Made by a program: the position numbers and the translations under genes | Assembly (NCBI GenBank): GCA_041658285.1 | Contig: JBBAAP010000011.1 | Coordinates: 3,308-67,307 of the forward strand | From: Candidatus Brocadiia bacterium | Lineage (GTDB): Bacteria > Planctomycetota > MHYJ01 > JACQXL01 | DNA: 64,000 nt | Reading direction: 5' to 3' | Notes under the pieces: generated by a model | What the model saw: only the letters and a program-made list of their open reading frames with translations | Databases searched by the model: none | What the model was told of the DNA's origin: nothing | Shown: piece after piece, positions 1 through 64,000 of the stretch | Layout of the letters: each line of letters opens with the position of its first letter | Position numbering within the stretch: position 1 is the first letter of the stretch

Positions 1-123
1 AAACCGCTTGAATATTGAGAAAGAAAATCAGGTGTCTGTCCCACGATGAATAGAGGGGCAAAGAATGCTAGAGAAAAAGATGCTTACAAATATGCAAATG
101 ATAATGATTAAGGAGGTTGTTAT

Positions 124-1281
124 ATGAAAAATAGAACCAAAATAATTGTTGTTCTGGGGGCTTGTTTAATAGGCGGGGCGCTATATGGGTTTTATTCGCA
201 AATGAACAATAAGCCTGTGGCATATTGCCGGCAAGATATGAGTGCTCCTCTTTATACCAAAGAAGAAGGAGTTGTTAACCAGATGTGGGAGTCGGCAAAA
301 ACACCCCAAGAAAAGGAACTTGCGATTAGTAAACTTATTCAGATGGTTAAAGATAACAAAGAAGATATTTTACTAAGAGCGCACGCAATAAGAAAACTTG
401 GGAAAATTGGAGTCTTAGAGGTTCAGGACATAGCAAAAGATATCTCTGATACCGGGGTGTGGAGGAATAAAGTATCTGATATGGAGCACGACATCATAGG
501 AGAGATTATTCAGGAAAAGATGAAGGTTCAAGGTATTGTTGGTGATGAGCGGAATGAAAAGTATCATGAAGTTCATCGCGACCTGTATGTTAACGGCGAA
601 ATTTATAAATTGGGAATCTCTACGGAAAAGTTAATCCAGCTTGTTTTGGAAAAGGAAACTGATATTGATAAACGGAATGACGCGAAGCGTAAGTTAGAGA
701 ATATTGGTTTGAAACATCTTGATATTAGAGGTTGGTACGATAAAGTCGCATCTTTTATAGATGCCGCTAATGAAACGTACCACCGCTTGAGATATCTTCG
801 GGAAACAGACCCTGAGAAAAAATATCAATTATTATTGGATGTGGTAAAAAATAGTGGCGGTGAGGCTCAGGGCTGGGCAGAGGAACAACTTATTCTGAGC
901 GGTGAAGAACGAGCATTGCCTGATATAATTGAAGTGTTAAAACGTGCCTATGGGGACACGGAAGAAGAATATATTAAACGGGAAATAAAAACTTATAGGG
1001 CCAAGTTTGCCGTGGTCAAGGCCGCAAAAAACGACCCCACTGTATACGAAAAGATAGTAAATGGCAAATACTCTTTTCTTTATAGCGATGACGAGGAGAT
1101 ACGAGATTCTGTAACGTGGTGGGTTGCGAAAATAGGCGGGTTTAAAACAGACGAAATTATTCTTGGCACAGAAAACGAAGACAAAGACAAAGATAAGGAT
1201 AAAGAGCAAAAAGACAAAGAACACGGAGACGATAAGGACGGTGGCAAGGACGACAAATCCGGCCAGCCGGACAAGAAGTAG
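124..1281 (+). CDS. hypothetical membrane-anchored protein with a Lys/Asp-rich low-complexity C-terminal tail
   Basis: 385-aa ORF with an AGGAGG RBS about 8 nt upstream. N-terminal hydrophobic segment (IIVVLGACLIGGALYGF). Loosely HEAT-like repeats (AIRKLGKIG, AKRKLENIG). C-terminus is KDKDKDKDKEQKDKEHGDDKDGGKDDK. Locally AT-rich relative to neighbours. Confidence 0.5.
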   Translation: MKNRTKIIVVLGACLIGGALYGFYSQMNNKPVAYCRQDMSAPLYTKEEGVVNQMWESAKTPQEKELAISKLIQMVKDNKEDILLRAHAIRKLGKIGVLEVQDIAKDISDTGVWRNKVSDMEHDIIGEIIQEKMKVQGIVGDERNEKYHEVHRDLYVNGEIYKLGISTEKLIQLVLEKETDIDKRNDAKRKLENIGLKHLDIRGWYDKVASFIDAANETYHRLRYLRETDPEKKYQLLLDVVKNSGGEAQGWAEEQLILSGEERALPDIIEVLKRAYGDTEEEYIKREIKTYRAKFAVVKAAKNDPTVYEKIVNGKYSFLYSDDEEIRDSVTWWVAKIGGFKTDEIILGTENEDKDKDKDKEQKDKEHGDDKDGGKDDKSGQPDKK

Positions 1282-1536
1282 AGTCTAATGGCCTTAGCGA
1301 AGCATCCCTTTAGGGATAATGTTAGGGGGAAATAGCCAGAAAGCAGGTTAATCATATGGCTTATAAGTCATTCAATAGCGCGCATCGCTGGCAGGCGTTC
1401 GGCGAGAAGCCCGTCATCAGCATCCTGTGCACCGGTGTAGGGTGCTACACACATCAGAGACGGTAAAAATTGTTCTTATAGGATGCTTCGCTGTCAGTTT
1501 CTGTCCCTAAAACGAATATAACGCACTTTCAGGCAT

Positions 1537-1577
1537 GGGGGGATACCCCCCCAGACTAGGGGGGGATACCCCCCCTC
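1537..1577. repeat. two adjacent G-run/C-run palindromes (GGGGGGGATACCCCCCC) separated by agacta
   Basis: Read directly in the sequence. Perfect inverted symmetry around ATAC/TATC. Lies immediately upstream of a tandem array. Confidence 0.8.
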
Positions 1578-1589
1578 ACTACTACTACC

Positions 1590-2025
1590 CCCGTATTACA
1601 CCTCTACCCGTTCGGTAATACACCTCTATCCGTTGGGTATTATACCTCTATCCGTTGGGTATTATACCTCTACCCGTTGGGTAATACACCTCTATCCGTT
1701 CGGTAATACACCTCTATCCGTTGGGTATTATACCTCTATCCGTTCGGTATTATACCTCTACCCGTTGGGTAATACACCTCTATCCGTTCGGTAATACACC
1801 TCTATCCGTTCGGTAATACACCTCTATCCGTTGGGTATTATACCTCTATCCGTCCGGTATTACACCTCTACTTGTTGGGTAATACACCTCTACCCGTTCG
1901 GTATTATACCTCTACCCGTTGGGTAATACACCTCTATCCGTTCGGTAATACACCTCTATCCGTTCGGTAATACACCTCTACCTGTTTGGTAATACACCTA
2001 GACTTGTTTGGAATTGCACCTCTAC
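1590..2025. repeat. direct tandem array, about 20 copies of a 22-bp unit (consensus about GGTAATACACCTCTATCCGTTC)
   Basis: Units alternate between minor variants (ccgttcggtaatacacc / ccgttgggtattatacc), visible by eye. No unique spacers between units. Confidence 0.9.
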
Positions 2026-2039
2026 TTTCCCGGCCCCGC

Positions 2040-2110
2040 TAAAGCGGGATAACGTGCCAGTACGTCACTTTGTTCCTACTGGCACTAACCCCGCTAAAGC
2101 GGGATAAGAC
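2040..2110. repeat. composite hairpin element: two CCCGCTAAAGCGGG hairpins flanking a GTGCCAGTA-N-TACTGGCAC hairpin
   Basis: ccccgctaaagcgggataacgtgccagtacgtcactttgttcctactggcactaaccccgctaaagcgggataag. Related copies at 37845-37890, 35415-35460 and 60056-60085. Confidence 0.7.
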
Positions 2111-2420
2111 CCAGTCCCTAAAAATTTACTGCGTTTGCCCTCGCTTGCTTCAGGCAGGGGTAGGTGCTGTAGACAGGTTCTAACAGCTGAGCTATAAATC
2201 AGGGTTCAGGACGCTTTTTGTGCCCCTACGCACCATGTTCTACAGGGCCTGTGGCTCTGTTACTTACGGGGACTACTTCTGCCATCTTCGGGTGCTATTC
2301 CTGCCATTTTCAGGGACTAGAAGAGTGGGTGTAAGGGGTAGGGGGGAGGGGTACGGTATCTGTTACTCACTTTGAATAAAAAACATAACATTTTGCTTAA
2401 ATAACTATTATAATGCATAT

Positions 2421-2455
2421 TCGGTAGGGGGGGGGATACCTACCCCCTCCCCACT
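2421..2455. repeat. G-run/C-run palindrome (GGTAGGGGGGGGGATACCTACCCCCTCCCC)
   Basis: Imperfect palindrome of the same type as 1537-1577 and 53812-53852. Directly precedes the second tandem array. Confidence 0.7.
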
Positions 2456-2459
2456 TAAC

Positions 2460-2935
2460 CTCTACCCCCTATATCGATAACCCCTATAGGGAGTATGGAT
2501 AACTCCCATAGGTGGTGTCAGTTATCCCTATATGCGGTATAGATAACCTCTATTAGGTGTGTGAATTACTACTATAGGGCGTACTAATAATCCCCATAGG
2601 CGGTATCAATAACCCCTATATGGGGTGTGGATGACTACTATGGGACATATGGATAATACCTATAAGCAGTATCGATAACCCCTATAGGATATGTCGTAAA
2701 CCGGTATTAGGGATGTTGATAATTAGTATTAGGGGTATCGATAACCGGGACTGGGCGTATCGTAAACCAGGATTAGGGATATTGATAACCGGTATTAGGA
2801 ATGTCGATAACGGGTACTAGAGGTGCCGATAACCGACATTAGAAGTGTCGATAATCTCTATAGGGTGTATCGTAAACGGGTCCCAGGGATATCGTAAACC
2901 GGTACTAGAGGTATCAATAACCCCTACCACTGTAA
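2460..2935. repeat. direct tandem array, about 21 degenerate copies of a 22-bp unit (consensus about TATCGATAACCCCTATAGGGNG)
   Basis: Strict 22-bp periodicity (tatggataactcccataggtgg / tgtcagttatccctatatgcgg / tatagataacctctattaggtg ...). The first ~270 bp are about 90% identical to 53838-54115. Confidence 0.9.
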
Positions 2936-3057
2936 AAAAAATATGTGATGGCTACTGCCGTATTGCCGGGAATACAATTTATTCCAGCGGGGGTAGGCAG
3001 AGCTTTTCTTAAGGTCTTAGGCAATCACGCCGATAAAAGTATTTTACAGGAGAATAT

Positions 3058-4152
3058 ATGCGTATCCTCAATGTCGTCGGGGCCAGGCCTAATTTCATCA
3101 AGATTGCCCCGTTCCTGCACGCCGCCAAAAAGTATCGCAGCCTGGATATGGTCCTGGTCCATACCGGCCAGCATTACGACTACAATATGTCGCAGGTGTT
3201 CTTCAATGATTTGTGCCTGCCCAAGCCGGATATCCATTTAGGCATAGGGTCGGGCAGCCACGCCGGGCAGACCGGCCGGATAATGATGGCTCTGGATAAG
3301 GCAATCGAGCGGATAAAGCCGTCTTTGGTAGTGGTGGTGGGCGATGTTAACTCGACCCTGGCCGGTGCGCTGGTGGCGGCCAAGCTCCATATACCAATTG
3401 CCCATATCGAGGCCGGTGTTCGGAGTTTTGACAAGCGCATGCCCGAAGAGGTCAACCGGGTGGTAACCGATTCGGTGTCCGATTACCTGTTCGCGCCTTC
3501 GGATACGGCCCGTCGTAACCTGATAAATGAGGACGCCAGCCCGGCGAATATCTTCGTGGTCGGCAACATAATGATAGATGCGCTCAAGTTCTATTACCGG
3601 CCGACTGATTTTACGGGCAGGCACAAACTGGCGCCAAAGGGCTACGCTATGGTTACTCTTCACCGGCCGGCCAATGTGGATGATAAATCCGTTCTGAGCG
3701 GTATCATAAAGGCGTTGATAGCCATCAGCCGCGACGTACCGGTATTTTTCCCGGTCCATCCCCGGACCAGGAAACAACTGGATAAATTTAATTTATTGAA
3801 GGACATTAAGCGCGCCGGCAATATCATAACGTCCGAGCCGCTGGGTTATATCGATTCGCTTAACGCTATAAAGAATGCGCGGTTGGTGCTGACCGATTCG
3901 GGCGGGGTGCAGGAAGAGGCCGTGGCATTCCGGGTGCCGTGCTTGACCTTGCGCCAGACAACCGAATGGGTCGAGACCATTGGAAAAGGCAACAGCCTGG
4001 CCGGCAATAAGCCGGGGTTGATTATCAAGCTGGCTCAGGGCATATTGCGCAAAGGGGTGAAGGTTTCGTCCGGGGCAAGCATACCTCTCTGGGACGGCCG
4101 GGCGTCAGAGCGGATGATGGGTGTTATTTCTCGGAGACTTTCCCGGAGCTGA
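3058..4152 (+). CDS. wecB: UDP-N-acetylglucosamine 2-epimerase (non-hydrolysing)
   Basis: 364 aa. Family hallmark segments: N-terminal RPNFIKIAP, HTGQHYD, and HIEAGVRSFDKRMPEEVNR. Confidence 0.85.
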   Translation: MRILNVVGARPNFIKIAPFLHAAKKYRSLDMVLVHTGQHYDYNMSQVFFNDLCLPKPDIHLGIGSGSHAGQTGRIMMALDKAIERIKPSLVVVVGDVNSTLAGALVAAKLHIPIAHIEAGVRSFDKRMPEEVNRVVTDSVSDYLFAPSDTARRNLINEDASPANIFVVGNIMIDALKFYYRPTDFTGRHKLAPKGYAMVTLHRPANVDDKSVLSGIIKALIAISRDVPVFFPVHPRTRKQLDKFNLLKDIKRAGNIITSEPLGYIDSLNAIKNARLVLTDSGGVQEEAVAFRVPCLTLRQTTEWVETIGKGNSLAGNKPGLIIKLAQGILRKGVKVSSGASIPLWDGRASERMMGVISRRLSRS

Positions 4153-4357
4153 TACGGCATTCCTTGTCTTGTTCAACCAATCGGTCATATTCTTCGGAGT
4201 CTTTGGTCTGCTCGATCTTGACTGATTTAGGGACAGCTATGCCGGCCCATTCGCCGCAGTGATTGCAGACCACGAAAGGATTGGGGATTTCCTGGCCGTT
4301 CCTGATGATGTAATCATCCACCAGATTGACGCCGCAGTTCATACAGAAAATAGCCAT
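4124..4357 (-). CDS. small zinc-ribbon protein (two CxxC pairs)
   Basis: 77 aa with CMNCG ... CNHCGEW. Overlaps the wecB 3' end on the opposite strand, so protein-coding status is uncertain. Confidence 0.35.
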   Translation of the reverse strand: MAIFCMNCGVNLVDDYIIRNGQEIPNPFVVCNHCGEWAGIAVPKSVKIEQTKDSEEYDRLVEQDKECRISSGKVSEK

Positions 4358-4399
4358 AGCAAGCCTCCTCTCAGAGCCGGTTGTTCCCGGGACAATCAG

Positions 4400-5290
4400 T
4401 TATTTCGTTTTCGTCATGGCCAGTTTTATGACCATTGTTTTCAGCGCCAGTTCTTCGGACATCCGGCCTGTTTTTATGGCCAGGTCGGTTTCCAGCAGTT
4501 TGGCATATCTTTCCCGGAGCGTATTGTAACCGGGTTCGCGGCTGAAGAACGAGCGCAGGTATCCGAGAATCCTGGGCCAGGCTTCTCCTTCGCTGAGCAT
4601 TTTATCCAGTATCTCGACGGCCTTGCCGGCATTCCGGTTTACGATTGCCAAGGCTAGCTGCTTGATATCATAATCAGCATCTTTATCAACTAAATTCTGA
4701 ATAATTTCCAGGGGGATTTCCGGCTTGTTGCCTGAGGCCAGCGACAGTTTTTCGACCAGGGCGCTTATTTTGGACAGGTTATTCCCGGTGCCGTCTATTA
4801 TCAGCTTGGCGTTCTCGCGCGAGATGTTTTTGCCCAGGCGTTTGAACTCGGCCGCTATCCAGCGGGGCAGGTCGTATTCCGGGATAGGGGAGCATTCGAC
4901 CAGCCAGCCGTGCTTTTCGGCCAGCTTGGTTATCTTGCCTTCAGCGCCTTTGCCGGTCAGCGCCGGCGCCAGTATGGCCAGCACCGCGAATGTCTTTTTC
5001 TCGGACAGGAATTTGTCCAGGTTTTCCGACAGGGAACCGAACAGCTGGATATTTTTGATGTCAAGCGCGATGATGCGCTTTTTGCCGTCGAACGGCACCA
5101 TATAGATTTCATCCCAGAACGCGGCTTCCTTGAAATCACGCGATGAGAACCGTTTCATATCCGAGCCCAGGCATTCCCGGATTAATTTCAATCCCTGTTC
5201 CTTAAGGAAATCCTCTTCGCCGGACAGCAGGTAAAGCGGCATCAGGCTTTTGGCCGAGGCCAGGCGGGACACGAAATCTTTGAATAGCAT
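4400..5290 (-). CDS. holA: DNA polymerase III delta subunit
   Basis: 296 aa. N-terminal LYLLSGEEDFL motif typical of HolA; length and charge pattern fit. Adjacent and co-directional with radC. Confidence 0.65.
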   Translation of the reverse strand: MLFKDFVSRLASAKSLMPLYLLSGEEDFLKEQGLKLIRECLGSDMKRFSSRDFKEAAFWDEIYMVPFDGKKRIIALDIKNIQLFGSLSENLDKFLSEKKTFAVLAILAPALTGKGAEGKITKLAEKHGWLVECSPIPEYDLPRWIAAEFKRLGKNISRENAKLIIDGTGNNLSKISALVEKLSLASGNKPEIPLEIIQNLVDKDADYDIKQLALAIVNRNAGKAVEILDKMLSEGEAWPRILGYLRSFFSREPGYNTLRERYAKLLETDLAIKTGRMSEELALKTMVIKLAMTKTK

Positions 5291-5291
5291 A

Positions 5292-6008
5292 TCAGATAAG
5301 TTTTTCTTCCTTGAAGCTCAGGCATTTATTCCGGTTGCGGGTGATTATTATGTGGTCAAGCACTTCTATATTGAGGAGTTTTCCGCCGGCCACCAGCTTG
5401 CGGGTGATATTGATGTCCTCGGCTGACGGGGTCGGGTCGCCTGAGGGATGGTTATGTGCGAAAATCACGGCCGCGGCATTGGATTTTATGGCCAGGCTAA
5501 AAACCTCGCGCGGCTCGACGATGCTGGCGTTCAGGCTTCCTTTGGAGATGTTTTCTTTATTGATGATTTGGTTGCGGCTGTCAATGGTGACGATGTAAAA
5601 ATATTCCTGTTTCTTGTCATACAGTTCCGGATAGAGGAAATCAATAATCCGGGCCGGGTTGGCGATGATGTCGGTTTTATTGGGGGCTTCAAAGCTGATA
5701 AGGCGCCGGCCCAGTTCCATAGCCGCCTTGATTTCGGCGGCTTTGGCCGGCCCGATGCCGGATACCCTTGACAGTTCTTCCACCGGTGCGTCGGCCAGCC
5801 CCTGGATGTTCTTGAATTCTCCCAGGAGCCGCTGGGCCAGCATGGTAACCGGCTCGCCCTTTTTGCCGCTGCGCAGGATGATGGCCAGGAGTTCTGGGGC
5901 CGAGAGCTTGTCCGCGCCCAGCGCCCGGAGCCGTTCCCTGGGCCGTTCAGAAGGCGGCGTGTCGTGCATGGTGAAAGATTTAGTGGCAGGTTTTTTATAA
6001 GTAGCCAT
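5292..6008 (-). CDS. radC: RadC-family JAB-domain protein (UPF0758)
   Basis: 238 aa. N-terminal ERPRERL..G...LS.PELLAIILRSG helix-hairpin-helix region. C-terminal JAB motif HNHPSGDPTPSAED. Confidence 0.85.
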   Translation of the reverse strand: MATYKKPATKSFTMHDTPPSERPRERLRALGADKLSAPELLAIILRSGKKGEPVTMLAQRLLGEFKNIQGLADAPVEELSRVSGIGPAKAAEIKAAMELGRRLISFEAPNKTDIIANPARIIDFLYPELYDKKQEYFYIVTIDSRNQIINKENISKGSLNASIVEPREVFSLAIKSNAAAVIFAHNHPSGDPTPSAEDINITRKLVAGGKLLNIEVLDHIIITRNRNKCLSFKEEKLI

Positions 6009-6133
6009 ATTTTTCAGTATGCGGATTCAGCTGATTAAACTGATAATAATCCATACCAACGCAAGAATATCAGGAAGGGGTATCAGGGGATTTGGATATA
6101 AATTCCCTGATTCTCTGATCATCTTTTACACTG

Positions 6134-6463
6134 TTATTCGTGTTCGTTCCTGCCGTCCAGTCGGCGGGCAGGGGCGTCTTCAATCACGCGCGGGACGCGG
6201 AAGAAATTCAACTTCTTGTCCGGCGCGTTCTGCAGGGCCTTATCCGTCGGCAAGCAGGGCTTTATCACGTCGTCACGCAGGATGTTCCCGGCAGAGTCGG
6301 CCTGTATTAATGGTCCTGCTTTGGTCACGTTGAGTTCCTTGAGTTCATCAACATGGTCGAGTATCTTCTTGAGATGGTTTTTCAGGGATTCCTTTTCGTC
6401 ATCCTTGAGTTTTAATCTGGACAGATAAGCCAGGTGCTCGATTAAGTTATTGTCTATATCCAT
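6134..6463 (-). CDS. gatC: Asp-tRNA(Asn)/Glu-tRNA(Gln) amidotransferase subunit C
   Basis: 109 aa. LAYLSRLKLKDDEKESL...ILDHVDELKELNV pattern of GatC. Confidence 0.7.
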   Translation of the reverse strand: MDIDNNLIEHLAYLSRLKLKDDEKESLKNHLKKILDHVDELKELNVTKAGPLIQADSAGNILRDDVIKPCLPTDKALQNAPDKKLNFFRVPRVIEDAPARRLDGRNEHE

Positions 6464-7002
6464 GCGGGTAAGATATTATAGACCGAGTATAAAGTCAATA
6501 AATTCTATTACCTCTTGTACCTGCGACAGATATTAGGGACGGGGGAAATTGGCAGTTCTTAGGATAAAAACTAATAGATTCGTTCCTCACTACAAGTTTA
6601 AACGCACTTTTAGCCCGGACACCAGTGGGGGTATATACACCTCACCGTATACCCTCATCCCAAAGAGCGTATCCGCCCGTTTCCGTAAGCGTATCTGCCA
6701 ATTCCGTTAAGCCGTGCTTGTCTTGAGTATTTCCGAAGGGCTTAACTGGATCTAAGTGCCAGTACGTTTTATATTTCTACCGGCACCAAGAAAGAACGGC
6801 CAGTTTTGCTCTGCTAATGTATGAATGTATGGTTGAAAGGATACATAGAATAGACATGAGTCCTTCGGGAATTATTTCCAAAATATTGTGGATATTCCTC
6901 GTTATTTATTGACGAAAATATTATAAAGACTAATATCATCAAAAGAACCGTGATATTGTCCGGAAACGAACAAGCCGTTCCTGGGAACGTAAAATAGGTT
7001 GT

Positions 7003-7749
7003 ATGAAAATACTGTTGGTAGATGACAGCCTGGTCATCCGCACTTTCGTTAAAGAGGCTTTAACCAAGGATGGGCACAAGGTGGTTGAAGCCGTCAACGG
7101 TACCGAAGGGATAGCCATGTACGGGCCAGAACAGCCGGATTTCGTAATACTTGATTATGAAATGCCTGATTTTACCGGGCTGGAAACCTTCAAACGAATA
7201 AAACAATCACATCCGAAAGCCAAGGGCGTTTTATTGACCGCTTTTTTGCCGTCATCCGAAGAGCTGTCAGCGTTGAAGAAAGAGGCCGAAGAGGCCGGTA
7301 TCGTTCAGTTCCTGCATAAAGGCGGAGGGACCGCAAATGTCATTGCCATGCTGAAAAAGATAATTCCCTCGCTGCAACTGCGGGTGCATACTGTCTTGAT
7401 GGCCGAAGAAAACACCTCCCTCGTTACCGAGGTTAAAAACTTCCTGGCTTCCAAGAACTTTATAATCATTCAAGTGGTCAATATGGCTGATATTTTGGCT
7501 AAGATGGGTTCAACCAGTCCGTCCGTCATAGTCTTGAACAGTATTCTCAACAATGAGAATGGGTTTATTATCCTGAAGAAAATACGTGATATAGATAAAA
7601 CAATGAAAGTAGTAATGACAATAAGCACCAAGCAGGAAGAGCAATTAGCCCAGGCCGCACTGAAAATGCCCCAACTGGGGTTGACTAATTACTTGTCAAA
7701 ACCGTACACGCCCCAGGCTATGTTAGACGTCCTTTCCAAGGTGGTCTGA
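7003..7749 (+). CDS. response regulator with a CheY-like receiver domain and a second degenerate receiver-like domain; no output domain
   Basis: MKILLVDDS...ILDYEMPDFTG..LLTAF receiver signature. No histidine kinase gene adjacent. Confidence 0.75.
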   Translation: MKILLVDDSLVIRTFVKEALTKDGHKVVEAVNGTEGIAMYGPEQPDFVILDYEMPDFTGLETFKRIKQSHPKAKGVLLTAFLPSSEELSALKKEAEEAGIVQFLHKGGGTANVIAMLKKIIPSLQLRVHTVLMAEENTSLVTEVKNFLASKNFIIIQVVNMADILAKMGSTSPSVIVLNSILNNENGFIILKKIRDIDKTMKVVMTISTKQEEQLAQAALKMPQLGLTNYLSKPYTPQAMLDVLSKVV

Positions 7750-7778
7750 TATTTCAGCATGTCTGATGTGAAGATAAG

Positions 7779-7850
7779 TTACCCGGTCTGGACTCGAACC
7801 AGAAATAAGAGAACCAAAATCTCTTGTGTTACCAATTACACCACCGGGTA
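7779..7850 (-). tRNA. tRNA-Gln (anticodon UUG)
   Basis: Manual fold of the reverse complement gives a 7-bp acceptor stem (TACCCGG/CCGGGTA), D-arm GTGT-AATTGGTA-ACAC, anticodon stem AGAGA/TCTCT with loop TTTTGGT (anticodon TTG), and T-arm TCTGG-TTCGAGT-CCAGA. Length is 72 nt. Confidence 0.75.
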
Positions 7851-7937
7851 ATAAGCCACTGATAGTCTAGAGATTTATTTTAACTTGTCAAGTTTCAGTG
7901 ATACCCATCGCAAGCTGATAAGTTATGATGCCGGCCA

Positions 7938-9119
7938 TTATTGGAAGATGGATAAAATTGCCCGTAAGGGCACTTTGTGTTTTTGTGCGGCTTTGCGGCA
8001 GTCTTCGTATTCAGGCACCAGTAATGTGGGTTTGCCCCGCATAAGTGCTGGACTGCCTGCGGGCTTGCCGTCCAATGAGCCGACCTTGCATCGAATGGGG
8101 CCGTAAGGGGTTTTGATGCTTCCAGCTTCGCGGTAAAGCTTGGTGCGTTGGACCTGGTAACGCCTGATGCCCAGGGTGGGTGTTTCGGCGAATATTATCC
8201 GTTCCATCCGGTTGACGTTGTCCGGGTCGCAGAGCACCTGGACCAGCGTGCCGGGCCGTGACTTTTTCATCTGGACTGGGATAGCCACCGCGTCCAGCGC
8301 GCCGGCCGCCAGTAATCGCTCCATCAGGTAGCCGATGACCTGGCCGGTGGCGTTGTCTATATTGGTTTCCAGCACCCAGGCCGTGTCCGAATCGGTTTTA
8401 GGCGCGGCTTCACCGATGAGCACCCGGAGCATATTGGGCTGGTTGGGTATTTCCGTCGTGCCGGCGCCGTAGCCGGCCCGTTCTATCTTCATATTAGGCA
8501 TTCGTTCGGCTGGGCGTCCCAGGGTGGTCAGTATGGCCGCGCCGGTGGGCGTGACCAGTTCGGACTGCAACGGGCTGCGGAATACCTCAAATCCTTTGAG
8601 GAGTTCCATGGCGGCCGGGCCGGGCACTGGATAGATGCCGTGATGGTTTTTGATGGTGCCGCCGGAAAGGGGCAAGGGCGACAGGTAAATCTTATCAATG
8701 CCCAATGATTCCATTCCCGAAACCGCGCCGGTGATGTCGACGATGGTGTCGATACTGCCCAGTTCGGCGAATTCTATGATTCCTTTGTGCGAGCCGTGAT
8801 GGACGCGCTTTTCGGCGGCCATCAGCCGGGCCATTATTTTCAGGCTGTCGGACTTGATACGGGAGCTGAGAGCGCTTCGCTTGATGATAGAGGTCATTTG
8901 GTTGTATGAAAGGTGCTTGTCGGCCGCGGCCAGGCTGAACCCGGTGCCCATCAGCCCGCAGCGTTCTGTCTTGGAGCGGCGGATTTTTATGGTCGGTTTT
9001 AGATGCAGTTTTTTCAGGGATTTCTGGAGTGCGGGAAAAGGCATCCCGGCGTCCAGAAGCGCGCCGATAATCATATCGCCGCTGGCGCCGGAGAAACAGT
9101 CGAAATATGCGATTTTCAT
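7938..9119 (-). CDS. larC: nickel-pincer cofactor biosynthesis protein LarC (DUF111 nickel insertion protein)
   Basis: 393 aa. N-terminus MKIAYFDCFSGASGDM is characteristic of LarC. No larB or larE in the window. Confidence 0.8.
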   Translation of the reverse strand: MKIAYFDCFSGASGDMIIGALLDAGMPFPALQKSLKKLHLKPTIKIRRSKTERCGLMGTGFSLAAADKHLSYNQMTSIIKRSALSSRIKSDSLKIMARLMAAEKRVHHGSHKGIIEFAELGSIDTIVDITGAVSGMESLGIDKIYLSPLPLSGGTIKNHHGIYPVPGPAAMELLKGFEVFRSPLQSELVTPTGAAILTTLGRPAERMPNMKIERAGYGAGTTEIPNQPNMLRVLIGEAAPKTDSDTAWVLETNIDNATGQVIGYLMERLLAAGALDAVAIPVQMKKSRPGTLVQVLCDPDNVNRMERIIFAETPTLGIRRYQVQRTKLYREAGSIKTPYGPIRCKVGSLDGKPAGSPALMRGKPTLLVPEYEDCRKAAQKHKVPLRAILSIFQ

Positions 9120-9261
9120 AGCATTAAGTACACGGATTCAGCTGATTAAGCCGAGGTCTTCTAATGAATAATTTTTCTATCTGTTTAATCTGCTTACATA
9201 ATTTTGGCTGCTCTGTCAAAATAATATTGACAATGGGTCGGCGAACTATAGCATATCGCTT

Positions 9262-10443
9262 ATGTCTGTATTATTCGAGCCTGTCCGTATAAGCAATATC
9301 GAGGTCAAGAACCGGATAGTCCGTTCGGCCACGGCCGAGCGGATGGTGGATAAGGACGGCATCGCCACCGAACAGCTCGTAAAGCTCTACAAGATGTTGG
9401 CCGGCGGTGAAATCGGAACCATTATCACCGGTCATACTTCGGTTGATATCCGCGGCCGGGCCGGCTGGCAGATGACCTCGTTGGAAAGCGATGCGGCCAT
9501 CGGCCCGTTGAAACTTTTGACCGGTGCGGTGCATAAATACGAGTCCAGGATACTGGCCCAGATAAGTCACTGCGGCCGGTACGCGCCCGGAGCCATTATC
9601 GAACAGCGGCCTCTGGCCGTCTGTCTCGACCCCAACGAAGAACAGCGCGGGCAATACCCGCCTCAGGAAGCCGGTCCGGCTGATATCACGTATTTGATAA
9701 ATGCATTTGCCAACGCTGCGGTCCGGGCCCAGGAGGCCGGCTTCGACGGTATTCAGCTGCACTCAGCGCACGGATACCTGTGTTCCCAGTTTCTGTCGCC
9801 GCTGTTCAACCGGCGCACAGATGAATGGGGCGGTTCGGTTGAAAACAGGGCCAGGTTTTTGGTGGAGGTGGTAAAACTTATCAGGCATCGCACCGGGTCT
9901 GGTTTCGCCATCTGGGCCAAAATGAATTGTGAAGATTTCGTACTTCGGCAGTTGGAGCAAAGCGACTTACTGCCGAGTATGGTCGGCTGTAACTCATTAC
10001 ATTCTAACAGCCGATCCATCGAGGGCGGTATGACCGTGGAGGAAAGCATTGCCACGGCCAAGTTACTGAAAGCGGCCGGACTGGATGCTCTGGAGATAAG
10101 TGGGGGAGTCACATTTGATACGGTTATTCGCAAAGGAGTTCCGGACAAGGCGCCCGAGGCGTATTTCCTGGCCCAGGCCGAGCGGTTCCGGAAAGAGTTG
10201 CCTGGCTTCCCGCTGGCCCTGGTGGGCGGAATGCGTTCCTGCGCGGTGATGGAAAAAGTCGTTTCCGGCAAGGGCATCAACCTGGTCTCGATGAGCCGTC
10301 CGTTCATCATCAACCCGCAGTTCGCGCTGGAACTTAAGAAGGCGAAATCAACATCGACCTGCATTTCCTGCAACCTGTGCCTGGGCAAGAAGGGCGAGCC
10401 GGTCAAATGCCGGGCCTTGCCGAAAATACTTCCAATCGCTTAA
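9262..10443 (+). CDS. NADH:flavin oxidoreductase, Old Yellow Enzyme family, carrying a 27-aa in-frame insertion
   Basis: TIM-barrel OYE hallmarks (HSAHGYLCSQFLSP, RRTDEWGGSVENRARF). The expected ...EDF-VEGGMTVEES... junction is interrupted by LRQLEQSDLLPSMVGCNSLHSNSRSI. C-terminal CxxCxxC cluster. Confidence 0.8.
   Translation: MSVLFEPVRISNIEVKNRIVRSATAERMVDKDGIATEQLVKLYKMLAGGEIGTIITGHTSVDIRGRAGWQMTSLESDAAIGPLKLLTGAVHKYESRILAQISHCGRYAPGAIIEQRPLAVCLDPNEEQRGQYPPQEAGPADITYLINAFANAAVRAQEAGFDGIQLHSAHGYLCSQFLSPLFNRRTDEWGGSVENRARFLVEVVKLIRHRTGSGFAIWAKMNCEDFVLRQLEQSDLLPSMVGCNSLHSNSRSIEGGMTVEESIATAKLLKAAGLDALEISGGVTFDTVIRKGVPDKAPEAYFLAQAERFRKELPGFPLALVGGMRSCAVMEKVVSGKGINLVSMSRPFIINPQFALELKKAKSTSTCISCNLCLGKKGEPVKCRALPKILPIA
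9939..10019. mobile_element. 81-bp two-hairpin palindromic element (MITE/RPE-like) inserted in-frame within the OYE gene
   Basis: gtacttcggcagttggagcaaagcgacttactgccgagtatggtcggctgtaactcattacattctaacagccgatccatc. Hairpin 1 is TACTTCGGCAGT/ACTGCCGAGTA; hairpin 2 is TCGGCTGT-aactcattacattctaac-ACAGCCGA. About 45 bp are near-identical to 12120-12165 and 26 bp to 18342-18368. Length is a multiple of 3 with no in-frame stop. Confidence 0.7.
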
Positions 10444-10537
10444 GGTAAATAATATTCCTATTATTTCTTGACAATTATTTATATTAATATATAGCTATGC
10501 GTATATGCGAATATGATATTATATGAAGGAGTGATAA

Positions 10538-10891
10538 ATGGATAATATTACTGCTTTCGGCAAACTGATTTCGGACCAGACCCGCCTTAAAATTATCAAG
10601 CTTCTGTCGATCCGGCCGTTGTGCGTATGCGAGATGATGGATATTCTCCGCTTGAACCAGCCCTGTATCTCTCAGCACCTGGCTATCCTGAAATACCACA
10701 ACCTGCTCAAGTCGAGGCGCGATGGCAAGTGGATTGTTTACGCGGTGGATAAAAAGGTGCTTGGCCGATACCTGAATAAAATCAGCCATTTCCTGGAAGG
10801 TTCTATGAGCCACGTGGCAGAGTTACAGAAAGAGCATAAACGCCTGAAGGAACTTAAGAGTCGTGTGGTGCTATGCAAGAAGTGCAGGTAA
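10538..10891 (+). CDS. arsR: ArsR/SmtB-family metalloregulator
   Basis: 117 aa. HTH region LKIIKLLSIRPLCVCEMMDILRLNQPCISQHLAILK with the metal/arsenite-binding CVC motif. Confidence 0.85.
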   Translation: MDNITAFGKLISDQTRLKIIKLLSIRPLCVCEMMDILRLNQPCISQHLAILKYHNLLKSRRDGKWIVYAVDKKVLGRYLNKISHFLEGSMSHVAELQKEHKRLKELKSRVVLCKKCR

Positions 10892-10894
10892 ATT

Positions 10895-12061
10895 ATGAGT
10901 GAGCGCACTAAACTATTGCTGATACTGGCGATATTCCTGCTGTTTTATTTCGTGCCCTTTGGGCAGGTCCGGATGCAGAACGCGCTGATGGAGGCGTTTT
11001 ATATGCTCCAGGACTACGCCCGCCTGCACGTGATTCTGTGCCTGGTGCCGGCCTTCTTCATCGCCGGCGCGATTAGTAATTTTGTCAGCCAAGCCGCGGT
11101 GATGAAATACTTCGGGGCCAGGGCCAACAAGTTTCTGGCTTATTCGGTGGCTTCCGTTTCCGGCACAATCCTGGCCGTTTGCTCTTGCACAGTTTTGCCA
11201 ATCTTTGCAAGTATTTACCAGCGCGGGGCCGGTATCGGTCCGGCTACGGCTTTCCTTTATTCCGGTCCGGCCATAAATGTTTTGGCGATTATCCTGACCG
11301 CGCGGGTCTTAGGCCTGGAATTGGGAGTTACCCGGGCGGTTGGTGCAATTGCTTTCTCGGTCATTATCGGGTTATTGATGCATTTCATATTCCGCAAGGA
11401 AGAACTGAACAAGCAAAACAGTCAGGATATAGTGATTCCTGAAGAAGCCAAAGGAAGCCGTTCATTATTAAAGAATACCATCTACTTTGCCGTGATGTGC
11501 GGGATTTTGGTATTTGCCAATTGGGGGAAGGATGAGTCCATTCTATTATGGCAGAGTATTTATAATGTAAAGTGGTTCATCTCGGGCGGGTTAATAGTTA
11601 TCCTGGCATTTATCCTGACAAAATGGTTCCGCAGGAGTGAGCTGGGTTTCTGGGTGGATTCCAGCTGGGGATTTGCCAAGCAGATATTTCCTCTGCTTTT
11701 TGCCGGGGTATTTGTTTCGGGATTGCTGTTGGGTCGGCCCGGGCATCAGGCTCTTATCCCGAGCGAGTGGATTCAGTATTTGGTCGGTGGCAATAGCCTC
11801 TGGTCTAATTTCTTTGCTTCATTTGCCGGTGCGTTGATGTATTTTGCCACCCTGACCGAGATACCGATTCTGCAAGGATTAATCGGTTCCGGTATGGGCA
11901 AAGGTCCGGCTTTGGCGCTGTTGTTGGCCGGTCCGGCCCTGTCTTTGCCCAGTATGCTGGTCTTAAGGAGCATTATGGGCACCAAGAAGACGCTGGTTTA
12001 TGTCGGGCTGGTGGTGATAATGGCCACAATCACCGGAATGATTTACGGGGCGTGGATTTAG
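10895..12061 (+). CDS. COG0701-type permease (ArsP-like putative organoarsenical efflux permease)
   Basis: 388 aa, multi-TM. AVCSCTVLP resembles the ArsP TPFcSCS motif. Two-fold internal repeat (YSGPAINVLAI / LAGPALSLPSMLV). Immediately downstream of arsR. Confidence 0.65.
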   Translation: MSERTKLLLILAIFLLFYFVPFGQVRMQNALMEAFYMLQDYARLHVILCLVPAFFIAGAISNFVSQAAVMKYFGARANKFLAYSVASVSGTILAVCSCTVLPIFASIYQRGAGIGPATAFLYSGPAINVLAIILTARVLGLELGVTRAVGAIAFSVIIGLLMHFIFRKEELNKQNSQDIVIPEEAKGSRSLLKNTIYFAVMCGILVFANWGKDESILLWQSIYNVKWFISGGLIVILAFILTKWFRRSELGFWVDSSWGFAKQIFPLLFAGVFVSGLLLGRPGHQALIPSEWIQYLVGGNSLWSNFFASFAGALMYFATLTEIPILQGLIGSGMGKGPALALLLAGPALSLPSMLVLRSIMGTKKTLVYVGLVVIMATITGMIYGAWI

Positions 12062-12064
12062 TGA

Positions 12065-12168
12065 CGGTTCGAGTATAACGAGTTATACTCCAGCAGTTTG
12101 AACGTTAGTGAATTACTGCTGAGTATCCTCGGCTGATAACTCATTACATTCTAACAGCCGATGGACCG
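12065..12168. repeat. intergenic copy of the two-hairpin palindromic element family
   Basis: gagtataacgagttatactc palindrome, then tactccagcagt...actgctgagta, then tcggctgataactcattacattctaacagccgat. Near-identical to the in-frame copy at 9939-10019. Confidence 0.7.
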
Positions 12169-12310
12169 GCACCTTATCCAGTGTAAATCACAGTGGTAAT
12201 GATAGTTGTACTGGAGGCTAGGCTCTCCCGACTATTGAGCCGCAGCGAAATCCAGCACTTATGCAGGATTCCGTCGGGGTTAAGGTTACAGATAAACAAA
12301 AGGATTTAAA

Positions 12311-12868
12311 ATGCCTTACTTGAACGAGATAAAACTGGTTCAGACGATGCCCTGCATCGCAATGCCGGAGCGGATAAGGTTTGTGTCCGAGCTGGACCGC
12401 GATATTTCGGAGATGATGCCTTACATAAATGCAGTGGTGGAGGAGTCCATTTATAACCACGACGGTCCGTGCATTACTATGAAGCGTGATGGCCGGCTGA
12501 TAGGGGTCCAGCCGCGGCAGCTGGCGGCTGGCAAGGTAGTTGACCTAAAAGAAGCCACCGAGTTGATGGCTTGGTTTAAGGATGTGGTCAATGATTGCTA
12601 CAACCGGCGCGATTCAATTAAGCCGAACTATGAACGGCGCAACAAGCTTACACCGCTGGATGTCTATAAGCTTTTGCCTGGAACTAATTGCCAAAAGTGC
12701 GGACAGCCGTCCTGCCTGGCGTTCGGGGTGAAGGCGGCGGCTGAAGAAATCGGCATAATGAACTGTCCGGAACTATTTTCCGGCAGGTATGACGACAAGC
12801 GGAATTTGCTGGTCAAGCTGCTCAAATCGTGCGGTTACAGCGTTCCTGCGCCGTTTAGTGAAAAATAA
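12311..12868 (+). CDS. Cys-rich protein of unknown function, possibly Fe-S or zinc binding
   Basis: 185 aa with CQKCGQPSC...NCPELF and further Cys residues. Sits between the permease and the thioredoxin genes. Function not recognised. Confidence 0.4.
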   Translation: MPYLNEIKLVQTMPCIAMPERIRFVSELDRDISEMMPYINAVVEESIYNHDGPCITMKRDGRLIGVQPRQLAAGKVVDLKEATELMAWFKDVVNDCYNRRDSIKPNYERRNKLTPLDVYKLLPGTNCQKCGQPSCLAFGVKAAAEEIGIMNCPELFSGRYDDKRNLLVKLLKSCGYSVPAPFSEK

Positions 12869-12879
12869 AGGAGGTAGCT

Positions 12880-13128
12880 ATGAAGATAGAGATTTTGGGT
12901 ACCGGTTGCCCCAAGTGCAAGAAACTGACCGAGTTAACCAATGAAGTAGTTAAGGAATTGGGCGTTGAGGCAGAGGTGGTCAAGGTGGAAAAGATAACTG
13001 ACATAATGAAATACGGAGTGATGATGACCCCGGCGCTGGTTATAGACGGCCAGGTTAAGTCATCCGGCAAACTTCCCAGCAAAGCCGAGATTACCTCAAT
13101 TGTTACCACAGAACTATCAAAGCATTAA
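12880..13128 (+). CDS. small thioredoxin-fold protein (redox-active disulfide protein 2 type, CPKC active site)
   Basis: 82 aa. MKIEILGTGCPKCKKL... glutaredoxin/thioredoxin-like. RBS AAGGAGG upstream. Confidence 0.8.
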   Translation: MKIEILGTGCPKCKKLTELTNEVVKELGVEAEVVKVEKITDIMKYGVMMTPALVIDGQVKSSGKLPSKAEITSIVTTELSKH

Positions 13129-13149
13129 GATATAAAGAAAAGAGGTTGT

Positions 13150-13602
13150 ATGAGCTATGATAATAGGCGAAAACATTCTGCTGTAATCATTGTGTTTGTG
13201 TTGATTATTGCGGCTATCGCCGGCATAAAGTGCGATACTGAAGCCAAGCCGCCGGTTTCGGATAAGCCGGTTGTGATTGAGGTAAAAACGGCCGTTAATA
13301 ATCCTTTGGAGTCGGCGCTTAAGACCGGCCGTCCGGTGGTGGCTGATTTCGGCCGGGGCACCTGTATTCCCTGCAAGATGATGAAGCCGATACTGGATGA
13401 ACTGGCCGCGACGTATAAAGGCCGGGCGGAAATATTTATTTTTAGCATTGATGATTATCGGGACTTGACCGAGCAATACCGTATCCAGTTGATACCGACC
13501 CAGATATTCTTTGACAAGTCTGGTAAAGAGGTTTGGCGACACGAAGGGTTTTTGGATAAGGATAAAATTATTAGCAAGTTAGTTGAATTAGGTGTGAAAT
13601 AA
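13150..13602 (+). CDS. membrane-anchored thioredoxin (TlpA-like, CIPC active site)
   Basis: 150 aa. N-terminal TM anchor. GRGTCIPCKMMKP thioredoxin motif. Confidence 0.75.
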   Translation: MSYDNRRKHSAVIIVFVLIIAAIAGIKCDTEAKPPVSDKPVVIEVKTAVNNPLESALKTGRPVVADFGRGTCIPCKMMKPILDELAATYKGRAEIFIFSIDDYRDLTEQYRIQLIPTQIFFDKSGKEVWRHEGFLDKDKIISKLVELGVK

Positions 13603-14297
13603 TGATGCAGGAAGTATTTGCTAAATTAACGCAATGTTTTGATGCGGCGCCGTATATGGCTATCGTGGCGGCTTTTATCTGGGGTATCTTGAGCATTCTC
13701 TTGAGCCCGTGCCATTTAGCCAGCATCCCGCTTATCGTCGGGTTTATCAGCGGCCAGCGTGATAGCTCCGGGCGCAAGGCCTTTGGCTTGTCGCTTCTTT
13801 TCGCTACAGGTATCCTGATTACGGTTGGGATAATCGGACTGATTACAGCCGGTCTGGGCCGGATAGCCGGTGATGTCGAGCCGTATGGCAATTACCTGGT
13901 GGCCGTGATATTTTTCCTGGTTGGGTTGCATCTTGTCGGCGTCATACCGATGCCCTGGTCCGGTTTTTCCGGTCAGGGTAAGTGCAAGGGCTGGATGGCG
14001 GCGTTTTTATTGGGGTTAATCTTCGGCATTGCCCTGGGCCCCTGCACCTTTGCTTATATGGCGCCGGTCCTGGCTATGACATTTAAGATAGCGCCGACTA
14101 ATTTCGTATATGCGGCCGGATTGCTTTTGGCCTATGGGTTAGGCCACTGTTCTGTTATCGTGGCTGCCGGGACCAGTTCCGGGATGGTGCAATCGTATTT
14201 AAATTGGAGCGAGTCATCCAAGGCGACGATGATTATTAAAAAGATATGCGGGATACTCGTTATCCTGGGCGGGCTTTATTTGATATGGATTGCTTGA
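13602..14297 (+). CDS. ccdA: cytochrome c biogenesis / thiol-disulfide transporter CcdA (DsbD transmembrane domain family)
   Basis: 231 aa. [11 protein letters not shown] and ALGPCTFAY conserved Cys-containing TM motifs. Confidence 0.8.
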
Positions 14298-14319
14298 TTG
14301 TACGGGAAGGAGTAACATT

Positions 14320-15360
14320 ATGAGTAATGGCACGACTAAAAGGTTATCATTTTTAGACCGTTTCCTGACGCTCTGGATATTCCTGGCTATGGGCATCGGC
14401 GTGGCTATGGGGTATTTTATCCCTTCTATTGTCCAGTTCTGGGACCAGTTCAATTCAGGCACGACCAATATCCCCATTGCCATCGGGTTAATCCTGATGA
14501 TGTATCCGCCGCTGGCCAAGGTCAAATACGAGGAACTGGGCGATGTATTCAAAAATGTCAAGGTGCTTCTGCTGTCGTTGGTCCAGAACTGGATAATCGG
14601 TCCTATCCTGATGTTCGCGCTGGCTGTCATATTCCTGCCGGACAAGCCGGAGTATATGGTTGGCCTGATAATGATAGGCCTGGCTCGGTGCATCGCCATG
14701 GTCATAGTTTGGAACGAACTGGCCAAAGGCGACAGCGAATACGCCGCGGCGCTGGTGGCTTTCAATTCCATATTTCAGGTGCTGTTCTTCTCGGTCTACG
14801 CCTGGGTTTTTATCACCATACTGCCGGGCTGGTTCGGACTAAAAGGCATCGAGGTGAATATCACCATTGGGCAGATTGCCAAGAGCGTTTTTATATATCT
14901 GGGCATACCGTTCCTGGCCGGGATGATTACCAGATTCACTTTGATAAAACTTGTTAATAAAGATTGGTATCAGACAAAATTCATCCCGCGCATCAGTCCG
15001 ATTACCCTGATAGCCTTGCTGTTTACGATTATCGTGATGTTCTCCCTGAAAGGGGAGTATATCGTCAAGATACCGCTGGACGTGGTCCGGATTGCCATCC
15101 CTCTGCTTATATACTTTGTAGTTATGTTCCTGGTATCGTTCTATATGGGCCGGAAGGTAGGGGCCGATTATTCCAAGACCGTGACGCTGTCATTCACGGC
15201 GGCCAGTAACAACTTTGAGCTGGCCATAGCCGTAGCCGTGGCTGTGTTCGGGATAAACTCCGGAGCTGCCTTCGCCGCCGTTATAGGCCCGCTGGTCGAG
15301 GTGCCGGTGATGATAGGGCTGGTCAACGTGGCGTTCTGGTTTCAGAGAAAATATTATTAG
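14320..15360 (+). CDS. acr3: arsenite efflux transporter ACR3
   Basis: Start re-called at ATG 14320, after a GGAAGGAG RBS (the ORF track starts at 14290). [24 protein letters not shown] and the overall 10-TM pattern match ACR3 (BART superfamily). Confidence 0.8.
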
Positions 15361-15496
15361 CCACAGAGACGCAGAGAATTCTGAAATACTGTTATAGTGT
15401 CATTGGTAAATGATTTGACTTACTTGGTGCGATTCGATATATTCTGAACTAAGGAATTAGTTCCTGTGATATTGGATGTTATAAGAGGGTAACTTT

Positions 15497-16117
15497 ATGT
15501 CAAAACGAATATTTATATATCCGGTTTTATTATTATGTATCATTTCAATTTGTTGTAGTTCATCTGGGGCAAAACCGGCAACAAATATAGGGGCATTAGC
15601 ACAAGAACCGTTATCGTTAGAGTGTTTTGATGAGGCCATTGAAGGCTCCCCTTTAAAAAATGGGATGGTAAGGGTGAAATGTACTTGGTATGATTTGTTC
15701 TATCAAACCGAAATACAACCGGCGAGTATTAAGGTGAAAAATACGGGTAGATTATATTTTATTTCAAGTGGTGGAGCTCCTGCCGTTGCTTTGCATGAAG
15801 ATTCAAGTAGAAATTTTGCCCTTATATATGATGTTAAATCAATAGCTGAAAATTTGATTACGTTAAATTTAAAAGGAACACTATCTTATGTTAAAGAGAA
15901 TTTTTTTGTAGAATCTTTATGGGAAGGCACTGTGAAAAATGGCGAGGAGCAAGCTTTCAGTAAAGTATTCACAGACCCTATCAGTAAAGAAAATCGGTTG
16001 CTGTTAATTATAATTAAAGCTAATAATAAAAATGACAGCACAGATCCAGTTGACGAATACCGCAAAATGCATCCCTTTCTGAAAGAGCCTGACAAATCCA
16101 AAGAGCAACCTAAATAG
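15497..16117 (+). CDS. hypothetical lipoprotein
   Basis: 206 aa. Signal peptide with lipobox region (LLLCIISICCSSSG). AT-rich. Confidence 0.45.
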   Translation: MSKRIFIYPVLLLCIISICCSSSGAKPATNIGALAQEPLSLECFDEAIEGSPLKNGMVRVKCTWYDLFYQTEIQPASIKVKNTGRLYFISSGGAPAVALHEDSSRNFALIYDVKSIAENLITLNLKGTLSYVKENFFVESLWEGTVKNGEEQAFSKVFTDPISKENRLLLIIIKANNKNDSTDPVDEYRKMHPFLKEPDKSKEQPK

Positions 16118-16222
16118 GGGGTAAGGGACATCATTATGTACTATAAATGAATTAATTGGCGCCAGAGGTGTTTCGCAGTGCAGCCTGCCTTGCCGTCAGG
16201 CAGGGGTAATCAACGATTCATA

Positions 16223-16430
16223 GCATGCTGGGGAAGATTTGCAGCATGCTGGGGAAGATTTGCAGCATGCAGGGGAAGATTTTCAGCACGCTGAGGAAGT
16301 TTTCAAGCATGCTGGGAAAGTTTTCAAGCACGCTGGGGAAGATTTACAGCATGATGGGGAATATTTACAGCATGCTCGGAATGGTTTATAGCACGCTCGG
16401 AATGGTTTATAGCACGCTCGGGAACGATTC
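16223..16430. repeat. direct tandem array, about 10 copies of a 21-bp unit (GCATGCTGGGGAAGATTTGCA and variants)
   Basis: Visible by eye. The 78-aa ORF in the track (MLGKICSMLGKICSM...) is simply the translation of this repeat. Confidence 0.85.
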
Positions 16431-16560
16431 ACTCCAGGGTGTGAACGACTTGTTCGAATAACTTAGCGGGTTTGCCGTATGACTGAGGCGGCCTGAAAAG
16501 TGATTACTACGGGCGTAAAACGGACAAAAACTGTCACTTTGAGGGGCTAAAACGAATTAA

Positions 16561-16650
16561 ACGCGGAATCAGGAGGGTAGGGATAGGGTATGGGGAGGGG
16601 GTAGATACCCTACTCAGACGTAGGGGGTACGGTTATCGTATACCCCCATT
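16561..16650. repeat. G-run/C-run palindromes (gggtatggggagggggtagataccctac; gggggtacggttatcgtataccccc)
   Basis: Same architectural element as at 1537-1577, 2421-2455 and 53812-53852. Directly precedes a tandem array. Confidence 0.65.
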
Positions 16651-16885
16651 TGGTAAATATAGGTATACGGCTTGGTAAATCAAGGCTCACGGCTTGGCAA
16701 ATAGAGGTATACGGCTTAGTAAATCCAGGCGCACGGCTTGGTAAATAGAGGTATACGGCTTAGTAAATCCAGGTGCACGGCTTGGTAAATAGAGCTATAC
16801 GGTTTAGTAAATCCAGGTGCACGGCTTGGCAAATAGAGCTATACGGTTTAGTAAATCCAGGCGCACGACTTGGCAAATACTGGAG
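16651..16885. repeat. direct tandem array, about 10 copies of a 22-bp unit (alternating GGCTTGGTAAATAGAGGTATAC / GGCTTAGTAAATCCAGGTGCAC)
   Basis: 44-bp super-period, visible by eye. Confidence 0.85.
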
Positions 16886-17021
16886 ATGTATCTAAAAAAC
16901 CAAAAGAGGCGTTATTTTCCTTGTGTTTTAATGAAGATTTGCTTAAGATATTCACGAACCGGCAATATTATTATTCCAAAATCTGCCGGGCGCTAAGAGC
17001 GGCAGAGTAAGGAGTTGTTCT

Positions 17022-18278
17022 ATGTCGCAGAATTGGTGGAAATATGCAGGATTATTCCTGCTTTTAGGGGCGGTGGTAATACTGAGCCAGGGCGGATGCG
17101 GCAGTAGCGGCGGTGATGATAATGAGGATGGTGATAGTGGACCTTTATTTCCTGGATATTCCGGTAATCTGACCACAACCGGCGGCGTGATATATGACGG
17201 CGGAAATATGGATTGGGGTTCTGACATTGCCGTGGACAGCACCATAACCGCCAGTCCGGTGGTTTACGTGTTGGGCGCGGCTTTTGCTTCGCCGACCGGC
17301 AACGGAGACGCGGTTATTTCTAAATTCAACAGCAGCGGCGATATCACCGCAGCTGCCAGGTTTAACGGTACGGGCGGCACGGCGCTTGCCGTAAACCAGA
17401 ACGGCGTTTATATGACCGGTCAGCGTCCAAGCCCGAGCGCTTATGTCACCGCTAAGTATGACCTGAACCTTAACCTGATAACCTCGACCGCTTTGGCCGG
17501 CGATGCCAGCGCCCGGGCTATGGCTCTGGATAATTCCGGCAATGTTTATGTCATCGGTTCGGACGGGACGATCAACGCTTATAATTATAAAATAGTCAAA
17601 TACGATGCCGATTTGGTCCAACAGGGTAGTCCGGTTATTTATGATAGCGGCTATAACGATGAGGGAAGCGGCATCGCGGTTGATAATTCCGGTAATATCT
17701 TTGTGACCGGTATGAAGATATCCGGCACCGGTTACAGCATCGTAACGTTGAAGTATAATTCTTCTCTGGTTCTTCAGAATACGGTCGAGTACAGCACCAA
17801 TGTTTATTATAGCACCAGTTATGGTTTATATCCAAGAATTGCGGTGGACAAGAACTCGGGCAGCGTCTATGTATCCGGGACTATATTAGGTACGGCCGGG
17901 CCGGGAGACCCGTTCAGGGACATTTTATTGATTAAGTATGACGCCAGCCTTAATCAGGTTGCCACCGCTATTTATGCGGATGGGCTTGAAGGCACGAATC
18001 TGGCGGTTGATGCCAGCGGTAATGTATATGTCAACGGCAACTATTATAACGGTGTTGTGCAGGATGCCTGGCTGGTGGTGAAGTATAATTCTTCCCTGGT
18101 TTACCAGTCTTATTTCACGGATAAATCAGCAACCAATTCGATGGACGAGCCGGGCGGGATAGCGCTGGACAGCGCCGGTAACGTGTATCTGAGCGGCATA
18201 ACTGCGCCGACTTATGTCTCGGGGGATTGGTCTAATTTTAATATCCGGGCTAAACGGTTTCCGCCGATGGGGCCGTAA
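17022..18278 (+). CDS. secreted beta-propeller repeat (SBBP-type) protein
   Basis: 418 aa with signal peptide. Repeated DNSGNVYVIG / DNSGNIFVTG / DASGNVYVNG / DSAGNVYLSG motifs. Confidence 0.7.
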   Translation: MSQNWWKYAGLFLLLGAVVILSQGGCGSSGGDDNEDGDSGPLFPGYSGNLTTTGGVIYDGGNMDWGSDIAVDSTITASPVVYVLGAAFASPTGNGDAVISKFNSSGDITAAARFNGTGGTALAVNQNGVYMTGQRPSPSAYVTAKYDLNLNLITSTALAGDASARAMALDNSGNVYVIGSDGTINAYNYKIVKYDADLVQQGSPVIYDSGYNDEGSGIAVDNSGNIFVTGMKISGTGYSIVTLKYNSSLVLQNTVEYSTNVYYSTSYGLYPRIAVDKNSGSVYVSGTILGTAGPGDPFRDILLIKYDASLNQVATAIYADGLEGTNLAVDASGNVYVNGNYYNGVVQDAWLVVKYNSSLVYQSYFTDKSATNSMDEPGGIALDSAGNVYLSGITAPTYVSGDWSNFNIRAKRFPPMGP

Positions 18279-18285
18279 TAATTAA

Positions 18286-18332
18286 TTTTAAACCACGAAT
18301 TAACACGAATATACACTAATTTATTCTCGTGG
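18286..18332. promoter_or_regulatory. inverted repeat AACCACGAA-N-TTCTCGTGGTT upstream of the giant pseudopilin-like gene
   Basis: aaccacgaattaacacgaatatacactaatttattctcgtggtt. Same half-site as the repeats at 57350-57500 and 35350-35375. Confidence 0.3.
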
Positions 18333-18337
18333 TTATA

Positions 18338-18372
18338 CTTCGGCAGTTGATGCAAAGCGACAGCATCTTTTC
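18338..18372. repeat. partial copy (hairpin-1 half) of the two-hairpin palindromic element
   Basis: tacttcggcagttgatgcaaagcgac differs by 2 nt from 9942-9967. An additional taactcgttatactc fragment at 18489-18503 matches the 12085-12105 palindrome. Confidence 0.55.
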
Positions 18373-18410
18373 TTTGACACTTTAGGGCTATCAGGGTATA
18401 ACTACGCCCG

Positions 18411-21400
18411 ATGAAACCAGCTGATATTCATAATCCCGCTCCGCTGCGCTTCGGGGATAAGGTCCTTTCAGGAGGCTGCGCACTGCCACTAACTCGTTAT
18501 ACTCGAAGTGGCACTAAACCGGGTATTGCACTGGTGATGGTGCTTTTGGTCCTGCTGGTTCTGATGTTCCTGGGCATACCGTTTGTCGCCTCGATGCTTC
18601 TTAAAGAGAAAACTAATAAGAATTCGCTGTTTTTGGCCAAGAGCCGCATTGCTGCGGTCAGCGCCCGCAATTATGCCATCGCTTCGCTCGTTCGTGGATG
18701 CCTGAGCGAGGAACGTAAGGATACGGCGCTTGACCCGTTCAATACCCCGGATTATGACGTCGGAGTCGAGTTTGCCTCGAGGGAGATGACTTATACCGAT
18801 GTGGCTGACCCCAAGGGTGTTATCTGGTCCACCCGGGTAATCGATGAACAATCCAAGATTAATATCGGAGAAATCGCCAAGGCGGCTGAAAACCATCATA
18901 CCTTGATGAATAACCTGATTTCCCAGATGAAGCCGGCCGACAAGCTGGATGATTACATTACCGAGCACAGTTACCGCGCCACGCCCTGGGTGGACGCGCA
19001 GATGTTGGGCGGATATATGCTATACCAGGATTATAAAGATATCATGCGCACGGCGCTTTACCTGAAGAATTCATATTGGTACAGCGAGACCGGCGTCCGG
19101 GTCCGGTTGACTGCCGGTAACAGGGAGTTTATCTCTACGGCCAGTTACCAGCCCTGCGGACAGGGGCTTTGCCTTGATGCTAATTCCATTAAGGTTGTTC
19201 CGCTGGAATACAGTCCGCATATACAACACCCGCATAAAAAGCCGCCTTTCCCTTTGAATCAAGAAATATGGCGGACCGTAGCGGCCGGAGGATACACCTG
19301 GCTTTACATTGACCGAAACGTGCCGCCAGAGTTCCTGACGCCGGATACTATTTTCGAGGTGGAACAGCCGCACGCGGTGAATATAAACACCGCACCCAAG
19401 GAATTGGTCACGGCCTTATTGTGGGAATTGGGCCGGCGGTATTATGACCCGATTTTTAGCAGGCAGGTTGACGAGCGCATCAGTCTGGGCCAGGCCCAGA
19501 TGCTGGCCACAATGATAAAATCACGTGACTTCGCTAATCCAACCGACTGGCTGGGTTTCCTGCTCGATGTCAATGACAGCCGGATTATCACGGGGACGCA
19601 CGTATCGGCCTTGTGGACTAATTCGCGCCATCCCCGGTCATCGGCTTTTTACGATATTATCGACGAGCGGTTTACCGGGACATTGCCGTTCTGCTACCGC
19701 AGTTATGATACCTATAATATTAAGTCCACCGGCGTGGTTAATTATCCTTCAGGGTTGGAAGCGGCTCGGACGGTATTCAATGATATTGTGGAAGTTGCTC
19801 CGGCCCAGACTGCTACATTCCTTCTTGAGTCGCAATACGATTTTGATGAACAGTTTAATATGTTGTTGGGTAACCCCAGGCGATTCAGCACATTTCCTAA
19901 CGTATCTACTTTAAGGGTGGATAATTACATTGTCGGTTCGACTGAATACGTTGAGCCGGATTATTTGCGTTCAACCCAGCCGGAGATTGGGGAACTAAAG
20001 CTGAAGACGGCTGAAGATGACCGGGGAATAGACGTGATTTATAAGGATTCTTTTGAAGACACCCAGGAAGGGGAGCAGTTGGCCGGGACAGCTTTGACCT
20101 ATCAGAGCGATGATACGTTTGTTTTTCCGCCGGACCCGGCGAATAAGCCGGATATTTATCCGGGCGGAATCGAGCTCTGGGTGAAATTTTCTGCCAGCCC
20201 GTCGGGGTATATCGCTGATATTCGCCAGAGCGAATACGAGAACCGGATAAGCATTTCTTACGAGAATAACGAGTTGATATTGACGGTTTGTGACGCGGGC
20301 ATAGAGCGAAAATCGGCGCGGGTGGTGGCGCCGGTACAGTTGAGGGAAAATATCTGGTATCACATCGGCGCTTATTTTGAAGGCACCAAGCATTCCGGAT
20401 TGGCTTTATTCCTGGACGGCAAACCGGTGGGCAGTTTTGCTCACTACGACGATATGGACCGGGCTATTATTACGGAGTTGATGGCTGATGTGCCGGATAC
20501 GGTTACAGTCGCACCCGGGACTGACCTGATAATTCCGGTTAAGGATACCTCTTGTTTCCCGGGATCCGGTGTTATCCAGGTTGGAGAAGAAGCCATTGAA
20601 TATTCCGAAATCGTCGGCGGCGGGTTCAAAGTCCCGGTTTTTTGGAATATGTCGAATACCCCTCCGACTCCGGTGGGGAACGGCCGGGGACAGCGCGGCA
20701 CGGTGCTTATGGCGCATCCGGCCGGCGCTAAGGTAACGCCCTTTGGCTATTCTAACTTATTCGTCAGCAATGTTGATGTAACTGGTCCCGGTTTTCCTGC
20801 ACCGGTCCGGATAGATTATCAGCCCCTGCCGAAAGGCGGCGCTACTTTAGTTGAAAGCATTCTTGACACCTTGCCGCAGACAACTATTAACTGGCCTTTA
20901 GGTATTGATGCGGCAGATACGGTTATTACCGTTACTTCGGTAACTAATTTTCCTAATGAGGGATACGTCAGGCTGGGCAATAATGAAGTTATTTTTTATT
21001 TAGGTAAGGATGACAACTCCAAAACGCTGTTGAATTGCCGACGCGGTTTGTTGGGCACTGTCGGCCGTGACCACAGCAGCGGCGAGGCCGTGGATATGTA
21101 TTCCATAAAGGTCTCCGACAATACCGAATATCCGTCGCCGGGTATGATTCAGATTGACGACGAATGGATAGGGTTGGTCCAGAAAGGGGAAACGCCCGAA
21201 TACTTTACAGGCGTGGTTAACGGTACTACTCCGGTTGATTTTATGAGAGGTGTCTACGGACAAAGGACGCCTCATATGTCCGGAGCCTTGATTATTCCGG
21301 TGCTGGCGGCTGATGAACCTACTTGCGGCAAGGGCGATGTGGTGACTATTGTCGAAGATGACCATGTGACTGACAGCAAAGAAATGAAAACCATCCGTAA

Positions 21401-22532
21401 CGCAATGCGTTACAATGACGCGCAGACCGGAGAACCGAAATGTTTGCTGGCTTTTTTTGATAATCTTAGCAGGAATTATGATGTTGACGGAATAACAAGG
21501 ATGCTTAAATTTCCTTCGGATGAACTGCCTTCTTACTTGCCGGGCAATTTTTATATCGGCGGGGATGAGGCAGGTGGGTCTATACTGGGAATGGTGGATG
21601 AATTAAAGTGCTACAGCGGGGACCAGATAAATCGCCCGCTTTCGGACACATTGTATTCCGATACGCACAATGACCGGATCAGGGTACTGAATCTTAATGG
21701 CATGTCACCTTCAGGCGGGGTTATCAAAATAGGGGATGAGATTATCGGGTATGGCGGTATCGATTACCTGGCCGGCGAAATTACCGGGTGCGTACGCGGA
21801 TATCTCAATTCTACGCCGCAAACGCACGACTATCGGGAGAGGATATTCTATATTCCTTATTTGCCGGTGGCTGCATTAAAAAATAATCTTAGCCCGACTG
21901 ATTTTTCCGTGCCGGTCAGTACTATGAATGGTTTTTCGACGGACGCGGCTTATTTGTTGGTTGGTAATGACTTCAGCCAATCGGAGATGATCGGGTATCT
22001 TTGGCGAGATACCGGTAATGGACAGTTTCTGATGCCTTCTGATCGGACCGGTACGGGAATGTTCCGGGGGGCATTTGGGACTCCGGTTGGTTCATTTATA
22101 CAGGGGACGCTGGTTTACGCCATGCCGTTCCGTTACTGGCATTTGGAAAAACGCCAGGCGTTTCATCATGAAATGGCCTATTTCCATACGGCTCATTTTT
22201 CACGGGATGCCACATGGCAGAAGGTGCGCTGGACTGAGCGGCACGATCCGGCAGACGATGGGCTGGTCCAGTGGAGATTCTTAGTTCGGTTTGATAGCGG
22301 GCCGCACTGGGCCGATACGCCAACGAACCGCAAGGACGGTTTGTTTGAGTTCTTTTCACGGAATAGGGAGCAGGTTCTTAACATCGTTGCTAACCAGATA
22401 GAACTGCTGGCATTTGTCCAGTACCAGCCTGGCGCATTTCTTACGGATTCCTGGAAACGCGCCCCAGCTTTGACTAATCTATACATTGATTATTCTAAAC
22501 CTTCAGATATTATTTCCCACCAGGAAGAATAA
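18411..22532 (+). CDS. giant GspK-like pseudopilin N-terminus fused to a LamG/ConA-like adhesin-type extracellular region
   Basis: 1373 aa. N-terminal KPGIALVMVLLVLLVLMFLGIPF hydrophobic segment resembles GspK/PilX-type minor pseudopilins and lacks a classical G-FTLIE motif. A central segment (ELWVKFSASPSGYIADIR...WYHIGAYFEGTKHSGLALFLDGKPVG) looks like a laminin-G/concanavalin lectin fold. Exact start codon uncertain. Confidence 0.55.
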   Translation: MKPADIHNPAPLRFGDKVLSGGCALPLTRYTRSGTKPGIALVMVLLVLLVLMFLGIPFVASMLLKEKTNKNSLFLAKSRIAAVSARNYAIASLVRGCLSEERKDTALDPFNTPDYDVGVEFASREMTYTDVADPKGVIWSTRVIDEQSKINIGEIAKAAENHHTLMNNLISQMKPADKLDDYITEHSYRATPWVDAQMLGGYMLYQDYKDIMRTALYLKNSYWYSETGVRVRLTAGNREFISTASYQPCGQGLCLDANSIKVVPLEYSPHIQHPHKKPPFPLNQEIWRTVAAGGYTWLYIDRNVPPEFLTPDTIFEVEQPHAVNINTAPKELVTALLWELGRRYYDPIFSRQVDERISLGQAQMLATMIKSRDFANPTDWLGFLLDVNDSRIITGTHVSALWTNSRHPRSSAFYDIIDERFTGTLPFCYRSYDTYNIKSTGVVNYPSGLEAARTVFNDIVEVAPAQTATFLLESQYDFDEQFNMLLGNPRRFSTFPNVSTLRVDNYIVGSTEYVEPDYLRSTQPEIGELKLKTAEDDRGIDVIYKDSFEDTQEGEQLAGTALTYQSDDTFVFPPDPANKPDIYPGGIELWVKFSASPSGYIADIRQSEYENRISISYENNELILTVCDAGIERKSARVVAPVQLRENIWYHIGAYFEGTKHSGLALFLDGKPVGSFAHYDDMDRAIITELMADVPDTVTVAPGTDLIIPVKDTSCFPGSGVIQVGEEAIEYSEIVGGGFKVPVFWNMSNTPPTPVGNGRGQRGTVLMAHPAGAKVTPFGYSNLFVSNVDVTGPGFPAPVRIDYQPLPKGGATLVESILDTLPQTTINWPLGIDAADTVITVTSVTNFPNEGYVRLGNNEVIFYLGKDDNSKTLLNCRRGLLGTVGRDHSSGEAVDMYSIKVSDNTEYPSPGMIQIDDEWIGLVQKGETPEYFTGVVNGTTPVDFMRGVYGQRTPHMSGALIIPVLAADEPTCGKGDVVTIVEDDHVTDSKEMKTIRNAMRYNDAQTGEPKCLLAFFDNLSRNYDVDGITRMLKFPSDELPSYLPGNFYIGGDEAGGSILGMVDELKCYSGDQINRPLSDTLYSDTHNDRIRVLNLNGMSPSGGVIKIGDEIIGYGGIDYLAGEITGCVRGYLNSTPQTHDYRERIFYIPYLPVAALKNNLSPTDFSVPVSTMNGFSTDAAYLLVGNDFSQSEMIGYLWRDTGNGQFLMPSDRTGTGMFRGAFGTPVGSFIQGTLVYAMPFRYWHLEKRQAFHHEMAYFHTAHFSRDATWQKVRWTERHDPADDGLVQWRFLVRFDSGPHWADTPTNRKDGLFEFFSRNREQVLNIVANQIELLAFVQYQPGAFLTDSWKRAPALTNLYIDYSKPSDIISHQEE

Positions 22533-22589
22533 TTCGGGTTGAGCGCAACAATAGACCGAAAATATATAAGGGCTTGGTAAGGTTTTTAG

Positions 22590-22618
22590 TTGACAAATCA
22601 ACCAGTTTGTCATATACT
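22590..22618 (+). promoter_or_regulatory. sigma70-like promoter (TTGACA-17-TATACT)
   Basis: TTGACA at 22590-22595 and TATACT at 22613-22618, 14 nt before the ATG at 22632. Confidence 0.45.
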
Positions 22619-22631
22619 ATACACAAGATAT

Positions 22632-23732
22632 ATGAAAAGAACGTTTCAATTATTAATAGTGGTAATCATTGTTCTGGGCGGTTATATTGTTCTTGATTTT
22701 GTCCAGAGCAGGGCAGATGAGAAGCTTTTTCAGAAACAGTTGGAGACTTCAGTTACTGGACCTGCGATATCAAATGAAACTATAAACCGCGGTATTGCTA
22801 AAGAGATTCTTGTGAAGATGCCCTGGCCCAGTTTCGAAGGTACAAATGTCGGCAAGCCTGTTTCTCAGGCTGATGTTGTTGTCAAGTCACAGTTAAGGCT
22901 TAATGGCATAATTATTGAGCCGGGCCGCCCGGCTACGGCTTTTATTGAGGATCTGATTTCCAAGCAGTCTGGCTGGTATATCGAAAATGAGCGTTTGAAC
23001 GAGTGGATTATTGTCAAGATAACAGAGGATGAAGTAACGCTTCGCAACAATGCCGGTGAAATTTCCCGATTGACTATAGAGCGCACTTGGGGAGCGGCCA
23101 TAACCAATAGCGTGGTGGATTTGGTCAAAGGAGCTCAGAATATTGTTAATATGGCGTCGCCGGCTAATATGGCTGATATGGCCAAGATAATTGAGCCTAT
23201 GCTTAAAAAGGATGTACCCATAGAGCAGCTTCGGCCTCAGATTCAGGCGATTATTAATACTTTACCGCGCAAGGTTATCGAAGATCAGCTTCAGACATTG
23301 GGGATTGCGCCTTCAGAGATACCGCCGGATACAAACCTGACCGATTATGCGATAAAATTACTGGCTATTGGGCGTAATGAACAGGTTACTATTAGTGGGG
23401 CAGTCGTTGATATGCTGTTTTCACTTCAGGTTAATAAGGACAATAGCCCAATGACGCCGACAAAGATATTACCGATTGGTAAATACCGGATTTATGCTTG
23501 TTTCCCCAATAAGGATGCGTTAAAAGGGATATCTAAAGCAATTATTCGTTGGAATAACCAGACATCGGGGGAAACAGTAAGCATGAAACTTCATTCACTT
23601 GATCCTAATGCGCCCAACAATTTTATCTGGTTGGAGGCGAAGGAAGGTTGGACCAGGGGTACCTACGAGGTGGAACTTTTCAGGGTTAATACAGCCGAAA
23701 AGGTGGCTAGCGGAATATATAGAGTGGAGTGA
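22632..23732 (+). CDS. hypothetical membrane-anchored periplasmic protein (candidate secretin-associated component)
   Basis: Start taken at MKRTFQLLIVVIIVLGGYIVL (signal anchor). No recognised domain. Tightly coupled to the secretin gene with a 4-nt gap. Confidence 0.4.
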   Translation: MKRTFQLLIVVIIVLGGYIVLDFVQSRADEKLFQKQLETSVTGPAISNETINRGIAKEILVKMPWPSFEGTNVGKPVSQADVVVKSQLRLNGIIIEPGRPATAFIEDLISKQSGWYIENERLNEWIIVKITEDEVTLRNNAGEISRLTIERTWGAAITNSVVDLVKGAQNIVNMASPANMADMAKIIEPMLKKDVPIEQLRPQIQAIINTLPRKVIEDQLQTLGIAPSEIPPDTNLTDYAIKLLAIGRNEQVTISGAVVDMLFSLQVNKDNSPMTPTKILPIGKYRIYACFPNKDALKGISKAIIRWNNQTSGETVSMKLHSLDPNAPNNFIWLEAKEGWTRGTYEVELFRVNTAEKVASGIYRVE

Positions 23733-23736
23733 ATTT

Positions 23737-25668
23737 ATGAAATATAAGATTCTTGTCATGTGTTTATTGATGATGGCTCCGGTGTTTGCCCAAGAGCCTG
23801 CGACGCCTTCCACGCCCACAGGAGGTGTGGTAAAATATAATGGTCCGGTTAAGCTGAGTGAACTTCTTGGGTACATAGGGAACCGCGAGCAGAGGACCAT
23901 TATTTATGCCGATGCGGCTATCCCGCAGGAAACCATATTTGTTATTACGCCCAAGGAAGGCATCTCTGTGGATAATTTCCTTAATATGATAGATACATTG
24001 CTTAGGTTGAAGAATGTAGTGGCTATTAGAACGGAAACCACGCTTAAGGTGATGAGGACAGGTGATGCCCGCGACATTACGCCGGTTAGGCCGCCTGCTG
24101 ATATAGGGAGTCTGCCCGATACCGACCAGCTTATTACCCAAACTATCCCATTGAAGTATCTTGATGCCAATACGGCTAATCAGATAGTTCAGCAGATGAG
24201 GGGCAAGGATACTCAGAGTATTGCTTCGATGGATGGCAACAGTATTATTGTTGTCGATTATGCATCCAACATCAAGAGGTTTTACGAGATATTAAAACAG
24301 CTTGATATTGAGCAGACGCCCTATCTGAGCGAGGTAAGGATATTGAAGAACGCATCTTCCACCGCAGTCAAAACTGCGCTGGATAGTTATGTTCAGGGTA
24401 CGGCGCAGTTCATTAAGCAAAAGGCCGGAGTGCCTCCGGCCCGTCCTTTTATCACGGTTGATGAACGTACCAGCACTATAATGATATTTGCCTTAGAGAA
24501 AGATATGCCACAGCTTTTAAAGCTGGTTGAAATGCTTGACAAGGAAGCGGCGCAGAAGGATACGTCGGTTTATATTTACAAGTTGGTCAATACCACAGCG
24601 GATGATATCGCGAAAATAGTTTTGGATGCTTACAGCAAACAACAGTTCCAACCGCCGGCCCGCCGGACTATGGAAATTATCAGCGTCACTGCAGAAAAGA
24701 GCACTAACTCACTGATTATTGTTGCTCCGCCTAGAATTTATGAAGAGATGGTTGAGTTGATAAAAAAACTAGATGTCCGTAAATTGCAGGTGAACATTGA
24801 GGCGGCTATTGGTGAGTTTTCTTACGACAAGATGCTGGAACTTGGTATCGAACTCGCCGCATTCAGCCAGCCGACTGTTGCGGGTACTAATGCGACGAAT
24901 GTTAGTGGTGCGCCGCTTCCCGGTGTTATTGCCGGAACTACTTTTGGTTTGTCGCAAATAAAGCCGGATGGGGGAAAAGTACCTATTCCGCCGACATATG
25001 GTGGTTTGACAATGGGTTTATGGGCCGGGAAACAAGACAGCATTCCTTTTTTGCTCAGGGCGGCTAAAACAGATGGAGACGTTAATGTCAAGGCCGCGCC
25101 TTCTATTGTGGTTAATGATAATTCAGAGGCAACGATTACTATCGGGGAAAAGATTCCTTATGATACGAAAACAGTCGGGCCGGATGGTACGGTTACTGGC
25201 ATTACTTTCGGCGGATATCTGGAAGCAGCTATTAAGCTTAAGATAATTCCTCATATCAGCGAGGATGATTATCTGCGGCTTGAAATAGACCAGACAGTTG
25301 ATGAATTTATGGAAACATCGTATTCAGATACAAGGCCGGGTACGACCTCGCGTTCGGCCAAGACCATGGTGACTATTCCGAATAAGAATACAGTTGCTAT
25401 CGGCGGGATGAAGAAAGAGTATAAAACTTACACTGTGTCCAAGGTTCCTTTTTTAGGTGATATACCGATATTTGGGTTTTTCTTTAGCAAGACCAAGGAG
25501 GTTGTGCGGGAGAAATACCTGTGGATATTCATCAAGCCGGAGATTATAAAGAATTTTCAGGATTTGATTGAGAAGACCAAGCAGGATCAGAAAACGCTGG
25601 AAGGTGTTCAGAATAATAAAGAGGGTATTAAGGATAAGGACTACATAGAAACACCTGTTAATAAATAA
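23737..25668 (+). CDS. secretin (GspD/PilQ family outer-membrane channel)
   Basis: Start re-called at MKYKILVMCLLMMAPVFAQ (signal peptide). N-domains, then C-terminal secretin core (NVKAAPSIVVNDNSEATITIGEKIPY ... VPFLGDIPIFGFFFSKTKEVVREKYLWIFIKPEII). Confidence 0.85.
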   Translation: MKYKILVMCLLMMAPVFAQEPATPSTPTGGVVKYNGPVKLSELLGYIGNREQRTIIYADAAIPQETIFVITPKEGISVDNFLNMIDTLLRLKNVVAIRTETTLKVMRTGDARDITPVRPPADIGSLPDTDQLITQTIPLKYLDANTANQIVQQMRGKDTQSIASMDGNSIIVVDYASNIKRFYEILKQLDIEQTPYLSEVRILKNASSTAVKTALDSYVQGTAQFIKQKAGVPPARPFITVDERTSTIMIFALEKDMPQLLKLVEMLDKEAAQKDTSVYIYKLVNTTADDIAKIVLDAYSKQQFQPPARRTMEIISVTAEKSTNSLIIVAPPRIYEEMVELIKKLDVRKLQVNIEAAIGEFSYDKMLELGIELAAFSQPTVAGTNATNVSGAPLPGVIAGTTFGLSQIKPDGGKVPIPPTYGGLTMGLWAGKQDSIPFLLRAAKTDGDVNVKAAPSIVVNDNSEATITIGEKIPYDTKTVGPDGTVTGITFGGYLEAAIKLKIIPHISEDDYLRLEIDQTVDEFMETSYSDTRPGTTSRSAKTMVTIPNKNTVAIGGMKKEYKTYTVSKVPFLGDIPIFGFFFSKTKEVVREKYLWIFIKPEIIKNFQDLIEKTKQDQKTLEGVQNNKEGIKDKDYIETPVNK

Positions 25669-25856
25669 GTTCTGTTGAAATAAAATGTGCTTATAGAGCG
25701 TTATATAAGAAGAGGAGATTTTGTGATGGTGGAGTTTATAGTGTTAAAATATAAACGAAATGCTTGACAATTATGTATGGGAGAGTATTTTGCCATATAA
25801 AAATAGGGGAAGTTAGTATATAGGCATCAAATTTTAACTCGGAAAGGAGTTAAGAT

Positions 25857-27191
25857 ATGAAAAATTGGCAATGGTTGGTGTTGATTAGTGTCCCATTTTT
25901 TGCATTTATACTTGCAGGTTGTCCTTGGGCTGGTGAGGATGATTACGAAACAGGCGCCAGCGGAGTTATTTCAGGAGTTGTGGGTGGAGTCGGTTCTTGG
26001 GAATTGATAGCGCCTTGGCTCAGTCCGGGCGGAAGAAACCAGCCTCCGGTGGGAACGCCTCTGGTTGCGGCCCGTGAACAGCATACTATGGTATGGACAT
26101 GGCCCGGTACTCCTAGATTTATTATCTGGGGTGGTCGTGGCGTAGGCGGTTATTTGACTTCTGGCGCATTGTGGAGACAAAGTACCAGGGTTTGGTCTGC
26201 TACACCGGCCGTATTTACCGGCGGTTGGTATGGCGGTGGTTTGCCTCCCCGAACCGGACATACCGCCGTTTGGGATGGACAGGAAAAGATTGTTTTTGGC
26301 GGTCAGGGTTCAGACGGTACCATATATAACAGTGGGGCAATGTATGACCCGGCCGGTGCGACCTGGATATATATGAGTCCTCCTTCCTCGGTCTATACCA
26401 GAATCGGACATACTGCTAATTGGAACGGTACCAGGATGCTCGTATTCGGTGGATATGGTAGTGCTTCCTATTCCTATTACTGGTGGTGGACGTATACTCC
26501 GGCCACATTCTTAGCTAGCTTGCAGATATTTAATCCGACGCTTAATACCTGGACTAATGGTTCAACCAGTGGCGAGGCAACACCGCGTTGGAATCATACG
26601 TCAATCTGGACAGGCACAGAACTTATTGTTTGGGGCGGTTCGTCCGCTTCTTATCTTAATAACGGCCGCAGATATAATTTTTCTACAGACAGTTGGAGTG
26701 AAATGACTCTTAGCCGTGCACCTTCGGCGCGAGAAAACCATACAGCGGTGTTTACCGGGAACGGCACCAATGCTTGGAATAATAAGATGATTATCTGGGG
26801 CGGAGGCAGTCCGCGGCCTACGAACTCTGGTGGTATCTATGATATTGCGCTTGATCAATGGTTGCCGGTAACAGATGGTATCACGGCACCGATATCTAGG
26901 ACAAATCATACGGCGTTATGGACTAATCCTGGTGTTGATGATGATACCATTAGATTTAAGAGAATGATTGTTTGGGGCGGGACTGATACGGATGGTAACC
27001 AGTTGAACTCGGGAGGCATTTATGACCCGTTGACTAATACTTGGCAGGCAACGCAACAGAGTGCCAATCCTCCTCCGGTTAGAAGGCGTCATACGGCAGT
27101 CTGGACCGGGACTCAAATGGTAATATTTGGGGGTTATAACGGTGAGGATTATCTTAGTGATGCTTGGATATATACTCCGCCGGCAAGATAA
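25857..27191 (+). CDS. Kelch-repeat beta-propeller lipoprotein
   Basis: 444 aa. Lipobox LAGC. At least 6 Kelch-like blades (HTAVWDG..IVFGG; HTANWNGTRMLVFGGYG; HTSIWTGTELIVWGG; HTAVWTGTQMVIFGGYNG). Confidence 0.75.
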   Translation: MKNWQWLVLISVPFFAFILAGCPWAGEDDYETGASGVISGVVGGVGSWELIAPWLSPGGRNQPPVGTPLVAAREQHTMVWTWPGTPRFIIWGGRGVGGYLTSGALWRQSTRVWSATPAVFTGGWYGGGLPPRTGHTAVWDGQEKIVFGGQGSDGTIYNSGAMYDPAGATWIYMSPPSSVYTRIGHTANWNGTRMLVFGGYGSASYSYYWWWTYTPATFLASLQIFNPTLNTWTNGSTSGEATPRWNHTSIWTGTELIVWGGSSASYLNNGRRYNFSTDSWSEMTLSRAPSARENHTAVFTGNGTNAWNNKMIIWGGGSPRPTNSGGIYDIALDQWLPVTDGITAPISRTNHTALWTNPGVDDDTIRFKRMIVWGGTDTDGNQLNSGGIYDPLTNTWQATQQSANPPPVRRRHTAVWTGTQMVIFGGYNGEDYLSDAWIYTPPAR

Positions 27192-27212
27192 TTTATTAGA
27201 AAGTGTGATGAT

Positions 27213-27431
27213 ATGCGTGACAAGGTAGAAGCAGTACTTAATAAGATTCGTCCTATGCTGGTTGCGGATGGCGGTAATATAGAGCTCGTGGACGTTAAGG
27301 ACGGGGAAGTTTCTGTAAGATTAACCGGGGCATGTGGTTGTTGCCCGATGTCTCAGATGACCTTAAAGATGAGTGTGGAAGAAGCACTCAAAAAAGAAAT
27401 TCCTCAGATTAAGAAAGTCAAGGCAGTCTAG
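27213..27431 (+). CDS. NifU-like Fe-S cluster assembly protein (Nfu C-terminal domain type)
   Basis: 72 aa. GGNIELVDVKDGEVSVRLTGACGCCPMSQMTLK is the NifU C-domain signature. Confidence 0.85.
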   Translation: MRDKVEAVLNKIRPMLVADGGNIELVDVKDGEVSVRLTGACGCCPMSQMTLKMSVEEALKKEIPQIKKVKAV

Positions 27432-27443
27432 CCGGTAAATAAC

Positions 27444-28370
27444 TTGAGAGAACAATTCTGGCGTAGAATTCCTGTACCTAAGACACTTCTTTTTTATCTA
27501 GAGTATATATTAACTCGGGTAATTTTCTGTCTGTTGCTTGCGTTGCCGTTGCAACTGGCCAGGGTGTTGATAACTAGTTTTATTTATGTGTTATCAGCTT
27601 TTGCTAAGCGGCAGATTGCCGTTATGATTGATAATCTCCATTTTGCCGGAATCAACATCAAGCCGATTTCGGTATTAAGTCATTTCGCAGAAACTATTCT
27701 TGATTTAGCTCGATCAATGCGCCTGATCCGGAGAGCAACATTTCAAAAGTATTTTTCGTTTGAGAATGAAGCGGTTTTGGGAAAAGCTGTTAATTCTAAT
27801 AATGGTGTGATATTAGTTTCCGGTCATTTAGGTAACTGGGAGATGGGGGTGGCGGCATTAGCGTTGGCGGGGTATTCCGTTAATCTTGTAGCTTTTAAGC
27901 AAATAAACCCATATCTTGATGGACTGATTAACCACTACCGGGTTAAATATGGCGTTAAGGTGATGTATTCCAAAGGGGCTATTAGCCGATGTGTCGAAGT
28001 ACTGAATAAGCATGAAATTGTAGTGATGCTCATAGATCAAACCGGAAGAGATGACGGTGTTATGGTTGATTTCTTCGGACGGACGGTTCCGGCTATGTGG
28101 GGTCCGGCTAACCTGGCGCTTAAAACTGCTTCGCCTATAATTCCATTTGCTTGCGTCAAAAGCAAACCTAATGAGATGCGATATTTGATAACCTTTTTGC
28201 CGGAGGTCCAGTGCCAGCGGACTGGAGATAAAGATCGGGATATCCAACTTATAACTCAGTTCTACATTAAGAATCTCGAGTTTTTAATCAGGAAATATCC
28301 CGAACAATGGATATGGTTTCATCGAAGATGGAAACAGTACATACCCGCAGAAAACAAGCAAAATTCTTGA
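27444..28370 (+). CDS. lysophospholipid / lipid A acyltransferase (LpxL/HtrB-like)
   Basis: 308 aa. TTG start per ORF track. VSGHLGNWEMG motif of lipid A biosynthesis lauroyl/myristoyl acyltransferases. Confidence 0.65.
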   Translation: MREQFWRRIPVPKTLLFYLEYILTRVIFCLLLALPLQLARVLITSFIYVLSAFAKRQIAVMIDNLHFAGINIKPISVLSHFAETILDLARSMRLIRRATFQKYFSFENEAVLGKAVNSNNGVILVSGHLGNWEMGVAALALAGYSVNLVAFKQINPYLDGLINHYRVKYGVKVMYSKGAISRCVEVLNKHEIVVMLIDQTGRDDGVMVDFFGRTVPAMWGPANLALKTASPIIPFACVKSKPNEMRYLITFLPEVQCQRTGDKDRDIQLITQFYIKNLEFLIRKYPEQWIWFHRRWKQYIPAENKQNS

Positions 28371-28395
28371 CATTGTATACACAAACCGATAATAT
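28367..28395 (+). promoter_or_regulatory. sigma70-like promoter (TTGACA-17-TAATAT) for the OmpA-like gene
   Basis: TTGACA at 28367-28372 and TAATAT at 28390-28395. Overlaps the last codons of the upstream gene. Confidence 0.4.
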
Positions 28396-28434
28396 CCAAA
28401 ATAGTATTATTATAACCAATAAAAGGAGTGTGTT

Positions 28435-29100
28435 ATGACTAAAAGAATAGGCCTTATTGTTCTGGTGGGTTTTCTGGGTATTTTGGGGTCGGGATGCATT
28501 TCGAGCAAATATCGCTCTCAGATAAAAGAGTTGCAGCGCCAGAATGAAGAACTGGAGCTGAGGAATGCCAAACTAGAATCATACTACAAAGAATTAAACC
28601 AGAGAAATGAACTCTTGGCAAAAAAACTTCAGGAAACTGAGAACGACGAAGAGTATTATGCCCAACCGGTCAAAAATGTTGACACCGTGCTTATTCGCAA
28701 GCTTGAATCTAAGGGACTTGAAGTAATTGATCGTGAAGGTAATCCGGCAATTATTGGGACGGGCCTTTTCAATCCCGGCTCGGCCACAATTTCAGCTGAT
28801 GGTAAAGATAAGCTGGATAAGATATTAAAAGTTATCAAAGAGGAAACCCCAGCTGCGACTATATCTATAGACGGATACACCGATGATCAGCCTGTTAAAG
28901 AATCAAAATATAAGACTAATGAGAAGCTTTCGTTGGTTCGGGCTGAGGCGGTTAAAACATACTTTGTTGAGCATAAGATATCCGAAAAACGCATTTCCAC
29001 CCGCGGTTTAGGTGCGGTTAATCCAATAGCAGATAACAAAACTCCAGAAGGTAAGCAAAAAAACAGGCGTGTAGAAATCGTATTGTTGGTAAATAAATAG
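28435..29100 (+). CDS. OmpA-family lipoprotein with an N-terminal coiled coil
   Basis: 221 aa. Lipobox LGSGC. Coiled coil (QIKELQRQNEELELRNAKLE). C-terminal OmpA_C domain (ISIDGYTDDQP...NRRVEIVLL). Confidence 0.85.
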   Translation: MTKRIGLIVLVGFLGILGSGCISSKYRSQIKELQRQNEELELRNAKLESYYKELNQRNELLAKKLQETENDEEYYAQPVKNVDTVLIRKLESKGLEVIDREGNPAIIGTGLFNPGSATISADGKDKLDKILKVIKEETPAATISIDGYTDDQPVKESKYKTNEKLSLVRAEAVKTYFVEHKISEKRISTRGLGAVNPIADNKTPEGKQKNRRVEIVLLVNK

Positions 29101-29166
29101 ACCAAAACTGCGGTTTCGGCTAACCTTAGATGTCCTAGAATCTCTGTACGAAGAGAGGAATTTAAA

Positions 29167-31209
29167 ATGAAGCCTAGCGAAATAAGAAATGTTTCTTTTA
29201 TCGGCCATGGCGACGGTGGTAAGACTTCTTTGGTGGAGGCGATGCTCCATAAAGCTGGTGCTACCAACCGTTTGGGTGATGTTGGTGAAGGCTCGGCCGT
29301 ATGCGATTTTGAACCGGACGAAAAAGAACGTAAGAACTCTTTGGATTGCGGCATCGTTTACTGCAATTGGAAGGGGTTACTGTTTAATTTGATTGATACT
29401 CCAGGCTACCCGGACTTTATTGGAGAGGCGATTTCGGGGCTTAGCGCTTCAGACATGTCTTTTCTGGCTATTAATGCTTCATCGGGGGTGATGGTGAATA
29501 CCCGGAAAATGTGGGAACAGGCCGTAAAGAAAGAGATGCCCAGGGCTATTGTCATTAACAAAATGGATATGGAGAATATTAAATTCGATGAGTTAATGGC
29601 ATCTATTCAGGAAAGTTTCGGCGATCGATGTATGCCGGTATTCCTGCCTTTAACAGATTCTGGTATCGGTGGCGGTTCAGCCATGAAAAGGATTATCAGT
29701 ATTACTGATGAGCGCCCGAAAGATATTAAGGATGTGGCTACTTACTACGAGAAATTATTAGAGGCAGTGGTAGAGATAGATGATGCCTTGCTTAATAAAT
29801 ACTTGGATGGCAAGGAAGTAACTGAATCTGAATTCCAGGCTGCTTTTAAGGAATCCATACTTAAAGCCAAAGTGATTCCGGTTCTGGTAACATCTTACCG
29901 CAGAAATCTTGGAATCCAGGAGTTTTTGGATTTTGTGGCAAAATATGTGCCGTCTCCGGCCGATATGCCGTCTAAAACTGCGTTGGATCAGGCCGGTAAG
30001 GATGTTAAAGTTGAGGCTAACGAGGCAGGCCCGTTGGTTGGGTTTGTCTTTAAGGTTATCAGCGACCCGTTTGTCGGGAAGATTACTTATATCCGTTTAT
30101 ATTCGGGCACTATTACTGCGGACAGTTCAATTTATAACGCGCGGACAAAGAAAAGCGAGCGCTATGGTAAGATATTTAAGGTATTTGGCAAGGAGCAGCG
30201 GTCAGTTGATAAAGCTATTGCCGGCGATATCATAATAATACCTAAGCTCGAGGATTCGCAGATATGCGATACTCTCTGCCAGCAGAATAACCTGGTCAAA
30301 ATGCCGGATATAAAATTCCCGACCCCGATGGTGTCGCTGTCGGTTGAACCCAAATCGAAAGGTGATGAACAAAGATTGAGTACTTCCTTAGCTAAAATGG
30401 TAGCCTCGGATCCGGCTTTCAAGGTTGTGCGTGATCATCAAACGAGTGAAATGGTTATCACCGGTATGAGCAACCTGCATCTGGATATTATCATGGGGCG
30501 GCTCAAACGCAAATTTGATGTCCAAATTAATACCAAGCAGCCCAAGATCCCTTACAAAGAGACGATAGCTCAGCCGTCTGAAGGTCATCATAAGCATAAA
30601 AAGCAATCCGGTGGCCGGGGACAATATGGCGAAGTATATCTTAAATTAGAGCCGCTTACCCGCGGGGCCGGATTTGAGTTCGCTAACGAGTTATTTGGCG
30701 GTTCCGTGCCATCGCAATATGTTCCGGCCGTGGAAAAAGGAATTAAAGAGGTCCTCGAACGAGGTGTTATTGCCGGTTATCACGTGGTGGATGTGAAAGT
30801 GACTATATTTGATGGTTCCTACCACGATGTTGACTCATCTGAAGCTTCATTTAAAATCGCCGGCTCCAAGGCATTCAAGACGGGATTCATGGCGGCTAAA
30901 CCGTCTCTTCTAGAGCCGATAGTTAATATCGAAATAACGGTGCCGTCCAAATATATGGGCGATATCACGGGCGATTTGAACTCCCGCCGCGGCCGGATTA
31001 CTGGTATGGATACAGTCTCCGGACAGCAGGTCATAAAAGCCACTGTTCCACTGGGGGAAATAGCAAGTTATTCCACCGAACTTCGTTCAATCACGGCCGG
31101 AGAGGGGCATTACTCTATAGAGTTTTCCCATTACGACCTGGTGCCTTTCAAGATTCAGGAAGCAATTATCGCGAAGAACAAACCCAAGGAAGAAAAAGAA
31201 GACGAATAA
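29167..31209 (+). CDS. elongation factor G paralog (EF-G-like GTPase)
   Basis: 680 aa. G1 GHGDGGKTS, DTPGYPDF, NKMD, and EF-G domains III-V. N-terminus diverges from canonical FusA. Confidence 0.85.
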   Translation: MKPSEIRNVSFIGHGDGGKTSLVEAMLHKAGATNRLGDVGEGSAVCDFEPDEKERKNSLDCGIVYCNWKGLLFNLIDTPGYPDFIGEAISGLSASDMSFLAINASSGVMVNTRKMWEQAVKKEMPRAIVINKMDMENIKFDELMASIQESFGDRCMPVFLPLTDSGIGGGSAMKRIISITDERPKDIKDVATYYEKLLEAVVEIDDALLNKYLDGKEVTESEFQAAFKESILKAKVIPVLVTSYRRNLGIQEFLDFVAKYVPSPADMPSKTALDQAGKDVKVEANEAGPLVGFVFKVISDPFVGKITYIRLYSGTITADSSIYNARTKKSERYGKIFKVFGKEQRSVDKAIAGDIIIIPKLEDSQICDTLCQQNNLVKMPDIKFPTPMVSLSVEPKSKGDEQRLSTSLAKMVASDPAFKVVRDHQTSEMVITGMSNLHLDIIMGRLKRKFDVQINTKQPKIPYKETIAQPSEGHHKHKKQSGGRGQYGEVYLKLEPLTRGAGFEFANELFGGSVPSQYVPAVEKGIKEVLERGVIAGYHVVDVKVTIFDGSYHDVDSSEASFKIAGSKAFKTGFMAAKPSLLEPIVNIEITVPSKYMGDITGDLNSRRGRITGMDTVSGQQVIKATVPLGEIASYSTELRSITAGEGHYSIEFSHYDLVPFKIQEAIIAKNKPKEEKEDE

Positions 31210-31278
31210 ATTACGCATATTCATTGGGGCGTGATTAATCCCAGCCTGATGCGTAATGCCACATACCTTTATTGAATT

Positions 31279-33387
31279 ATGCTCAACGGATTGTTTAACC
31301 CCTCGTCAATAGCGGTTATTGGCGCCTCACGCCATAAGGGTAAACTCGGGCATACCACGCTTTATAATATTATTAAAAGCGGCTACAAGGGTAAAATATT
31401 CCCGGTTAATCAAAGCGCTCGTTCGGTGCTGGGTCTGAAATGCTATCCGGATATTTTAAGTATAAAAGAGGCGGTTGATTTGCTGGTATTTGTTATTCCG
31501 GCGCCATTTGTCCTGGCTAATTTCCAGGCTGTGGTTAAAGCCGGCAAGCGGATAAAGGCGGCCGTAATTATTACGGCTGGATTTAAGGAGACCGGACCTG
31601 AAGGCGCGGCTTGGGAAAGCGAGATTGCCAAGCTTGCAAAGAAACATAATATCAGCGTGATTGGGCCGAACTGCATCGGGATGATTGATACTCATACGCC
31701 GCTTAATGCGACATTCTCAACTACTGCCAAGATACCGCCGCGCGGAAAAATATCTTTCTTTTCCCAGTCCGGCGCTCTTTCCATGGCAATTCTGGACTGG
31801 GCCATAAAAGAGAAAATAGGAATTTCCAAACTGATTTCCTTGGGTAATAAAGTCGATGTCGATGAAGCCGATCTGATAGAATATTTAGCCAAAGACAAAA
31901 ACACATCGGTGATACTGGCGTATTTAGAGGGTATTCGCGACGGCCGGAGATTTATGGATGTAGCCCGGCGGGTCAGCCGTCAAAAACCGATACTGATACT
32001 TAAGGGCGGCACCACCGCGGCTGGCGCTCGGGCGGTTTCATCGCACACCGGCTCTTTAGCCGGGAAGGACATTGCTTATCAGTGCGCCTTTAGGCAGAGC
32101 GGCGTTATCAGGGCAAACAATATCGCCGAGATGTTTGATATTGCTAAAGCGCTGGCTAATAAATCGTTGCCTTTGTTAAAAGGTCCGCGCATTGCGATTA
32201 TAACTAATTCCGGAGGTCCGGCCGTGCTGGCCGCGGACAGGATAGAAAAGTCAGGGCAGACTGATGGGTTGAAGATGGCTTATTTTACCGAGGCAACCAT
32301 AAATAAGCTGCGTGAAACTCTGCCCAAAGGCGCTGGTATTTACAACCCGGTTGATGTCATTGCCGATGCCAATATGGCCCGTTACAAAATAGCGCTTCAG
32401 GTAGCGGTGGATGATAAGAACGTGGACGGCATACTGGTTATTTATACTCCGGCCACAAAGGAACAGCCGGATTTTATAGCGTCTGCTACGATTGATGTAT
32501 ACAAAAAGTCGCCCAAGCCGATAATTACCAGTTTTATGGGCGGCGAGATTGCCGGTAAAGGGGTGCGCGCGTTGGAGATTGCCGGATTGCCGCACTATTC
32601 CGCCCCTGAGGATGCTATCGCTGTTTTCGAGGGGGTCTTTAAGTATCAGATGATGAAGGCGTCAACAGCGCTGGCGGCTCAATCAAAAGTGCAGGTTATG
32701 CGCAAGCCTTCGGTCAAGCAGATTCTGGCCCGCTATAATGAAGGTGAAAATATTTCTCTGGAAGATTCGATGAATATCCTGGATGCTTACGGTATTCATA
32801 TTCCGCAATCAATCCTTGCCGGGTCGCTGGCCGAAGCCCAGAAGGCGGCGGAAAAAGTCGGTTATCCCGTCGCCCTGAAGATTGTTTCTCCGGAAATCAG
32901 CCATAAAACCGATGTCGGCGGGGTGCGCTTGAACATATATACCCAGGCGGACCTTAATAAGGCATATCAGGATATCATTGATAAAGCCCGGATGATGAGC
33001 GGAGTTCACATCAAGGGGGTTATCGTCCAACAAATGATTCTTGGTGGGAAAGAGATTATTATCGGCGTCAATAAAGACCCGCAATTCGGGCATCTGGTGA
33101 TGTTTGGGCTTGGCGGTATATACGTCGAAGTATTGAAGGACGTGTCGTTCAGGCTGGCGCCGCTGTCGCTTCAGGATGTTGATGCTATGATACGTGAAAT
33201 ACGTTCATACCAGCTCCTATCCGGCATCAGGGGTGAAGAGCCTTCGGATATAAACGCCATTAGGGACGTGTTGTTGAAGATTTCTCAATTGGTCACAGAT
33301 TTCCCTGAAATAACGGAACTGGATATCAACCCGTTCAAGGTGTTTGCCAAGGGCGGGGTTGCTCTGGATACCAGATTTAGAATATAA
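31279..33387 (+). CDS. acetate--CoA ligase (ADP-forming), fused alpha/beta subunits
   Basis: 702 aa. CoA-binding N-domain (IAVIGASRHKGKLGH), succinyl-CoA-synthetase-like flavodoxin domain, and C-terminal ATP-grasp. Confidence 0.85.
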   Translation: MLNGLFNPSSIAVIGASRHKGKLGHTTLYNIIKSGYKGKIFPVNQSARSVLGLKCYPDILSIKEAVDLLVFVIPAPFVLANFQAVVKAGKRIKAAVIITAGFKETGPEGAAWESEIAKLAKKHNISVIGPNCIGMIDTHTPLNATFSTTAKIPPRGKISFFSQSGALSMAILDWAIKEKIGISKLISLGNKVDVDEADLIEYLAKDKNTSVILAYLEGIRDGRRFMDVARRVSRQKPILILKGGTTAAGARAVSSHTGSLAGKDIAYQCAFRQSGVIRANNIAEMFDIAKALANKSLPLLKGPRIAIITNSGGPAVLAADRIEKSGQTDGLKMAYFTEATINKLRETLPKGAGIYNPVDVIADANMARYKIALQVAVDDKNVDGILVIYTPATKEQPDFIASATIDVYKKSPKPIITSFMGGEIAGKGVRALEIAGLPHYSAPEDAIAVFEGVFKYQMMKASTALAAQSKVQVMRKPSVKQILARYNEGENISLEDSMNILDAYGIHIPQSILAGSLAEAQKAAEKVGYPVALKIVSPEISHKTDVGGVRLNIYTQADLNKAYQDIIDKARMMSGVHIKGVIVQQMILGGKEIIIGVNKDPQFGHLVMFGLGGIYVEVLKDVSFRLAPLSLQDVDAMIREIRSYQLLSGIRGEEPSDINAIRDVLLKISQLVTDFPEITELDINPFKVFAKGGVALDTRFRI

Positions 33388-33414
33388 TTACTGATTCAGA
33401 ATTATGGAGGTGCT

Positions 33415-34506
33415 ATGAAGACGCTATTTATTACTTCAGCTGCCGATGCGGCCGGCAAGAATATGCTTATGCTTGGCCTGGGCAGCCAGATGCAGCAGGA
33501 CAAATATCGAGTCGGGTTTTTTAAGCCTATCGGGAACAAGCCGATACGCCACGAACGCATCCTGACGGATGAGGACATCGTTTTCTTTCACCAATCCTTG
33601 GGGCTTAATGAATCCGTCAATAATCTATGCCCGCTAGTGCTGAGCGACGAGATTACCGAGGAGGTTATCAGCGGCAAGTCTATGCCTCAGCCGGTTATGG
33701 ACTTGAACGGGAAAATCGCGAAGTTGATGGAGCGGATATCACAGGACAAGGATGTAATGTTGGTGAAGGGCCTGGGCAGATTCTATCGCGGCGCTATGTT
33801 TGGCTTGACCGAGTCTAATTTGATCAAGGATTTTAACTGGAAAACTATTCTGGTTGATGGGTATCGGGCCGGCCGGTTGGCTTTGCCGATTGATACCCTG
33901 GACGGATTCATTACCGCCAAGAAGTTGTTCGGAAACCTGCTCATCGGCGTGGTAATAAATAACGTGCCGGATTCCCAGCTGGACTACTTGAAGAAAAAGG
34001 TTGTGCCTTACCTGCGCGATAGGCATCAAATAGATGTGCTGGGCATAATACCGCAGACGGATGCCCTTAGGGCCGTTTCGGTCAAGGAACTGTGCCAGGC
34101 ATTGGGCGGTGAAATCATCTGCGCCAAGGATAAAGAGGATACGCTGGTCGAACGGTTCTGCATGAGCACTATGAACGTCGAAAATGACCTGCGCTATTTC
34201 AGGCAGGAAAAATGCAAGGCGGTTGTCTGCAGCGGCGACCGGACCGATATCCACCTGGCCGCGCTGGAAACGCCGACTCAGTGCCTGGTCCTGACCGGAC
34301 GTCTTTACCCGGCAGATATTATTCTTTCCAAGGCCGAAGAACAGGGCGTTCCGGTGATAGTCGTCCGGGATGATACGCTCAAGACCATGGGCAAGATCGA
34401 CCGGCTTTCCAAGCATCTGGGGGTGTTTACGCCTTCAAAGGTCAACGCCGCCATCAAGATAGTCAAACAGCACGTTAATATCAAAGCCATATACAAGAGG
34501 ATATAA
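33415..34506 (+). CDS. stand-alone phosphotransacetylase N-terminal-like protein (P-loop BioD-like plus DRTGG domain)
   Basis: 363 aa. P-loop-like AADAAGKN. CSGDRTDIHLAALE (DRTGG-like). No PTA_PTB catalytic domain. Confidence 0.55.
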   Translation: MKTLFITSAADAAGKNMLMLGLGSQMQQDKYRVGFFKPIGNKPIRHERILTDEDIVFFHQSLGLNESVNNLCPLVLSDEITEEVISGKSMPQPVMDLNGKIAKLMERISQDKDVMLVKGLGRFYRGAMFGLTESNLIKDFNWKTILVDGYRAGRLALPIDTLDGFITAKKLFGNLLIGVVINNVPDSQLDYLKKKVVPYLRDRHQIDVLGIIPQTDALRAVSVKELCQALGGEIICAKDKEDTLVERFCMSTMNVENDLRYFRQEKCKAVVCSGDRTDIHLAALETPTQCLVLTGRLYPADIILSKAEEQGVPVIVVRDDTLKTMGKIDRLSKHLGVFTPSKVNAAIKIVKQHVNIKAIYKRI

Positions 34507-34512
34507 CTCTAT

Positions 34513-35340
34513 ATGGATTTACTATTCGGCACGGCCGGGGTGCCCAGGAGCAGTCAGGCATCTGATACGCTGTCCGGAATGGAGCGAATCAAAGAGCTTG
34601 GCCTGGGATTTATGGAGCTCGAGTTCGTCCAGGGCGTCCGGATGGGCAAGGAAACGGCGCAGAAGGTCGCCTTGAAAAGGGCAGAGCTGGGCATAGAGCT
34701 GACGGTGCACGGGCCGTATTTCATCAACCTGAATGCCAAGGAAGAGGCCAAGATAGAGGCCAGCAAGAAAAGAATCTACGACAGCGCCTATATCGGCGCG
34801 CTCTGCGGCGCCCAAAGCGTTACCTTTCACGCCGGTTTCTATCTGGGCGATTCGCCCAAGCAGGCCTATAGCAAGATAAAGAAGAATCTGGCGGATGTGG
34901 TTAAGCAACTGTGGAAAGATAAGATAAACATCAGGCTTTCGCCCGAGCTTACCGGCAAGCCCAGCCAATTCGGTTCGTTAGAGGAGCTGTTGGAACTTTC
35001 CCGCGAGATAGAAGGCATCAGCCCGTGCATAGATTTCTCGCATCATCACGCCCGGAGCGGGGGAGCTAATAATACTTACCAGGAGTTTGCGTCAGCGCTG
35101 GATAAGGTTCAGAAAATGCTAGGTTCTAGCGCATTAAAGCAGATGCATTTCCATACATCGGGAATCAAGTATTCAGCCAAGGGGGAGTTGAAGCACCTTG
35201 ACCTGCCGGATTCTGATATGAACTATAAGGATTTACTCAAGGCGCTTAAGGATTATCAGGCCGGCGGTTTCCTGGTCTGCGAAAGCCCGAACCTGGAAAC
35301 AGATGCACTGTTGATGCGGGACTTTTATAATAGTTTATAA
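34513..35340 (+). CDS. xylose-isomerase-like TIM-barrel protein (AP endonuclease family 2 / sugar phosphate isomerase-epimerase fold)
   Basis: 275 aa. VHGPYFINL, TFHAG, IDFSHHHA metal-ligand-like positions. Confidence 0.5.
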   Translation: MDLLFGTAGVPRSSQASDTLSGMERIKELGLGFMELEFVQGVRMGKETAQKVALKRAELGIELTVHGPYFINLNAKEEAKIEASKKRIYDSAYIGALCGAQSVTFHAGFYLGDSPKQAYSKIKKNLADVVKQLWKDKINIRLSPELTGKPSQFGSLEELLELSREIEGISPCIDFSHHHARSGGANNTYQEFASALDKVQKMLGSSALKQMHFHTSGIKYSAKGELKHLDLPDSDMNYKDLLKALKDYQAGGFLVCESPNLETDALLMRDFYNSL

Positions 35341-35452
35341 ATACCTTTCATTTACCACGAAACCGCGAAAATATAAAATCGCAAAAAAATACTCCTGATT
35401 TAAAATCGAGGTGCCGCAGCCTATCCCGCCTTTAGCGGGGCTCTAACTGGCA

Positions 35453-36076
35453 CTAAGGCGCGTATTTGGCGCACGGGTCGCTGTATGGACCCTGTCCGGC
35501 CGCGCCCACCCCGGCTACCCGGAACCAGAATTTGCCTCCGCTGGCCAGCCCGGTGATGGTGGCGGATGATTCAGTCACATTCGTTTTATGCTTCCAACTG
35601 GTAGGCACATTGGCGTCTGTGGTTATCTCAACCACGTAACTCCGGGCGCCGCGTACCGGTTTCCAGTTAAGGTCAATCTCGCCGTCATTATAGCCGGCTT
35701 TGGCGGATAACTTCTTCGGCGCTTGTAGTTCCCCAATCGGAGCGGCGATATGCCTGATATTCATTCCGGCCGAGGATATTTTCTGGTCATCGCCGACTGA
35801 TTCATTTTCAACGTAAAGCGATTCTAACATTAACGAACGGTCCAGTTCCTTTTCATCATTAGTCATCAAATCAGTCGCGGCCTTGGCCTGAGCGCGCTTA
35901 GATAATGCGTCATTATAAGATGTGCGCAAGGCGGTTGTTTTGGCCGTAATATCGGCCAGTGCCGGATTAGGCGTGGTGAAATTCGCATTGCCGGTCATCG
36001 CAGTGACAATCCGGGTAGCCAATGCAATCTTATCAGGAATTGGCATGCCCTTGAGACCTAACTTAACTTTTCCCAT
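35453..36076 (-). CDS. hypothetical protein with a C-terminal fibronectin type III domain
   Basis: 207 aa. No signal peptide. The FN3-like region (GEIDLNWKPVRGARSYVVEI...GGKFWFRVAGV) is followed by a ~25-aa tail to the stop. Confidence 0.45.
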   Translation of the reverse strand: MGKVKLGLKGMPIPDKIALATRIVTAMTGNANFTTPNPALADITAKTTALRTSYNDALSKRAQAKAATDLMTNDEKELDRSLMLESLYVENESVGDDQKISSAGMNIRHIAAPIGELQAPKKLSAKAGYNDGEIDLNWKPVRGARSYVVEITTDANVPTSWKHKTNVTESSATITGLASGGKFWFRVAGVGAAGQGPYSDPCAKYAP

Positions 36077-36199
36077 AGTTACGCCTTTTTTTCTTAGAGT
36101 CTGTTAATCCATACAGCGTTATGGCGCCGAAGCGCCATGGTCCCGAAAGCATTCGGGGCCACTTCCCACAACTTCATAGATTATTAATCTTACATAACA

Positions 36200-36460
36200 T
36201 CAAACTGCTCCAATGTCTCATAGGACTGCTCCAATCCTATGTCAAATTATTATAATTGCTCATAGGACTGCTCTAATCCTATGACAAATCACTCCAACAT
36301 CTCACAGGATTGTTCAAATCCCTCAAGGGATTACTATAATCCCTCGCAGGATTACCACAATCCCTTGAAGGACTACTATAATCCTTTATCGGATTGCTAT
36401 AATCCCTCATAGGATTGCTAAAATCCTTCAAAGAATCACCATAATTATGTGAATATTATA
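36200..36460. repeat. degenerate direct tandem array (about 22-bp unit, ATAATCCCTCATAGGATTGCT-like, about 11 copies)
   Basis: Visible by eye. Units contain the internal palindrome TCCTATG/CATAGGA. Confidence 0.75.
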
Positions 36461-36689
36461 CCATCAGCCAAAGGCTGATCCGCCTCAGGTGGAAAGTACC
36501 GTTACTTTGTCAACTCCATTAGATGTTTTATCTAGCATATTTTTAACTATCTTACCAGTTTTATTCATCAACGGATAACATAGTCATCCAGCGGGGTCAA
36601 TAATTGAGTGTTGAATATCTATAATTAGTGTCTCGTTAGTAGGTAGGTGCGGCAGGCAGGTTCCCAGAAATCTAAATTGTGAAGTACCC

Positions 36690-37814
36690 CTATCTTATTA
36701 TTTTTTTGATGCGGCTTACAGGCCAATATATTTTGCAGGTCTTCCCAATAATCTTTTCTTTTGGGATGGGGCCGTATTGGCGGCTGTCTTTGCTATTAGT
36801 TAAATTGTCGCCAATAACAAAATAGGTATTATTAGGAACCAGGTAAGGACCATAAGGCTCGGTATTTATTTGCTCTTCAAGCTGAGGGTATTCTTTGAAT
36901 AATTTACCGTTGACATAAGCTTTATTGCCTTTGACTTCAACGGTTTGGCTACCGTTGGCAATTATGCGTCTGATAAGTACCTTTTGGGGATCTTCCGGTG
37001 ATTCAAACGTAATAATGTCGCCGGGTTCAGGATTGGAAAACCTATAAGTCAGTTTTTCTACAATAATCCTGTCTTTCTCCATAATTGCCGGCTCCATTCC
37101 TTTTGTTGGAATGCGATATGTAACCAAAAGACTGGTAAGTAAGACATAAATAAAAACTTTATATAATAGCAAAAGAACTAAGAAGGTTATCAGTGTTTTC
37201 TTTGGTTCTTTTTGCGGTCTTTGCGCAGAAACAAAAGCATCGTAACAAACTATAAGACGGTATAATAATGCTAGAAGTAATGATACCCACCTATGTTGAA
37301 ATGTAATTTCATCAAGAAGAGCAAAGCCAATAATAAAAATAATGCCTTTTACCCATCTTTTACAATAAAGCTGGCCTACGCCCGGGAGTATATAAGAAAG
37401 AAAAACCGCCAACCAGGTGTTTTTCTGCGGCTGGTCGGCCGGAATGTCAGGCGGCAAGGAGGCGTTGTGATTGCGGACCAGTTTATGCGCATTAAATAAA
37501 TTCCAAATAGCCAATAAGACAGATAGCGTAAAAAAAAGGGCCGCCCAATGGAAAACTATCATTGGGCTGACCATCGAGTAAAATAAAGCAACTAACAATG
37601 AAAGATAGACAAACAGGATAGTTATTCCAATGGAGTTTCTTTTGGCGTATAGTTGGCCTGTGCCCGGTAAAATCCATGATAAACATACCGCCAGCCAGGG
37701 GTTTTTTACTTTTGCATTTTTCATATTTTCTTTTTTGTTCGGGGAGACTAAGACCGCTACAACTTTCCTTTCGCCTATCTTCCTCAAATTCCGGTGACAC
37801 CATATGAGCGCCAC
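36690..37814 (-). CDS. signal peptidase I (S26) homolog with substituted catalytic dyad and an extended N-terminal multi-TM region carrying a duplicated motif
   Basis: 374 aa. S26 boxes present: GMEPAI (canonical SMxPTL), GDIITF, LIRRIIANGS (canonical YIKRxxGxPGD), GDNLTNSKDSR. N-terminal repeats NPWLAVCLSWILPGTGQLYAKR and NTWLAVFLSYILPGVGQLYCKRW. Start codon uncertain (alternative Met at 37724). Confidence 0.65.
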   Translation of the reverse strand: MALIWCHRNLRKIGERKVVAVLVSPNKKENMKNAKVKNPWLAVCLSWILPGTGQLYAKRNSIGITILFVYLSLLVALFYSMVSPMIVFHWAALFFTLSVLLAIWNLFNAHKLVRNHNASLPPDIPADQPQKNTWLAVFLSYILPGVGQLYCKRWVKGIIFIIGFALLDEITFQHRWVSLLLALLYRLIVCYDAFVSAQRPQKEPKKTLITFLVLLLLYKVFIYVLLTSLLVTYRIPTKGMEPAIMEKDRIIVEKLTYRFSNPEPGDIITFESPEDPQKVLIRRIIANGSQTVEVKGNKAYVNGKLFKEYPQLEEQINTEPYGPYLVPNNTYFVIGDNLTNSKDSRQYGPIPKEKIIGKTCKIYWPVSRIKKIIR

Positions 37815-37844
37815 TCAATTCACTCGCTCTAATCACGACGGAAT

Positions 37845-37890
37845 AGTCGGGATAACGTGCCAGTAATTCATTTCGTTCAAACTGGCACTA
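37845..37890. repeat. GGGATAACGTGCCAGTA-N20-ACTGGCACTAACC hairpin element
   Basis: Near-identical to 2055-2098. Loop sequence matches the hairpin at 60056-60085. Confidence 0.65.
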
Positions 37891-37982
37891 ACCGTCGCTG
37901 GCGGAGAATATGAGCCATATTAGTTGCCTTCCAAGCTTATAATAGGGTAGTATACTTTCAGGTTTGGTCAATATAATATAAT

Positions 37983-38300
37983 ATGTATATTGTAGTATTC
38001 GTTACCGTTCCATCAGCTAAGATAGCCGGCGTTATTGCCACCGCCGTAGTCCAGGCCAAGTTAGCCGCCTGCGTTAATATCATTCTGTCCATAAGGTCGG
38101 TATATAAATGGAAGGGCAAGCTTTGCCGGGATAAGGAAGCGCTTATGGTCATCAAAACTAAAAAGACCTTGTTCCCTAAATTAGCCGATAAAATAAGGGT
38201 TATGCACCCGTATCAGGTCCCGGAAATAATAGGGTTGCCCATAATCGCTGGTAATAAGCCTTATTTGAAATGGCTGAATGCCGCTGTTAAGACGCGATAA
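37983..38300 (+). CDS. cutA: divalent-cation tolerance protein CutA
   Basis: 105 aa. ...AACVNII... and HPYQVPEIIGLPI signature of CutA1. Confidence 0.8.
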   Translation: MYIVVFVTVPSAKIAGVIATAVVQAKLAACVNIILSIRSVYKWKGKLCRDKEALMVIKTKKTLFPKLADKIRVMHPYQVPEIIGLPIIAGNKPYLKWLNAAVKTR

Positions 38301-38311
38301 TTGTTTTATTC

Positions 38312-38340
38312 TTGACAAATGAGAATTTATAGGCTATATT
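38312..38340 (+). promoter_or_regulatory. sigma70-like promoter (TTGACA-17-TATATT) upstream of the HEAT/polyferredoxin/NicO operon
   Basis: TTGACA at 38312-38317 and TATATT at 38335-38340. AGGAGG RBS at ~38348. ATG at 38363. Confidence 0.5.
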
Positions 38341-38362
38341 AACGCTAGGAGGATATGAAAAT

Positions 38363-40147
38363 ATGAGAAATTATGCATTGCTTGTACTGGTATTGGCATG
38401 TTTTATTTTTGTGCTGCCTTGGGAACAGAATAGCGAAGCCTGGTGTCCAAACCCGCCCAAGACTATGGGCAGTGAAGCCGCGCCGCCGTCTGTTAACCCA
38501 ACGCCTGTCCTGGTTTCTCGTCCGGCTCTGAGCATAGGTTTGATGCCGCGCATCCAGGCGATGAGAACGCCGGTTGGGCCGACTTTGGACGGTGTGGCTG
38601 AGACTTGGGAGGTTTGGTGGACTCTCAACCGCGATAAATTCTTCAGCTTCAAGCAGCCGATCGAATGGGTCAGCATCAAGAAGACCGACGGCGGTACCAC
38701 CTCAATAACCAAACATCCGATATACGAAGAACTTCTTAAACTCTTAAGGACCGCTTTAACCGAGAAGGATCAGACCGTTGCCTGGAACGCGGCGCTGGCT
38801 TTGGGCCGGAGCGGCGAACCAACGGTTTTGCCGGATTTACAGAAAGCGTTCAAGGAGAATAAGCAGATCCTGGTCAAGGACTACTCCATCCTGGGGCAGG
38901 GCTGGCTTAGAAGCAACGAAGCCCTGGAAATGTTGAAATCAGTCGCGCTCGATAATAAGGAACAGGAAGTCCTGCGCAGTCATGCGGTAGCGGCTTTGGG
39001 ATACCTGTCCGACCCGGCCGTATTCGGGATACTGAAAAGCATTATTGAAGACAAGGAAAACAAGAAATTCACGGACCTGCGAGCCGCTGCGGCGATAGCC
39101 ATGGGTTTTACCAAGGATAAGGACGCGGTAACCACGCTGGCTGGTTTGCTCAATAGCGCCGAGAAGGTGAATCCTAAAATCCGCAGTTATGCGGCTATGG
39201 GCCTGGGCCGAATCGGCAATGAAGGTGCTTTCAATGAACTTAAGAAGGTTATGGCCGATCGTGACAACAGTGTCAGGGTATCCGCAGCCATCGCTTTGGG
39301 TATGATGAGTGTCGGCCCGGTTGGTTCAGCCAATGAGCCGAAAAAGATTCAGGATGAGCTGATCAGCCTTCTGAAAGACAAGCAGGGTATTATCCGCGGT
39401 CTGGCGGCCATATCACTGGCTCAGATCACGGTTAAAAATAAGGAAGTAATGGATACAAAAACCATCGTTCCGGCTCTATCCAAGGCTTTGAAGGATACCA
39501 AAACCGCCGATGGCGACGGCTTGATTGTCCTGGCCATGGGCATCCTCGGTGACGAATCATACAAGGCCGAATTCAAGAGCATAATGGAGGACCGTAAGAA
39601 GCGCCAGCTTCTCAAGGCGGCCGTAGTTATGGCTACTGGCTTGATGAAAGATAAAAGCCAGGCGCCGACCTTTATCGCTATGCTTAAGAAACAGTCCGAT
39701 GACCCAATTATGTCTCCGTATCTGATAATGTCGTTAGGCATGATCGGCGACGAAAAAGCACTCGAAGCCATCGAACCGATTTGGGCCAAGGTCGATAAAA
39801 ATGTCACTTCATTAGCCTATACCAATATGGCTGTGGCCATGTCCATGCTGGGCAAGAGAAGCGAAATCGTTGCTCAATTAATCCAACATACCAAGAGCAA
39901 TAATGATGCGCTTAAGCAGTATGCTTGCCACACGCTGGGTATGCTGGGCGACCGGGATTCGGCCAAGACTTTCGTGGAAAATTACAACAGCGAGAAGAGC
40001 GATACCAATAAAGCGTTTATCATCACCGGTATCGGATTTCTGATGGAAAAGGCGTCTTCACCTATAGTAGCTGAGTGGACAGGTAATAATAACACCGAGA
40101 TCTCGACGTTGATTATCGACCATTTATTGCCATTGCCCACCTGGTAA
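38363..40147 (+). CDS. secreted HEAT/PBS-lyase-type repeat protein (paralog A)
   Basis: 594 aa with signal peptide. Many AALALGRSG / AAMGLGRIG HEAT-like repeats. Shares WEVWWTLNRDKF and C-terminal IDHLLPLPTW with the next gene. Confidence 0.65.
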   Translation: MRNYALLVLVLACFIFVLPWEQNSEAWCPNPPKTMGSEAAPPSVNPTPVLVSRPALSIGLMPRIQAMRTPVGPTLDGVAETWEVWWTLNRDKFFSFKQPIEWVSIKKTDGGTTSITKHPIYEELLKLLRTALTEKDQTVAWNAALALGRSGEPTVLPDLQKAFKENKQILVKDYSILGQGWLRSNEALEMLKSVALDNKEQEVLRSHAVAALGYLSDPAVFGILKSIIEDKENKKFTDLRAAAAIAMGFTKDKDAVTTLAGLLNSAEKVNPKIRSYAAMGLGRIGNEGAFNELKKVMADRDNSVRVSAAIALGMMSVGPVGSANEPKKIQDELISLLKDKQGIIRGLAAISLAQITVKNKEVMDTKTIVPALSKALKDTKTADGDGLIVLAMGILGDESYKAEFKSIMEDRKKRQLLKAAVVMATGLMKDKSQAPTFIAMLKKQSDDPIMSPYLIMSLGMIGDEKALEAIEPIWAKVDKNVTSLAYTNMAVAMSMLGKRSEIVAQLIQHTKSNNDALKQYACHTLGMLGDRDSAKTFVENYNSEKSDTNKAFIITGIGFLMEKASSPIVAEWTGNNNTEISTLIIDHLLPLPTW

Positions 40148-40158
40148 AGGAGGGTCTA

Positions 40159-42042
40159 ATGAAGCGATTTCAAATCCTGGTTAGTGTTGGTGCAATTGTC
40201 CTGGCCATTCTATTCCTGACCGACAGCTTTATCTTCGGCTCCTGCCCGGGTTCGATGTTTTTCCGGCGCTCGCAAGCCAATCCTGAACCGGCCCAACCTA
40301 ATAACGATACTACTGAGACTAAGAAGGAAGAGCCTAAAAAGACGCCCGAGGTGGCCGCCGAGCCCAAGAAGGAAGAGCCTAAACAAGAATCCTCGACTGA
40401 AGCCACGCCGACTGCCATCAGCGCCGTCCGGCCGCCTTTAGGCAGCGGATTACAGCCGCGCATCACCAGCCTGCGCACCTTAGCCAACTCCGATGGCCAG
40501 ATTATGACTCTGGCCGGCATGGTCGAACCCTGGGAGGTATGGTGGACGCTTAACCGCGACAAATTCCTCAACTTCAGACAGCCGATTACGTGGGTTACTG
40601 TCAAGGAGTCGGAGGGCAGCAGGTCAGTCATCATACTGCCCATATACAAGGAACTTTTAGAAATATTAAAATCAGCCCTTAACGAAAGGGATTATACCCT
40701 GGTTTGGAATGCCGCCCTGGCTTTGGGCCGTTGCGGCGACCCCGAGGCGATACCTTTACTTCAGAAGGCGTTTAACGATACCGAGCACCCGCTGGTCAAG
40801 AATTATACACTGGTTAGCCTGGGTTGGATAAGAGACCCGTCTGCGGTGGATTTCCTTGCCGGCAAGCTTACTGACAAGAAAACACAGGAAATCGTCCGGA
40901 GCCACGCCGCGGTCGGCCTGGCCTATATCAACGAGCCGGGTTCGCTCAAGGCTCTGAATGAAACCATCAACGAAAAGGAATACCGCAAACAGGCAGACGT
41001 TGTTTGCGCCGCCGCCTACGCGTTGGGATTGCTTAAGGATAATTCTGCCGTCAAGACTCTGGCTGCTTACCTGAGCGGCGAGCTGAAATCAGATACCCGC
41101 ATCCGTTCCTACGCGGCTTTGGCCCTGGGACACATCGGCTCCAAGGATGCCTTCCAGGAGCTGAAGAAGTCCGCCGGCGATAAGGACAGGGGAGTGCGCA
41201 CATCAGTGGCCATTGCCCTGGGTTTGATGGAAGAACCCAAGGCCAAGGATGAGCTGCTTAATATGCTTCAGGACAAGGACGAGGTCATCCGGGGCATGGC
41301 GGCCCTGGCCCTGGCCGAGTCAACCCTGAAATATCCCGATAAGGCGCACAGCCAGAAGATGGTGTCAGACAACATTCTTAAATGCTTTGGTAATTGCAAG
41401 CGCGATGGACAGGGCTTGACCATAATTGCCCTGGGCATCCTGGGTGAATCTAAGATAAAACCGGAATTGCGCAAAATGCTCGAGGAAAAGCGGAAACCGC
41501 GCGCCGTCAAGGGCGCGGCCATAATGGCTTATGGTCTGCTGAAAGACAAGGAAGCCGTGCCGTTGCTGATGGATCTGCTTAAGACCACACCCGACGACCC
41601 GATACTGGCGCCTTATGCCATACTGGCCCTGGGCATGATCGGCGACGAAAAGGCCGTGGCATCAATCCAACCGCTCTGGGACCGGGTCGACAAAAACGTC
41701 AGCGCTGTGGCCTATTCCAATATGGCCGTATCGCTGTCCATGCTCGGCAAACGCAAGGAAGTGCTGGATCAACTGGTCAAGCATTCGGTCAAAGGGCAGA
41801 GCGACACCTTGAGACAATATTCATTGCATACGCTCGGCCTGCTGGCTGACAAGGAAGCGGCCCAGGCCTTTGTGGAGGCCTATAAAGAAGGCGATACCAA
41901 CGCCAAGGCCAACGCCGTGGTTGGCATCGGACTGCTTATGGAAAAGAACTCCATACCGCTGGTGACCCAATGGCTGGCCGACAATAATACCGACATATTT
42001 ACCTGGATAATCGACCATCTTCTGCCGATTCCGACGTGGTGA
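40159..42042 (+). CDS. secreted HEAT/PBS-lyase-type repeat protein (paralog B) with a Glu/Lys/Pro-rich linker
   Basis: 627 aa. Collinear with paralog A (WEVWWTLNRDKF ... IDHLLPIPTW). Extra KKEEPKK repeat region. Confidence 0.65.
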   Translation: MKRFQILVSVGAIVLAILFLTDSFIFGSCPGSMFFRRSQANPEPAQPNNDTTETKKEEPKKTPEVAAEPKKEEPKQESSTEATPTAISAVRPPLGSGLQPRITSLRTLANSDGQIMTLAGMVEPWEVWWTLNRDKFLNFRQPITWVTVKESEGSRSVIILPIYKELLEILKSALNERDYTLVWNAALALGRCGDPEAIPLLQKAFNDTEHPLVKNYTLVSLGWIRDPSAVDFLAGKLTDKKTQEIVRSHAAVGLAYINEPGSLKALNETINEKEYRKQADVVCAAAYALGLLKDNSAVKTLAAYLSGELKSDTRIRSYAALALGHIGSKDAFQELKKSAGDKDRGVRTSVAIALGLMEEPKAKDELLNMLQDKDEVIRGMAALALAESTLKYPDKAHSQKMVSDNILKCFGNCKRDGQGLTIIALGILGESKIKPELRKMLEEKRKPRAVKGAAIMAYGLLKDKEAVPLLMDLLKTTPDDPILAPYAILALGMIGDEKAVASIQPLWDRVDKNVSAVAYSNMAVSLSMLGKRKEVLDQLVKHSVKGQSDTLRQYSLHTLGLLADKEAAQAFVEAYKEGDTNAKANAVVGIGLLMEKNSIPLVTQWLADNNTDIFTWIIDHLLPIPTW

Positions 42043-42054
42043 TAAGTATTTTTA

Positions 42055-42594
42055 ATGAAATGGTTCCGATATTGGCTGTTCCTGCTTGTCCTGGGACTTT
42101 ACCCGCCTGATGCCTCGGCGCACCACGCCGGGCTTACCGGCATCCAGAAGGAACTAATTGCCGCCAACGCGCATCTGCCGCATACCAGCCTCAACGCTAT
42201 TTATAAGGATTACAGCCTTTTCGTGACTATTCTGGACCGGGCGCCGGATACGGTTGACCTGATGTTATATCTTGAGGACAATCTTAAGCGCCCGATATTC
42301 GGCAAGAGGGCGGTGGTCATCGAGGATGCGGACGGCAAGCCGGTCTTCAGCAGTTTTCTGGAGCCTGACGATACCGGCATCTTTTACCTGCGGTATTCGT
42401 ATGACCGTCCGCTCAAAGGACGGCTCAAGGTGTCTTATGAACCGGTTGGTGGTTCAGGCACTCCGGCCCAATGGCTCCAGACCGATATCCAGCTCGGTTC
42501 GCCGGCGCCGAGCATAACTTTCCTGATAGTGATTGGTCTGGTCTTGCTGGCAACCATAGTGGCAGTTAAGATGAGACGCGGAGAAATAACCTGA
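42055..42594 (+). CDS. small periplasmic protein with a C-terminal TM anchor
   Basis: 179 aa. Signal peptide, mature N-terminus HHAGLTG (possible metal ligand), C-terminal TM ITFLIVIGLVLLATIVAV. Confidence 0.4.
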   Translation: MKWFRYWLFLLVLGLYPPDASAHHAGLTGIQKELIAANAHLPHTSLNAIYKDYSLFVTILDRAPDTVDLMLYLEDNLKRPIFGKRAVVIEDADGKPVFSSFLEPDDTGIFYLRYSYDRPLKGRLKVSYEPVGGSGTPAQWLQTDIQLGSPAPSITFLIVIGLVLLATIVAVKMRRGEIT

Positions 42595-43892
42595 TGAATA
42601 TCTTAGGTAACCGGCTAAAGCGGATGATTATCAGTCCTTATCTGATATTTATCTTCCAGCTTGTCTTTGTTGGATTCCTGCTTCTGATTATCATCAGCGG
42701 ACTGTTCGGCAACGTTTATCGTAACATCAATACCTGGCTGACCGGACTGGGCTGGATGGTCTTCATCACTCTGATGATACTCGTCAGCGGCAAGAGCTGG
42801 TGCCTGGTCTGTCCCTGGAACACTATGGCCCTCTGGCTCCGGCGGCTGAGATTATGGGGAGTCTCGGCCCAGGTCTTTTCGCTCAACCTTAAATGGTTCA
42901 GCCCGCTGCGCAATATCTGGATAGCCTCGATATTGCTCGGCGCCATCATCGGGCTGGAGTATGTCTTCAATATGACCGACAGCCCGCGCCTGACCGCCTA
43001 CATCGCCCTGATAATCCTGATAGCGACCGTTATCTCGGCCTTGCTGTTAGAGCGCCAGTCGTTCTGCCGCTATGTCTGCCCGGTCGGCGCCGTGTCCGGC
43101 GTTTACAGTATGCTGGCTCCGCTGGAACTGCGCAGCGCCGACAAGGATGTTTGCCAAAAATGTGCTACCAAGGACTGCATCAAGGGTAATGCCCGCGGCT
43201 ATGCCTGCCCGGTCTTTGAATATCCGGGCAATATGGATACCAGCCTTTATTGCATCCTCTGCACCGAGTGCATCCGGACCTGTCCCAACAATAATATCGC
43301 CGTCAATGTCCGTTCGCCATTCAGCGAGCTGTCCGGCCTGAGCCGGAACGCGGAATTCCCGCTGGCCCGCAATCGGAGCGAAATATGGATGATTGTCCTG
43401 CTCCTGTCAATGACGCTCTTCGGAGCCGTGTCGCTCAGCCCGCGCTACCAGGCCATCACCGTGCAGATGGGGCAGTGGCTCGGTTTTAACGTGGGCATAT
43501 CGCTGATATTCAGCCTGAGCGTTCTCCTGGGCATCATACTATTTATCATTGCCAACTACGGATTCCGGCGTGGCGTTTACGCCGTCATTCCGTTGACCTT
43601 GTTCTTCCATCTGGCCAATACCATGAAGCTGGTCGACCTTAGGGCATCCGAGATAGTGGCGCTGATATCCGACCCCTTTGGTCTGCGCTGGAACCTCTTC
43701 GGTACGGCCGGGCATCTGCCCGCACCGCTAATGGCGCCGGCCACGCTCTGGTCAATCAACACCGCATTGATAGGGCTGGGCATAGTTGCCACTCTCTGGC
43801 TGGCATTGAGGATGCGCATAAAAGTGCCCGGTATCCTGGTTCTGCTGATATTTGCTTTAATTGCTGGATATTTCCATTGGATTTTACTATGA
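42594..43892 (+). CDS. NapH/NosR/MauN-like polyferredoxin integral membrane protein
   Basis: 432 aa, multi-TM. CLVCPWN and CRYVCPVG (CxxCP motifs in TM regions) plus two ferredoxin-type clusters CQKC...C...CP and CILCTECIRTCP. Confidence 0.65.
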   Translation: MNILGNRLKRMIISPYLIFIFQLVFVGFLLLIIISGLFGNVYRNINTWLTGLGWMVFITLMILVSGKSWCLVCPWNTMALWLRRLRLWGVSAQVFSLNLKWFSPLRNIWIASILLGAIIGLEYVFNMTDSPRLTAYIALIILIATVISALLLERQSFCRYVCPVGAVSGVYSMLAPLELRSADKDVCQKCATKDCIKGNARGYACPVFEYPGNMDTSLYCILCTECIRTCPNNNIAVNVRSPFSELSGLSRNAEFPLARNRSEIWMIVLLLSMTLFGAVSLSPRYQAITVQMGQWLGFNVGISLIFSLSVLLGIILFIIANYGFRRGVYAVIPLTLFFHLANTMKLVDLRASEIVALISDPFGLRWNLFGTAGHLPAPLMAPATLWSINTALIGLGIVATLWLALRMRIKVPGILVLLIFALIAGYFHWILL

Positions 43893-45454
43893 ATAGAAAT
43901 ATGAAGTATAGACTGCTCGGTTTGCTCATGGTCTTGATGCTGCTGGCCGGCGGGCTGGCCCAGGCGCACGACATCTCCGACCGCCAGGTTCAGGGCATCA
44001 CCAACAGCGTCCAGCTCAGCGTCTGGCAGGACCTGATATTCATCGATTATTGGATTGCCATCGGCAACCTAGAGGCCGTCAACTACTTACCCATCATTGA
44101 TGTCGACAAGGATGGCGAGATAACCGATGATGAGAAACTGGCCTATCTCGAAGTCATCCGTCAGAAGGTGGCCAACTCGGCCTTCTCGCTGACCATCGAC
44201 GAGGCGCGTAACCTGCCGTTCAAGCAATGGAAGCCTGGCACCATCACGGTGGACGAAAGCAAAGACGCGGCCGTGCCCATAAAAATCGGGCTGGAGTTCG
44301 TGCTCGATTTCGAGACATTACCCGCTACAGCGGGATGGCGCTCTGCGTTCACAACCCACCCCATAACCAAGGCGCAGGAGCACAACCTGACCTTCTTCAT
44401 CGGCAATGTCATGGACAAGAAGGTGCTTACCAAGGTTTATGTTAACCAGGACGAATGGATTGGCATCAACTGGACGCCCGAAGACTACCGGCACTGCCTG
44501 GGCCTGAGCAGCGGCATCTATCTCAAGCCCTACGAATCCAGCTGGGCCAAGTTCGCATTTTCCCTGCTGGACAAGCCGGCCGGGGCGCCGTCGCCTTTTG
44601 CTTTTAATATGACCCCGGTCAAGCCGTCCAGCCAGCAGAACCTCAAGGTCGAAGGCCTGCTGTCAGGCGACCTGACCTTCCTGATAATCCTGGGCGCGCT
44701 GGCGGCCGCATTCATCTACGGGGCCGGGCACGCCCTGGCGCCCGGACACGGCAAGACCCTGGTGGCCGCCTACCTCATCGGCTCCCGCGGCACGGTCTGG
44801 CAGGCCATACTCCTGGGCCTGATTGTCACCTTTACCCACATATTTACCGTAGTAGTGGCCGGTGTGATTGCCCTGGGCGCATCCAGCTATGTCCATCAGG
44901 CTGCACTGAGCACCTACCTGGGCGTCGTATCCGGCCTGATTATCGTCATCCTGGGCGTGTGGATATTCGTGTCGCGTGCCTTCGGCAAGGGCGATGGGCA
45001 TCATCATGGACATGACCACGAACATGAACACGGTCATGACCATGATAACGAGCATGAGCATACCGAACATTCGCACGAACATAGTTTGCCTCAGCCGATT
45101 ACCGGAGAGAAAATAAAGCTCAAACATCTTATCGGCCTGGGCATCAGCGGTGGGTTGGTTCCTTGCCCGACCGCCATATTCATACTCCTGCTGGCCGTTA
45201 ACTTCAAGAAGACAGTATGGGGACTGGTACTCATCGGCGCCTTCAGCCTGGGCCTGGCCGCGGTGCTGATTGCCATCGGCATCCTGATGGTCACCGGTTC
45301 GTCCCTGGTCAATCGCTTCTCGGCCGGAAGCAAGGTAATCAAGATTCTTGGCATCATCAGCCCGATAATAATTACCGTTATCGGCTTGGCCATCGTTTTC
45401 AAGACCTTTATTGATGCCGGCATAATAATAATCAATCTCCAGGCAATGCCTTAA
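43877..45454 (+). CDS. NicO/RcnA-family nickel/cobalt transporter with an extra ~250-aa N-terminal extracytoplasmic domain and His-rich loop
   Basis: 525 aa. GAGHALAPGHGKT and GGLVPCPTA RcnA signatures. HHHGHDHEHEHGHDHDNEHEHTEHSHEH loop. Start overlaps the previous gene by 16 nt. Confidence 0.65.
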   Translation: MDFTMNRNMKYRLLGLLMVLMLLAGGLAQAHDISDRQVQGITNSVQLSVWQDLIFIDYWIAIGNLEAVNYLPIIDVDKDGEITDDEKLAYLEVIRQKVANSAFSLTIDEARNLPFKQWKPGTITVDESKDAAVPIKIGLEFVLDFETLPATAGWRSAFTTHPITKAQEHNLTFFIGNVMDKKVLTKVYVNQDEWIGINWTPEDYRHCLGLSSGIYLKPYESSWAKFAFSLLDKPAGAPSPFAFNMTPVKPSSQQNLKVEGLLSGDLTFLIILGALAAAFIYGAGHALAPGHGKTLVAAYLIGSRGTVWQAILLGLIVTFTHIFTVVVAGVIALGASSYVHQAALSTYLGVVSGLIIVILGVWIFVSRAFGKGDGHHHGHDHEHEHGHDHDNEHEHTEHSHEHSLPQPITGEKIKLKHLIGLGISGGLVPCPTAIFILLLAVNFKKTVWGLVLIGAFSLGLAAVLIAIGILMVTGSSLVNRFSAGSKVIKILGIISPIIITVIGLAIVFKTFIDAGIIIINLQAMP

Positions 45455-45456
45455 AT

Positions 45457-47601
45457 ATGTTCAAGCTTTCTAAAATCTGCGGTATTCTCTGTGTTCTCTG
45501 TACATTCGCTACGCTCAGTATAAACGTCTCAGTGGCAAATATTTACGCTGATCAGAACACGGACGCCCTGATTCAGAAGCTGTCAGCCAAGGACATCAAA
45601 ACCCGCCAAGAGGCCGTGCAGGAAATAGGCAGGCTTAACAACATCACCGGCGCGCGGCTGCTCCTGACCGCGGCCGACGACCGAGAGCTCCAGCCGGCCA
45701 TCATCCAATCGCTGTCCCTGTTTACCGACACAGCCGTGGTCAGGTTCTTGCAGTCCGAGGCGCTGGTTTTTCCCAACAACAACATCCGCCTGATTGCTGC
45801 CGGCGCTTTGGCCGGGGCCGACCTCAAGGGTGACGAGTATTACCGGCAGGTAATCATCCCGCTGTTCAAGTCATTGACCGATTCCTTCGTCGAGGTGCGC
45901 CTGGCCGTGCTTGAAGCCGTCAGCAACTATATTTCGCCCCGGCACACACCCCAGCGGATAGATAAGGACAACGGCATCTTTCCTATGCTGTTCCGGGCGC
46001 TGGATGATTCGGACTATCCCCAGGTGCGCGAGGGGGCTGTCTATGTCTTAATCAGGTTCATCGCCAACCAGGATATACTCAACCGGTTGCTGGAACGTTA
46101 CCGGTTCGAGGACAACCTGACCGTGCTATGGACCATCGAAGAACTGCTGGTCGAGAAATCCGGCCCGCAGACGCTTGAATACCTGGCCGATGCCGGGTTA
46201 AGCCATAACTCCATGCTCATCCGGGCGCTGTCCGCCAGGATTCTGGGCCGGCTCCGGGCTGATAAATACCTGGAACGGCTCCAGCCCGATTCGTCCGACA
46301 GCCGCGACGTTATTGCCGACAAGGCCTGGGCGCGGACCCAGATAAAACCGGCCACCAGCTGGCTCGCAATATCCGGCACGGCATTCACCTATGCTAAACT
46401 GCCGCCCATCCTGGGGTTGCGGATGAACGAGGCCAAGGAAAAGGCCTTGCGCGCCCGCGGCGCCTTGCTCCAGACCGAGCAGGCCGTGGCCAAGGGGCTC
46501 GACTGGTTGGTCCGGAACCAGGAAGACAACGGCTCCTGGAGCTGTGCCCGTCATAACCCCAGCCACGGCAACCTGTCACTGCCCGGGTTTACCTTTGACG
46601 AGGACGAACTGCTCGACCCGTCCGTGACCGGACTGGCTCTGTTGGCATTAATGGCATCGGGTAATACTCACCGCTACGGCCCGCATCACGATGCCGTGGA
46701 AAAGGGTATGAACTACCTGATTTACTGCCAGGACAAGGCCGGATGCATCAACCTGGCCAAGGACCACGTCCACGACAAACGCTGTCTTCGGAGCGGCGAT
46801 GACCACGGCGTGCTGGTCCGGCGTTACAACCACAACATCGGCACCATGGCGCTGGTGGAATTATACGCCATGACCGGTGACTCGGCGTTGAAACCCTACG
46901 CCCAGCAGGCGCTCGACCACTCGAGAGAATATGTCCTGCCCGAGTTCGGCTGGTCGTTCTACCTGGAGCCGACCGACATCGGCCCGAGCATATTTTATAT
47001 CTTCGCCCTGAGGATGGCCGGTGAAACCGACCTGATGGTCTCGCCGGACGACCTGACACGGGCTAAAAAATATATCAAGACCCTGACCGACCCGAAGACC
47101 GGCCGGATTCTGCATATCTGTCCCATACCGGTCTGCTACGGCGGGTTCGACAGCACCGCTAGCGGCATCGTCGCCCGGTTTTTGATATCGCCTTATGACC
47201 AAACCGAGCTTAAGGATGTCCAGTCAAAGGCGCGCGAATTCCTTAAAGGCCATCCGCCGGTCTGGCGGCCGATGTACCAACTGCCGTCCGATATGTGGGC
47301 CAGCCAGTTCATCCGGGGCGATATTCTCAACGAGTGGTACTGGTATTACGCCACGCTGGGGTTGCTGGCGATGACTTGTAGTGAGAGTAGCGAATCTAAC
47401 GGACCCGAATGGCAGTCCTGGAACCGGACGATGCAGTCGTTGTTATTGAAGCACCAGCGGCAGGGCGGCGACTGGGACGGCTCCTGGGACCCGGACGGGC
47501 CCTGGGCCAACGTCGGCGGACGGGTCTATTCCACCGCCTTTGCGGTGATGACATTACAGGCGTATTATAGCTATGATTTAGTGCCAGTGCGAACGAAGTG
47601 A
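45457..47601 (+). CDS. secreted HEAT-repeat protein with a C-terminal alpha/alpha-toroid (prenyltransferase / terpene-cyclase-like QW-motif) domain
   Basis: 714 aa with signal peptide. AKGLDWLVRNQEDNGSWS (QW motif) and HQRQGGDWDGSWDP...GGRVYSTAFAVMTL. Confidence 0.55.
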   Translation: MFKLSKICGILCVLCTFATLSINVSVANIYADQNTDALIQKLSAKDIKTRQEAVQEIGRLNNITGARLLLTAADDRELQPAIIQSLSLFTDTAVVRFLQSEALVFPNNNIRLIAAGALAGADLKGDEYYRQVIIPLFKSLTDSFVEVRLAVLEAVSNYISPRHTPQRIDKDNGIFPMLFRALDDSDYPQVREGAVYVLIRFIANQDILNRLLERYRFEDNLTVLWTIEELLVEKSGPQTLEYLADAGLSHNSMLIRALSARILGRLRADKYLERLQPDSSDSRDVIADKAWARTQIKPATSWLAISGTAFTYAKLPPILGLRMNEAKEKALRARGALLQTEQAVAKGLDWLVRNQEDNGSWSCARHNPSHGNLSLPGFTFDEDELLDPSVTGLALLALMASGNTHRYGPHHDAVEKGMNYLIYCQDKAGCINLAKDHVHDKRCLRSGDDHGVLVRRYNHNIGTMALVELYAMTGDSALKPYAQQALDHSREYVLPEFGWSFYLEPTDIGPSIFYIFALRMAGETDLMVSPDDLTRAKKYIKTLTDPKTGRILHICPIPVCYGGFDSTASGIVARFLISPYDQTELKDVQSKAREFLKGHPPVWRPMYQLPSDMWASQFIRGDILNEWYWYYATLGLLAMTCSESSESNGPEWQSWNRTMQSLLLKHQRQGGDWDGSWDPDGPWANVGGRVYSTAFAVMTLQAYYSYDLVPVRTK

Positions 47602-47661
47602 GCTTACTGGGACTTATCCCCGAAGCCGTTAGGCGGAGTGGGATAATTTTAACCGCTGATT

Positions 47662-48141
47662 ATGCGTATTAATGCGGATAATATGAAGATAGTTAATATT
47701 ATAATTATCGTCGCGATAGGGGTGATGATGTCTTCGTGCCGGAAGGTGGATGATGTTCCGGTGGCGGGCTATATCACCAACCAGCCGGGCCTATCGGCCT
47801 ACAGCGACCCGTCCGGGCTGACCGAAGAGTACCGGCTCTGGCTTGACTCCGCGCCTTTGATAAACTATTCAGAAAATCTTAAATATGGCATCGTGGTCAT
47901 CAACGGGTTCCTGGCCCAGGGCGATGATGCGGTTATGACCAAGAAACTGTCCATTACGGTCAATCTGGCGGATATCAGGGATGACGGCGTCAAGAAGGTC
48001 GAACTGATGTCCGGGTATAAGTTGAAAGGCGTCCGGCACCGGCTCTCGGTGACTTTAAGCTTTATGGATTACAGCACCATCACGCCCGCCGGCGCTCCCG
48101 GCGCTACCAAGGATATAACTCTGCCGGTGTATGTATACTAA
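47662..48141 (+). CDS. hypothetical lipoprotein
   Basis: 159 aa with lipobox MMSSC. Confidence 0.4.
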   Translation: MRINADNMKIVNIIIIVAIGVMMSSCRKVDDVPVAGYITNQPGLSAYSDPSGLTEEYRLWLDSAPLINYSENLKYGIVVINGFLAQGDDAVMTKKLSITVNLADIRDDGVKKVELMSGYKLKGVRHRLSVTLSFMDYSTITPAGAPGATKDITLPVYVY

Positions 48142-48297
48142 ACATAGCAGCTTGCTTAAGAAAACAGTGCCTTGGAACCCGCTCAAATAAAGGGAAAGAA
48201 AATGTGGTGTCCTTATCCCTAAAGGGAGGCTTACGCTCCAGGAGGCCGGTAGGCTCTGTTTCCAGCCCCAACGATTATTTTTAAAGCAATAATTTTC

Positions 48298-48333
48298 TTG
48301 ACTTATTTAGTATTTTAGTGGATACTAAAATAC
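48298..48333 (+). promoter_or_regulatory. promoter-like TTGACT-17-GATACT overlapping a perfect 10-4-10 inverted repeat (GTATTTTAGT-ggat-ACTAAAATAC) that abuts the ATG
   Basis: Palindrome at 48310-48333 ends 1 nt before the start codon at 48334. Candidate ArsR-type operator, possibly on a leaderless transcript. Confidence 0.45.
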
Positions 48334-48675
48334 ATGAATAAAGCTTCGGGCATCCAGGAAATCACGAAAATATGCAAAGCCCTCTCGGTCGACAAGCGGG
48401 TGCGTATTATTCAGGTGCTGATGGGACGTTGTCTGTGCGTCGGCGCTATCTCATCGCAATTCGGAATATCGGCAGGGGCGGTATCGCAGCATCTCCGCAT
48501 TCTCAAAGAAGCCGGTTTGATAGAAGCGGAAAAACGCGGTTATTACGTCCATTATCGCATTAGAACCGGTACGCTGTCTAAATGGCGTTCCAGCATCGGG
48601 AAACTGATTGGAAAACCTATAGCCCCATTTAAAAATGTCAAGATGCAACGATGCACGATGTCTAAAATAAAATGA
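48334..48675 (+). CDS. ArsR/SmtB-family transcriptional regulator
   Basis: 113 aa. VRIIQVLMGRCLCVGAISSQFGISAGAVSQHLRILKEAGLI HTH with Cys pair. Confidence 0.8.
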   Translation: MNKASGIQEITKICKALSVDKRVRIIQVLMGRCLCVGAISSQFGISAGAVSQHLRILKEAGLIEAEKRGYYVHYRIRTGTLSKWRSSIGKLIGKPIAPFKNVKMQRCTMSKIK

Positions 48676-50051
48676 GCGCCAATAGAATATTCGCGGTGAC
48701 GTTTTCCTGGCTCTTGGCCATGAGCTATTTCGGCTGCGCCAGCCAGCCGGTCACCGGACCGGATTACAAGTCCTTGAACTCAAATCCCAAGTCGGCCCCG
48801 ATGCCTAGTTCCGTCCGTGGCGGCATAGCCCGTGGAAAATTGACATTGGATGATTGCCTGAGAATCGCCCTGGAGAACCATCCCAAATTGAAAATATACC
48901 AGACCAAAATCAAACAGCGTCAAGAATCGTACAATTCAGCAAAGGCGTTGGATTACCCGGTATTAAGTCTATCCACGAGTTACGACCGTTTATCCTACGT
49001 CTCGCCGGTCAAAAGGCAATTCCTGGGCGATTCGAACAATGATTACCAGGTCAGCCTGAACATTGAATCCCCGATATTCACCGGCGGCAGAATCACGGCC
49101 GAAAAGGAACAGGCTAGGTACTCGATAAACGGCGCCCGAGAGGATTATCGCGGCACCGAACTCGAAGTGATTCACGGCGTCAAATCGGTCTATTATAAAT
49201 TATCCGTGGCCGAAGAAATGGTTGCCATCCGGCAGGATTTATCGGCCAAGCTGAACGCTTTCTGGGAAATCGCCAAAGAGCTCAACCAGCGGATGAAAAC
49301 GCCCCGGGAAGAAGTGCTCCTGCGGATTGAAGTGCAAGTTAACAACGCCGAGCAGGAATTAATCAATGCCCAAACCAACGTCAGGATACTAAAAGAACTC
49401 CTGCTCAATGCCATGGGTTTGAACCCCGGCGGGCAAACGCAGATGGAAATACAGGCTATTGATATGTCCCGGCAATTACCCGGCGACCCAAGCCAGGAGA
49501 ATATGGATTTGAACGCAGGCAATAATCCCGACCTTTTTAAGCTGGAGCAGGAGCTGAAAAGGGCTCAGGAATCGGTCAGCCTGGCCCGGAGCGAGTATTT
49601 CCCGCAAGTCAAGTTGCGCGGTTCGTACGGCTACGAATGGGCGACGCTCCCGCCCGAAAGGGATACTTGGAGTTTCGGGCTGGTAATGAACCTGCCGCTT
49701 TGGGATTGGGGGCGTGTTAATTCCAAGGTCAAACAGGCCAACGCCTATCTGGAAGAAATAAACGCGACCAAGGAGTTCACGGAGCAAAAAGTATCACTCG
49801 AAGTCAAAAGCGCTTTCCTTGACTACCAATCAAGCCGGCAAAGGGCCCGGATTGCATATGACAGTTTGAGCAAGTCCAGCAAGAGCCTGGACATCTTCGA
49901 ACAAAGGTATAAAGACAACACCGTGACCAGCCTGGACGTTCTGGATGCCTACCAGTCCTACGCCACGGCCCGGTCGAATCACGCCCAGGCGGTATTGTCG
50001 ATGTATTTATCCCAGGCCGCGCTCGAACGGCTTTTAGGTAAAACCAAATGA
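48672..50051 (+). CDS. outer-membrane efflux protein (TolC/OMF family)
   Basis: 459 aa with lipoprotein-like signal. Two-fold repeat of the OEP motif, and coiled-coil segments. Confidence 0.75.
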   Translation: MSANRIFAVTFSWLLAMSYFGCASQPVTGPDYKSLNSNPKSAPMPSSVRGGIARGKLTLDDCLRIALENHPKLKIYQTKIKQRQESYNSAKALDYPVLSLSTSYDRLSYVSPVKRQFLGDSNNDYQVSLNIESPIFTGGRITAEKEQARYSINGAREDYRGTELEVIHGVKSVYYKLSVAEEMVAIRQDLSAKLNAFWEIAKELNQRMKTPREEVLLRIEVQVNNAEQELINAQTNVRILKELLLNAMGLNPGGQTQMEIQAIDMSRQLPGDPSQENMDLNAGNNPDLFKLEQELKRAQESVSLARSEYFPQVKLRGSYGYEWATLPPERDTWSFGLVMNLPLWDWGRVNSKVKQANAYLEEINATKEFTEQKVSLEVKSAFLDYQSSRQRARIAYDSLSKSSKSLDIFEQRYKDNTVTSLDVLDAYQSYATARSNHAQAVLSMYLSQAALERLLGKTK

Positions 50052-53000
50052 ACATAAGTGATCTGTCCATAAAAAGGCCCATCGGCGTCTTGGTGCTTAC
50101 ATTAACGGTGGTGATATTGGGACTTTTCTTCCTGAGCACGATTTCGGTCGACCTCCTGCCCCGGATAACCTATCCGATGGTCAGGATTGTGATTGACTGG
50201 AAAGGCGCCAGCCCCGAAGAAGTCGAAGAGAACATCACCAAGAAGGTCGAGGCCAGCGTCGCCACCACGGAAGACGCGGTCATGGTCATTTCCAACTCCA
50301 TCGAGGGCAATACTTCGTTAGAGGTTTCGTTCGAGTTCGGCAAGGATATGGATATCGCCCTCCAGGATACCCGGGCAAAGCTGGACCTGATAAAGAAAGA
50401 ACTGCCCAAAGACGCTGACGAACCCAAGATTTTCAAGGCCGACCCTTCGAACCTGCCTATTGTGGACGTGGCGGTCTTCTCCGAAACCAGGGACGAAAGA
50501 TACCTGCGTCAATGGGTGGAGAATGATTTAAGCAATTATTTTCTGGGCATCACCGGCCTGGGCTCGATCGTCACCAGCGGCGGGAAAATACGGGAAATAC
50601 AAATCGTATTCAACCAGGAGAAAATCCAGCGCTACGAGATTTCCACCGATCAGGTATTGGCCGCGCTCAAAGCTGGGAATATAGAATTACCCACCGGCCG
50701 GATAACCGCCGGCGAAAAGGAATACACCGTTAGGCTTTTAGCCAAGTTCAATAATATGGAAGAGATTAAAAATACCATCGTGGCTAACCGTGAAGGGTGG
50801 CTGATAAAGGTGGCCGATGTCGCCGAAGTGACCGATTCTTACGAAGAACAACGGGTGCTGACCAGGTTCAACAACCAGCCCTGCGTGCTGATGAGCTTCT
50901 TCAAACAGCCCAATGCCAACACCGTCAGGATAGTATCGGGCATAGAGAAAAAGGCCAAAGAGCTCAAAAGAAAGAAGATCATCCCCGACGACATAAACTA
51001 CGCCGTGGCCTCAAGCCAGGCCTATTACATCGTCAACTCCATCAATAACGTCAGCTCTTCGGCCATCATAGGCAGCATATTGGCCATTCTCGCCATATGG
51101 TTTTTCCTGCACGACATAAAAAGGACTTTGATTATCGGCATCGCCGTGCCGGTCAGCATCCTGGGCACATTCATCCTGATGGGGTTCTTCGACCTGACGC
51201 TCAACATATTCTCGTTGGGAGGATTGGTCCTGGCCGTCGGCATGCTGGTGGACAATGCCATCGTCATGCTTGAGAATATCACCAGGCACCAGAAAGACTC
51301 GGACGACCCCAAAGAGGGCGCCCGGTCCGGCAGCCGCGAGGTGATCAGCGCCCTGGCCGCATCCACCCTCACCAACGTCGCGGCCATCGTCCCCTTTTTC
51401 CTGATAACCGGGCTATCCGCACTGCTCTTCAGGGATTTTGTCATCACCATTACCGTGGCTTTTGTCATCTCATTATTGGTCAGCCTGACGGTCGTGCCGG
51501 CGCTCTCGGCCCACCTCATCAAACCCATAAACCCCAATGCCGCCCAGACCCTGTCCATGCGATTTCTCGACGGTCTGACGATATTTTATAAACGGCTGCT
51601 CCAGAGCGCATTGAAACACCGGGTAATATTGTTTGGCTCTGTCCTGATGATGCTGGCGTTCAGCCTGTTCCTGATCGGACGCATTGGCCGCGAGTTCCTG
51701 CCGCCCATGGATGACGGCAAGGTCACGGTCAAGCTCAAGATGCCCATCGGCACGGCCCTGGAAAAGACCAACCAGGTCACCAAAAAAATAGAAGAGCTGA
51801 TTAAGTCCATGCCCGGCGTGGAGAAATTCTATACTCAGGCCGGCGGGTATTGGTACCGCAAGAACATCTACGAAAAGGCCAACGAGTCTGAACTGCAAAT
51901 CCAGCTTCTGCCTAAGGCCAAACGCCCCTTAGCCACCAACGAATTCGTCAAGAAACTGCAGAAGAAAATAAAGGACCAATCCATTCCCAAGGCGAAAATC
52001 AAGGTGATGCGCACGCCCCTCAAAGGGATAAGAACCACCTCGACCTCGGATATCGACGTCCGGGTCAAAGGCTATAACCTTGATAAACTATACGGCATCG
52101 CCAGGGACATCCAGGACAAGATAAAGGATGTCGCCGGATTAAGCAACCTGGATATATCGATAGATTTATCCAAGCCGGAACTGCATATAATATTGGACCG
52201 GGAAAAGATGAGTTATTTCGGCCTGACCGCTAATAATGTCTCGGAGATGCTCAAAGCGGCGGTGGATGGCGCGGTTAACACCCAATTCACGGACAAAGAG
52301 TTGAACGTTGATTACGATATTCGGCTACTGGTCAACCCGCTGGCCTTGAACAGCAAAGACACGGTCGAAAATATCATCTTGTATCCGCCCAATAAAGCCG
52401 AGATACGGCTGAAAGAAATAGGCCGGGTGGAAATATCCGAAGGTCCGGTCCAGATAGACCGGGAAAACCAGGTCCGGCTGGTGGAAATAACCGGAGACGC
52501 CACCGGCAGAAACGTCGGCCTGATAACCAGTGATGTCAAGTCCCGGCTCGGCGCCTTAACACTGCCCCAGGGATACACCATAAACTACGGCGGCGAAGCA
52601 GAATCCATCAGCCAGTCCAACAATCAGCTAATCATCGTCATTATCCTGGCCATATTCCTGGTCTTTGTGGTCATGGCCGTCCAGTACGAATCCTTGATAG
52701 ACCCGCTGGTCATAATGATTACCCTGCCGCTGACCCTGATAGGCGCGGCTGTTTTTATGGCCGCCACCGGAACCACCTTCGGGGCCACGGCCTTTTTAGG
52801 GCTGATTCTGCTGGTTGGCATAGTCGTCAACAACGCCATCATCCTGGTCGAATACATCAATATCCTGCGCCGGGAGCAGGGGCGGAACATTCACGACGCG
52901 GTCTTAGAGGCGCCGCCCATAAGGTTGCGCCCGATTCTTATGACTAACCTGACCACCATAGTCGGGCTGTTGCCGATTGTCTTGGGCTGGGGCGAAGGAC

Positions 53001-53110
53001 TGGAAATGCTCCAGCCATTAGCCATAGTCATCATCGGCGGCCTGGGGTTCGGTATGGTGCTGACGCTTTTTGTGATTCCGGCAGTTTACCTGACGCTTCA
53101 TAAACATTAG
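50048..53110 (+). CDS. RND efflux transporter permease (AcrB/CzcA superfamily)
   Basis: 1020 aa. 12-TM topology with two large periplasmic loops. TM4 GLVLAVGMLVDNAIVMLENI. Overlaps the OMF gene by 4 nt. Confidence 0.9.
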   Translation: MNISDLSIKRPIGVLVLTLTVVILGLFFLSTISVDLLPRITYPMVRIVIDWKGASPEEVEENITKKVEASVATTEDAVMVISNSIEGNTSLEVSFEFGKDMDIALQDTRAKLDLIKKELPKDADEPKIFKADPSNLPIVDVAVFSETRDERYLRQWVENDLSNYFLGITGLGSIVTSGGKIREIQIVFNQEKIQRYEISTDQVLAALKAGNIELPTGRITAGEKEYTVRLLAKFNNMEEIKNTIVANREGWLIKVADVAEVTDSYEEQRVLTRFNNQPCVLMSFFKQPNANTVRIVSGIEKKAKELKRKKIIPDDINYAVASSQAYYIVNSINNVSSSAIIGSILAILAIWFFLHDIKRTLIIGIAVPVSILGTFILMGFFDLTLNIFSLGGLVLAVGMLVDNAIVMLENITRHQKDSDDPKEGARSGSREVISALAASTLTNVAAIVPFFLITGLSALLFRDFVITITVAFVISLLVSLTVVPALSAHLIKPINPNAAQTLSMRFLDGLTIFYKRLLQSALKHRVILFGSVLMMLAFSLFLIGRIGREFLPPMDDGKVTVKLKMPIGTALEKTNQVTKKIEELIKSMPGVEKFYTQAGGYWYRKNIYEKANESELQIQLLPKAKRPLATNEFVKKLQKKIKDQSIPKAKIKVMRTPLKGIRTTSTSDIDVRVKGYNLDKLYGIARDIQDKIKDVAGLSNLDISIDLSKPELHIILDREKMSYFGLTANNVSEMLKAAVDGAVNTQFTDKELNVDYDIRLLVNPLALNSKDTVENIILYPPNKAEIRLKEIGRVEISEGPVQIDRENQVRLVEITGDATGRNVGLITSDVKSRLGALTLPQGYTINYGGEAESISQSNNQLIIVIILAIFLVFVVMAVQYESLIDPLVIMITLPLTLIGAAVFMAATGTTFGATAFLGLILLVGIVVNNAIILVEYINILRREQGRNIHDAVLEAPPIRLRPILMTNLTTIVGLLPIVLGWGEGLEMLQPLAIVIIGGLGFGMVLTLFVIPAVYLTLHKH

Positions 53111-53123
53111 AAAAGGAGAGGCT

Positions 53124-53444
53124 ATGAAAATAGGAGTGGTAATTTCGAGTAATGATGCCGAGACCTGCTGGAATGCGCTGAGATACGCCAACTATTGCAT
53201 CGGGCAGAAGGATGAAGTCAGGGTATTCCTTATGGGTAAAGGAGTCGAATACCAGAAGGTCAGCACCGACAAATTCAACAACATCGAGCAAGCCGCTAAA
53301 ATCATCAAATCAGGCGGCAAGGTTTTCGCCTGCGGAACGTGCATCAAATCCCGGGAGCAGGAAAGCTCGGAAATGTGCCCGATGTCGACCATGAAGGATA
53401 TGTACGAGATTGTCAAAGAGAGCGACAAGGTCGTGACTTTCTGA
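53124..53444 (+). CDS. DsrE/DsrF-like sulfur-relay fold protein
   Basis: 106 aa. MKIGVVISSNDAETCWNALRYA...FACGTC motif. RBS AAGGAGAGG upstream. Confidence 0.6.
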   Translation: MKIGVVISSNDAETCWNALRYANYCIGQKDEVRVFLMGKGVEYQKVSTDKFNNIEQAAKIIKSGGKVFACGTCIKSREQESSEMCPMSTMKDMYEIVKESDKVVTF

Positions 53445-53570
53445 TTTATTTCGACGGTCAAGCGAGACACCTGCCTGCGGCGCACAGGCAGAGACCAGAG
53501 CCTACCGGCTCGCATGTTATTCCACCATCAACACTTCGAGAAATATTAATATTCCCCCATTCCCATACCT

Positions 53571-53710
53571 TCCCCGGGTAGTATGGGTAACTTCCCCCGG
53601 TAGTATAGGCAACCTCTCCGGGTAGTATAGGTAACCTCCCCGCCTAGTATAGGTAACTACCCCCGGTAGTATAGGTAATATCCCCCCGTAGTATAGGTAA
53701 TATCCCCGTG
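53571..53710. repeat. direct tandem array, about 6 copies of a 22-bp unit (CCCGGTAGTATAGGTAACCTCC-like)
   Basis: Visible by eye. Confidence 0.8.
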
Positions 53711-53811
53711 AACGCTAGGGACACATCCCATCCCCGGTAACGCACTAACCAGGCCCCTTCCAGGCCGTACTTTTCTCGGTTTCCGCTCAAATCCTTATTT
53801 AATTCGAGATA

Positions 53812-53852
53812 GAGGGGGGGGGAGATACCTACCCCCCTCCCCCCTAACCTCT
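53812..53852. repeat. G-run/C-run palindrome (GGGGGGGGGAGATACCTACCCCCCTCCCCCC)
   Basis: Homologous in type and position to 2421-2455. Confidence 0.7.
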
Positions 53853-53859
53853 ACTTCCT

Positions 53860-54478
53860 ATATCTATAACCCCTATATAGAGTATGGATAACTCCCATAG
53901 GTGGTGTCAGTAATTCCCATAGGCGGTATAGATAACCTCTATGAGGTGTGTGAATTACTGCTATAGTGAGTACTAATAATTCCCATAGGCGATATCAATA
54001 ACCCCTGTAAGGGGTGTGGATGACTACTATGGGACATCTGGGTAATACCTATAAGCAGTATCGATAATCCCTATAGGATATGTTGTAAACTGGTATTAGG
54101 TGTATCGAAAACTGGGACTAGGCATATCGAAAACGGGGATAGATGATATCGGAAACGGGGATAGGGTGTATCGGAAACCGGGACTAGGCATATCGAAAAC
54201 GGGGATAGATGATATCGGAAACGGGGATAGGTGATATCTAAAACGGGGATAGGGTGTATCGAAAACGGGTAATAGGTGTATCGAAAACGGGGATAGGGTG
54301 TATCGAAAACCGGTAGTGGGTGTGTCGAAAATGGGGATTGGGCGTATCGAAAACCGGGGCTAGGTGTATCGAAAACGGGGATAGGTGATATCTAAAATGG
54401 GGATAGGTGATATCGAAAACGGGGATTGAGCGTATCGAAAACCGGTAGCGGGTGTATCGAAAACCCATACTACCATCA
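53860..54478. repeat. direct tandem array, about 28 copies of a 22-bp unit (TATCGATAAC...TATAGG grading into TATCGAAAACGGGGATAGGGTG)
   Basis: Strict 22-bp phase throughout. The first ~12 units are about 90% identical to 2460-2725. The spurious minus-strand 76-aa ORF at 54238-54468 lies within this array. Confidence 0.9.
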
Positions 54479-54516
54479 AAAAAATAAGTGATAATAAGAT
54501 GGTAGTGGATGGGGTT

Positions 54517-57342
54517 CTACTTCGGAAGCGGCACATCCGGCGCTAACTGCTTGACCTTGGTTGCCATATCCGCGGCCTCTTTGAGCCGGCCTTTTAACCT
54601 GTAGAAGTTCATCAGGTTATAATAGCCCAGATAGTCGTTGGGCTTATACTTTACGAGCATCTGGTTGGTGCGCTCGAACATTAGCTCCTGGTTGGGGTCG
54701 CGCATTACTTCCTGCCCGCTCTTGTGCACTAAAGCGGCCTTATAATAGTTTTCCACCGCTTCGTTGATTTTACCCTGGTCTAGGTAGATGTCGCCCAGAT
54801 GGGCGAAGGTCTCGGAGAATTCGGGGTCTATCCGGGCGGCCGCCTGGTATCGCTCGATGGCATTGGCCAGGTCGCGCTGTTCGTAATAGGTCTCGCCCCA
54901 TTCGTTCATCAGCGAGGGGTTGTGCGGGCTGAGCTTGCAGGCGGCCCAGTAATACTTGTGCGATTGGTCGTAGCGCTCCTGCCGCTCGGCCGGATTGTTT
55001 GCCGCCTGCGCCCAGACCCGGTAGAACCTGCCGATGTTGGCGTTGCGGGTGGGGCTGAGCCGTTCGTATTCGATGGACTTCATCAGGTACTTGTTGCATT
55101 CGGCCAGCAGTTCGGCCCGCTTGCGGGCGTCTTTTTCGATGTAGTATTTTTCCAGGTAGACCCGGGCGATGGACGCGGCGTAGTAGCTGTTGTCCATCGA
55201 ATGCTTGACCGCCTCCTGGTAGTGGTAAAGGACCGTGTCCCATTGCCGGGACTTCTCGTGCGACACGCCTATCTTATAGAGGATGTTGCCCCGGATGGGG
55301 TCGATGTTGGTATAGAATATGAATATCAGCCCGGCCAGGATGCCGACGACAGAGATGCCAATCGTGGACGACTTTATGAATGTTGCGCCGGATGTTTGTC
55401 CCGGCAGCGCCCAGGCCAGGGTGATGATGCCTATCAGGAGCCAGACGCTCAGGAAGGTGATGGTGTCTATGGGCGAATTGAACGGCGGCAGGAACGAGAA
55501 GAGTATGAATACGAATATGCCGGCGCCGACAGCCGCGCCGATGGCGGCCGTGATAATCGAGCCCAGCTTGGCTCCGATCGTGAAATACCAGACCGTAGCC
55601 AACGCCAGCCAGCTCAGGCCGAGCAGTACAATCGCCCGGGTTATCGGGCCGGAGGTCTCAACCGAGTACTGGAAGAAGAACAGGTCAAAGGCGAAGAGGG
55701 AGAGAATCAGGACCAGAATAATGATGAATGTCCCTCGGGAATACTCGGGATAAATTGAATTATGGGTGCTGAATGATGGATTAATATTGCTGCTTTTTTC
55801 TTGCGGAGTTTGTTCATTCTGCATTCCGAATTCTACATTCCGAATTAGGACGGCCAGGAATATCCAGAAATATGTCCGCGAGGCGGTCAGGTCGATGCCG
55901 AACTGTGTCTCGACGAAGTGGCCGATGATAGCGCTGAAAATCCCGATTTGCCAAATAGGTACTGAGAGTTTATTATCTATGATCTCCGTGTGCTCAGTGC
56001 CTCTGCGGCTAACTAAATAATAGAAAAGGTAGAGCACGGCGCCCATGACCAGTCCGATGGGTACGCCGATGGAGGAATAGATGAACGAGCCTTGGACCAG
56101 GTGCGGGATGGCCAGCCCGCTCAGTCCGCCCAGGGCCAGTAAGATTATCAGAATCAGTGACTGGGGCTTGGACGCAACCAGTTTGAGATACCGGAAGAAC
56201 CAGAAGATAATCCCGGCGAAGAGGAGCAGGTAGAGCGTTGCGCCTATGAGCCCGTTGGTGATGAGCGTGTCGAAGAGCTCGTTATGCGCCCGGTCAGGGA
56301 AGGCTATCTTATGCTCGCTGCGCACCAGCTCGGGCGGAGCATATTTGTGGTAGGGAATGAACATATTCTCCGGCCCGTAGCCGACCAGCGCCCGGTTGGT
56401 GTCGGACCTGGCCATATTGGTGACGCCTTCCCAGATGAGCAGCCTGACTTTGGCGGCCGGCTCTTTGGATTCGAATATCTGGCCGAACCGGCCGAACATC
56501 GGCTTGATGCCGGACAGCGGCGAGTTGGGCACGTTGAGCAACAGCAGGAACCCGACCAGCAGACCGGCTCCGGCATAGGTAACATAGGCCAGCCATTTCC
56601 GGCCGTAGACGGCGGCGCTTAAGGTGATAAAGAAGAACAGCCCGGTCATCAGGCCCAGGAACGGGCCGCGGCTCTGGGTCAGCCACAGGCTGAGCATTTG
56701 CAGGACCAATAATGCGGCCAGGACGATATGCCTGGCTCGGATGGGTAGTCTGAACTCGTAGAGCAGACTGGCTATTGTCACGGGGATGACCATAATCAGG
56801 TAAGAGCCCAGGAAGATGGGGTTGCCCAGGGTCGAGCCGATACGGCGCGAGAAGTCGGTGTCCCAGGTGAGCGGGTCGAGCTTGAGCTTCTGGGCGAAGC
56901 CGTATAATATTATGGGGATGCTGGTCAGGAGCACGGCGGTGATGATGCGTTTTATTTGTTCGGCGGACTTGAGCGATGACAGGGTAATGATGAATACGAC
57001 GAAATAGCCCAGCAGGGTGTAGGTTCCCTGTCCGCGTGAGTAGCTTCCCCACCAGCTGGTATGGAAGGCCACGCCGATGATGCTGGAAAACAGGTAGCTG
57101 GCGAAGAGCAATATGGCCGTGACGGGGATGAAACCGCGCCAGGCGGAGTCGCCGGGGCCGGACTCGGCCCGCCTGATGGCGTAGGCCGCCAGCATAATCA
57201 CGGCGATGGAGCGGATCAGGGTGCTTTTGTCCGGGTCGAATACGGTGTTAGAATGGTAGTTAAAGAAGAGCGGAGCGATTATCAGGGCCAGCAGCCAGCA
57301 GGCCTCGATGACCTTGTCGCAGAATAAGCCGACCTTAGACAT
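54517..57342 (-). CDS. O-antigen ligase/polymerase-like multi-TM protein fused to C-terminal TPR repeats
   Basis: 941 aa. More than 10 TM segments with a Wzy_C-like RGPFLGLMTGLFFF region. The C-terminal third is TPR (repeated AxxYxxLG patterns). Confidence 0.6.
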   Translation of the reverse strand: MSKVGLFCDKVIEACWLLALIIAPLFFNYHSNTVFDPDKSTLIRSIAVIMLAAYAIRRAESGPGDSAWRGFIPVTAILLFASYLFSSIIGVAFHTSWWGSYSRGQGTYTLLGYFVVFIITLSSLKSAEQIKRIITAVLLTSIPIILYGFAQKLKLDPLTWDTDFSRRIGSTLGNPIFLGSYLIMVIPVTIASLLYEFRLPIRARHIVLAALLVLQMLSLWLTQSRGPFLGLMTGLFFFITLSAAVYGRKWLAYVTYAGAGLLVGFLLLLNVPNSPLSGIKPMFGRFGQIFESKEPAAKVRLLIWEGVTNMARSDTNRALVGYGPENMFIPYHKYAPPELVRSEHKIAFPDRAHNELFDTLITNGLIGATLYLLLFAGIIFWFFRYLKLVASKPQSLILIILLALGGLSGLAIPHLVQGSFIYSSIGVPIGLVMGAVLYLFYYLVSRRGTEHTEIIDNKLSVPIWQIGIFSAIIGHFVETQFGIDLTASRTYFWIFLAVLIRNVEFGMQNEQTPQEKSSNINPSFSTHNSIYPEYSRGTFIIILVLILSLFAFDLFFFQYSVETSGPITRAIVLLGLSWLALATVWYFTIGAKLGSIITAAIGAAVGAGIFVFILFSFLPPFNSPIDTITFLSVWLLIGIITLAWALPGQTSGATFIKSSTIGISVVGILAGLIFIFYTNIDPIRGNILYKIGVSHEKSRQWDTVLYHYQEAVKHSMDNSYYAASIARVYLEKYYIEKDARKRAELLAECNKYLMKSIEYERLSPTRNANIGRFYRVWAQAANNPAERQERYDQSHKYYWAACKLSPHNPSLMNEWGETYYEQRDLANAIERYQAAARIDPEFSETFAHLGDIYLDQGKINEAVENYYKAALVHKSGQEVMRDPNQELMFERTNQMLVKYKPNDYLGYYNLMNFYRLKGRLKEAADMATKVKQLAPDVPLPK

Positions 57343-57349
57343 AAATTAA

Positions 57350-57500
57350 TATTACCACGAAGGCACGAAATAACAAAAACACGAAGTTTAGAGTCTTCTT
57401 AATTTAGTGTTTTCGTGGTATTCTAATAGTCTTTTTTTTTCCTAACTATCTTATTCCTTTTCCTTATTTTTCCCTTTCGAGCTTTCGTGGTAAAGGTATT
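57350..57500. promoter_or_regulatory. cluster of TACCACGAA / TTCGTGGTA inverted-repeat half-sites in the upstream region of the minus-strand O-antigen-ligase-like gene
   Basis: ttaccacgaaggcacgaaataacaaaaacacgaag ... gttttcgtggtattc ... gctttcgtggtaaagg. Confidence 0.35.
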
Positions 57501-57508
57501 CTTGTTGT

Positions 57509-58711
57509 TTATTTCAGGAGCGCCTCTATTTTGGACCTGAGCACCGATTCTTCCTGGTAGCCGACCAGGTATTCGCGCACCTTGCCTTCCTTGTCGATGA
57601 TAACCAGTGTCGGGAAGGCCGTGATACGGTAGCTCCGGCAGGCCGAGCCGTCGTCGGTTAAGGTGGTGAACGAATATTTGTTCTCCTTAACGAACTGGAT
57701 GGGTTTCTCGGGCGGTTCGTTATTGACGCCGAATACGGCCAGGCCTTTGGCCTTGAGCTCGTCGTTAAGTTTCTGGATATGGGGCAGTTCTTTGCGGCAG
57801 GGCGGGCACCAGGTGGCCCAGAAATCCAGCAGGACGACCTTGCCCCGGTAATCCTTGAGCGATACCTTGGCGCCTTCGAGCGAGACCAGCGCTAGGTCCG
57901 GAGCCGGCTGGCCGACCAGGTCGCCGCCTTCTTCCTTTTTAAACTCCTTGACCAGCTTGGCGTCCTTGGGTGGGCTGAAGGCGAACGCGTTAGCCGCTAT
58001 GGGTTGGTTGACCTGGCGGTTTGAATAGGTGATGTCTATGGTCACGCGCTGGCTGATTGGACGGCCGTTGCTGTCGGTCGTATCTTTAAGCATATTGGTC
58101 AGGTAACGGTGCAGCAGGCTGTCTTCCTTGCCCAGCCAGATGCGGGCGGTCACTCGGTCCCAGGCCTCGGGCGATTTCTCGATTTGGTCTTCGACCTCGA
58201 TGACGTCTAATTCCTTGCCGTCAATCTTGTCGGTGCCGGAGTACCTGAGCGATTTGGTCACTTTGATAAATTCGCCGTAGTAGTTCTCGGTAAAGATATG
58301 CTCCACGGACGGGTCCAGGCTGGCCCACTGCTTGATGTCGCTCATATTTATCTGGGCCGGCGCGGGCTCGACCGTATACTGGCCGTAATCGGAGATGTAT
58401 TTCAGGAGCGTCTTGCCGTCCGAGACGAACTCGGTCCGGCCCGAATCGTTGGCCCGGGTCAGCCGGACCATATTGGGGCGGCTGATGATGGCGTTGTTGG
58501 TTACCTTGTCGGTGCGCTTCTGGCCGGACTGCTCCTGGGTTATTTGCACCGTGGCCGTGCCCTGGTATGATTTCAGCTCACGGTAGGTCTGGAACATCTT
58601 CTTGAGGATGGCGTCGGCCTTGGGGTCGATGTTCGGCTTGGCGTCTTCGGCCTGAACCATAGCGGCGATGAAACACACGGCCAATAGCGCGGCTACCAGC
58701 AGTTTCTTCAT
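57509..58711 (-). CDS. periplasmic two-domain protein: N-terminal LolA-like/uncharacterised domain plus C-terminal TlpA-like thioredoxin (WCPPC)
   Basis: 400 aa with signal peptide. VVLLDFWATWCPPCRKELPHI thiol-disulfide oxidoreductase motif. Confidence 0.7.
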   Translation of the reverse strand: MKKLLVAALLAVCFIAAMVQAEDAKPNIDPKADAILKKMFQTYRELKSYQGTATVQITQEQSGQKRTDKVTNNAIISRPNMVRLTRANDSGRTEFVSDGKTLLKYISDYGQYTVEPAPAQINMSDIKQWASLDPSVEHIFTENYYGEFIKVTKSLRYSGTDKIDGKELDVIEVEDQIEKSPEAWDRVTARIWLGKEDSLLHRYLTNMLKDTTDSNGRPISQRVTIDITYSNRQVNQPIAANAFAFSPPKDAKLVKEFKKEEGGDLVGQPAPDLALVSLEGAKVSLKDYRGKVVLLDFWATWCPPCRKELPHIQKLNDELKAKGLAVFGVNNEPPEKPIQFVKENKYSFTTLTDDGSACRSYRITAFPTLVIIDKEGKVREYLVGYQEESVLRSKIEALLK

Positions 58712-58738
58712 ATAATTTCCTCTCTAATCAGCGTAATA

Positions 58739-59209
58739 CTATTTCTTTAACTCGGCGCACACCTTTTCCAGCGAGCGCGAGATGACCTTGTGTCCGGAGA
58801 GGGCGGGCATGAAGTTGGTGTCGCCCTGCCAGCGGGGCACCAGGTGGATATGCACGTGCGAGAGCAGCCCGGCGCCGGCGTCGGCCCCGATGTTGATGCC
58901 GATGTTGAACCCGTCCGGCTTCATGCATTTCTTTATCCGTTTTTTCATCTCCACGGTCAGCGCCATCATCTCGCTGATTTCGGCCGGGGTAAGGTTGTCG
59001 ATGTCGGGCTTATGGGCGATGGGGCAGATGAGCAGGTGCCCGGCGTTATAAGGGAACTTGTTCATTATGACGAAGGCCAGCTTGCCTTTCTTGATGACTA
59101 GATTCTTCTTGTCCGTTTTCTTGATGGCATCGCACAGGAAACAGCGGGTGCGGTGCGCCGGTTTGACGTTGATGTAGCCGCTGCGCCAGGGCGCCCAGAG
59201 GTGTTTCAT
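58739..59209 (-). CDS. HIT-family (histidine triad) hydrolase
   Basis: Start re-called at MKHLWAP (RBS AGGAGTC upstream; the ORF track extends to 59308). HVHIHLVPRW histidine triad. Confidence 0.8.
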   Translation of the reverse strand: MKHLWAPWRSGYINVKPAHRTRCFLCDAIKKTDKKNLVIKKGKLAFVIMNKFPYNAGHLLICPIAHKPDIDNLTPAEISEMMALTVEMKKRIKKCMKPDGFNIGINIGADAGAGLLSHVHIHLVPRWQGDTNFMPALSGHKVISRSLEKVCAELKK

Positions 59210-59219
59210 ATCTGACTCC

Positions 59220-59459
59220 TTATCCGCAAGACGAACAACTGCCCGAGCCGCAGGAACCGCAGGAGGACTTGCCGTGTCCGCCTGAGGACGGTACCGCAGA
59301 CGAATCACCCGAACCGCCCATCCTGAAGCTTGATAATTGCTTGGTCACCTTATGGTTTTTGCAGTGCGGGCAGGCCAGGTTCTTTTCATCGGCCGGCGAG
59401 CGGATGAGCAACTCGAATATCTTCTTGCACTTGGCGCATTCAAATTCGTATAATGGCAT
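59220..59459 (-). CDS. FmdB-family zinc-ribbon protein
   Basis: 79 aa. MPLYEFECAKCKK...CPHCK plus Gly/Ser/Cys-rich tail. Confidence 0.8.
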   Translation of the reverse strand: MPLYEFECAKCKKIFELLIRSPADEKNLACPHCKNHKVTKQLSSFRMGGSGDSSAVPSSGGHGKSSCGSCGSGSCSSCG

Positions 59460-59462
59460 ATA

Positions 59463-60005
59463 TTATGGCAGATAGCTCATGGGGTTGACCGGTTGTTCAT
59501 TGTGAAACAGCCGGAAGTGCAGTTCGGGCGTTTCAGCCCGGCCGGTCTGTCCGGCCTTGGCGATGATGTCTCCCTGCTTGACTACCTGGTTTAGCTGGAC
59601 CAGTATTTCCGAGTTATAGGCGTAGACCGAGACGAAACCGTCCGTGTGTTTGATATTGATGATTTTGCCGTAGCCCTCAAAACGCTCGGAGACGAAACTG
59701 ACCACGCCGCTTTTGACGGCCTTGACCGGCTCGCCGGCCTTGGCCTTGATGTTGATGCCGCCCGTGCCCATGTTGTTCAGTACCGTATTCTTTATGGGCC
59801 AGATGAATCCGGATTCCGAGACCAGGTTTTCGGGAATCTTGATTTCGGTATCGTCCGGGTTGGCGCTGGCCGGTTTGGTGCTGATGATGGATTCGAGTTC
59901 GCTGTTCAGGCGCGCTTCCTCATCGCCGGGCAGGCGGGGAACGGTGGCGCAACCGGTCAGCACCAGGATGGATATTGCAACGGTCAACATACGGATATTA
60001 CGCAT
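59463..60005 (-). CDS. M23-family peptidoglycan metalloendopeptidase lipoprotein
   Basis: Start re-called at MRNIRMLTVAISILVLTGC (lipobox). GINIKAKAGEPVKAVKSGVV ... HTDGFVSVYAY...GQTGRAETPELHFRL M23 core. Confidence 0.8.
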   Translation of the reverse strand: MRNIRMLTVAISILVLTGCATVPRLPGDEEARLNSELESIISTKPASANPDDTEIKIPENLVSESGFIWPIKNTVLNNMGTGGINIKAKAGEPVKAVKSGVVSFVSERFEGYGKIINIKHTDGFVSVYAYNSEILVQLNQVVKQGDIIAKAGQTGRAETPELHFRLFHNEQPVNPMSYLP

Positions 60006-60055
60006 AATTTCTTTCCGATCCTTCTGCGCCATCGGCGCCATCAGGATCTAACTGC

Positions 60056-60085
60056 CGGTAATTCACTTCGTTCAAACCGGCAGTA
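60056..60085. repeat. hairpin CTGCCGGTAATTCACTTCGTTCAAACCGGCAG immediately 3' of tRNA-Gly
   Basis: Loop is identical in sequence to the 37860-37880 element. Possible tRNA 3' processing or terminator structure. Confidence 0.5.
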
Positions 60086-60090
60086 AAGAG

Positions 60091-60162
60091 AGCGGGCGAT
60101 GGGATTCGAACCCACGGCGACCAGCTTGGGAAGCTAGCATTCTACCGCTGAATTACGCCCGC
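60091..60162 (-). tRNA. tRNA-Gly (anticodon CCC)
   Basis: Manual fold of the reverse complement: acceptor GCGGGCG/CGCCCGC, D-arm ATTC-AGCGGTA-GAAT, anticodon stem CTAGC/GCTGG with loop TTCCCAA, T-arm GTGGG-TTCGAAT-CCCAT. Confidence 0.8.
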
Positions 60163-60291
60163 CTGTTCCACCAGGCCAGAATATGTAATCAGCGCCCATT
60201 TGTCAATAATTTGTTGACAGGAAATATAATTTTCATATAGTCAATAGGTTGGTATTTAACCGATTTCTAATAATTAGTATAGGAGGAAACA

Positions 60292-61074
60292 ATGACTGAT
60301 GTCTTATTGAAGGATTTAGTGGAAAGCGGGGCGCATTTTGGGCATAAAGTAAGCCTGTGGAACCCCAAGATGAAGCAATATATTTACGGTTCCAAGAAGC
60401 GGATTCATATCATCGACGTGCGCGAGACCGTCAAGGGCATGGTCAATGCGGCGCATCTGTTGAAACGGATAGTCCAGAAGGGCGGCGAGGCCATTATTGT
60501 TGGAATCAAGCGCCAGGCCCAGCATATCGTAAAAAGCGAAGCCACCCGTTGCGGGATGCATTACGCCAGCGACCGCTGGATCGGCGGAACGCTTACTAAT
60601 TTCGATACCATCAGGCTGCAGATCAGGAAGCTGTTTGAGATGGAGAAGAAAGCGACGGACGGCACTTTATCGCTTTATAAGAAGAAAGAACAGGTCGTAT
60701 TCCGCCGTGAGCTGGAAAGGCTTAGGATTAATCTGGGCGGTATCCGGAATATAACCAGGCTGCCGGCCGTGCTGGTAGCCGTTGATTATAAGAAGAGCAA
60801 GCTGGCCATCAAGGAGGCTCAGAAGATAGGTATCCCGTCAATCTGCCTGATAGATACCGACGGCGATCCTTCTGATGTGACGCTGGCTATTCCGATAAAT
60901 GACGACGGCACCAGGAGCATTCAGATAGTCATATCCTACCTGGCTAACGCCATCATTGAGGCCAAGAGCAAGATGGAAGTCAAGCCGTTGGAAGGCAAGA
61001 ACGCACCGGTAAAGGCGGTCAAGGTGATTGCCAAGGCCCATACCGCTGCTAAGCCGGAAAAAGCAAAAGGCTAA
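60292..61074 (+). CDS. rpsB: 30S ribosomal protein S2
   Basis: 260 aa. LLEAGAHFGH-type N-terminus (LVESGAHFGHK). Conserved gene order rpsB-tsf-pyrH-frr. Confidence 0.95.
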   Translation: MTDVLLKDLVESGAHFGHKVSLWNPKMKQYIYGSKKRIHIIDVRETVKGMVNAAHLLKRIVQKGGEAIIVGIKRQAQHIVKSEATRCGMHYASDRWIGGTLTNFDTIRLQIRKLFEMEKKATDGTLSLYKKKEQVVFRRELERLRINLGGIRNITRLPAVLVAVDYKKSKLAIKEAQKIGIPSICLIDTDGDPSDVTLAIPINDDGTRSIQIVISYLANAIIEAKSKMEVKPLEGKNAPVKAVKVIAKAHTAAKPEKAKG

Positions 61075-61126
61075 ATTCACAGGGTGCGGGATTGAGTTTG
61101 AGTATTAGAAAGAATGAGAGGATATC

Positions 61127-61729
61127 ATGCCAGAGAATATCAGCACAAAAGATGTCAAAGAACTGAGGGATAAAACCGGCGCCGGTATCATGGAATGCAA
61201 TAACGCTTTGCGCGAGTGCAAAGGCGATGTGACCAAGGCTTCTGAGTGGCTTAAAAGGAAGGGCTTGGTCAATGCCGATAAGAAAAAAGACCGGGTTACC
61301 AAATCAGGATATATCGGGTCTTATATCCACGCTAACGGTAAAATCGGAGTCCTGATTGAAGTCGCCTGTGAATCTGATTTCGTGGCCAAGAACGAGAAGT
61401 TCCAGGAAATGATAAAAGAGCTTTGCCTGCAGATCACGGCCATGTCGCCGGTGGTTGTTTCCCGCGAGGATTTATCCCAGGAGATGCTCCAGAAGGAGCG
61501 TGAGTTCTACGCCCAGGAAATGAAAGGCAAGCCGCCGCAAATGGTGGAGAAGATAGTCGAAGGGAAATTGGAAAAGCTTTTCTATAACCAGAAATGTCTT
61601 TTGGAGCAGCCTTACGTCAAGGACGATAAGATAAAGATAATCGACCTTGTTAAGAACTGCATTTCGCAGTTCGGGGAAAATATTGTTGTTAAACGTTTTG
61701 TCCGCTTTGAACTTGGCAAATACGAATAA
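61127..61729 (+). CDS. tsf: elongation factor Ts
   Basis: 200 aa. VKELRDKTGAGIMECNNALRECKGD UBA-like N-terminus of EF-Ts. Confidence 0.95.
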   Translation: MPENISTKDVKELRDKTGAGIMECNNALRECKGDVTKASEWLKRKGLVNADKKKDRVTKSGYIGSYIHANGKIGVLIEVACESDFVAKNEKFQEMIKELCLQITAMSPVVVSREDLSQEMLQKEREFYAQEMKGKPPQMVEKIVEGKLEKLFYNQKCLLEQPYVKDDKIKIIDLVKNCISQFGENIVVKRFVRFELGKYE

Positions 61730-62442
61730 TGCAAAAAGTCAAATACCAGCGGGTTGTTCTTAAGATCAGCGGCGAGAGCTTTTGCCGGCCCAACGTCGGT
61801 GGTATTGATGTCGGTGTTTCCGGATTCATAGCGGATGAGATCAAGGCCGCGGCCCAGTTGGGCACCCAGTTGGCCGTGGTTGTGGGCGGCGGCAATATCG
61901 TCCGGGGCAAGCAATTCGAGAAGTTAGGCATTAACATCGCCACGGCTGATTATATGGGCATGGTAGCCACGGTCGTCAACGCTCTGGCCCTTCAGGATAT
62001 TCTTGAAAAGAAGGGCGCTCAAACCAGATTGATGACGGCTATCCCGATGGAAGCGGTGGCCGAACCTTTTATCCGCCGCAAGTGCATCCGCCATCTGGAA
62101 AAGGGGCGGGTGGTCATTCTGGCGGCCGGCACCGGCAATCCGCATTTCACCACGGATACGGCTGCGGCGCTCAGGTCAATCGAGATTAATGCCCAGGCAC
62201 TTCTCAAAGCCACTAAGGTTGACGGGGTTTATTCGGCCGACCCTAACATCAATAAGTCAGCCAGGAAATATACTCATCTTAATTACATGCAGGTTATAAA
62301 GAGCAAGTTACAGGTTATGGATTCCACCGCGGTGACCATGTGCATGGAAACCAAGATACCGGTGATAGTATTTAACCTTAAGAAAAAGGGGAATATCGTT
62401 CAGGCCATCAGGGGTGATAACGTCGGCACGATTATTTCCTGA
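61729..62442 (+). CDS. pyrH: UMP kinase
   Basis: 237 aa. YQRVVLKISGE, VVVGGGNIVRG motifs. Confidence 0.95.
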   Translation: MQKVKYQRVVLKISGESFCRPNVGGIDVGVSGFIADEIKAAAQLGTQLAVVVGGGNIVRGKQFEKLGINIATADYMGMVATVVNALALQDILEKKGAQTRLMTAIPMEAVAEPFIRRKCIRHLEKGRVVILAAGTGNPHFTTDTAAALRSIEINAQALLKATKVDGVYSADPNINKSARKYTHLNYMQVIKSKLQVMDSTAVTMCMETKIPVIVFNLKKKGNIVQAIRGDNVGTIIS

Positions 62443-62455
62443 TAGGAGCATTTTT

Positions 62456-63016
62456 ATGGTCTCTCAGCAGATTATGCAAAGCAATGAGCAGAAGATGGCC
62501 AAGGCTATCGAAGTGATGAGTAACGACTTTAAGGGCATCCGCAGCGGCCGGGCGACTCCGGCGCTAGTCGAGAATATCCGGGTTGATTATTACGGCGCGC
62601 CGACGCCGCTGAAGCAACTGGCCAATATTTCTATTCCTGAGGCGCGGTTGGTAATAATAAAACCGTATGACGCCTCGGTTCTCCAGACTGTGGAGAAAGC
62701 CATCCTTAAGTCAGATATCGGGATTACCCCGGCCAATGACGGGAAGATGATCCGGTTAGCCATCCCGCACCTGAGCGAGGATCGCCGGAAACAGCTGGGT
62801 AAGATGGCTAAGGATGCTTCGGAGAAAACTAAGATTAGCGTACGAAATGTCAGGCGCGAAGCTCTTCATCAGGTTGAAGAGGAAGAAAAGAAGAAGACTC
62901 TTACCGAGGATGATAAGTTTAGATTGAAGGAAGACCTCCAGAAGCTTACCGATAAGTACGAGAAGCAGATTGACGAGTTGTTAAGCAAGAAGACCAAGGA
63001 AATAATGGAAGTATGA
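62456..63016 (+). CDS. frr: ribosome recycling factor
   Basis: Start re-called at MVSQQIMQ (the ORF track starts at 62414). IRSGRATPALVENIRVDYYGAPTPLKQLANI signature. Confidence 0.9.
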   Translation: MVSQQIMQSNEQKMAKAIEVMSNDFKGIRSGRATPALVENIRVDYYGAPTPLKQLANISIPEARLVIIKPYDASVLQTVEKAILKSDIGITPANDGKMIRLAIPHLSEDRRKQLGKMAKDASEKTKISVRNVRREALHQVEEEEKKKTLTEDDKFRLKEDLQKLTDKYEKQIDELLSKKTKEIMEV

Positions 63017-64000
63017 CACAGCTGCAGATGGCCAATGCCAGCAAGATTACGGCTCAGATGGAAGCGGTAGCTAAAATCGAGTCGGTGGCGCCGTCTTATA
63101 TCAGGGATAAAATAAAAGAGGGGCATATCGTTCTTCTTTCCAATAATCTTCGTTGGACCGGAAAATCAAACATTCCTCAAAGGATAATCTGCGGTGTTGG
63201 TGAAGGCCTGCGCACCAAAGTAAACGCTAATATCGGCACGTCTTCGCATGGCATTGACGAGAAGGCGGAAATAAAGAAGCTTAAAGCATCCGAGGAATCC
63301 GGCGCCGATACGGTTATGGATCTTTCAACCGGCGGGGATCTTAAGAAGATTAGGGAATCCGTGATCAGGTCTAGTCGAATACCGGTCGGTACCGTGCCGG
63401 TTTACGAAGCGGTGGTAAGACGGGCATCAAACAAAGACCGAAAGGACCTGCTAGGCAAAATGACCGCGGACGATATATTTGACGCGGTTGAAGCGCATCT
63501 TAAATCAGGCGTTGATTTTATAACGGTTCACTGTGGCGTGACTCGTGATGTGGTTAAAGACTTGTCCGAAGACGGCCGGGTCGGCGGCATGGTTAGCCGG
63601 GGTGGTACTATGCTGACCGAGTGGATGAGGTTGCACCAGTCTGAAAATCCGCTCTATGCTGAATTTGACCGTTTACTGGATCTTACCAAAGCGTACGATG
63701 CGACGTTGAGCTTGGGTGACGGACTCAGGCCTGGTGCGCTGGCTGATGCATTTGACCGGGCTCAGGTTCATGAGCTGATGGTTCTGGCCGGATTGGCCCG
63801 ACGGGCCCGTGCGGCCGGAGTTCAGGTCATGATTGAAGGTCCGGGTCATGTGCCGCTTGATCAGATTCAGGCCCAGGTAAAACTGCAAAAGGAATTGTGC
63901 GATGGTGCGCCTTTTTACGTGCTCGGGCCGTTGGTTGTTGACAATGCTCCGGGTTATGACCATATAACTTCAGCCATAGGCGCCGCCTTAGCCGGATGGG
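63013..64000 (+). CDS. thiC: phosphomethylpyrimidine synthase, 5' partial (runs off the window)
   Basis: Not in the ORF track (no stop before the window end). Frame 1 from ATG 63013. Translation gives ...GTVPVYEAV..., HCGV, MVSRGG, LGDGLRPG, IEGPGHVP, LVVDNAPGYDHIT, which are ThiC radical-SAM HMP-P synthase signatures. The ATG overlaps the frr stop (ATGA). Confidence 0.8.
   Translation, partial: MTQLQMANASKITAQMEAVAKIESVAPSYIRDKIKEGHIVLLSNNLRWTGKSNIPQRIICGVGEGLRTKVNANIGTSSHGIDEKAEIKKLKASEESGADTVMDLSTGGDLKKIRESVIRSSRIPVGTVPVYEAVVRRASNKDRKDLLGKMTADDIFDAVEAHLKSGVDFITVHCGVTRDVVKDLSEDGRVGGMVSRGGTMLTEWMRLHQSENPLYAEFDRLLDLTKAYDATLSLGDGLRPGALADAFDRAQVHELMVLAGLARRARAAGVQVMIEGPGHVPLDQIQAQVKLQKELCDGAPFYVLGPLVVDNAPGYDHITSAIGAALAGW

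Follow-up and report, generated by a model that had tools for sequence, protein, structure and literature searches.

The window analysed here, a 64,000-nucleotide stretch from a Candidatus Brocadiia bacterium MAG, contains three neighbouring genes flanked by two genes for beta-propeller proteins, and the genes and parts given below with their coordinates lie on its forward strand. The first gene (18411..22532), recognised from its open reading frame and its homologues, encodes a predicted giant, modular GspK-type minor pseudopilin of 1373 amino acids, whose public record is MFA5795217.1 'hypothetical protein WC980_09180'. The second (22632..23732; homologue alignment and Foldseek) encodes a GspC-like protein of 366 amino acids from ATG 22632, and the third (23737..25668; Pfam, TIGR02517 and phmmer) encodes a predicted GspD-type secretin of 643 amino acids. 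Upstream of the giant gene lies a gene for a secreted SBBP beta-propeller protein (17022..18278; Pfam/NCBIfam), the position of which is kept in relative L005 (68% identity), and downstream of the secretin lies a gene for a Kelch beta-propeller lipoprotein with the lipobox L-A-G-C (25857..27191; Pfam), the position of which is kept in relative L002. The 1373-residue frame and both flanking proteins are present as the original prediction had described them. The same prediction took all three genes to be translationally linked, which holds for the membrane protein and the secretin, since ATG 23737 lies 4 nt past the gspC stop codon, but not for the giant gene, which ends 99 nt before ATG 22632. 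A sigma-70-like promoter match (TTGACA-17-TATACT, 11/12; 22590..22618), a match to consensus only, sits within this 99-nt gap. Tight coupling is confined to gspC and gspD.

The giant open reading frame is intact, is a feature far beyond chance, and is found in other MAGs at 41-68% identity. The start of the protein is uncertain. ATG 18411 is the sole canonical in-frame start 5' of the conserved K-x-G↓IALV motif, and the leader predicted from it is unusually long at 37 residues, versus 4-24 in homologues, which weighs against the reading that we prefer below. The segment KPGIALVMVLLVLLVL occupies residues 36-51. Profile searches and hhalign delimit a complete GspK module at residues ~38-476 (18522..19838). 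It opens with Gly38, where prepilin cleavage is predicted, and a hydrophobic alpha1-N helix; the middle region is enlarged, and beta-strands close the module. As in GspK/XcpX, the minor pseudopilin at the T2SS tip (PDB 3CI0 and 5VTM), the prepilin-like N-terminus has Gly at -1 and no Glu at +5, and the pattern G↓[IMV]AL[LIV][MI]V is kept in ~45 family members. The module also shares the two signature motifs of these proteins, DExGK[IL]N[IL]N and the helix-hairpin-helix N[IV]NTA. Motif 1, 'DEQSKINI' (residues 145-152; 18843..18866; family alignment and hhalign), has D, E, Q, K and N invariant throughout the family, and motif 2, 'EQPHAVNINTA' (residues 318-328; 19362..19394), opens a helix-hairpin-helix-like domain and is where the Pfam T2SSK match falls in relative L023. 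When the family N-terminus, from the helix through the first motif, was aligned with bona fide GspKs using hhalign, the match scored 99.3% (E 7e-21), and the segment from the helix-hairpin-helix to the end matched GspK residues 209-324 of 328 at 96.8% (E 2.4e-10). The alignment thus reaches the final strand of real GspKs and is complete before the added region begins. Likewise, the family profile recovered Pfam-verified GspKs (E 1.6e-9) from a database of 5.8 billion proteins, and XcpX (5vtm_X) was the only PDB sequence match. These end-to-end alignments bear out the GspK-like N-terminus that had been proposed, and they indicate a true GspK-type pseudopilin module rather than a mere signal anchor.

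Whereas GspK and XcpX are ~300-350 residues long, the giant protein carries ~900 all-beta residues after the module, fewer than the more than 1300 first thought to be appended. The first part of this graft is the predicted LamG, or concanavalin-A-like lectin, domain, which spans residues ~560-700 with its core at 587-681 (20169..20453). With Pfam PF13385 the whole protein scores 26.5 bits and the subsequence 27.8 bits (E 3e-6), against a gathering cutoff of 27.6, and in Foldseek the domain aligns locally with laminin LG5, agrin and pentraxin (prob 1.0, rmsd 3-4 A over ~95 columns), in agreement with the original assignment. An all-beta region follows (20532..22115), in which a motif scan revealed five copies of a 55-65-residue repeat with the pattern 'G-x-I-x-I-G/D-x-E-x-I...C-x-RG-x-x-GT', beginning near residues 720, 851, 911, 1103 and 1180. 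This region matches PHROG tail-fibre, tail and virion-structural families (E 4e-8 to 1e-4), AF2 models it as all-beta, with pLDDT 60-87 in some segments, and the BFVD matches of the graft are large phage LamG/tail proteins at low TM-scores. The protein ends in a conserved beta-domain (22128..22529; family alignment and AF2) with the family-wide motif W-K-x-x-P-x-L-x-x-L-x-[IV]-[ED]-Y...[IV]-[LI]-x-H/Q-[EQ]-E, and the graft region is kept as the C-terminal part in 569 representative clusters. Mean AF2 pLDDT is low for the giant protein (58), as it is for the GspC-like protein (49).

The membrane protein encoded by the second gene had been described as unknown. Its longest reading is a 380-residue frame from TTG 22590, and homologue alignment fixes the start at ATG 22632. 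A single TM helix lies at the N-terminus of the protein (residues ~5-24). The HR/PilP-like beta-domain takes up residues 88-148 (22893-23075), and after it come a helical region and a C-terminal beta-sandwich, where T2SS GspC has a PDZ domain or coiled coil. Neither Pfam (T2SSC included) nor NCBIfam gave a match, and the family is very rare: the 5.8-billion-protein database has 4 clusters of it, and metagenomes add 2 loci. The confident part of the AF2 model (residues 91-150, block means 58-84) superposes on the HR domain of ETEC GspC (3oss_C), the top PDB match in Foldseek (prob 1.00, TMt 0.80, rmsd 1.7 A, 30% identity); further matches are PilP (2ivw, 2lc4) and LspC (7oio). As modelled, this protein is a GspC-like secretin connector of the inner membrane, so that the trio would read gspK-gspC-gspD, with gspK standing for the giant gene. 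A TM-anchored HR-domain protein encoded directly 5' of an N0-N3 secretin is also what the T2SS GspC-GspD pair presents (ETEC 3OSS; Legionella LspC 7OIO).

The secretin itself is full, as the original prediction had it: a Sec signal peptide is followed by N0-N3 and secretin domains. Pfam finds Secretin at 1e-39 and three Secretin_N stretches. It scores 317 bits against TIGR02517 GspD, for which the cutoff is 351, and 174 bits against PilQ. Using phmmer, we observed near-full-length matches to T2SS GspD structures (1e-45), whereas the match to PilQ covers the C-terminal domain only (1e-22); the N0-N2 fragment 3ezj is matched at 4e-6. These scores argue that the secretin is GspD-type over its whole length. 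All three window proteins miss the curated cutoffs of their families (GspK, GspC and GspD).

The giant pseudopilin belongs to a large, phylum-wide family that lacks existing annotation and comprises 569 representative clusters, nearly all from Planctomycetota. The orthologue of the giant gene lies inside a pilM-like/TPR/gspG-H-K-J-I-like operon at ~50 related loci in Planctomycetota, with a PilM-like gene upstream and genes with GFTLxE prepilin motifs on its flanks. Among these neighbours, one matches GspG (53 bits), another matches GspH and carries LamG, a 360-residue protein matches GspJ and Verru_Chthon-C very weakly, and a 150-residue protein matches GspI/PilV. In closer relatives the J- and I-like genes stay beside the giant gene, whereas gspI and gspJ do not adjoin it in this window; the secretin-adjacent trio is confined to three related genomes. 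A Pfam search of ORFs with 150 residues or more and a six-frame prepilin-motif scan found no ATPase, platform, peptidase or prepilin-motif ORF of a T2SS or T4P in the window, as had been noted for the pilin, ATPase, platform and peptidase genes, and no T2SS/T4P gene was called in the ~8 kb of parent contig read beyond it. Because orthologous giants sit in pseudopilin operons at ~50 loci, the secretin probably belongs to a system that continues elsewhere, in spirit the situation that the original prediction named as counting against it. Since the orthologues occupy such operons, we argue that what lies in the window is a single piece of a dispersed machine, and we consider it moderately likely that gspK-gspC-gspD is part of a T2SS-like type IV filament machine with a modular adhesin as its tip pseudopilin. 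That this genome has a functional machine is only assumed, because its partner pseudopilin, ATPase, platform and peptidase are unseen in the window and the ~8 kb beyond.

Together with partners like GspI and GspJ, GspK/PilK modules form a cap at the filament tip. In the machine that we favour, prepilin peptidase would cut off the leader after Gly38, and the GspK module, joined by I/J-like pseudopilins from genes elsewhere, would nucleate the tip of a pilus or pseudopilus. As a GspG-like major subunit polymerises, the tip could then be pushed into or through the GspD channel, presumably that of the neighbouring secretin, and the graft may thereby be presented for ligand binding, most likely to a glycan or a surface. 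The GspC-like HR domain would dock on GspD N0 and so link the assembly platform to the outer-membrane channel. The homologies, domain order and synteny are direct observations, and a tip-displayed adhesin is the most economical reading of them.

The classical T2SS pseudopilus is thought to stay periplasmic, and the cluster might instead encode a periplasmic piston that forms no surface pilus, with the graft recognising or pushing cargo inside the secretin vestibule. Exoproteins modified with glycans or lipids might serve as that cargo, the flanking SBBP and Kelch beta-propellers for example. All three components are T2SS-type rather than T4P-type: the GspC-like protein has a TM anchor and an HR domain, the secretin matches GspD over nearly its full length, and the GspK alignment runs to the final strand, as in T2SS GspK (PMC13533445). 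The Kelch lipobox (LAGC) is canonical, and the Kelch and SBBP gene positions are kept in relatives. Lipoproteins secreted by T2SSs are known, pullulanase being an example. However, a ~100 kDa graft at a periplasmic pseudopilus tip would crowd the secretin vestibule unless exported, and graft plus cargo would be hard to fit beneath the gate. LamG and phage tail-fibre repeats are what one would expect in receptor binders that face outward, and the propeller neighbours are missing at the other ~50 family loci. We therefore regard a piston as rather unlikely.

The original prediction of an adhesin displayed through the secretin stands as far as its parts are concerned, with GspK module, LamG domain and secretin all found, but a stand-alone module is not favoured. 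Such a self-contained unit, working with no pilin, ATPase or platform, would fit both the lack of other T2SS/T4P genes in the window and the ~8 kb beyond and the retention of the trio as a unit in three genomes. It is nevertheless very unlikely, given that orthologues elsewhere lie within full pseudopilin/PilM-like operons, that the J- and I-like genes remain beside the giant gene in closer relatives, and that the GspK module retains every feature needed for filament incorporation. No secretin-dependent system is known to work without an ATPase and a platform, and scattered T2SS loci are common, the Legionella lsp genes among them.

We also find it highly improbable that the cluster is a recently acquired, AT-rich genomic island, as had been suggested. 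The GC content of the region is 0.475 against 0.497 for the window, and the GC3 values of gspC (0.44) and gspD (0.48) fall under the window mean of 0.60. However, the giant gene is average in composition (GC 0.502; GC3 0.556, against a gene mean of 0.604, sd 0.119), and the lower-GC3 run, from 22.6 to 31 kb, also takes in the adjoining lpxL-like, ompA-like and EF-G genes. The cluster and its downstream housekeeping genes are syntenic in a relative with 62% identity, which likewise speaks against horizontal acquisition, and no integrase, tRNA or repeat boundary was noted beside the cluster. That the N-terminal hydrophobic stretch is the signal anchor of an unrelated large surface protein, with a merely compositional likeness to GspK, is hardly credible: the Pfam T2SSK models do not match the giant protein and NCBIfam GspK reaches only 22.9 bits (E 5e-5) against a cutoff of 130, but the profile-profile matches pass the hydrophobic helix and span both signature motifs and the terminal strands, and real GspKs were the only proteins recovered from outside the family.

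Some of the relatives' genes resemble the pilus cassettes of the PVC group (Akkermansia Amuc_1098-1102; Verru_Chthon A-D, NCBIfam/TIGRFAMs), in that their pseudopilins and PilM-like proteins weakly match Verru_Chthon B/C/D and Amuc_1101, and the window secretin gives a weak Amuc_1098-family match; all of these matches are far under cutoffs and limited to N-terminal helices or partial regions. NCBIfam scans of the giant protein returned the GspK model alone and no Verru_Chthon family. Modular pilins are a known theme, and here it is carried by a GspK-type tip pseudopilin beside GspC-GspD in an uncultured Brocadiia-class planctomycete. Modular type IV pilins such as Streptococcus sanguinis PilC (lectin module) and PilB (vWA module) likewise have a functional module fused C-terminally to the pilin module, and such pilins with PF13385 lectin modules have been documented and are believed to lie exposed at the tip (PMC8179133). 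They were catalogued via the Glu5-type motif IPR012902, and the largest cited case has 860 residues (PMC8179133), whereas the present family has a GspK-type carrier, a multi-domain graft and 1300-2200 residues. The beta-propeller family of PilY1 was not found in Pfam searches. CpaL of the Caulobacter Tad pilus, an adhesin-bearing minor-pilin-like protein that acts like GspK, and the PilC/PilY1 tip adhesins share with the giant protein a large adhesin tied to the I-J-K tip initiation complex (PMC13533445). In CpaL, however, the adhesin is inserted before the donor strand, whereas here it follows an already complete GspK module.

The ORF listing confirmed the 1373-aa reading frame proposed in the original prediction, which lies at 18411-22532 on the forward strand and is referred to here as the giant gene. 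It is followed by a 366-aa gene at 22632-23732 (+), here called gspC, and by a secretin gene at 23737-25668 (+), here called gspD. The gspC reading frame spans 22590-23732, and the start backed by homology is the ATG at 22632, giving the 366-aa product. The true start of the secretin is the ATG at 23737, 4 nt past the gspC stop, which yields a 643-aa protein with a Sec signal peptide. Existing annotation lists the giant and gspC products as "hypothetical proteins", while the NCBI record for the secretin gene reads "secretin N-terminal domain-containing protein". Translational linkage had been proposed for the whole trio, but coupling looks limited to gspC and gspD; the giant gene and gspC are separated by 99 nt that hold an 11/12 sigma-70-like match at 22590-22618 (a candidate promoter), and a search for a terminator-like site between them found none. 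The flanking propellers exist as predicted: an SBBP beta-propeller protein is encoded upstream (17022-18278) and a Kelch beta-propeller protein downstream (25857-27191), the latter bearing an L-A-G-C lipobox.

The N-terminus of the giant protein resembles a class III signal peptide (K-P-G38|I-A-L-V-M(+5)-V-L-L), in which Gly at -1 precedes a hydrophobic alpha1-N helix that lacks Glu at +5. The pattern [RQSK]-G|[IMV]-A-L-[LIV]-[MI]-V…P-F…S-M is kept in approximately 45 relatives, likewise without Glu at +5. Both GspK hallmark motifs are present as well, DEQ(S/G)KINI at residues 145-152 and EQPHAVNINTA at residues 318-328, and their core residues are invariant. When a 19-sequence profile of N-termini from the family of giant homologues was compared with 5.8 billion sequences, bona fide GspKs alone were retrieved outside the family (E 1.6e-9 to 7e-6), and these GspKs pass Pfam T2SSK_1st/T2SSK above the gathering score. 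Alignment of the family to them using hhalign extends from the N-terminal helix to the first motif (DExGK-N-N; profile residues 4-149; 99.3%, E 7e-21) and from the HhH motif (N-x-N-T-A) to the terminal strands (GspK residues 209-324 of 328; 96.8%, E 2.4e-10). XcpX (5vtm_X), aligned at the HhH motif, was the sole PDB sequence match of the family profile. The giant protein itself missed the curated GspK cutoff (NCBIfam NF037980, 22.9 bits vs 130, E 5e-5) and had no match to Pfam T2SSK or T2SSK_1st (PF21687, PF03934) at E<0.1, and a direct search of its whole sequence against the PDB returned nothing meaningful, the one match being calcyphosin at E 1.2. Because the GspK alignments span the N-terminal helix to the last strand, we assign residues 38-476 to a complete GspK module, which would adopt a pilin fold. 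The predicted GspK-like N-terminus is thus upheld by profile-profile matches that reach both motifs and the terminal strands, and the reading of this N-terminus as a mere signal anchor, with which the missed Pfam and NCBIfam models would be compatible, is poorly supported. The appended portion is smaller than the more than 1300 residues first supposed: with the module ending near residue 476, the C-terminal graft comprises approximately 900 residues.

The predicted LamG fold was recovered within this graft by Pfam (PF13385, residues 587-681), barely above the gathering score when scanned alone (27.8 vs 27.6 bits), and scans of graft sub-segments for other Pfam domains returned LamG alone. An AF2 model of residues 470-1373 (904 residues) is all-beta with a modest mean pLDDT of 58. 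Foldseek searches with this model gave local matches to laminin-G, agrin, pentraxin and galectin folds, and the LamG fold was the only one identified against the PDB. The graft also contains a repeat of 55-65 residues in five copies (from approximately 720, 851, 911, 1103 and 1180), which match PHROG tail-fibre, tail and virion-structural families (E 4e-8 to 1e-4). Against viral models (BFVD), Foldseek found large phage LamG/tail proteins with good E-values but TM-scores near 0.1, which we take as a hint only. A GspK module at 38-476 is thus followed by LamG and phage tail-fibre-type repeats, whose folds are not confined to type IV filaments, and this arrangement is that of a modular pilin. 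The C-terminal domain closes with the motif W-K..P.L..L.[IV][ED]Y…[IV][LI].H[EQ]E, kept down to 25%-identity relatives. A small 'G-x-I-x-I-G-x-E' repeat of the graft was matched in 12 stretches of one 5123-aa protein (P0115), indicating that the graft-type repeat also forms very long repetitive proteins.

The gspC product had no match in Pfam, including T2SSC, or in NCBIfam, and its homologues form four clusters only in the 5.8-billion-protein database. A hydrophobic segment at residues 5-24 represents an N-terminal TM helix. With a mean pLDDT of 49 the AF2 model is weak as a whole, and the part modelled with reasonable confidence is a six-stranded domain at residues 88-148 (block means of 58-84 over 91-150). 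The best PDB match of the model in Foldseek is 3oss_C, the HR domain of ETEC GspC from the GspC-GspD complex (prob 1.00, TMt 0.80, rmsd 1.7 A, 30% identity), followed by PilP (2ivw, 2lc4) and Legionella LspC (7oio). Outside the HR domain the model is of low confidence, its C-terminus consisting of helices and a beta-sandwich without a PDZ or coiled-coil domain. The TM anchor and the position directly before the secretin gene are as in GspC. The product of 22632-23732, with its TM anchor, modelled HR domain and location 4 nt upstream of the secretin, is thus predicted to be GspC-like. It had been described as a membrane protein of unknown kind; the membrane anchor stands, and the kind can now be proposed from the match of the HR domain to GspC. 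Adjacent 539- and 316-aa proteins on a JGI contig (Ga0208373_1002140; L065:7468-10121) share only its C-terminal beta-sandwich half (residues ~192-365), which suggests that this half is a mobile domain that also occurs apart from GspC.

The secretin is full-length, as predicted, with a Pfam Secretin domain and three Secretin_N stretches, which correspond to N0-N3 plus the secretin domain. It scores 317.1 bits against TIGR02517 (GspD), under the equivalog cutoff of 351.35, compared with 173.8 bits for PilQ and 100.8 bits for SctC. Using phmmer, residues 44-632 align to residues 18-615 of solved GspDs (~1e-45), PilQs match the C-terminal domain only (1e-22), and the N0-N2 fragment 3ezj also matches (E 4e-6). 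On these alignments we classify the secretin as GspD-type.

An exhaustive HMMER search with residues 700-1373 of the giant protein returned 569 representative clusters at E<=1e-3 (374 at E<=1e-10), almost all from Planctomycetota, in which the match lies almost always at the C-terminus of a 1250-2200-aa protein. A scan of species-representative genomes yielded 55 family loci, almost all in Planctomycetota or Brocadiia MAGs. For the neighbourhoods of these loci, ORFs were clustered and representatives annotated; for the high-GC loci L003, L004 and L051, gene order was taken from database gene calls. The usual neighbourhood comprises an FHA protein, a PilM-like protein, two small membrane proteins, a TPR protein, a GspG-like pseudopilin, a GspH-like pseudopilin with LamG and the giant itself, followed by a 360-aa pseudopilin and a 150-aa GspI/PilV-like pseudopilin. 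Database gene calls in two further relatives gave the same order. Orthologues of the giant elsewhere are followed by two N_methyl pseudopilin genes, and relatives of approximately 40% identity retain both downstream pseudopilins. In the ~40% clade (L006-L008), two paralogous 320-330-aa secreted proteins, without known family, and a radical-SAM protein (PF04055) precede the giant orthologue, so that the upstream genes differ from the PilM/TPR/pseudopilin set of more distant relatives. One Planctomycetota MAG encodes two tandem giant GspK-type paralogues of 1501 and 1335 aa (L014:5054-13909).

No secretin was found within 10 kb of the family gene in the 55 related loci, so a neighbouring secretin does not characterise the family. 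The giant-gspC-gspD order occurs in three places only: this MAG, an ENA contig (L002, 62%) and MAG JAZDFB01 (L005 and L062, 68-77%). In L002 and L062, gspC sits beside the secretin, as in the window, and more distant GspC-like homologues adjoin tyrS without a neighbouring secretin.

The absence of pilin, ATPase and platform genes was borne out for the window. Pfam scans found no ATPase, platform or peptidase gene among its larger ORFs, a six-frame scan revealed no GFTLxE-type prepilin ORF, and the parent contig, read to position 72.3 kb (approximately 8 kb past the window), contains nothing but housekeeping genes there. At related loci, pseudopilin and PilM-like genes lie beside the giant, a context that argues for partners encoded at other sites of this genome rather than for a machine able to do without them. 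The reading with the best support is that of a dispersed T2SS-like type IV filament machine, the tip pseudopilin of which would have become a modular adhesin, with its processing, localisation and ligand presumed. The chief alternative is a piston that stays in the periplasm and whose enlarged tip would act on cargo, perhaps the lipoprotein propellers encoded nearby; the lipobox of the Kelch protein and the adjoining GspC-GspD pair are consistent with such a role, and the LamG and tail-fibre-type repeats of the graft fit the adhesin. A stand-alone display module would agree with the lack of machine genes in the window but is poorly supported, given the pilus-type genes at related loci.

Horizontal acquisition of the region as an island is also poorly supported. 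The flagged region has a GC content of 0.475 compared with 0.497 for the window, but the giant ORF is of average composition (GC 0.502, GC3 0.556; gene mean GC3 0.604, sd 0.119). GC3 falls to 0.44 and 0.48 in gspC and gspD, and the low run carries on through the Kelch, lpxL-like, ompA-like and EF-G genes (0.40-0.48). The 62%-identity relative has the same gene order: giant, 366-aa protein, secretin, Kelch, NifU, LpxL, OmpA and EF-G. These composition values and the conserved order leave the "AT-rich island" description unsupported.

For the tip-adhesin reading, there are precedents. For modular pilins, PF13385 lectin modules figure in the 15 commonest architectures, and the largest protein cited has 860 residues (PMC8179133), and the giant protein fits the same strategy. 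Since that catalogue rested on a Glu5-type motif (PMC8179133), GspK-type carriers, which are without Glu5, would escape it. CpaL, which is minor-pilin-like and carries an adhesin domain, shows GspK-like behaviour, and the mounting of adhesins on the filament cap is an active question (PMC13533445); the giant fits this pattern of an adhesin-bearing GspK-like protein. A CpaL-style insertion of the graft, placed ahead of a returning C-terminal donor strand, was not favoured, since the GspK alignment has reached its end by ~476; the conserved C-terminus sustains this idea as a side hypothesis. PilY1/PilC tip adhesins differ in that their C-terminal PilY1-type beta-propeller is missing in the giant: Pfam scans of the whole protein and its sub-segments gave LamG alone, and the graft model had no propeller-type PDB match. 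Likewise, NCBIfam scans of the giant and its L023 orthologue gave no match to Verru_Chthon cassette protein A and returned GspK alone. The literature searched held no description of giant planctomycetal GspK proteins, and nothing under 'Verru_Chthon cassette'.

The locus reveals a large family of "hypothetical proteins" that would combine a complete GspK module with a lectin-plus-tail-fibre-like graft of ~100-200 kDa, and the lineage of the giant places a family gene directly beside a GspC-GspD conduit. Two "hypothetical proteins" here can be annotated as putative GspK and GspC. To our knowledge, GspK/PilK-class minor pilins cap and initiate every type IV filament, and the molecular basis of surface fibres and polymer capture in Planctomycetota is poorly understood. 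The family is a concrete candidate for a filament tip adhesin in this phylum and a natural test of the tip load that a secretin-dependent filament can take. A broader proposal, which we regard as rather unlikely, is that the 1300-2200-aa GspK-type proteins are the tip adhesins of planctomycetal pili or fibres, joining in one polypeptide roles elsewhere split between PilK/GspK and PilY1. On that view, the extreme C-terminus conserved throughout the family might act as a further assembly signal, such as a strand that folds back onto the tip complex. If true, GspC, GspD and a GspK that has its last strand in cis would represent a T2SS-type machine turned into a phylum-wide organelle for surface adhesion or substrate capture.

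Several other features of the window were observed. The gene at 15497-16117 (+), situated 2.3 kb upstream of the giant, is truly AT-rich (GC 0.349, GC3 0.28) and stands out in composition far more than the flagged region does; its 206-aa product has a signal- or lipoprotein-like N-terminus and no match in Pfam or NCBIfam. GC3 of neighbouring genes ranges from 0.28 to 0.79 across the window, with a low block at 22.6-31 kb and a high block at 42-60 kb, swings that could reflect expression-linked codon bias, mosaic history or an assembly chimera. On visual inspection of the sequences, 10538-15360 (+) is an apparent redox/arsenic-type cluster comprising a small regulator-sized ORF, a 388-aa permease, a Cys-rich 185-aa protein, thioredoxin-like and CcdA/DsbD-like proteins and a 356-aa membrane protein resembling an ACR3-type arsenite carrier. 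Three large HEAT-repeat proteins of 594, 627 and 714 aa, the last with a squalene-hopene-cyclase-like C-terminal repeat, are encoded at 38363-47601 (+); genes for a Fer4_5 membrane protein and a NicO/DsbD_2-like transporter lie between them, and an OEP/AcrB efflux pair comes after the run. Finally, a signal peptidase I (Peptidase_S26) with an N-terminal multi-TM extension of approximately 200 residues, DUF5683/DUF6677-like, is encoded at 36690-37814 (-), where the window is at its most AT-rich (GC ~0.39).

Follow-up and report, generated by a model that had tools for sequence, protein, structure and literature searches.

The question raised by this locus is what a protein annotated as signal peptidase I is doing when both of the residues that define that enzyme appear to have been replaced. 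The gene lies in a 64-kb stretch of planctomycete DNA, the whole of which was analyzed and is called the window here, and its 344-amino acid product is deposited in GenBank as MFA5795229.1, 'MAG: signal peptidase I [Candidatus Brocadiia bacterium]'. An earlier note on this DNA had proposed that the gene codes for a catalytically dead pseudo-peptidase fused to a membrane module.

The mechanical open reading frame at 36690..37814 on the minus strand, which codes for 374 amino acids, was confirmed. Translation almost certainly begins at the ATG at 37724, giving a coding sequence at 36690..37724 on the minus strand (344 amino acids plus stop), because neither the homologs nor an 85% identical ortholog have the 30-residue GTG-initiated extension present in the mechanical frame. 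This ortholog, called L089, is located on JGI metagenome contig Ga0265292_1000029 (401 kb) and its open reading frame opens at the equivalent ATG, with homologs beginning about 10 residues ahead of the first repeat motif. The N-terminal part of the protein is therefore about 200 residues long and not about 230 as the earlier note had it, while the five or so transmembrane (TM) segments that the note counted there are also found by AlphaFold. The in-frame GTG extension (37725..37814, minus strand), which no homolog has, is judged from this comparison to be probably a 5' untranslated or promoter region rather than coding sequence. About 60 nucleotides of it (37725-37783) are conserved with L089 at the DNA level, and the frame is not open in L089. 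Promoter and terminator scans at the gene gave results close to shuffle expectation, an Rfam scan of its flanks returned only miRNA matches at chance level, and an exact-sequence look-up of the window protein and of a 130-amino acid call at the same locus (P0041) returned no record.

Residues 200-344 (36693..37127, minus strand) form a compact S26, signal peptidase I-like domain as indicated by Pfam, by matches to PDB sequences and by Foldseek, and this domain is predicted to face the periplasm. Its membership in the S26 fold family is evident from a significant profile match over the whole domain, with Pfam Peptidase_S26 (PF10502) aligning at profile positions 3-168 of 168 (E=4.4e-37, 128 bits versus a cutoff of 22.9) and TIGR02227 scoring 135 bits versus a cutoff of 47. 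The register of the catalytic region was set by HMMER alignments to three solved signal peptidases (SPases), namely E. coli LepB, S. aureus SpsB and the B. anthracis SPase. The SpsB segment 'YTIKGESMDPTL' aligns with 'YRIPTKGMEPAI' of the window protein and SpsB 'YVKRVIG' aligns with 'LIRRIIA', and the same window segment aligns with 'FQIPSGSMMPTL' of E. coli LepB, whose 'DYIKRAVG' falls on 'VLIRRIIA'. Specifically, box B (IPTKGMEPA, 37086..37112, minus strand) has Gly209 (GGA, 37098-37100) opposite SpsB Ser36 and E. coli Ser90, which is the position of the nucleophile, and box D (VLIRRIIA, 36957..36980, minus strand) has Arg252 (AGA, 36969-36971) opposite SpsB Lys77 and E. coli Lys145, the position of the general base, which is Lys, or His in ER-type enzymes. 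In exactly these two columns 130 of 183 family members have Ser and Lys. The Ser to Gly and Lys to Arg replacements that had been read from the sequence are thus borne out by alignments to three SPases, including E. coli LepB, as well as by the 183-member family alignment. A one-residue shift that restores a Ser/Lys pair was considered and ruled out, as the register is fixed in three independent alignments and the invariant anchors (M-x-P after the Ser, R after the Lys) mean that no such shift rescues the dyad.

The remaining features of a signal peptidase are in place. Box C (GDIITF, 37005..37022, minus strand) and box E (GDNLTNSKDSR, 36780..36812, minus strand) are intact in the alignments, as previously noted, and a TM anchor is present directly ahead of box B. 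Box E aligns with GDNRDNSADSR of E. coli LepB and comprises the equivalents of E. coli G272, D273, N274, S278, D280, S281 and R282, positions that are 89-98% conserved in dyad-less relatives, and G235 and D236 of box C are kept in 87-92% of dyad-intact and of dyad-less family members. The Ser/Lys dyad is essential in characterized S26 enzymes. The same logic of dyad essentiality has been set out for SipA (PMC4049620), a streptococcal protein discussed below. [quoted passage not shown]

The gene is not a one-off, a point that the earlier note missed. Sequence comparison places it in a large family whose members have lost the dyad repeatedly. An exhaustive HMMER search over 1.84 billion representatives returned 206 representatives at E<1e-30. 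Nearly full-length alignments to the query were obtained for most of the top 150, and the window protein can be aligned end to end with this architecture of five TM helices, two motif units and an S26 domain at the C-terminus. Proteins with two DUF6677-like units and an S26 domain thus constitute, by these alignments, an unnamed and uncharacterized family. Among 183 aligned members, 53 (29%) lack the Ser and/or the Lys, which is a within-family figure and not a measure of enrichment over ordinary S26 proteins, and this falls to about 25% once Cys/Lys, Thr/Lys and Ser/His pairs that are possibly active are set aside. A neighbor-joining tree of the 170 members with at least 300 amino acids requires at least 32 changes between the intact and lost states. 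Many relatives have lost the dyad independently, a conclusion that rests on a rough tree built from a quick alignment. The small clade of the window protein is itself mixed, with Gly/Arg in the window protein, Ala/Lys in a 49% identical relative (P0001), Ser/Lys in a 46% identical relative (P0053) and Ser/Gln in P0054.

When the 51 dyad-less members are compared with the 119 intact members (all at least 300 amino acids), the two groups differ only at the two catalytic columns. The dyad-less members (n=51) keep M210 (100%), R253 (98%), GDN (90-96%), S311 (90%) and D313 (98%), with the GDN, Ser311, Asp313 and Ser314 positions as a set kept in 90-98%. In addition, positions of the S1/S3 groove, assigned from E. 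coli LepB and read from alignment columns only, are hydrophobic in 91-100% of 47 dyad-less members, a count from which the possibly active Cys/Lys and Thr/Lys variants were set aside. The window protein likewise keeps the hydrophobic character of these groove positions. The W..S...PGxGQxY motif of the membrane module is likewise 76-100% conserved at its key positions in dyad-intact and dyad-less members alike.

GTDB species genomes contain 188 matching loci, of which 80 were analyzed. These 80 loci are mainly from Planctomycetota (Sedimentisphaerales, Phycisphaerales and Pirellulales) and filamentous Cyanobacteria, and 37 of them are without the Ser and/or the Lys. The same 80 loci include dead clades that span species, such as Glu/Gln in Coleofasciculus and Ala/Lys across many genera. 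Cyanobacterial dyad-less clades have dN/dS values of 0.15-0.31 versus 0.07-0.13 in an intact clade. A mobile-element origin was also considered and rejected, as viral contigs contain no relatives of the window protein and the plasmid matches involve only the S26 domain of ordinary lepB genes.

Comparison of the window gene with L089 provides a direct view of selection on the altered domain. L089 keeps the Gly/Arg combination with identical 'IPTKGMEPAIM' and 'VLIRRIIANG' segments, and dN/dS between the two genes is 0.275 over the full gene length, with values of 0.15 in the S26 domain and 0.41 in the N-terminal module. The strongest constraint in this comparison is thus on the catalytically disabled domain, which is evidence against the S26 domain being a passive appendage. 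The value of 0.15 against an ortholog that keeps Gly/Arg also indicates a maintained pseudo-enzyme and not a decaying gene, and so favors the 'pseudo-peptidase' label that the gene had been given over a broken gene.

As for the N-terminal part, Pfam and AlphaFold agree that the S26 homolog is fused to a polytopic membrane module, as had been proposed. This module contains a duplication, with its N-terminal halves aligning by BLASTP at E=1e-12 over 58 residues and with two stretches matching both DUF5683 (PF18935, 36.1 bits versus a cutoff of 26.7) and DUF6677 (PF20382, 29.7 bits versus a cutoff of 24.3); the best Pfam stretch of unit 2 is 133-167 of the 374-residue frame. The TM2 domain (PF05154) scores 10.2 bits versus a cutoff of 27.9, which is a resemblance only. 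Repeat unit 1 (residues 7-88; 37461..37706, minus strand) is headed by motif 1, KNPWLAVCLSWILPGTGQLYAKR (residues 7-29; 37638-37706, minus strand), which forms a short helix-turn-helix hairpin that is followed by TM1 and TM2. Repeat unit 2 (residues 101-167; 37224..37424, minus strand) is similarly headed by the hairpin of motif 2, KNTWLAVFLSYILPGVGQLYCKR (residues 101-123; 37356-37424, minus strand), followed by TM3 and TM4. The motif duplication reported earlier is therefore real, but the two copies are not adjacent in tandem, since each stands at the head of a unit of about 70-90 residues and the duplication is of the unit as a whole. A fifth helix, the TM5 membrane anchor (residues 175-199; 37128..37202, minus strand), is preceded by a positively charged loop (QRPQKEPKK) and runs straight into the first S26 strand (200-204).

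An AlphaFold2 model of the full protein, built with a 31-sequence alignment, has a pLDDT of 87.2 and a pTM of 0.80 and contains a complete S26 fold directly after TM5. Each unit is modeled as a 10-residue helix, a PGxG turn, a 5-residue helix and then two long TM helices (unit 1: 9-18, 22-26, 30-52 and 58-88, pLDDT 94-98; unit 2: 103-112, 116-120, 124-141 and 145-167), with the hairpin helices of both units being too short to span the bilayer. The membrane module alone models at a pLDDT of 91.6, and a PDB fold search with this module found no analog, all matches having E>4. When the sequence is laid over the model helices, about 14 Lys/Arg residues fall in predicted cytoplasmic segments, clustered at the N-terminus, after each hairpin, between the units and before TM5, versus about one in the two short outer loops. 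This distribution points to a topology in which the N-terminus is inside, both hairpins are cytoplasmic and the S26 domain is outside. A single-sequence query with the N-terminal module matched one fragment, and a profile of the repeat unit retrieved stand-alone DUF6677 proteins of 50-150 residues in unrelated phyla. Both window units match the DUF models of the DUF6677, DUF5683 and TM2-YozV-like proteins, and in the window protein the unit is duplicated and fused to S26. A literature search on these three families found no paper discussing them.

Among known systems, the type I SPases (LepB, SpsB and SipS; MEROPS S26A) share with the window protein the same fold, the order of boxes B to E and a TM helix before box B. 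They differ in having the Ser nucleophile and Lys base, both of which the window protein is without, and in lacking its extra duplicated module of four TM helices. The best Foldseek match of the model is SipA (4n31; E=2.8e-8, TM 0.75 on the target, 27% identity), followed by SpsB and LepB. SipA/LepA of S. pyogenes (4n31, 4k8w), like the window protein, has an S26 fold in which the cleft is retained and neither dyad residue remains, and both S26 domains are compact and Gram-positive-like without the large E. coli-type insertion. SipA has no activity, is essential for pilus polymerization while keeping its cleft, and has a demonstrated non-enzymatic function (PMC4049620). However, there are several important differences. 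SipA has Asp/Gly where the window protein has Gly/Arg, and it is a protein of about 170 residues with a single TM anchor whereas the window protein has 344 residues, five TM helices and two hairpins. SipA is also encoded by a Gram-positive coccus within an FCT island of sortase and pilin genes, while the planctomycete window gene is solitary and has neither a sortase nor a pilin gene among its neighbors. The loss of the dyad in the window protein is also independent of that in SipA, because its nearest relatives include members with Ser/Lys intact. The window protein is thus SipA-like as a dyad-less S26 protein, and it is not a member of the SipA family given the differences in architecture, context and phylum. 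More distant likenesses, by functional analogy only, are the iRhoms and Derlins, which are polytopic, protease-derived proteins that have lost catalysis while keeping the fold under purifying selection. These are eukaryotic and have an unrelated fold and mechanism, and any client-trafficking role for the window protein would be by analogy only.

The fold, the residue replacements, the duplication, the predicted topology elements, the selection and the recurrence across the family are established. The explanation that we favor, and consider probable, is that this is a non-catalytic pseudo-peptidase of the S26 fold that is kept by selection and most likely holds exported proteins uncut. As predicted from the model and the sequence, the protein would be polytopic in the inner membrane with its N-terminus in the cytoplasm. 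The W..LS...PGxGQxY hairpin of each unit would lie at the cytoplasmic face, followed by two TM helices, and TM5 would keep the compact S26 domain close to the membrane on its outer side. There the domain would present a cleft of the signal-peptidase type that, judged from its residues, would be incapable of forming an acyl-enzyme. An exported or membrane protein may dock in this cleft by way of an extended small-x-small segment and stay uncut, and the bound protein may then be held or escorted, or the domain may protect it from, or compete for it with, the real signal peptidase. We suggest that the cleft still binds such a segment because the cleft-forming and structural residues are kept under selection. 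Peptide binding and a cellular role as receptor, chaperone or regulator are suggested by groove conservation and by the analogy with SipA. A caution comes from SipA, which still functioned when it carried a mutation designed to obstruct the cleft (PMC4049620), so that a conserved cleft is not necessarily the working surface.

In a first alternative, the working part of the protein is the duplicated membrane module, for example as a lipid- or ion-binding or oligomerizing element, with the S26 domain being a folded periplasmic appendage that has no ligand. Conservation of the W..S...PGxGQxY motif irrespective of the state of the dyad is in its favor, as is the occurrence of the unit on its own in small DUF6677 or 'TM2 YozV'-type proteins of unrelated phyla and the confidently modeled, distinct predicted fold of the module that has no analog in the PDB. 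We nonetheless regard this as unlikely, given that the S26 domain is under stronger constraint than the module in the comparison of the window gene with L089 and that dyad-less members keep both the groove and box E, which is unexpected for a mere appendage.

A second alternative, which we consider doubtful, is that the protein is a regulatory subunit, a dead paralog that pairs with a live SPase and tunes or localizes that enzyme in the manner of an iRhom and is not itself a free binder of substrate. Pairing of a dead with a live copy is a common fate of pseudo-enzymes, and intact and dyad-less members do occur in one genome in Laspinema palackyanum (S/K and S/F), Leptolyngbyaceae MO_188 (S/K and A/K) and Cyanophyceae Co_metawrap_1029 (S/K and S/C). 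However, no second S26 gene was found within about 10 kb of any of 87 related family loci, and the 64-kb window contains neither a second S26 gene nor a canonical lepB, which leaves the earlier note's term 'paralog' tentative. Moorena producens 3L and Coleofasciculus also have two dyad-less members each among the 80 of 188 matches analyzed, a sample in which intact copies were possibly missed. Gene context in general yields no functional clue since the neighborhoods are wholly different. The window gene is next to a divergent cutA, two HEAT-repeat proteins, an fn3 protein and a TIM-barrel protein, L089 is next to PFOR subunits, purH, dapF, DUF488 and glnA, and no shared neighborhood was found in six contexts comprising the window, L089 and four relatives (from loci L001-L006). 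A link to a secretin gene 11 kb away was considered and dropped, as housekeeping genes intervene and the L089 locus has no secretin.

A third alternative, that the protein still acts as a peptidase using other residues such as Thr207, or in a substrate-assisted manner with Lys208 or Arg252, is improbable. Thr207 and Lys208 do adjoin the position of the former nucleophile and are shared with L089, and Cys/Lys, Thr/Lys or Ser/His pairs, which are plausibly active, occur in some relatives, the E. coli S90C enzyme being active and SipW-type enzymes using Ser/His. Against this, Gly cannot serve as a nucleophile, dyad-less relatives vary at position 208, and Thr207 aligns with E. coli Ser88, which is an oxyanion-hole residue and not a nucleophile. 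In SipA, activity through alternative residues has been tested and rejected (PMC4049620), which also counts against it here. Finally, the gene could be a relic in decay, a superfluous copy of a lepB-like gene that is turning into a pseudogene. This is very improbable, for although both catalytic residues are gone, its GC3 is atypical (0.386 versus 0.52-0.73 in its neighbors), the alternative gene call at the locus is only 130 residues long and unitig assemblies break inside and beside the gene, the reading frame is intact in two genomes, the S26 domain has the low dN/dS given above, the structural motifs are all intact with a confidently predicted fold, and the same pattern is kept in many independent lineages. 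Residual peptidase activity and decay are thus both disfavored by the selection data and the chemistry.

Non-catalytic homologs of signal peptidase have been known essentially from one case, that of streptococcal SipA, and a literature search found no description of a dyad-loss family or of bacterial examples beyond it. The selection-maintained pseudo-peptidase in the window shows this loss in another phylum and in a protein of another architecture. The more interesting result is not this single gene but the recurrent, selection-maintained loss of the dyad in a polytopic S26 family, where a quarter to nearly half of the examined members are dyad-less and yet under purifying selection. A much wider proposal, which we put forward as a long shot, is that proteins with two DUF6677 units and an S26 domain are a widespread class of polytopic pseudo-signal-peptidases kept by selection. 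This class would be concentrated in bacteria with elaborate internal membranes (Planctomycetota and the thylakoid-bearing filamentous Cyanobacteria), where its members would act as cleavage-site receptors with control over whether an exported protein is processed or retained, and at what place or time. They would then be a bacterial counterpart of pseudoprotease-based trafficking control, with repeated loss of Ser/Lys reflecting repeated recruitment of an enzyme as a regulator. The pipeline label 'signal peptidase I' overstates the enzymatic repertoire of such genomes, and if export substrates are indeed bound uncut, then these proteins would add an unrecognized level of regulation to protein export or to the biogenesis of membrane proteins, especially in planctomycetes and cyanobacteria.

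[quoted passage not shown] GC3 of the gene is 0.386 in the window and 0.406 in the L089 ortholog; the neighbours range from 0.52 to 0.73, and the GC of the locus is 0.53. The window and L089 resemble each other at the DNA level only over the gene and ~60 nt upstream, and the two gene neighbourhoods are unrelated. Taken together, these sequence comparisons suggest that the gene was relocated or horizontally transferred as a single-gene unit. A search of viral contigs found no relatives of the protein, and a plasmid search found only ordinary lepB. A second compositional outlier of the window is a 206-aa ORF at 15497-16117, which has the window's minimum GC3 (0.28) and no Pfam match.

Downstream of the pseudo-signal-peptidase gene is a 613-nt spacer with a GC content of 39.6%, much of which is a tandem repeat array (36208-36445) of ~11 units of 21 nt. 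Every unit holds a GGATTATAGYAATCC-like palindrome, and within the window this motif is confined to the array (6 matches vs 0.33 expected); the array has no Rfam match. In run SRR8449812, two Logan unitig contigs match the window at 100% identity but stop at 36151 and 37377, so that neither the array nor the 3' two-thirds of the gene is assembled. A JGI/ENA gene call at this locus yields a product of just 130 aa, corresponding to residues 215-344. This spot may be affected by strain variation or by low coverage.

Elsewhere in the window, 38363-42042 encodes two HEAT/PBS-lyase-repeat proteins (594 and 627 aa) that are tandem paralogs with hydrophobic N-termini. The genes after them encode an unknown protein of 179 aa, a Fer4_5 protein, a NicO-like membrane protein and a protein combining HEAT and squalene-cyclase-like parts; together with the HEAT/PBS-lyase pair they apparently form one putative operon. 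Three consecutive genes in 18411-25668 encode a 1373-aa protein whose sole match is a sub-threshold laminin-G-like one, an unknown protein of 380 aa, and a secretin (Secretin_N and Secretin); no genes for the remaining parts of a type II secretion system or type IV pilus were seen in the window.

Regarding the wider family, filamentous cyanobacteria often have two paralogs per genome (L025/L062, L037/L057, L042/L075, L040/L064, L028/L083 and L031/L084). In some of these genomes an intact copy is paired with a dyad-less one, and in others the two copies observed are both dyad-less, as in Moorena producens 3L (Gly/Lys and Ser/Ser) and Coleofasciculus (Ala/Lys and Glu/Gln).

In the closest relative, P0001 (L001:7863-9188; 49% identical, Ala/Lys), the C-terminus is extended by a 95-residue tail (residues 346-441) that the window protein lacks. 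This tail carries the pseudopilin GspG-like motif 'DAWGNPYRY...YSYGENG', and it scores E=0.003 against Pfam T2SSG, which is below gathering, and E=0.25 against PDB 2kep. As a weak lead from sequence similarity, the tail hints at a link to pilin-like proteins.

Follow-up and report, generated by a model that had tools for sequence, protein, structure and literature searches.

Organization of the block

The window, that is, the whole stretch of 64,000 nucleotides that was analysed, carries a block of seven co-directional genes at 38363-48141 on the plus strand, which we refer to as H1, H2, S3, PF4, Nic5, HT6, and X7. The initial annotation had described six head-to-tail genes behind a TTGACA-17-TATATT promoter; their positions, the single strand, and the promoter match are all correct, but the block has X7 as a seventh gene. 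Throughout the block neighbouring genes are separated by 2 to 12 nt or overlap by 1 to 4 nt, the exception being the 60 nt ahead of X7: the gap is 11 nt between H1 and H2, 12 nt between H2 and S3, and 2 nt between Nic5 and HT6, and S3 overlaps PF4 by 1 nt. Signal or anchor segments are present in all seven products, which are secreted or membrane proteins. The promoter-like site (38312-38340, plus strand) is sigma-70-like and matches at 11 of 12 positions, as a consensus match only; it is the best-scoring promoter match within 37700-48700, and AGGAGG lies downstream of it, ahead of the ATG of H1 at 38363. No convincing terminator was found inside the block, where there are 13 terminator-like sites and 11.8 are expected, and a riboswitch search of the block found none. 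The promoter-like site separates H1 from cutA (37983-38300, plus strand), which codes for a CutA1 divalent-ion tolerance protein (PF03091, 121.6 bits) and lies directly 5' of the first HEAT gene also in loci L007 and L090. cutA is therefore a conserved upstream neighbour, and it is probably on a separate transcript.

A profile HMM search with each protein confirmed the domain calls that had been made from the letters alone (HEAT_2, Fer4_5, NicO, and SQHop_cyclase_C); S3 had no match in Pfam or NCBIfam. H1 (38363-40147, plus strand, 594 aa; HEAT_2, 141 bits) is a tethered periplasmic HEAT-repeat protein with an N-terminal hydrophobic segment that is followed by WCPNPP. Its paralogue H2 (40159-42042, plus strand, 627 aa; HEAT_2, 173 bits) is 47% identical to it and has a Pro/Glu/Lys-rich linker after the anchor. 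The motif PWEVWWTxNR, three His, and a C-terminal HLLPxPxW are invariant in the H1 family, and two to four tandem copies of HEAT-family genes are found in L090, L092, L093, L094, and L106.

The S3-PF4 pair

S3 (42055-42594, plus strand, 179 aa) starts with a signal peptide and an ASA|HH tip, continues as an Ig-like beta-sandwich, and is held in the membrane by its C-terminus. The AF2 model (pLDDT 83.8) shows the sandwich with confidence and has strands in residues 43-147, a helix in residues 154-178, and a flexible tip. A fold search returned nothing significant (best E 1.9e-3), and the fold match to the copper proteins CrdA and CueP is weak. Like the copper acquisition proteins YcnI (DUF1775) and CopC-CopD, S3 is a beta-sandwich that begins with a His once the signal has been cleaved and that is anchored at its C-terminus, but it has no DUF1775 or CopC match and there are two His at its tip.

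PF4 (42594-43892, plus strand, 432 aa; Fer4_5, 35 bits) is a polytopic membrane polyferredoxin. Its two Cys-Pro motifs had been given as CxxCP twice, whereas one is CxxCP (C70-C73-P74) and the other CxxxCP (C158-C162-P); the two clusters that had been assigned to it stand, as eight further invariant Cys suffice for them. The 12 invariant Cys are arranged as in NapH/CcoG, the Cys motifs are carried on K/R-rich loops, and a loop with SDPFGxxWNLFG is conserved. NapH models fall well short of threshold on PF4 (54 bits where 213 are required and 49 bits where 234 are), there is no Pfam match to Fer4_18 or FixG_C, and the hhalign probability with a FixG-like protein is 92.5%. As judged from its sequence, PF4 is inside the NapH/CcoG superfamily and outside both the NapH and the CcoG families.

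The cupric reductase CcoG of Rhodobacter capsulatus contains two [4Fe-4S] clusters and, in the periplasm, an Ig-like domain whose role is unknown (PMC7558416). What PF4 and S3 have in common with CcoG/FixG and its shorter relative YccM is a polyferredoxin in the membrane that bears Fer4_5-type Cys-Pro motifs and two Cys clusters of the [4Fe-4S] type, together with an Ig-like domain in the periplasm, and copper-related gene contexts are found among the PF4 relatives. In contrast to CcoG/FixG, the Ig-like domain here forms a protein of its own, S3, which is anchored by its C-terminus, carries an HH tip, and has no sequence relation to FixG_C, PF4 has about five additional C-terminal helices and the SDPFGxxWNLFG loop, and there is no ccoNOQP/GHIS context.

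A gene of the PF4 family adjoins an S3-type domain, as detected by the S3-domain HMM, in 79 of 92 loci that span many phyla, from Planctomycetota to archaea and Paenibacillaceae, and we regard S3 and PF4 as an obligate pair. The domain occurs on its own, at the C-terminal end of a NapH-like protein, or fused to PF4 (L011). The S3-PF4 pair is widespread, and it is previously undescribed. The consensus of the S3 tip is AxA|HHILGLPHYSY, and among relatives the AxA|HH is either kept or swapped for CxxCGC, which is the pattern expected of a metal site; where S3 is fused to NapH, the HH motif lies within the chain unless cleavage exposes it. The relatives of PF4 carry N-terminal metal domains, namely, YHS in many, NosL in L020, and HMBD in P0085, although YHS has been lost in the PF4 clade of the window. 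They also adjoin a genuine DUF1775/YcnI and CopD pair in L016 and FixG-like and COX1 genes in L060. On this comparative evidence S3-PF4 would be linked to copper more than to Ni/Co. The earlier proposal of periplasmic Ni/Co capture, reduction, and export keeps its link to metal, through these fusions, the YcnI/CopD neighbours, and the NikR-CbiMQO and ZnuA contexts described below, but for S3-PF4 its choice of metal is the less favoured one.

In two loci, L004 and L005, the genes for Fur, FeoB, and FeoA are immediately 3' of S3-PF4. This raises the question whether S3-PF4 belongs to an iron system, either as an extracytoplasmic ferric reductase from which a permease would receive Fe(II) or, in the manner of FtrD in FtrABCD, as a sink for electrons. 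The FtrABCD and P19-Ftr1 iron uptake systems follow the same logic in that one operon combines a permease and a membrane polyferredoxin with a protein that binds metal in the periplasm (PMC7415376). However, S3 is not homologous to P19 nor is Nic5 to Ftr1, there is no cupredoxin, and no Ftr1/EfeU or P19 homologue was found; NicO/RcnA proteins are not known as iron carriers, CcoG reduces Cu(II) and not Fe(III) (PMC7558416), the domains fused in PF4 relatives are copper-type, and the Fur-Feo context comes from one lineage only. We therefore consider an iron system improbable.

In about 40 genomes S3 and PF4 relatives close an operon of NapA-like, NapG, NapH, and cytochrome genes, where they follow cytochrome b, a multihaem c, a NapA/Fdh-like Mo enzyme, and two NapG-like ferredoxins. 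Because of these operons, respiratory electron transfer fits as well as a metal reductase. S3-PF4 could then be a NapH-like quinol dehydrogenase or deliver electrons as NosR does to a periplasmic redox partner, which it would feed or repair with no free metal substrate; the HEAT proteins would be docking adaptors, the HH tip an interaction or cofactor site, and Nic5-HT6 an independent Ni/Co homeostasis system that is merely co-transcribed. PF4 resembles NapH/NapG, and also MauN, NosH/NosG, and NosR, in that these are its best-scoring named models with the same order of Cys-Pro and ferredoxin motifs, and NapH/MauN models also score best on the upstream S3-bearing protein. Unlike NapH, the first motif of PF4 is CxxCP and not CX3CP, and PF4 has an extra C-terminal membrane domain and S3 as a partner. 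Moreover, neither NapG nor a Mo enzyme (NapA) nor a cytochrome partner is encoded in the window's block, and it is difficult to account for the YHS, NosL, and HMBD fusions and the YcnI/CopD neighbours if no metal is involved. A quinol dehydrogenase is therefore rather unlikely, though it is the most probable of the alternatives.

Nic5, HT6, and X7

Nic5 (43889-45454, plus strand) is a NicO permease of the RcnA type whose N-domain, about 225 aa long, lies in the periplasm (NicO, 59 bits; PRK10019, 114.5 bits against a cut-off of 195). The ATG at 43889 is more likely to be the start than the TTG at 43877, the less probable alternative, because this ATG forms an ATGA overlap with the PF4 stop codon and agrees with the 521-aa gene call in L001. 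The transport motifs HALxPGHGKT and GGxVPCPxA are invariant on alignment, so the NicO assignment stands; also invariant are H31, which is the first mature residue, D75, and E86. The N-domain, which contains an EF-hand-like DxDxDGxIxxxE, is absent from canonical RcnA, the Ni/Co efflux protein of E. coli, with which Nic5 shares the two transport motifs and a central His-rich loop.

That RcnA is the closest named model, that the His-rich loop is predicted to be cytoplasmic as in RcnA (PMC11247825), and that cutA lies upstream would agree with a Ni/Co detoxification operon along the lines of the earlier proposal, in which Ni/Co leaves the cell through Nic5 and the metal is sequestered by the periplasmic proteins. 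Against this, more distant extended-NicO relatives follow uptake-type genes, either NikR-DUF4198-CbiM-CbiQ-CbiO or ZnuA/ABC-3, and not RcnR or RcnB, neither of which accompanies Nic5; for Ni(II) there is no accessible reduction for which a polyferredoxin would be needed; and the ArsR-OMF-RND-DsrE set downstream of the block, which had been taken as a sign of a metal neighbourhood, is not conserved beside the block in L090, so that argument fails. Detoxification of Ni/Co is thus, to us, slightly less probable even than an iron system.

Nic5 is paired with HT6 (45457-47601, plus strand, 714 aa), a secreted protein with a HEAT solenoid at residues ~33-296 and an alpha/alpha toroid of QW-type repeats at ~320-706 (HEAT_2 and SQHop_cyclase_C; AF2 pLDDT 84.8). 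The same pair is found in L006, L087, L088, and L090, and HT6 is the conserved partner of Nic5. X7 (47662-48141, plus strand, 159 aa) is lipoprotein-like, with MMSSC, and has no match in Pfam. Homologues of X7 are directly 3' of HT6 in L090 (2e-61) and L006 (3e-07), and X7 is probably the last gene of the operon.

Two modules in one operon

The whole block recurs at ~74% identity in L090, which is another metagenome contig, and in part in L007 and L006. The initial annotation had staked its operon on recurrence in other genomes, and since the block does recur, it survives that challenge. It had also treated the block as one unusual operon. An uncharacterised envelope operon that combines a polyferredoxin, an extended NicO/RcnA protein, and alpha-solenoids is indeed present, but gene content divides it into two separable modules, module A being the HEAT protein or proteins with S3 and PF4 and module B being Nic5, HT6, and X7. 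In the related assembly GCA_016235865.1 the modules are on different contigs (L002 and L087), as the quinol dehydrogenase explanation would allow, and therefore their coupling is not obligatory. On comparison across loci the block is two independent envelope modules joined in one operon and not one indivisible system, and the conserved core is S3 and PF4 rather than six genes. On the other hand, the PF4-Nic5 order with overlapping codons is kept down to 49% PF4 identity, which argues against mere co-transcription.

Proposed function

We tentatively propose, as a reading with somewhat less than an even chance of being right, that the operon codes for an envelope metal-handling machine made of two modules and serves redox-assisted periplasmic metal trafficking. 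S3 and PF4 together would be the CcoG architecture, a polyferredoxin with a periplasmic Ig-like domain, split over two polypeptides. The two Cys-Pro motifs and two [4Fe-4S]-type clusters of PF4 are predicted to face the cytoplasm, and the membrane-anchored Ig-like domain of S3 would present the two histidines of its processed N-terminus. Electrons would pass to or from a metal ion or centre at the periplasmic face, most likely copper as Cu(II)/Cu(I), and the tethered H1 and H2 may assist in the periplasm as scaffolds or chaperones. In module B, Nic5 would be a divalent-metal permease, and the ion would be captured or released by its own periplasmic domain, which is His-tipped and EF-hand-like. 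The translational coupling of the modules in the lineage of the window suggests that a single metal pool undergoes redox conditioning and is passed across the membrane. The purpose may be reductive acquisition or supply to periplasmic metalloproteins, and electrons and ions could flow in either direction. The metal signals disagree, being copper-type in the domains of PF4 relatives, Fur-FeoAB in L004, and Ni or Zn/Mn-type around extended NicO proteins, and no regulator that ties the block in the window to a metal was found.

HT6 would be a non-catalytic partner with a conserved His/Cys patch, H553-x-C555-x4-C560, which is invariant among its orthologues. The initial annotation had suggested metallocofactor delivery to a terpene-cyclase-like protein, and HT6 could in principle act on an isoprenoid of the envelope, either as an active terpene cyclase of class II or as a prenyl-transfer enzyme, with the other genes supplying a cofactor. 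Like squalene-hopene cyclase and prenyltransferase-type toroids it has QW-type helical hairpin repeats, SQHop_cyclase_C scores 29.4 bits (cut-off 26.1), and a squalene-hopene cyclase profile matches with E 1.7e-17. This match, however, consists of the repeated QW-type hairpins only, in seven short segments, and the score for the cyclase is 40 bits where the cut-off is 322 bits. Since, in addition, DxDD is absent from the toroid of HT6 and of all 8 orthologues checked, delivery to a cyclase is unlikely. HT6 is also secreted, fused to HEAT repeats, and marked by a patch specific to its orthologues, and we regard cyclase activity as highly improbable. A solenoid joined to a toroid, as in HT6, recalls the alpha and beta subunits of protein prenyltransferases. 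D.DD is matched in only one HT6 orthologue, by a single DDDD run that lies in its N-terminal part.

Organization of the operon

Six open reading frames were found at the positions named by the initial annotation, all on the + strand: the HEAT proteins H1 (38363-40147, 594 aa) and H2 (40159-42042, 627 aa), the small anchored, His-tipped Ig-like protein S3 (42055-42594, 179 aa), the membrane polyferredoxin PF4 (42594-43892, 432 aa), the extended NicO permease Nic5 (43877 or 43889-45454, 525 or 521 aa), and the HEAT-plus-toroid protein HT6 (45457-47601, 714 aa). The intergenic gaps are 11, 12, and 2 nt, and S3 and PF4 overlap by 1 base. The ATG at 43889 is a better start for Nic5 than the TTG at 43877 because it overlaps the PF4 stop codon as ATGA, and it agrees with the public gene call. 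The proposed promoter, TTGACA-17-TATATT at 38312-38340, is the top promoter-like match across 11 kb and is followed by AGGAGG. Terminator-like sites were in no excess over shuffled sequence. X7 (47662-48141), a lipoprotein-like product without a Pfam match, is the seventh gene of the unit, and its homologues come after HT6 in contigs L090 and L006. All products of the block begin with a hydrophobic signal or anchor segment or are polytopic. No riboswitch or other RNA control element was found at 37700-48400 in Rfam at E up to 1, and two tRNAs were the sole RNA matches across the whole window.

Pfam and NCBIfam searches upheld the earlier domain calls. HEAT_2 was above threshold in H1 (141 bits), H2 (173 bits), and HT6 (47.9 bits), PF4 matched Fer4_5 together with a sub-threshold NapH, Nic5 matched NicO and an RcnA-type model, and HT6 gave a borderline match to SQHop_cyclase_C.

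Conservation of the block and its two modules

The DNA of the window is also present in a Logan assembly of SRR8449812, and proteins identical to Nic5 and HT6 have been deposited from a 'Candidatus Brocadiia bacterium' MAG. Close homologues were from Planctomycetota MAGs throughout. When gene neighbourhoods were compared, the whole block, cutA-H1-H2-S3-PF4-Nic5-HT6-X7, was present again in the ENA contig L090, whose PF4 is 74% identical to that of the window. Contig L007 (PF4 82% identical) carries cutA-H1-S3-PF4-Nic5, with one HEAT gene, up to the contig end, and L006 (PF4 49% identical) has the order S3-PF4-Nic5-HT6-X7. In GCA_016235865.1, HEAT-S3-PF4 lies on contig L002 amid housekeeping genes and Nic5-HT6 on a separate contig, L087, while L088 carries Nic5-HT6 alone. 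HEAT-S3-PF4 was also found in L009 and L010 and, by a metagenome scan for the H1/H2 family, in L091, L099, L102/L103, and L108; the same scan gave solitary H1/H2-family genes in L104 and L105. Since distant relatives split the two sets, the operon of the window is a module A (H1/H2, S3, and PF4) fused to a module B (Nic5, HT6, and X7), and their coupling is optional because the loci are separate in a sister lineage. The codon-overlapped PF4-Nic5 junction persists down to 49% PF4 identity, which suggests that modules A and B are functionally coupled in this lineage.

Downstream of the Nic5-HT6 pairs in L087 (14061-17124) and L088 (14581-17728) lie genes for HSP20 and Lon protease. The divergent genes before the pairs code for a PAS/GAF sensor, an anti-sigma-type HATPase, a Ser/Thr kinase with an FGE-sulfatase domain, and a 313-325-aa HEAT protein, a neighbourhood that is kept in the two genomes.

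S3 is a domain without a family model

No Pfam model (E up to 0.01) and no NCBIfam model matches S3. A match to PF07987 (YcnI/DUF1775) was sought and none was found; the true DUF1775 protein of L016 scores 55.7 bits. A single-sequence search of 1.84 billion representatives recovered 11 relatives, and the family became visible only by HMM iteration guided by gene neighbourhood. With the HMM iterated from the S3 alignment, 79 of 92 loci had the domain immediately beside a gene of the PF4 family, directly upstream of it in nearly all cases. It occurs in three forms: as a free protein of 150-240 aa, at the C-terminus of a 500-650-aa NapH-like polyferredoxin, and, in L011, fused to the N-terminus of PF4. 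After the hydrophobic segment the consensus starts with AxA followed by HHILGLPHYSYKENYPQ. The S3 of the window retains ASA followed by HH, and in one subclade the tip is CxxCGC.

An AlphaFold2 model of S3 built from 9 sequences (pLDDT 83.8) predicts a flexible tip, an eight-stranded beta-sandwich (residues 43-147), and a C-terminal helix. Foldseek with this model found nothing in the PDB at E 0.001 or below; the top match was DUF4426 (E 1.9e-3), generic Ig-like domains came next, and the copper proteins CrdA and CueP matched weakly. No relation was found by hhalign between the S3 profile and a FixG-like protein. Membership of S3 in a known copper or Ig family was thus rejected, there being no match in Pfam, NCBIfam, or hhalign and no significant one in Foldseek.

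In two Hydrothermarchaeota contigs, L020 (3776-7348) and L021 (4829-7995), three consecutive small proteins, each with a signal peptide, a beta-sandwich, and a C-terminal anchor, are encoded upstream of the PF4 homologue. The third protein has a mature N-terminal AH in both, and the S3 HMM detects the one of L020.

PF4 compared with NapH and CcoG

A GTDB scan with the PF4 alignment gave relatives in at least 552 candidate stretches, and the species-level genomes that have them, at least 552, span many bacterial phyla and some archaea. Twelve Cys are invariant in 26 sequences: CxxCP (C70/C73), CxxxCP (C158/C162), and two four-Cys clusters (C187/190/195/205 and C220/223/226/230). The eight Cys outside the Cys-Pro motifs would suffice for the two ferredoxin clusters of the initial annotation; the second of its two CxxCP motifs is CxxxCP. 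Compared with NapH/MauN, which have two Cys-x3-Cys-Pro motifs next to membrane helices and two 4Fe-4S clusters, the first Cys-Pro motif and the spacing of the first cluster are non-canonical. His339 is also invariant, and there is an SDPxGxxWNLFG loop. Because the Cys motifs sit in K/R-rich loops by a crude hydropathy estimate, they are probably cytoplasmic, as in NapH and CcoG.

CcoG, the relative that has been characterised, is a reductase specific for Cu(II). It carries two [4Fe-4S] clusters as well as an Ig-like domain in the periplasm, to which no role has been assigned (PMC7558416). Of the CcoG/FixG set Fer4_5, Fer4_18, and FixG_C, PF4 matches Fer4_5 alone (35 bits), and it shares the Cys-Pro/ferredoxin core with the FixG-like protein of L060 (hhalign probability 92.5%, E 4.9e-07, 125 columns). 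In CcoG/FixG the Ig-like domain is part of the same protein, whereas the window supplies it in trans as S3. No ccoNOQP-GHIS context was found around the block. S3 and PF4 may be a CcoG-like electron-transfer pair whose target would be a metal at the HH tip, with copper as the preferred candidate.

The main rival explanation is that S3-PF4 is simply a NapH-type module delivering electrons to a periplasmic partner. PF4 is detected by the NapH/MauN models TIGR02163 and PRK09477, at 53.6 and 49 bits, and does not reach their cut-offs of 213 and 234. A NapG-type periplasmic ferredoxin with a reductase was sought at 33-54 kb of the window and none was found; such genes occur only in distant relatives. 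There, in about 40 genomes, the S3-PF4 pair comes last in an operon with cytochrome b, a multihaem cytochrome c of 930 aa, a NapA/Fdh-like Mo enzyme exported by TAT, and two NapG-like ferredoxins. This recurrent Nap-like respiratory operon was seen in the 10 kb upstream of the PF4 homologue (L013, L015, L017, L019, L025, L028, L048, L057, L059, and about 30 more), and its hosts include Planctomycetota, Phycisphaerae, Latescibacterota, and Hydrogenedentota. Its molybdoenzyme scores far under the NapA cut-offs, and the operon ends with a NapH-like protein bearing an S3 domain and a YHS-polyferredoxin.

The choice of copper in the CcoG-like reading comes from other relatives. Many PF4 relatives bear YHS domains at the N-terminus, in two or three copies; an archaeal one (L020) has an N-terminal NosL, and one has an HMBD domain. 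In L016 (2410-6403, Nitrospinota) an S3-like protein and a PF4 homologue are followed by a true DUF1775/YcnI and a CopD-like protein; with another anchored beta-sandwich protein that has an AHH tip, they make up a compact copper-type module. In L060 (Paenibacillaceae) the S3-PF4 pair shares its locus with a FixG-like gene and one for a COX1-type oxidase subunit. These fusions and the L016 and L060 contexts are copper-type associations. Against a simple copper story speak the Nap-like operon, the PF4 clade of the window, which has no YHS domain, and L004, where the S3-PF4 pair lies directly before Fur-FeoB-FeoA. Iron reduction by the system, to which L004 would fit, is a weaker alternative in the face of these copper-type associations. 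The metal signals across the relatives are mixed.

Nic5 is an extended RcnA-type permease

Nic5 scores 59.3 bits against Pfam NicO (PF03824), above the gathering score of 27.7, and 114.5 bits against the RcnA model PRK10019, covering positions 18-279 of 283 and missing the cut-off of 195. Its transport motifs held up on alignment, since HALxPGHGKTxVxAYL and GISGGxVPCPxA (H-x3-PGH-x-KT and GG-x-x-PCP) are invariant in 29 extended homologues. In these homologues the central loop is His/Asp/Glu-rich, His31, the first residue past the predicted signal cleavage site, is invariant, and an EF-hand-like loop keeps D75 and E86. Nic5 is RcnA-type with an added N-domain, unlike canonical RcnA, which has no N-domain of this kind (PMC11247825). 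The N-domain had no Pfam match even at E 0.1, and its kinship with S3 was ruled out (1.8% probability). Distant extended NicO genes come after NikR-DUF4198-CbiM-CbiQ-FmdE-CbiO (L089, P0153) or ZnuA and ABC-3 (L139), and HEAT proteins recur near them. A Ni/Co detoxification operon would account for an RcnA-type permease; with these neighbours, which are of the uptake type, it is also a weaker alternative.

HT6 and the HEAT proteins

The initial annotation had called HT6 terpene-cyclase-like, and in catalytic terms this did not hold. The HT6 profile aligns with squalene-hopene cyclase at E 1.7e-17 in short repeat-level segments only. The score against Pfam SQHop_cyclase_C is 29.4 bits (cut-off 26.1), and against TIGR01787 40.1 bits, short of the 322.7-bit cut-off. 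The DxDD(TA) motif was sought in the toroid and is in neither HT6 nor its 7 orthologues; D.DD matches just once, as a DDDD run at residue 167 in the non-toroid, N-terminal part of P0253. With DxDD missing and the similarity confined to repeats, a catalytic terpene cyclase role is essentially excluded. The AlphaFold2 model (pLDDT 84.8) predicts a HEAT solenoid and then an all-helical toroid. H553-x-C555-x4-C560 is invariant in eight aligned HT6 orthologues, seven of which are known to adjoin a Nic5 gene, and C363, H405, H459, H488, and H666 are likewise invariant; none of these are invariant or near-invariant columns in a wider toroid-family alignment. They are a candidate metal or disulfide site.

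All scores of the HEAT proteins against the bilin-lyase equivalog models are far under the cut-offs, and therefore these proteins are not CpcE/F or NblB. The H1/H2 family has a hydrophobic N-terminus followed by (G/A)-W/C-C-P and often a Pro/Glu/Lys-rich linker; PWEVWWTxNR, three His, and a C-terminal HLLPxPxW are invariant. From these features the family would be a tethered periplasmic solenoid, possibly a lipoprotein. Tandem arrays of 2-4 H-type HEAT paralogues, in which every copy has a Pro-rich linker and the anchor motif (G/A)-x-C-P, occur in L092 (8065-15130), L093, L094, and L106.

Proposed function of the block

All folds are in known superfamilies, but no family model covers S3, its pairing with PF4 is widespread, and its association with HEAT proteins, an extended RcnA, and a HEAT-toroid protein is like no characterised system. 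Judged from sequence, the most economical reading is that the block is a periplasm-facing metal-handling system, in which S3-PF4 would be the CcoG-like electron-transfer pair described above and Nic5 a permease of the RcnA type that captures metal with a His-tipped domain of its own. The HEAT and toroid proteins would serve as tethered scaffolds or chaperones. A more specific proposal, which we consider possible but rather unlikely, is that S3-PF4 is a widespread split-CcoG trans-membrane metal reductase, that in this Brocadiia-type lineage it is coupled to Nic5 as an RcnA-type permease with a His-tipped capture domain, and that the tethered HEAT and toroid proteins are periplasmic metallochaperones. 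Electrons would then reach a His-His site on the tethered periplasmic Ig-like S3. If true, bacteria would have their own equivalent of the reductase-plus-permease logic by which eukaryotes take up metals.

To our knowledge, specific metal reductases of bacteria are almost unknown, and S3-PF4 would be a natural 'split' version of such an enzyme, whose Ig-like domain bears an obvious candidate metal site. In the literature searched, 'polyferredoxin' and 'YHS domain' were together in no paper, and nothing relevant was found on HEAT/NapH/Planctomycetes. If the function is confirmed, S3 would define a new protein family, the YHS/NosL-polyferredoxin fusions that are annotated just as '4Fe-4S binding protein' would be explained, and both the HEAT-repeat proteins of the periplasm and the N-terminal extension seen in an RcnA-like subclass would gain a role. 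If S3-PF4 is only an electron-transfer accessory, the outcome would be ordinary, yet a useful annotation correction.

Genes flanking the block

The initial annotation had taken ArsR-OMF-RND-DsrE, downstream of the block, as a sign of a metal or redox-stress neighbourhood. In L090 the upstream synteny is as in the window but an ABC transporter replaces this set downstream; without synteny, the set was ruled out as part of the system. In the window (48334-53444) it comprises an ArsR-type regulator, an outer-membrane factor (OMF, 459 aa), an RND pump of 1020 aa, and a DsrE-like protein; the OMF and pump genes have no HlyD-type membrane-fusion gene between them. Upstream, at 35453-37814, the minus strand carries two genes, for an fn3-domain protein and an S26 signal peptidase, between AP_endonuc_2 and cutA. 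This pair resembles an insertion because in L090 cutA comes directly after AP_endonuc_2, and it overlaps a region of low GC (0.396) at 36001-38000.
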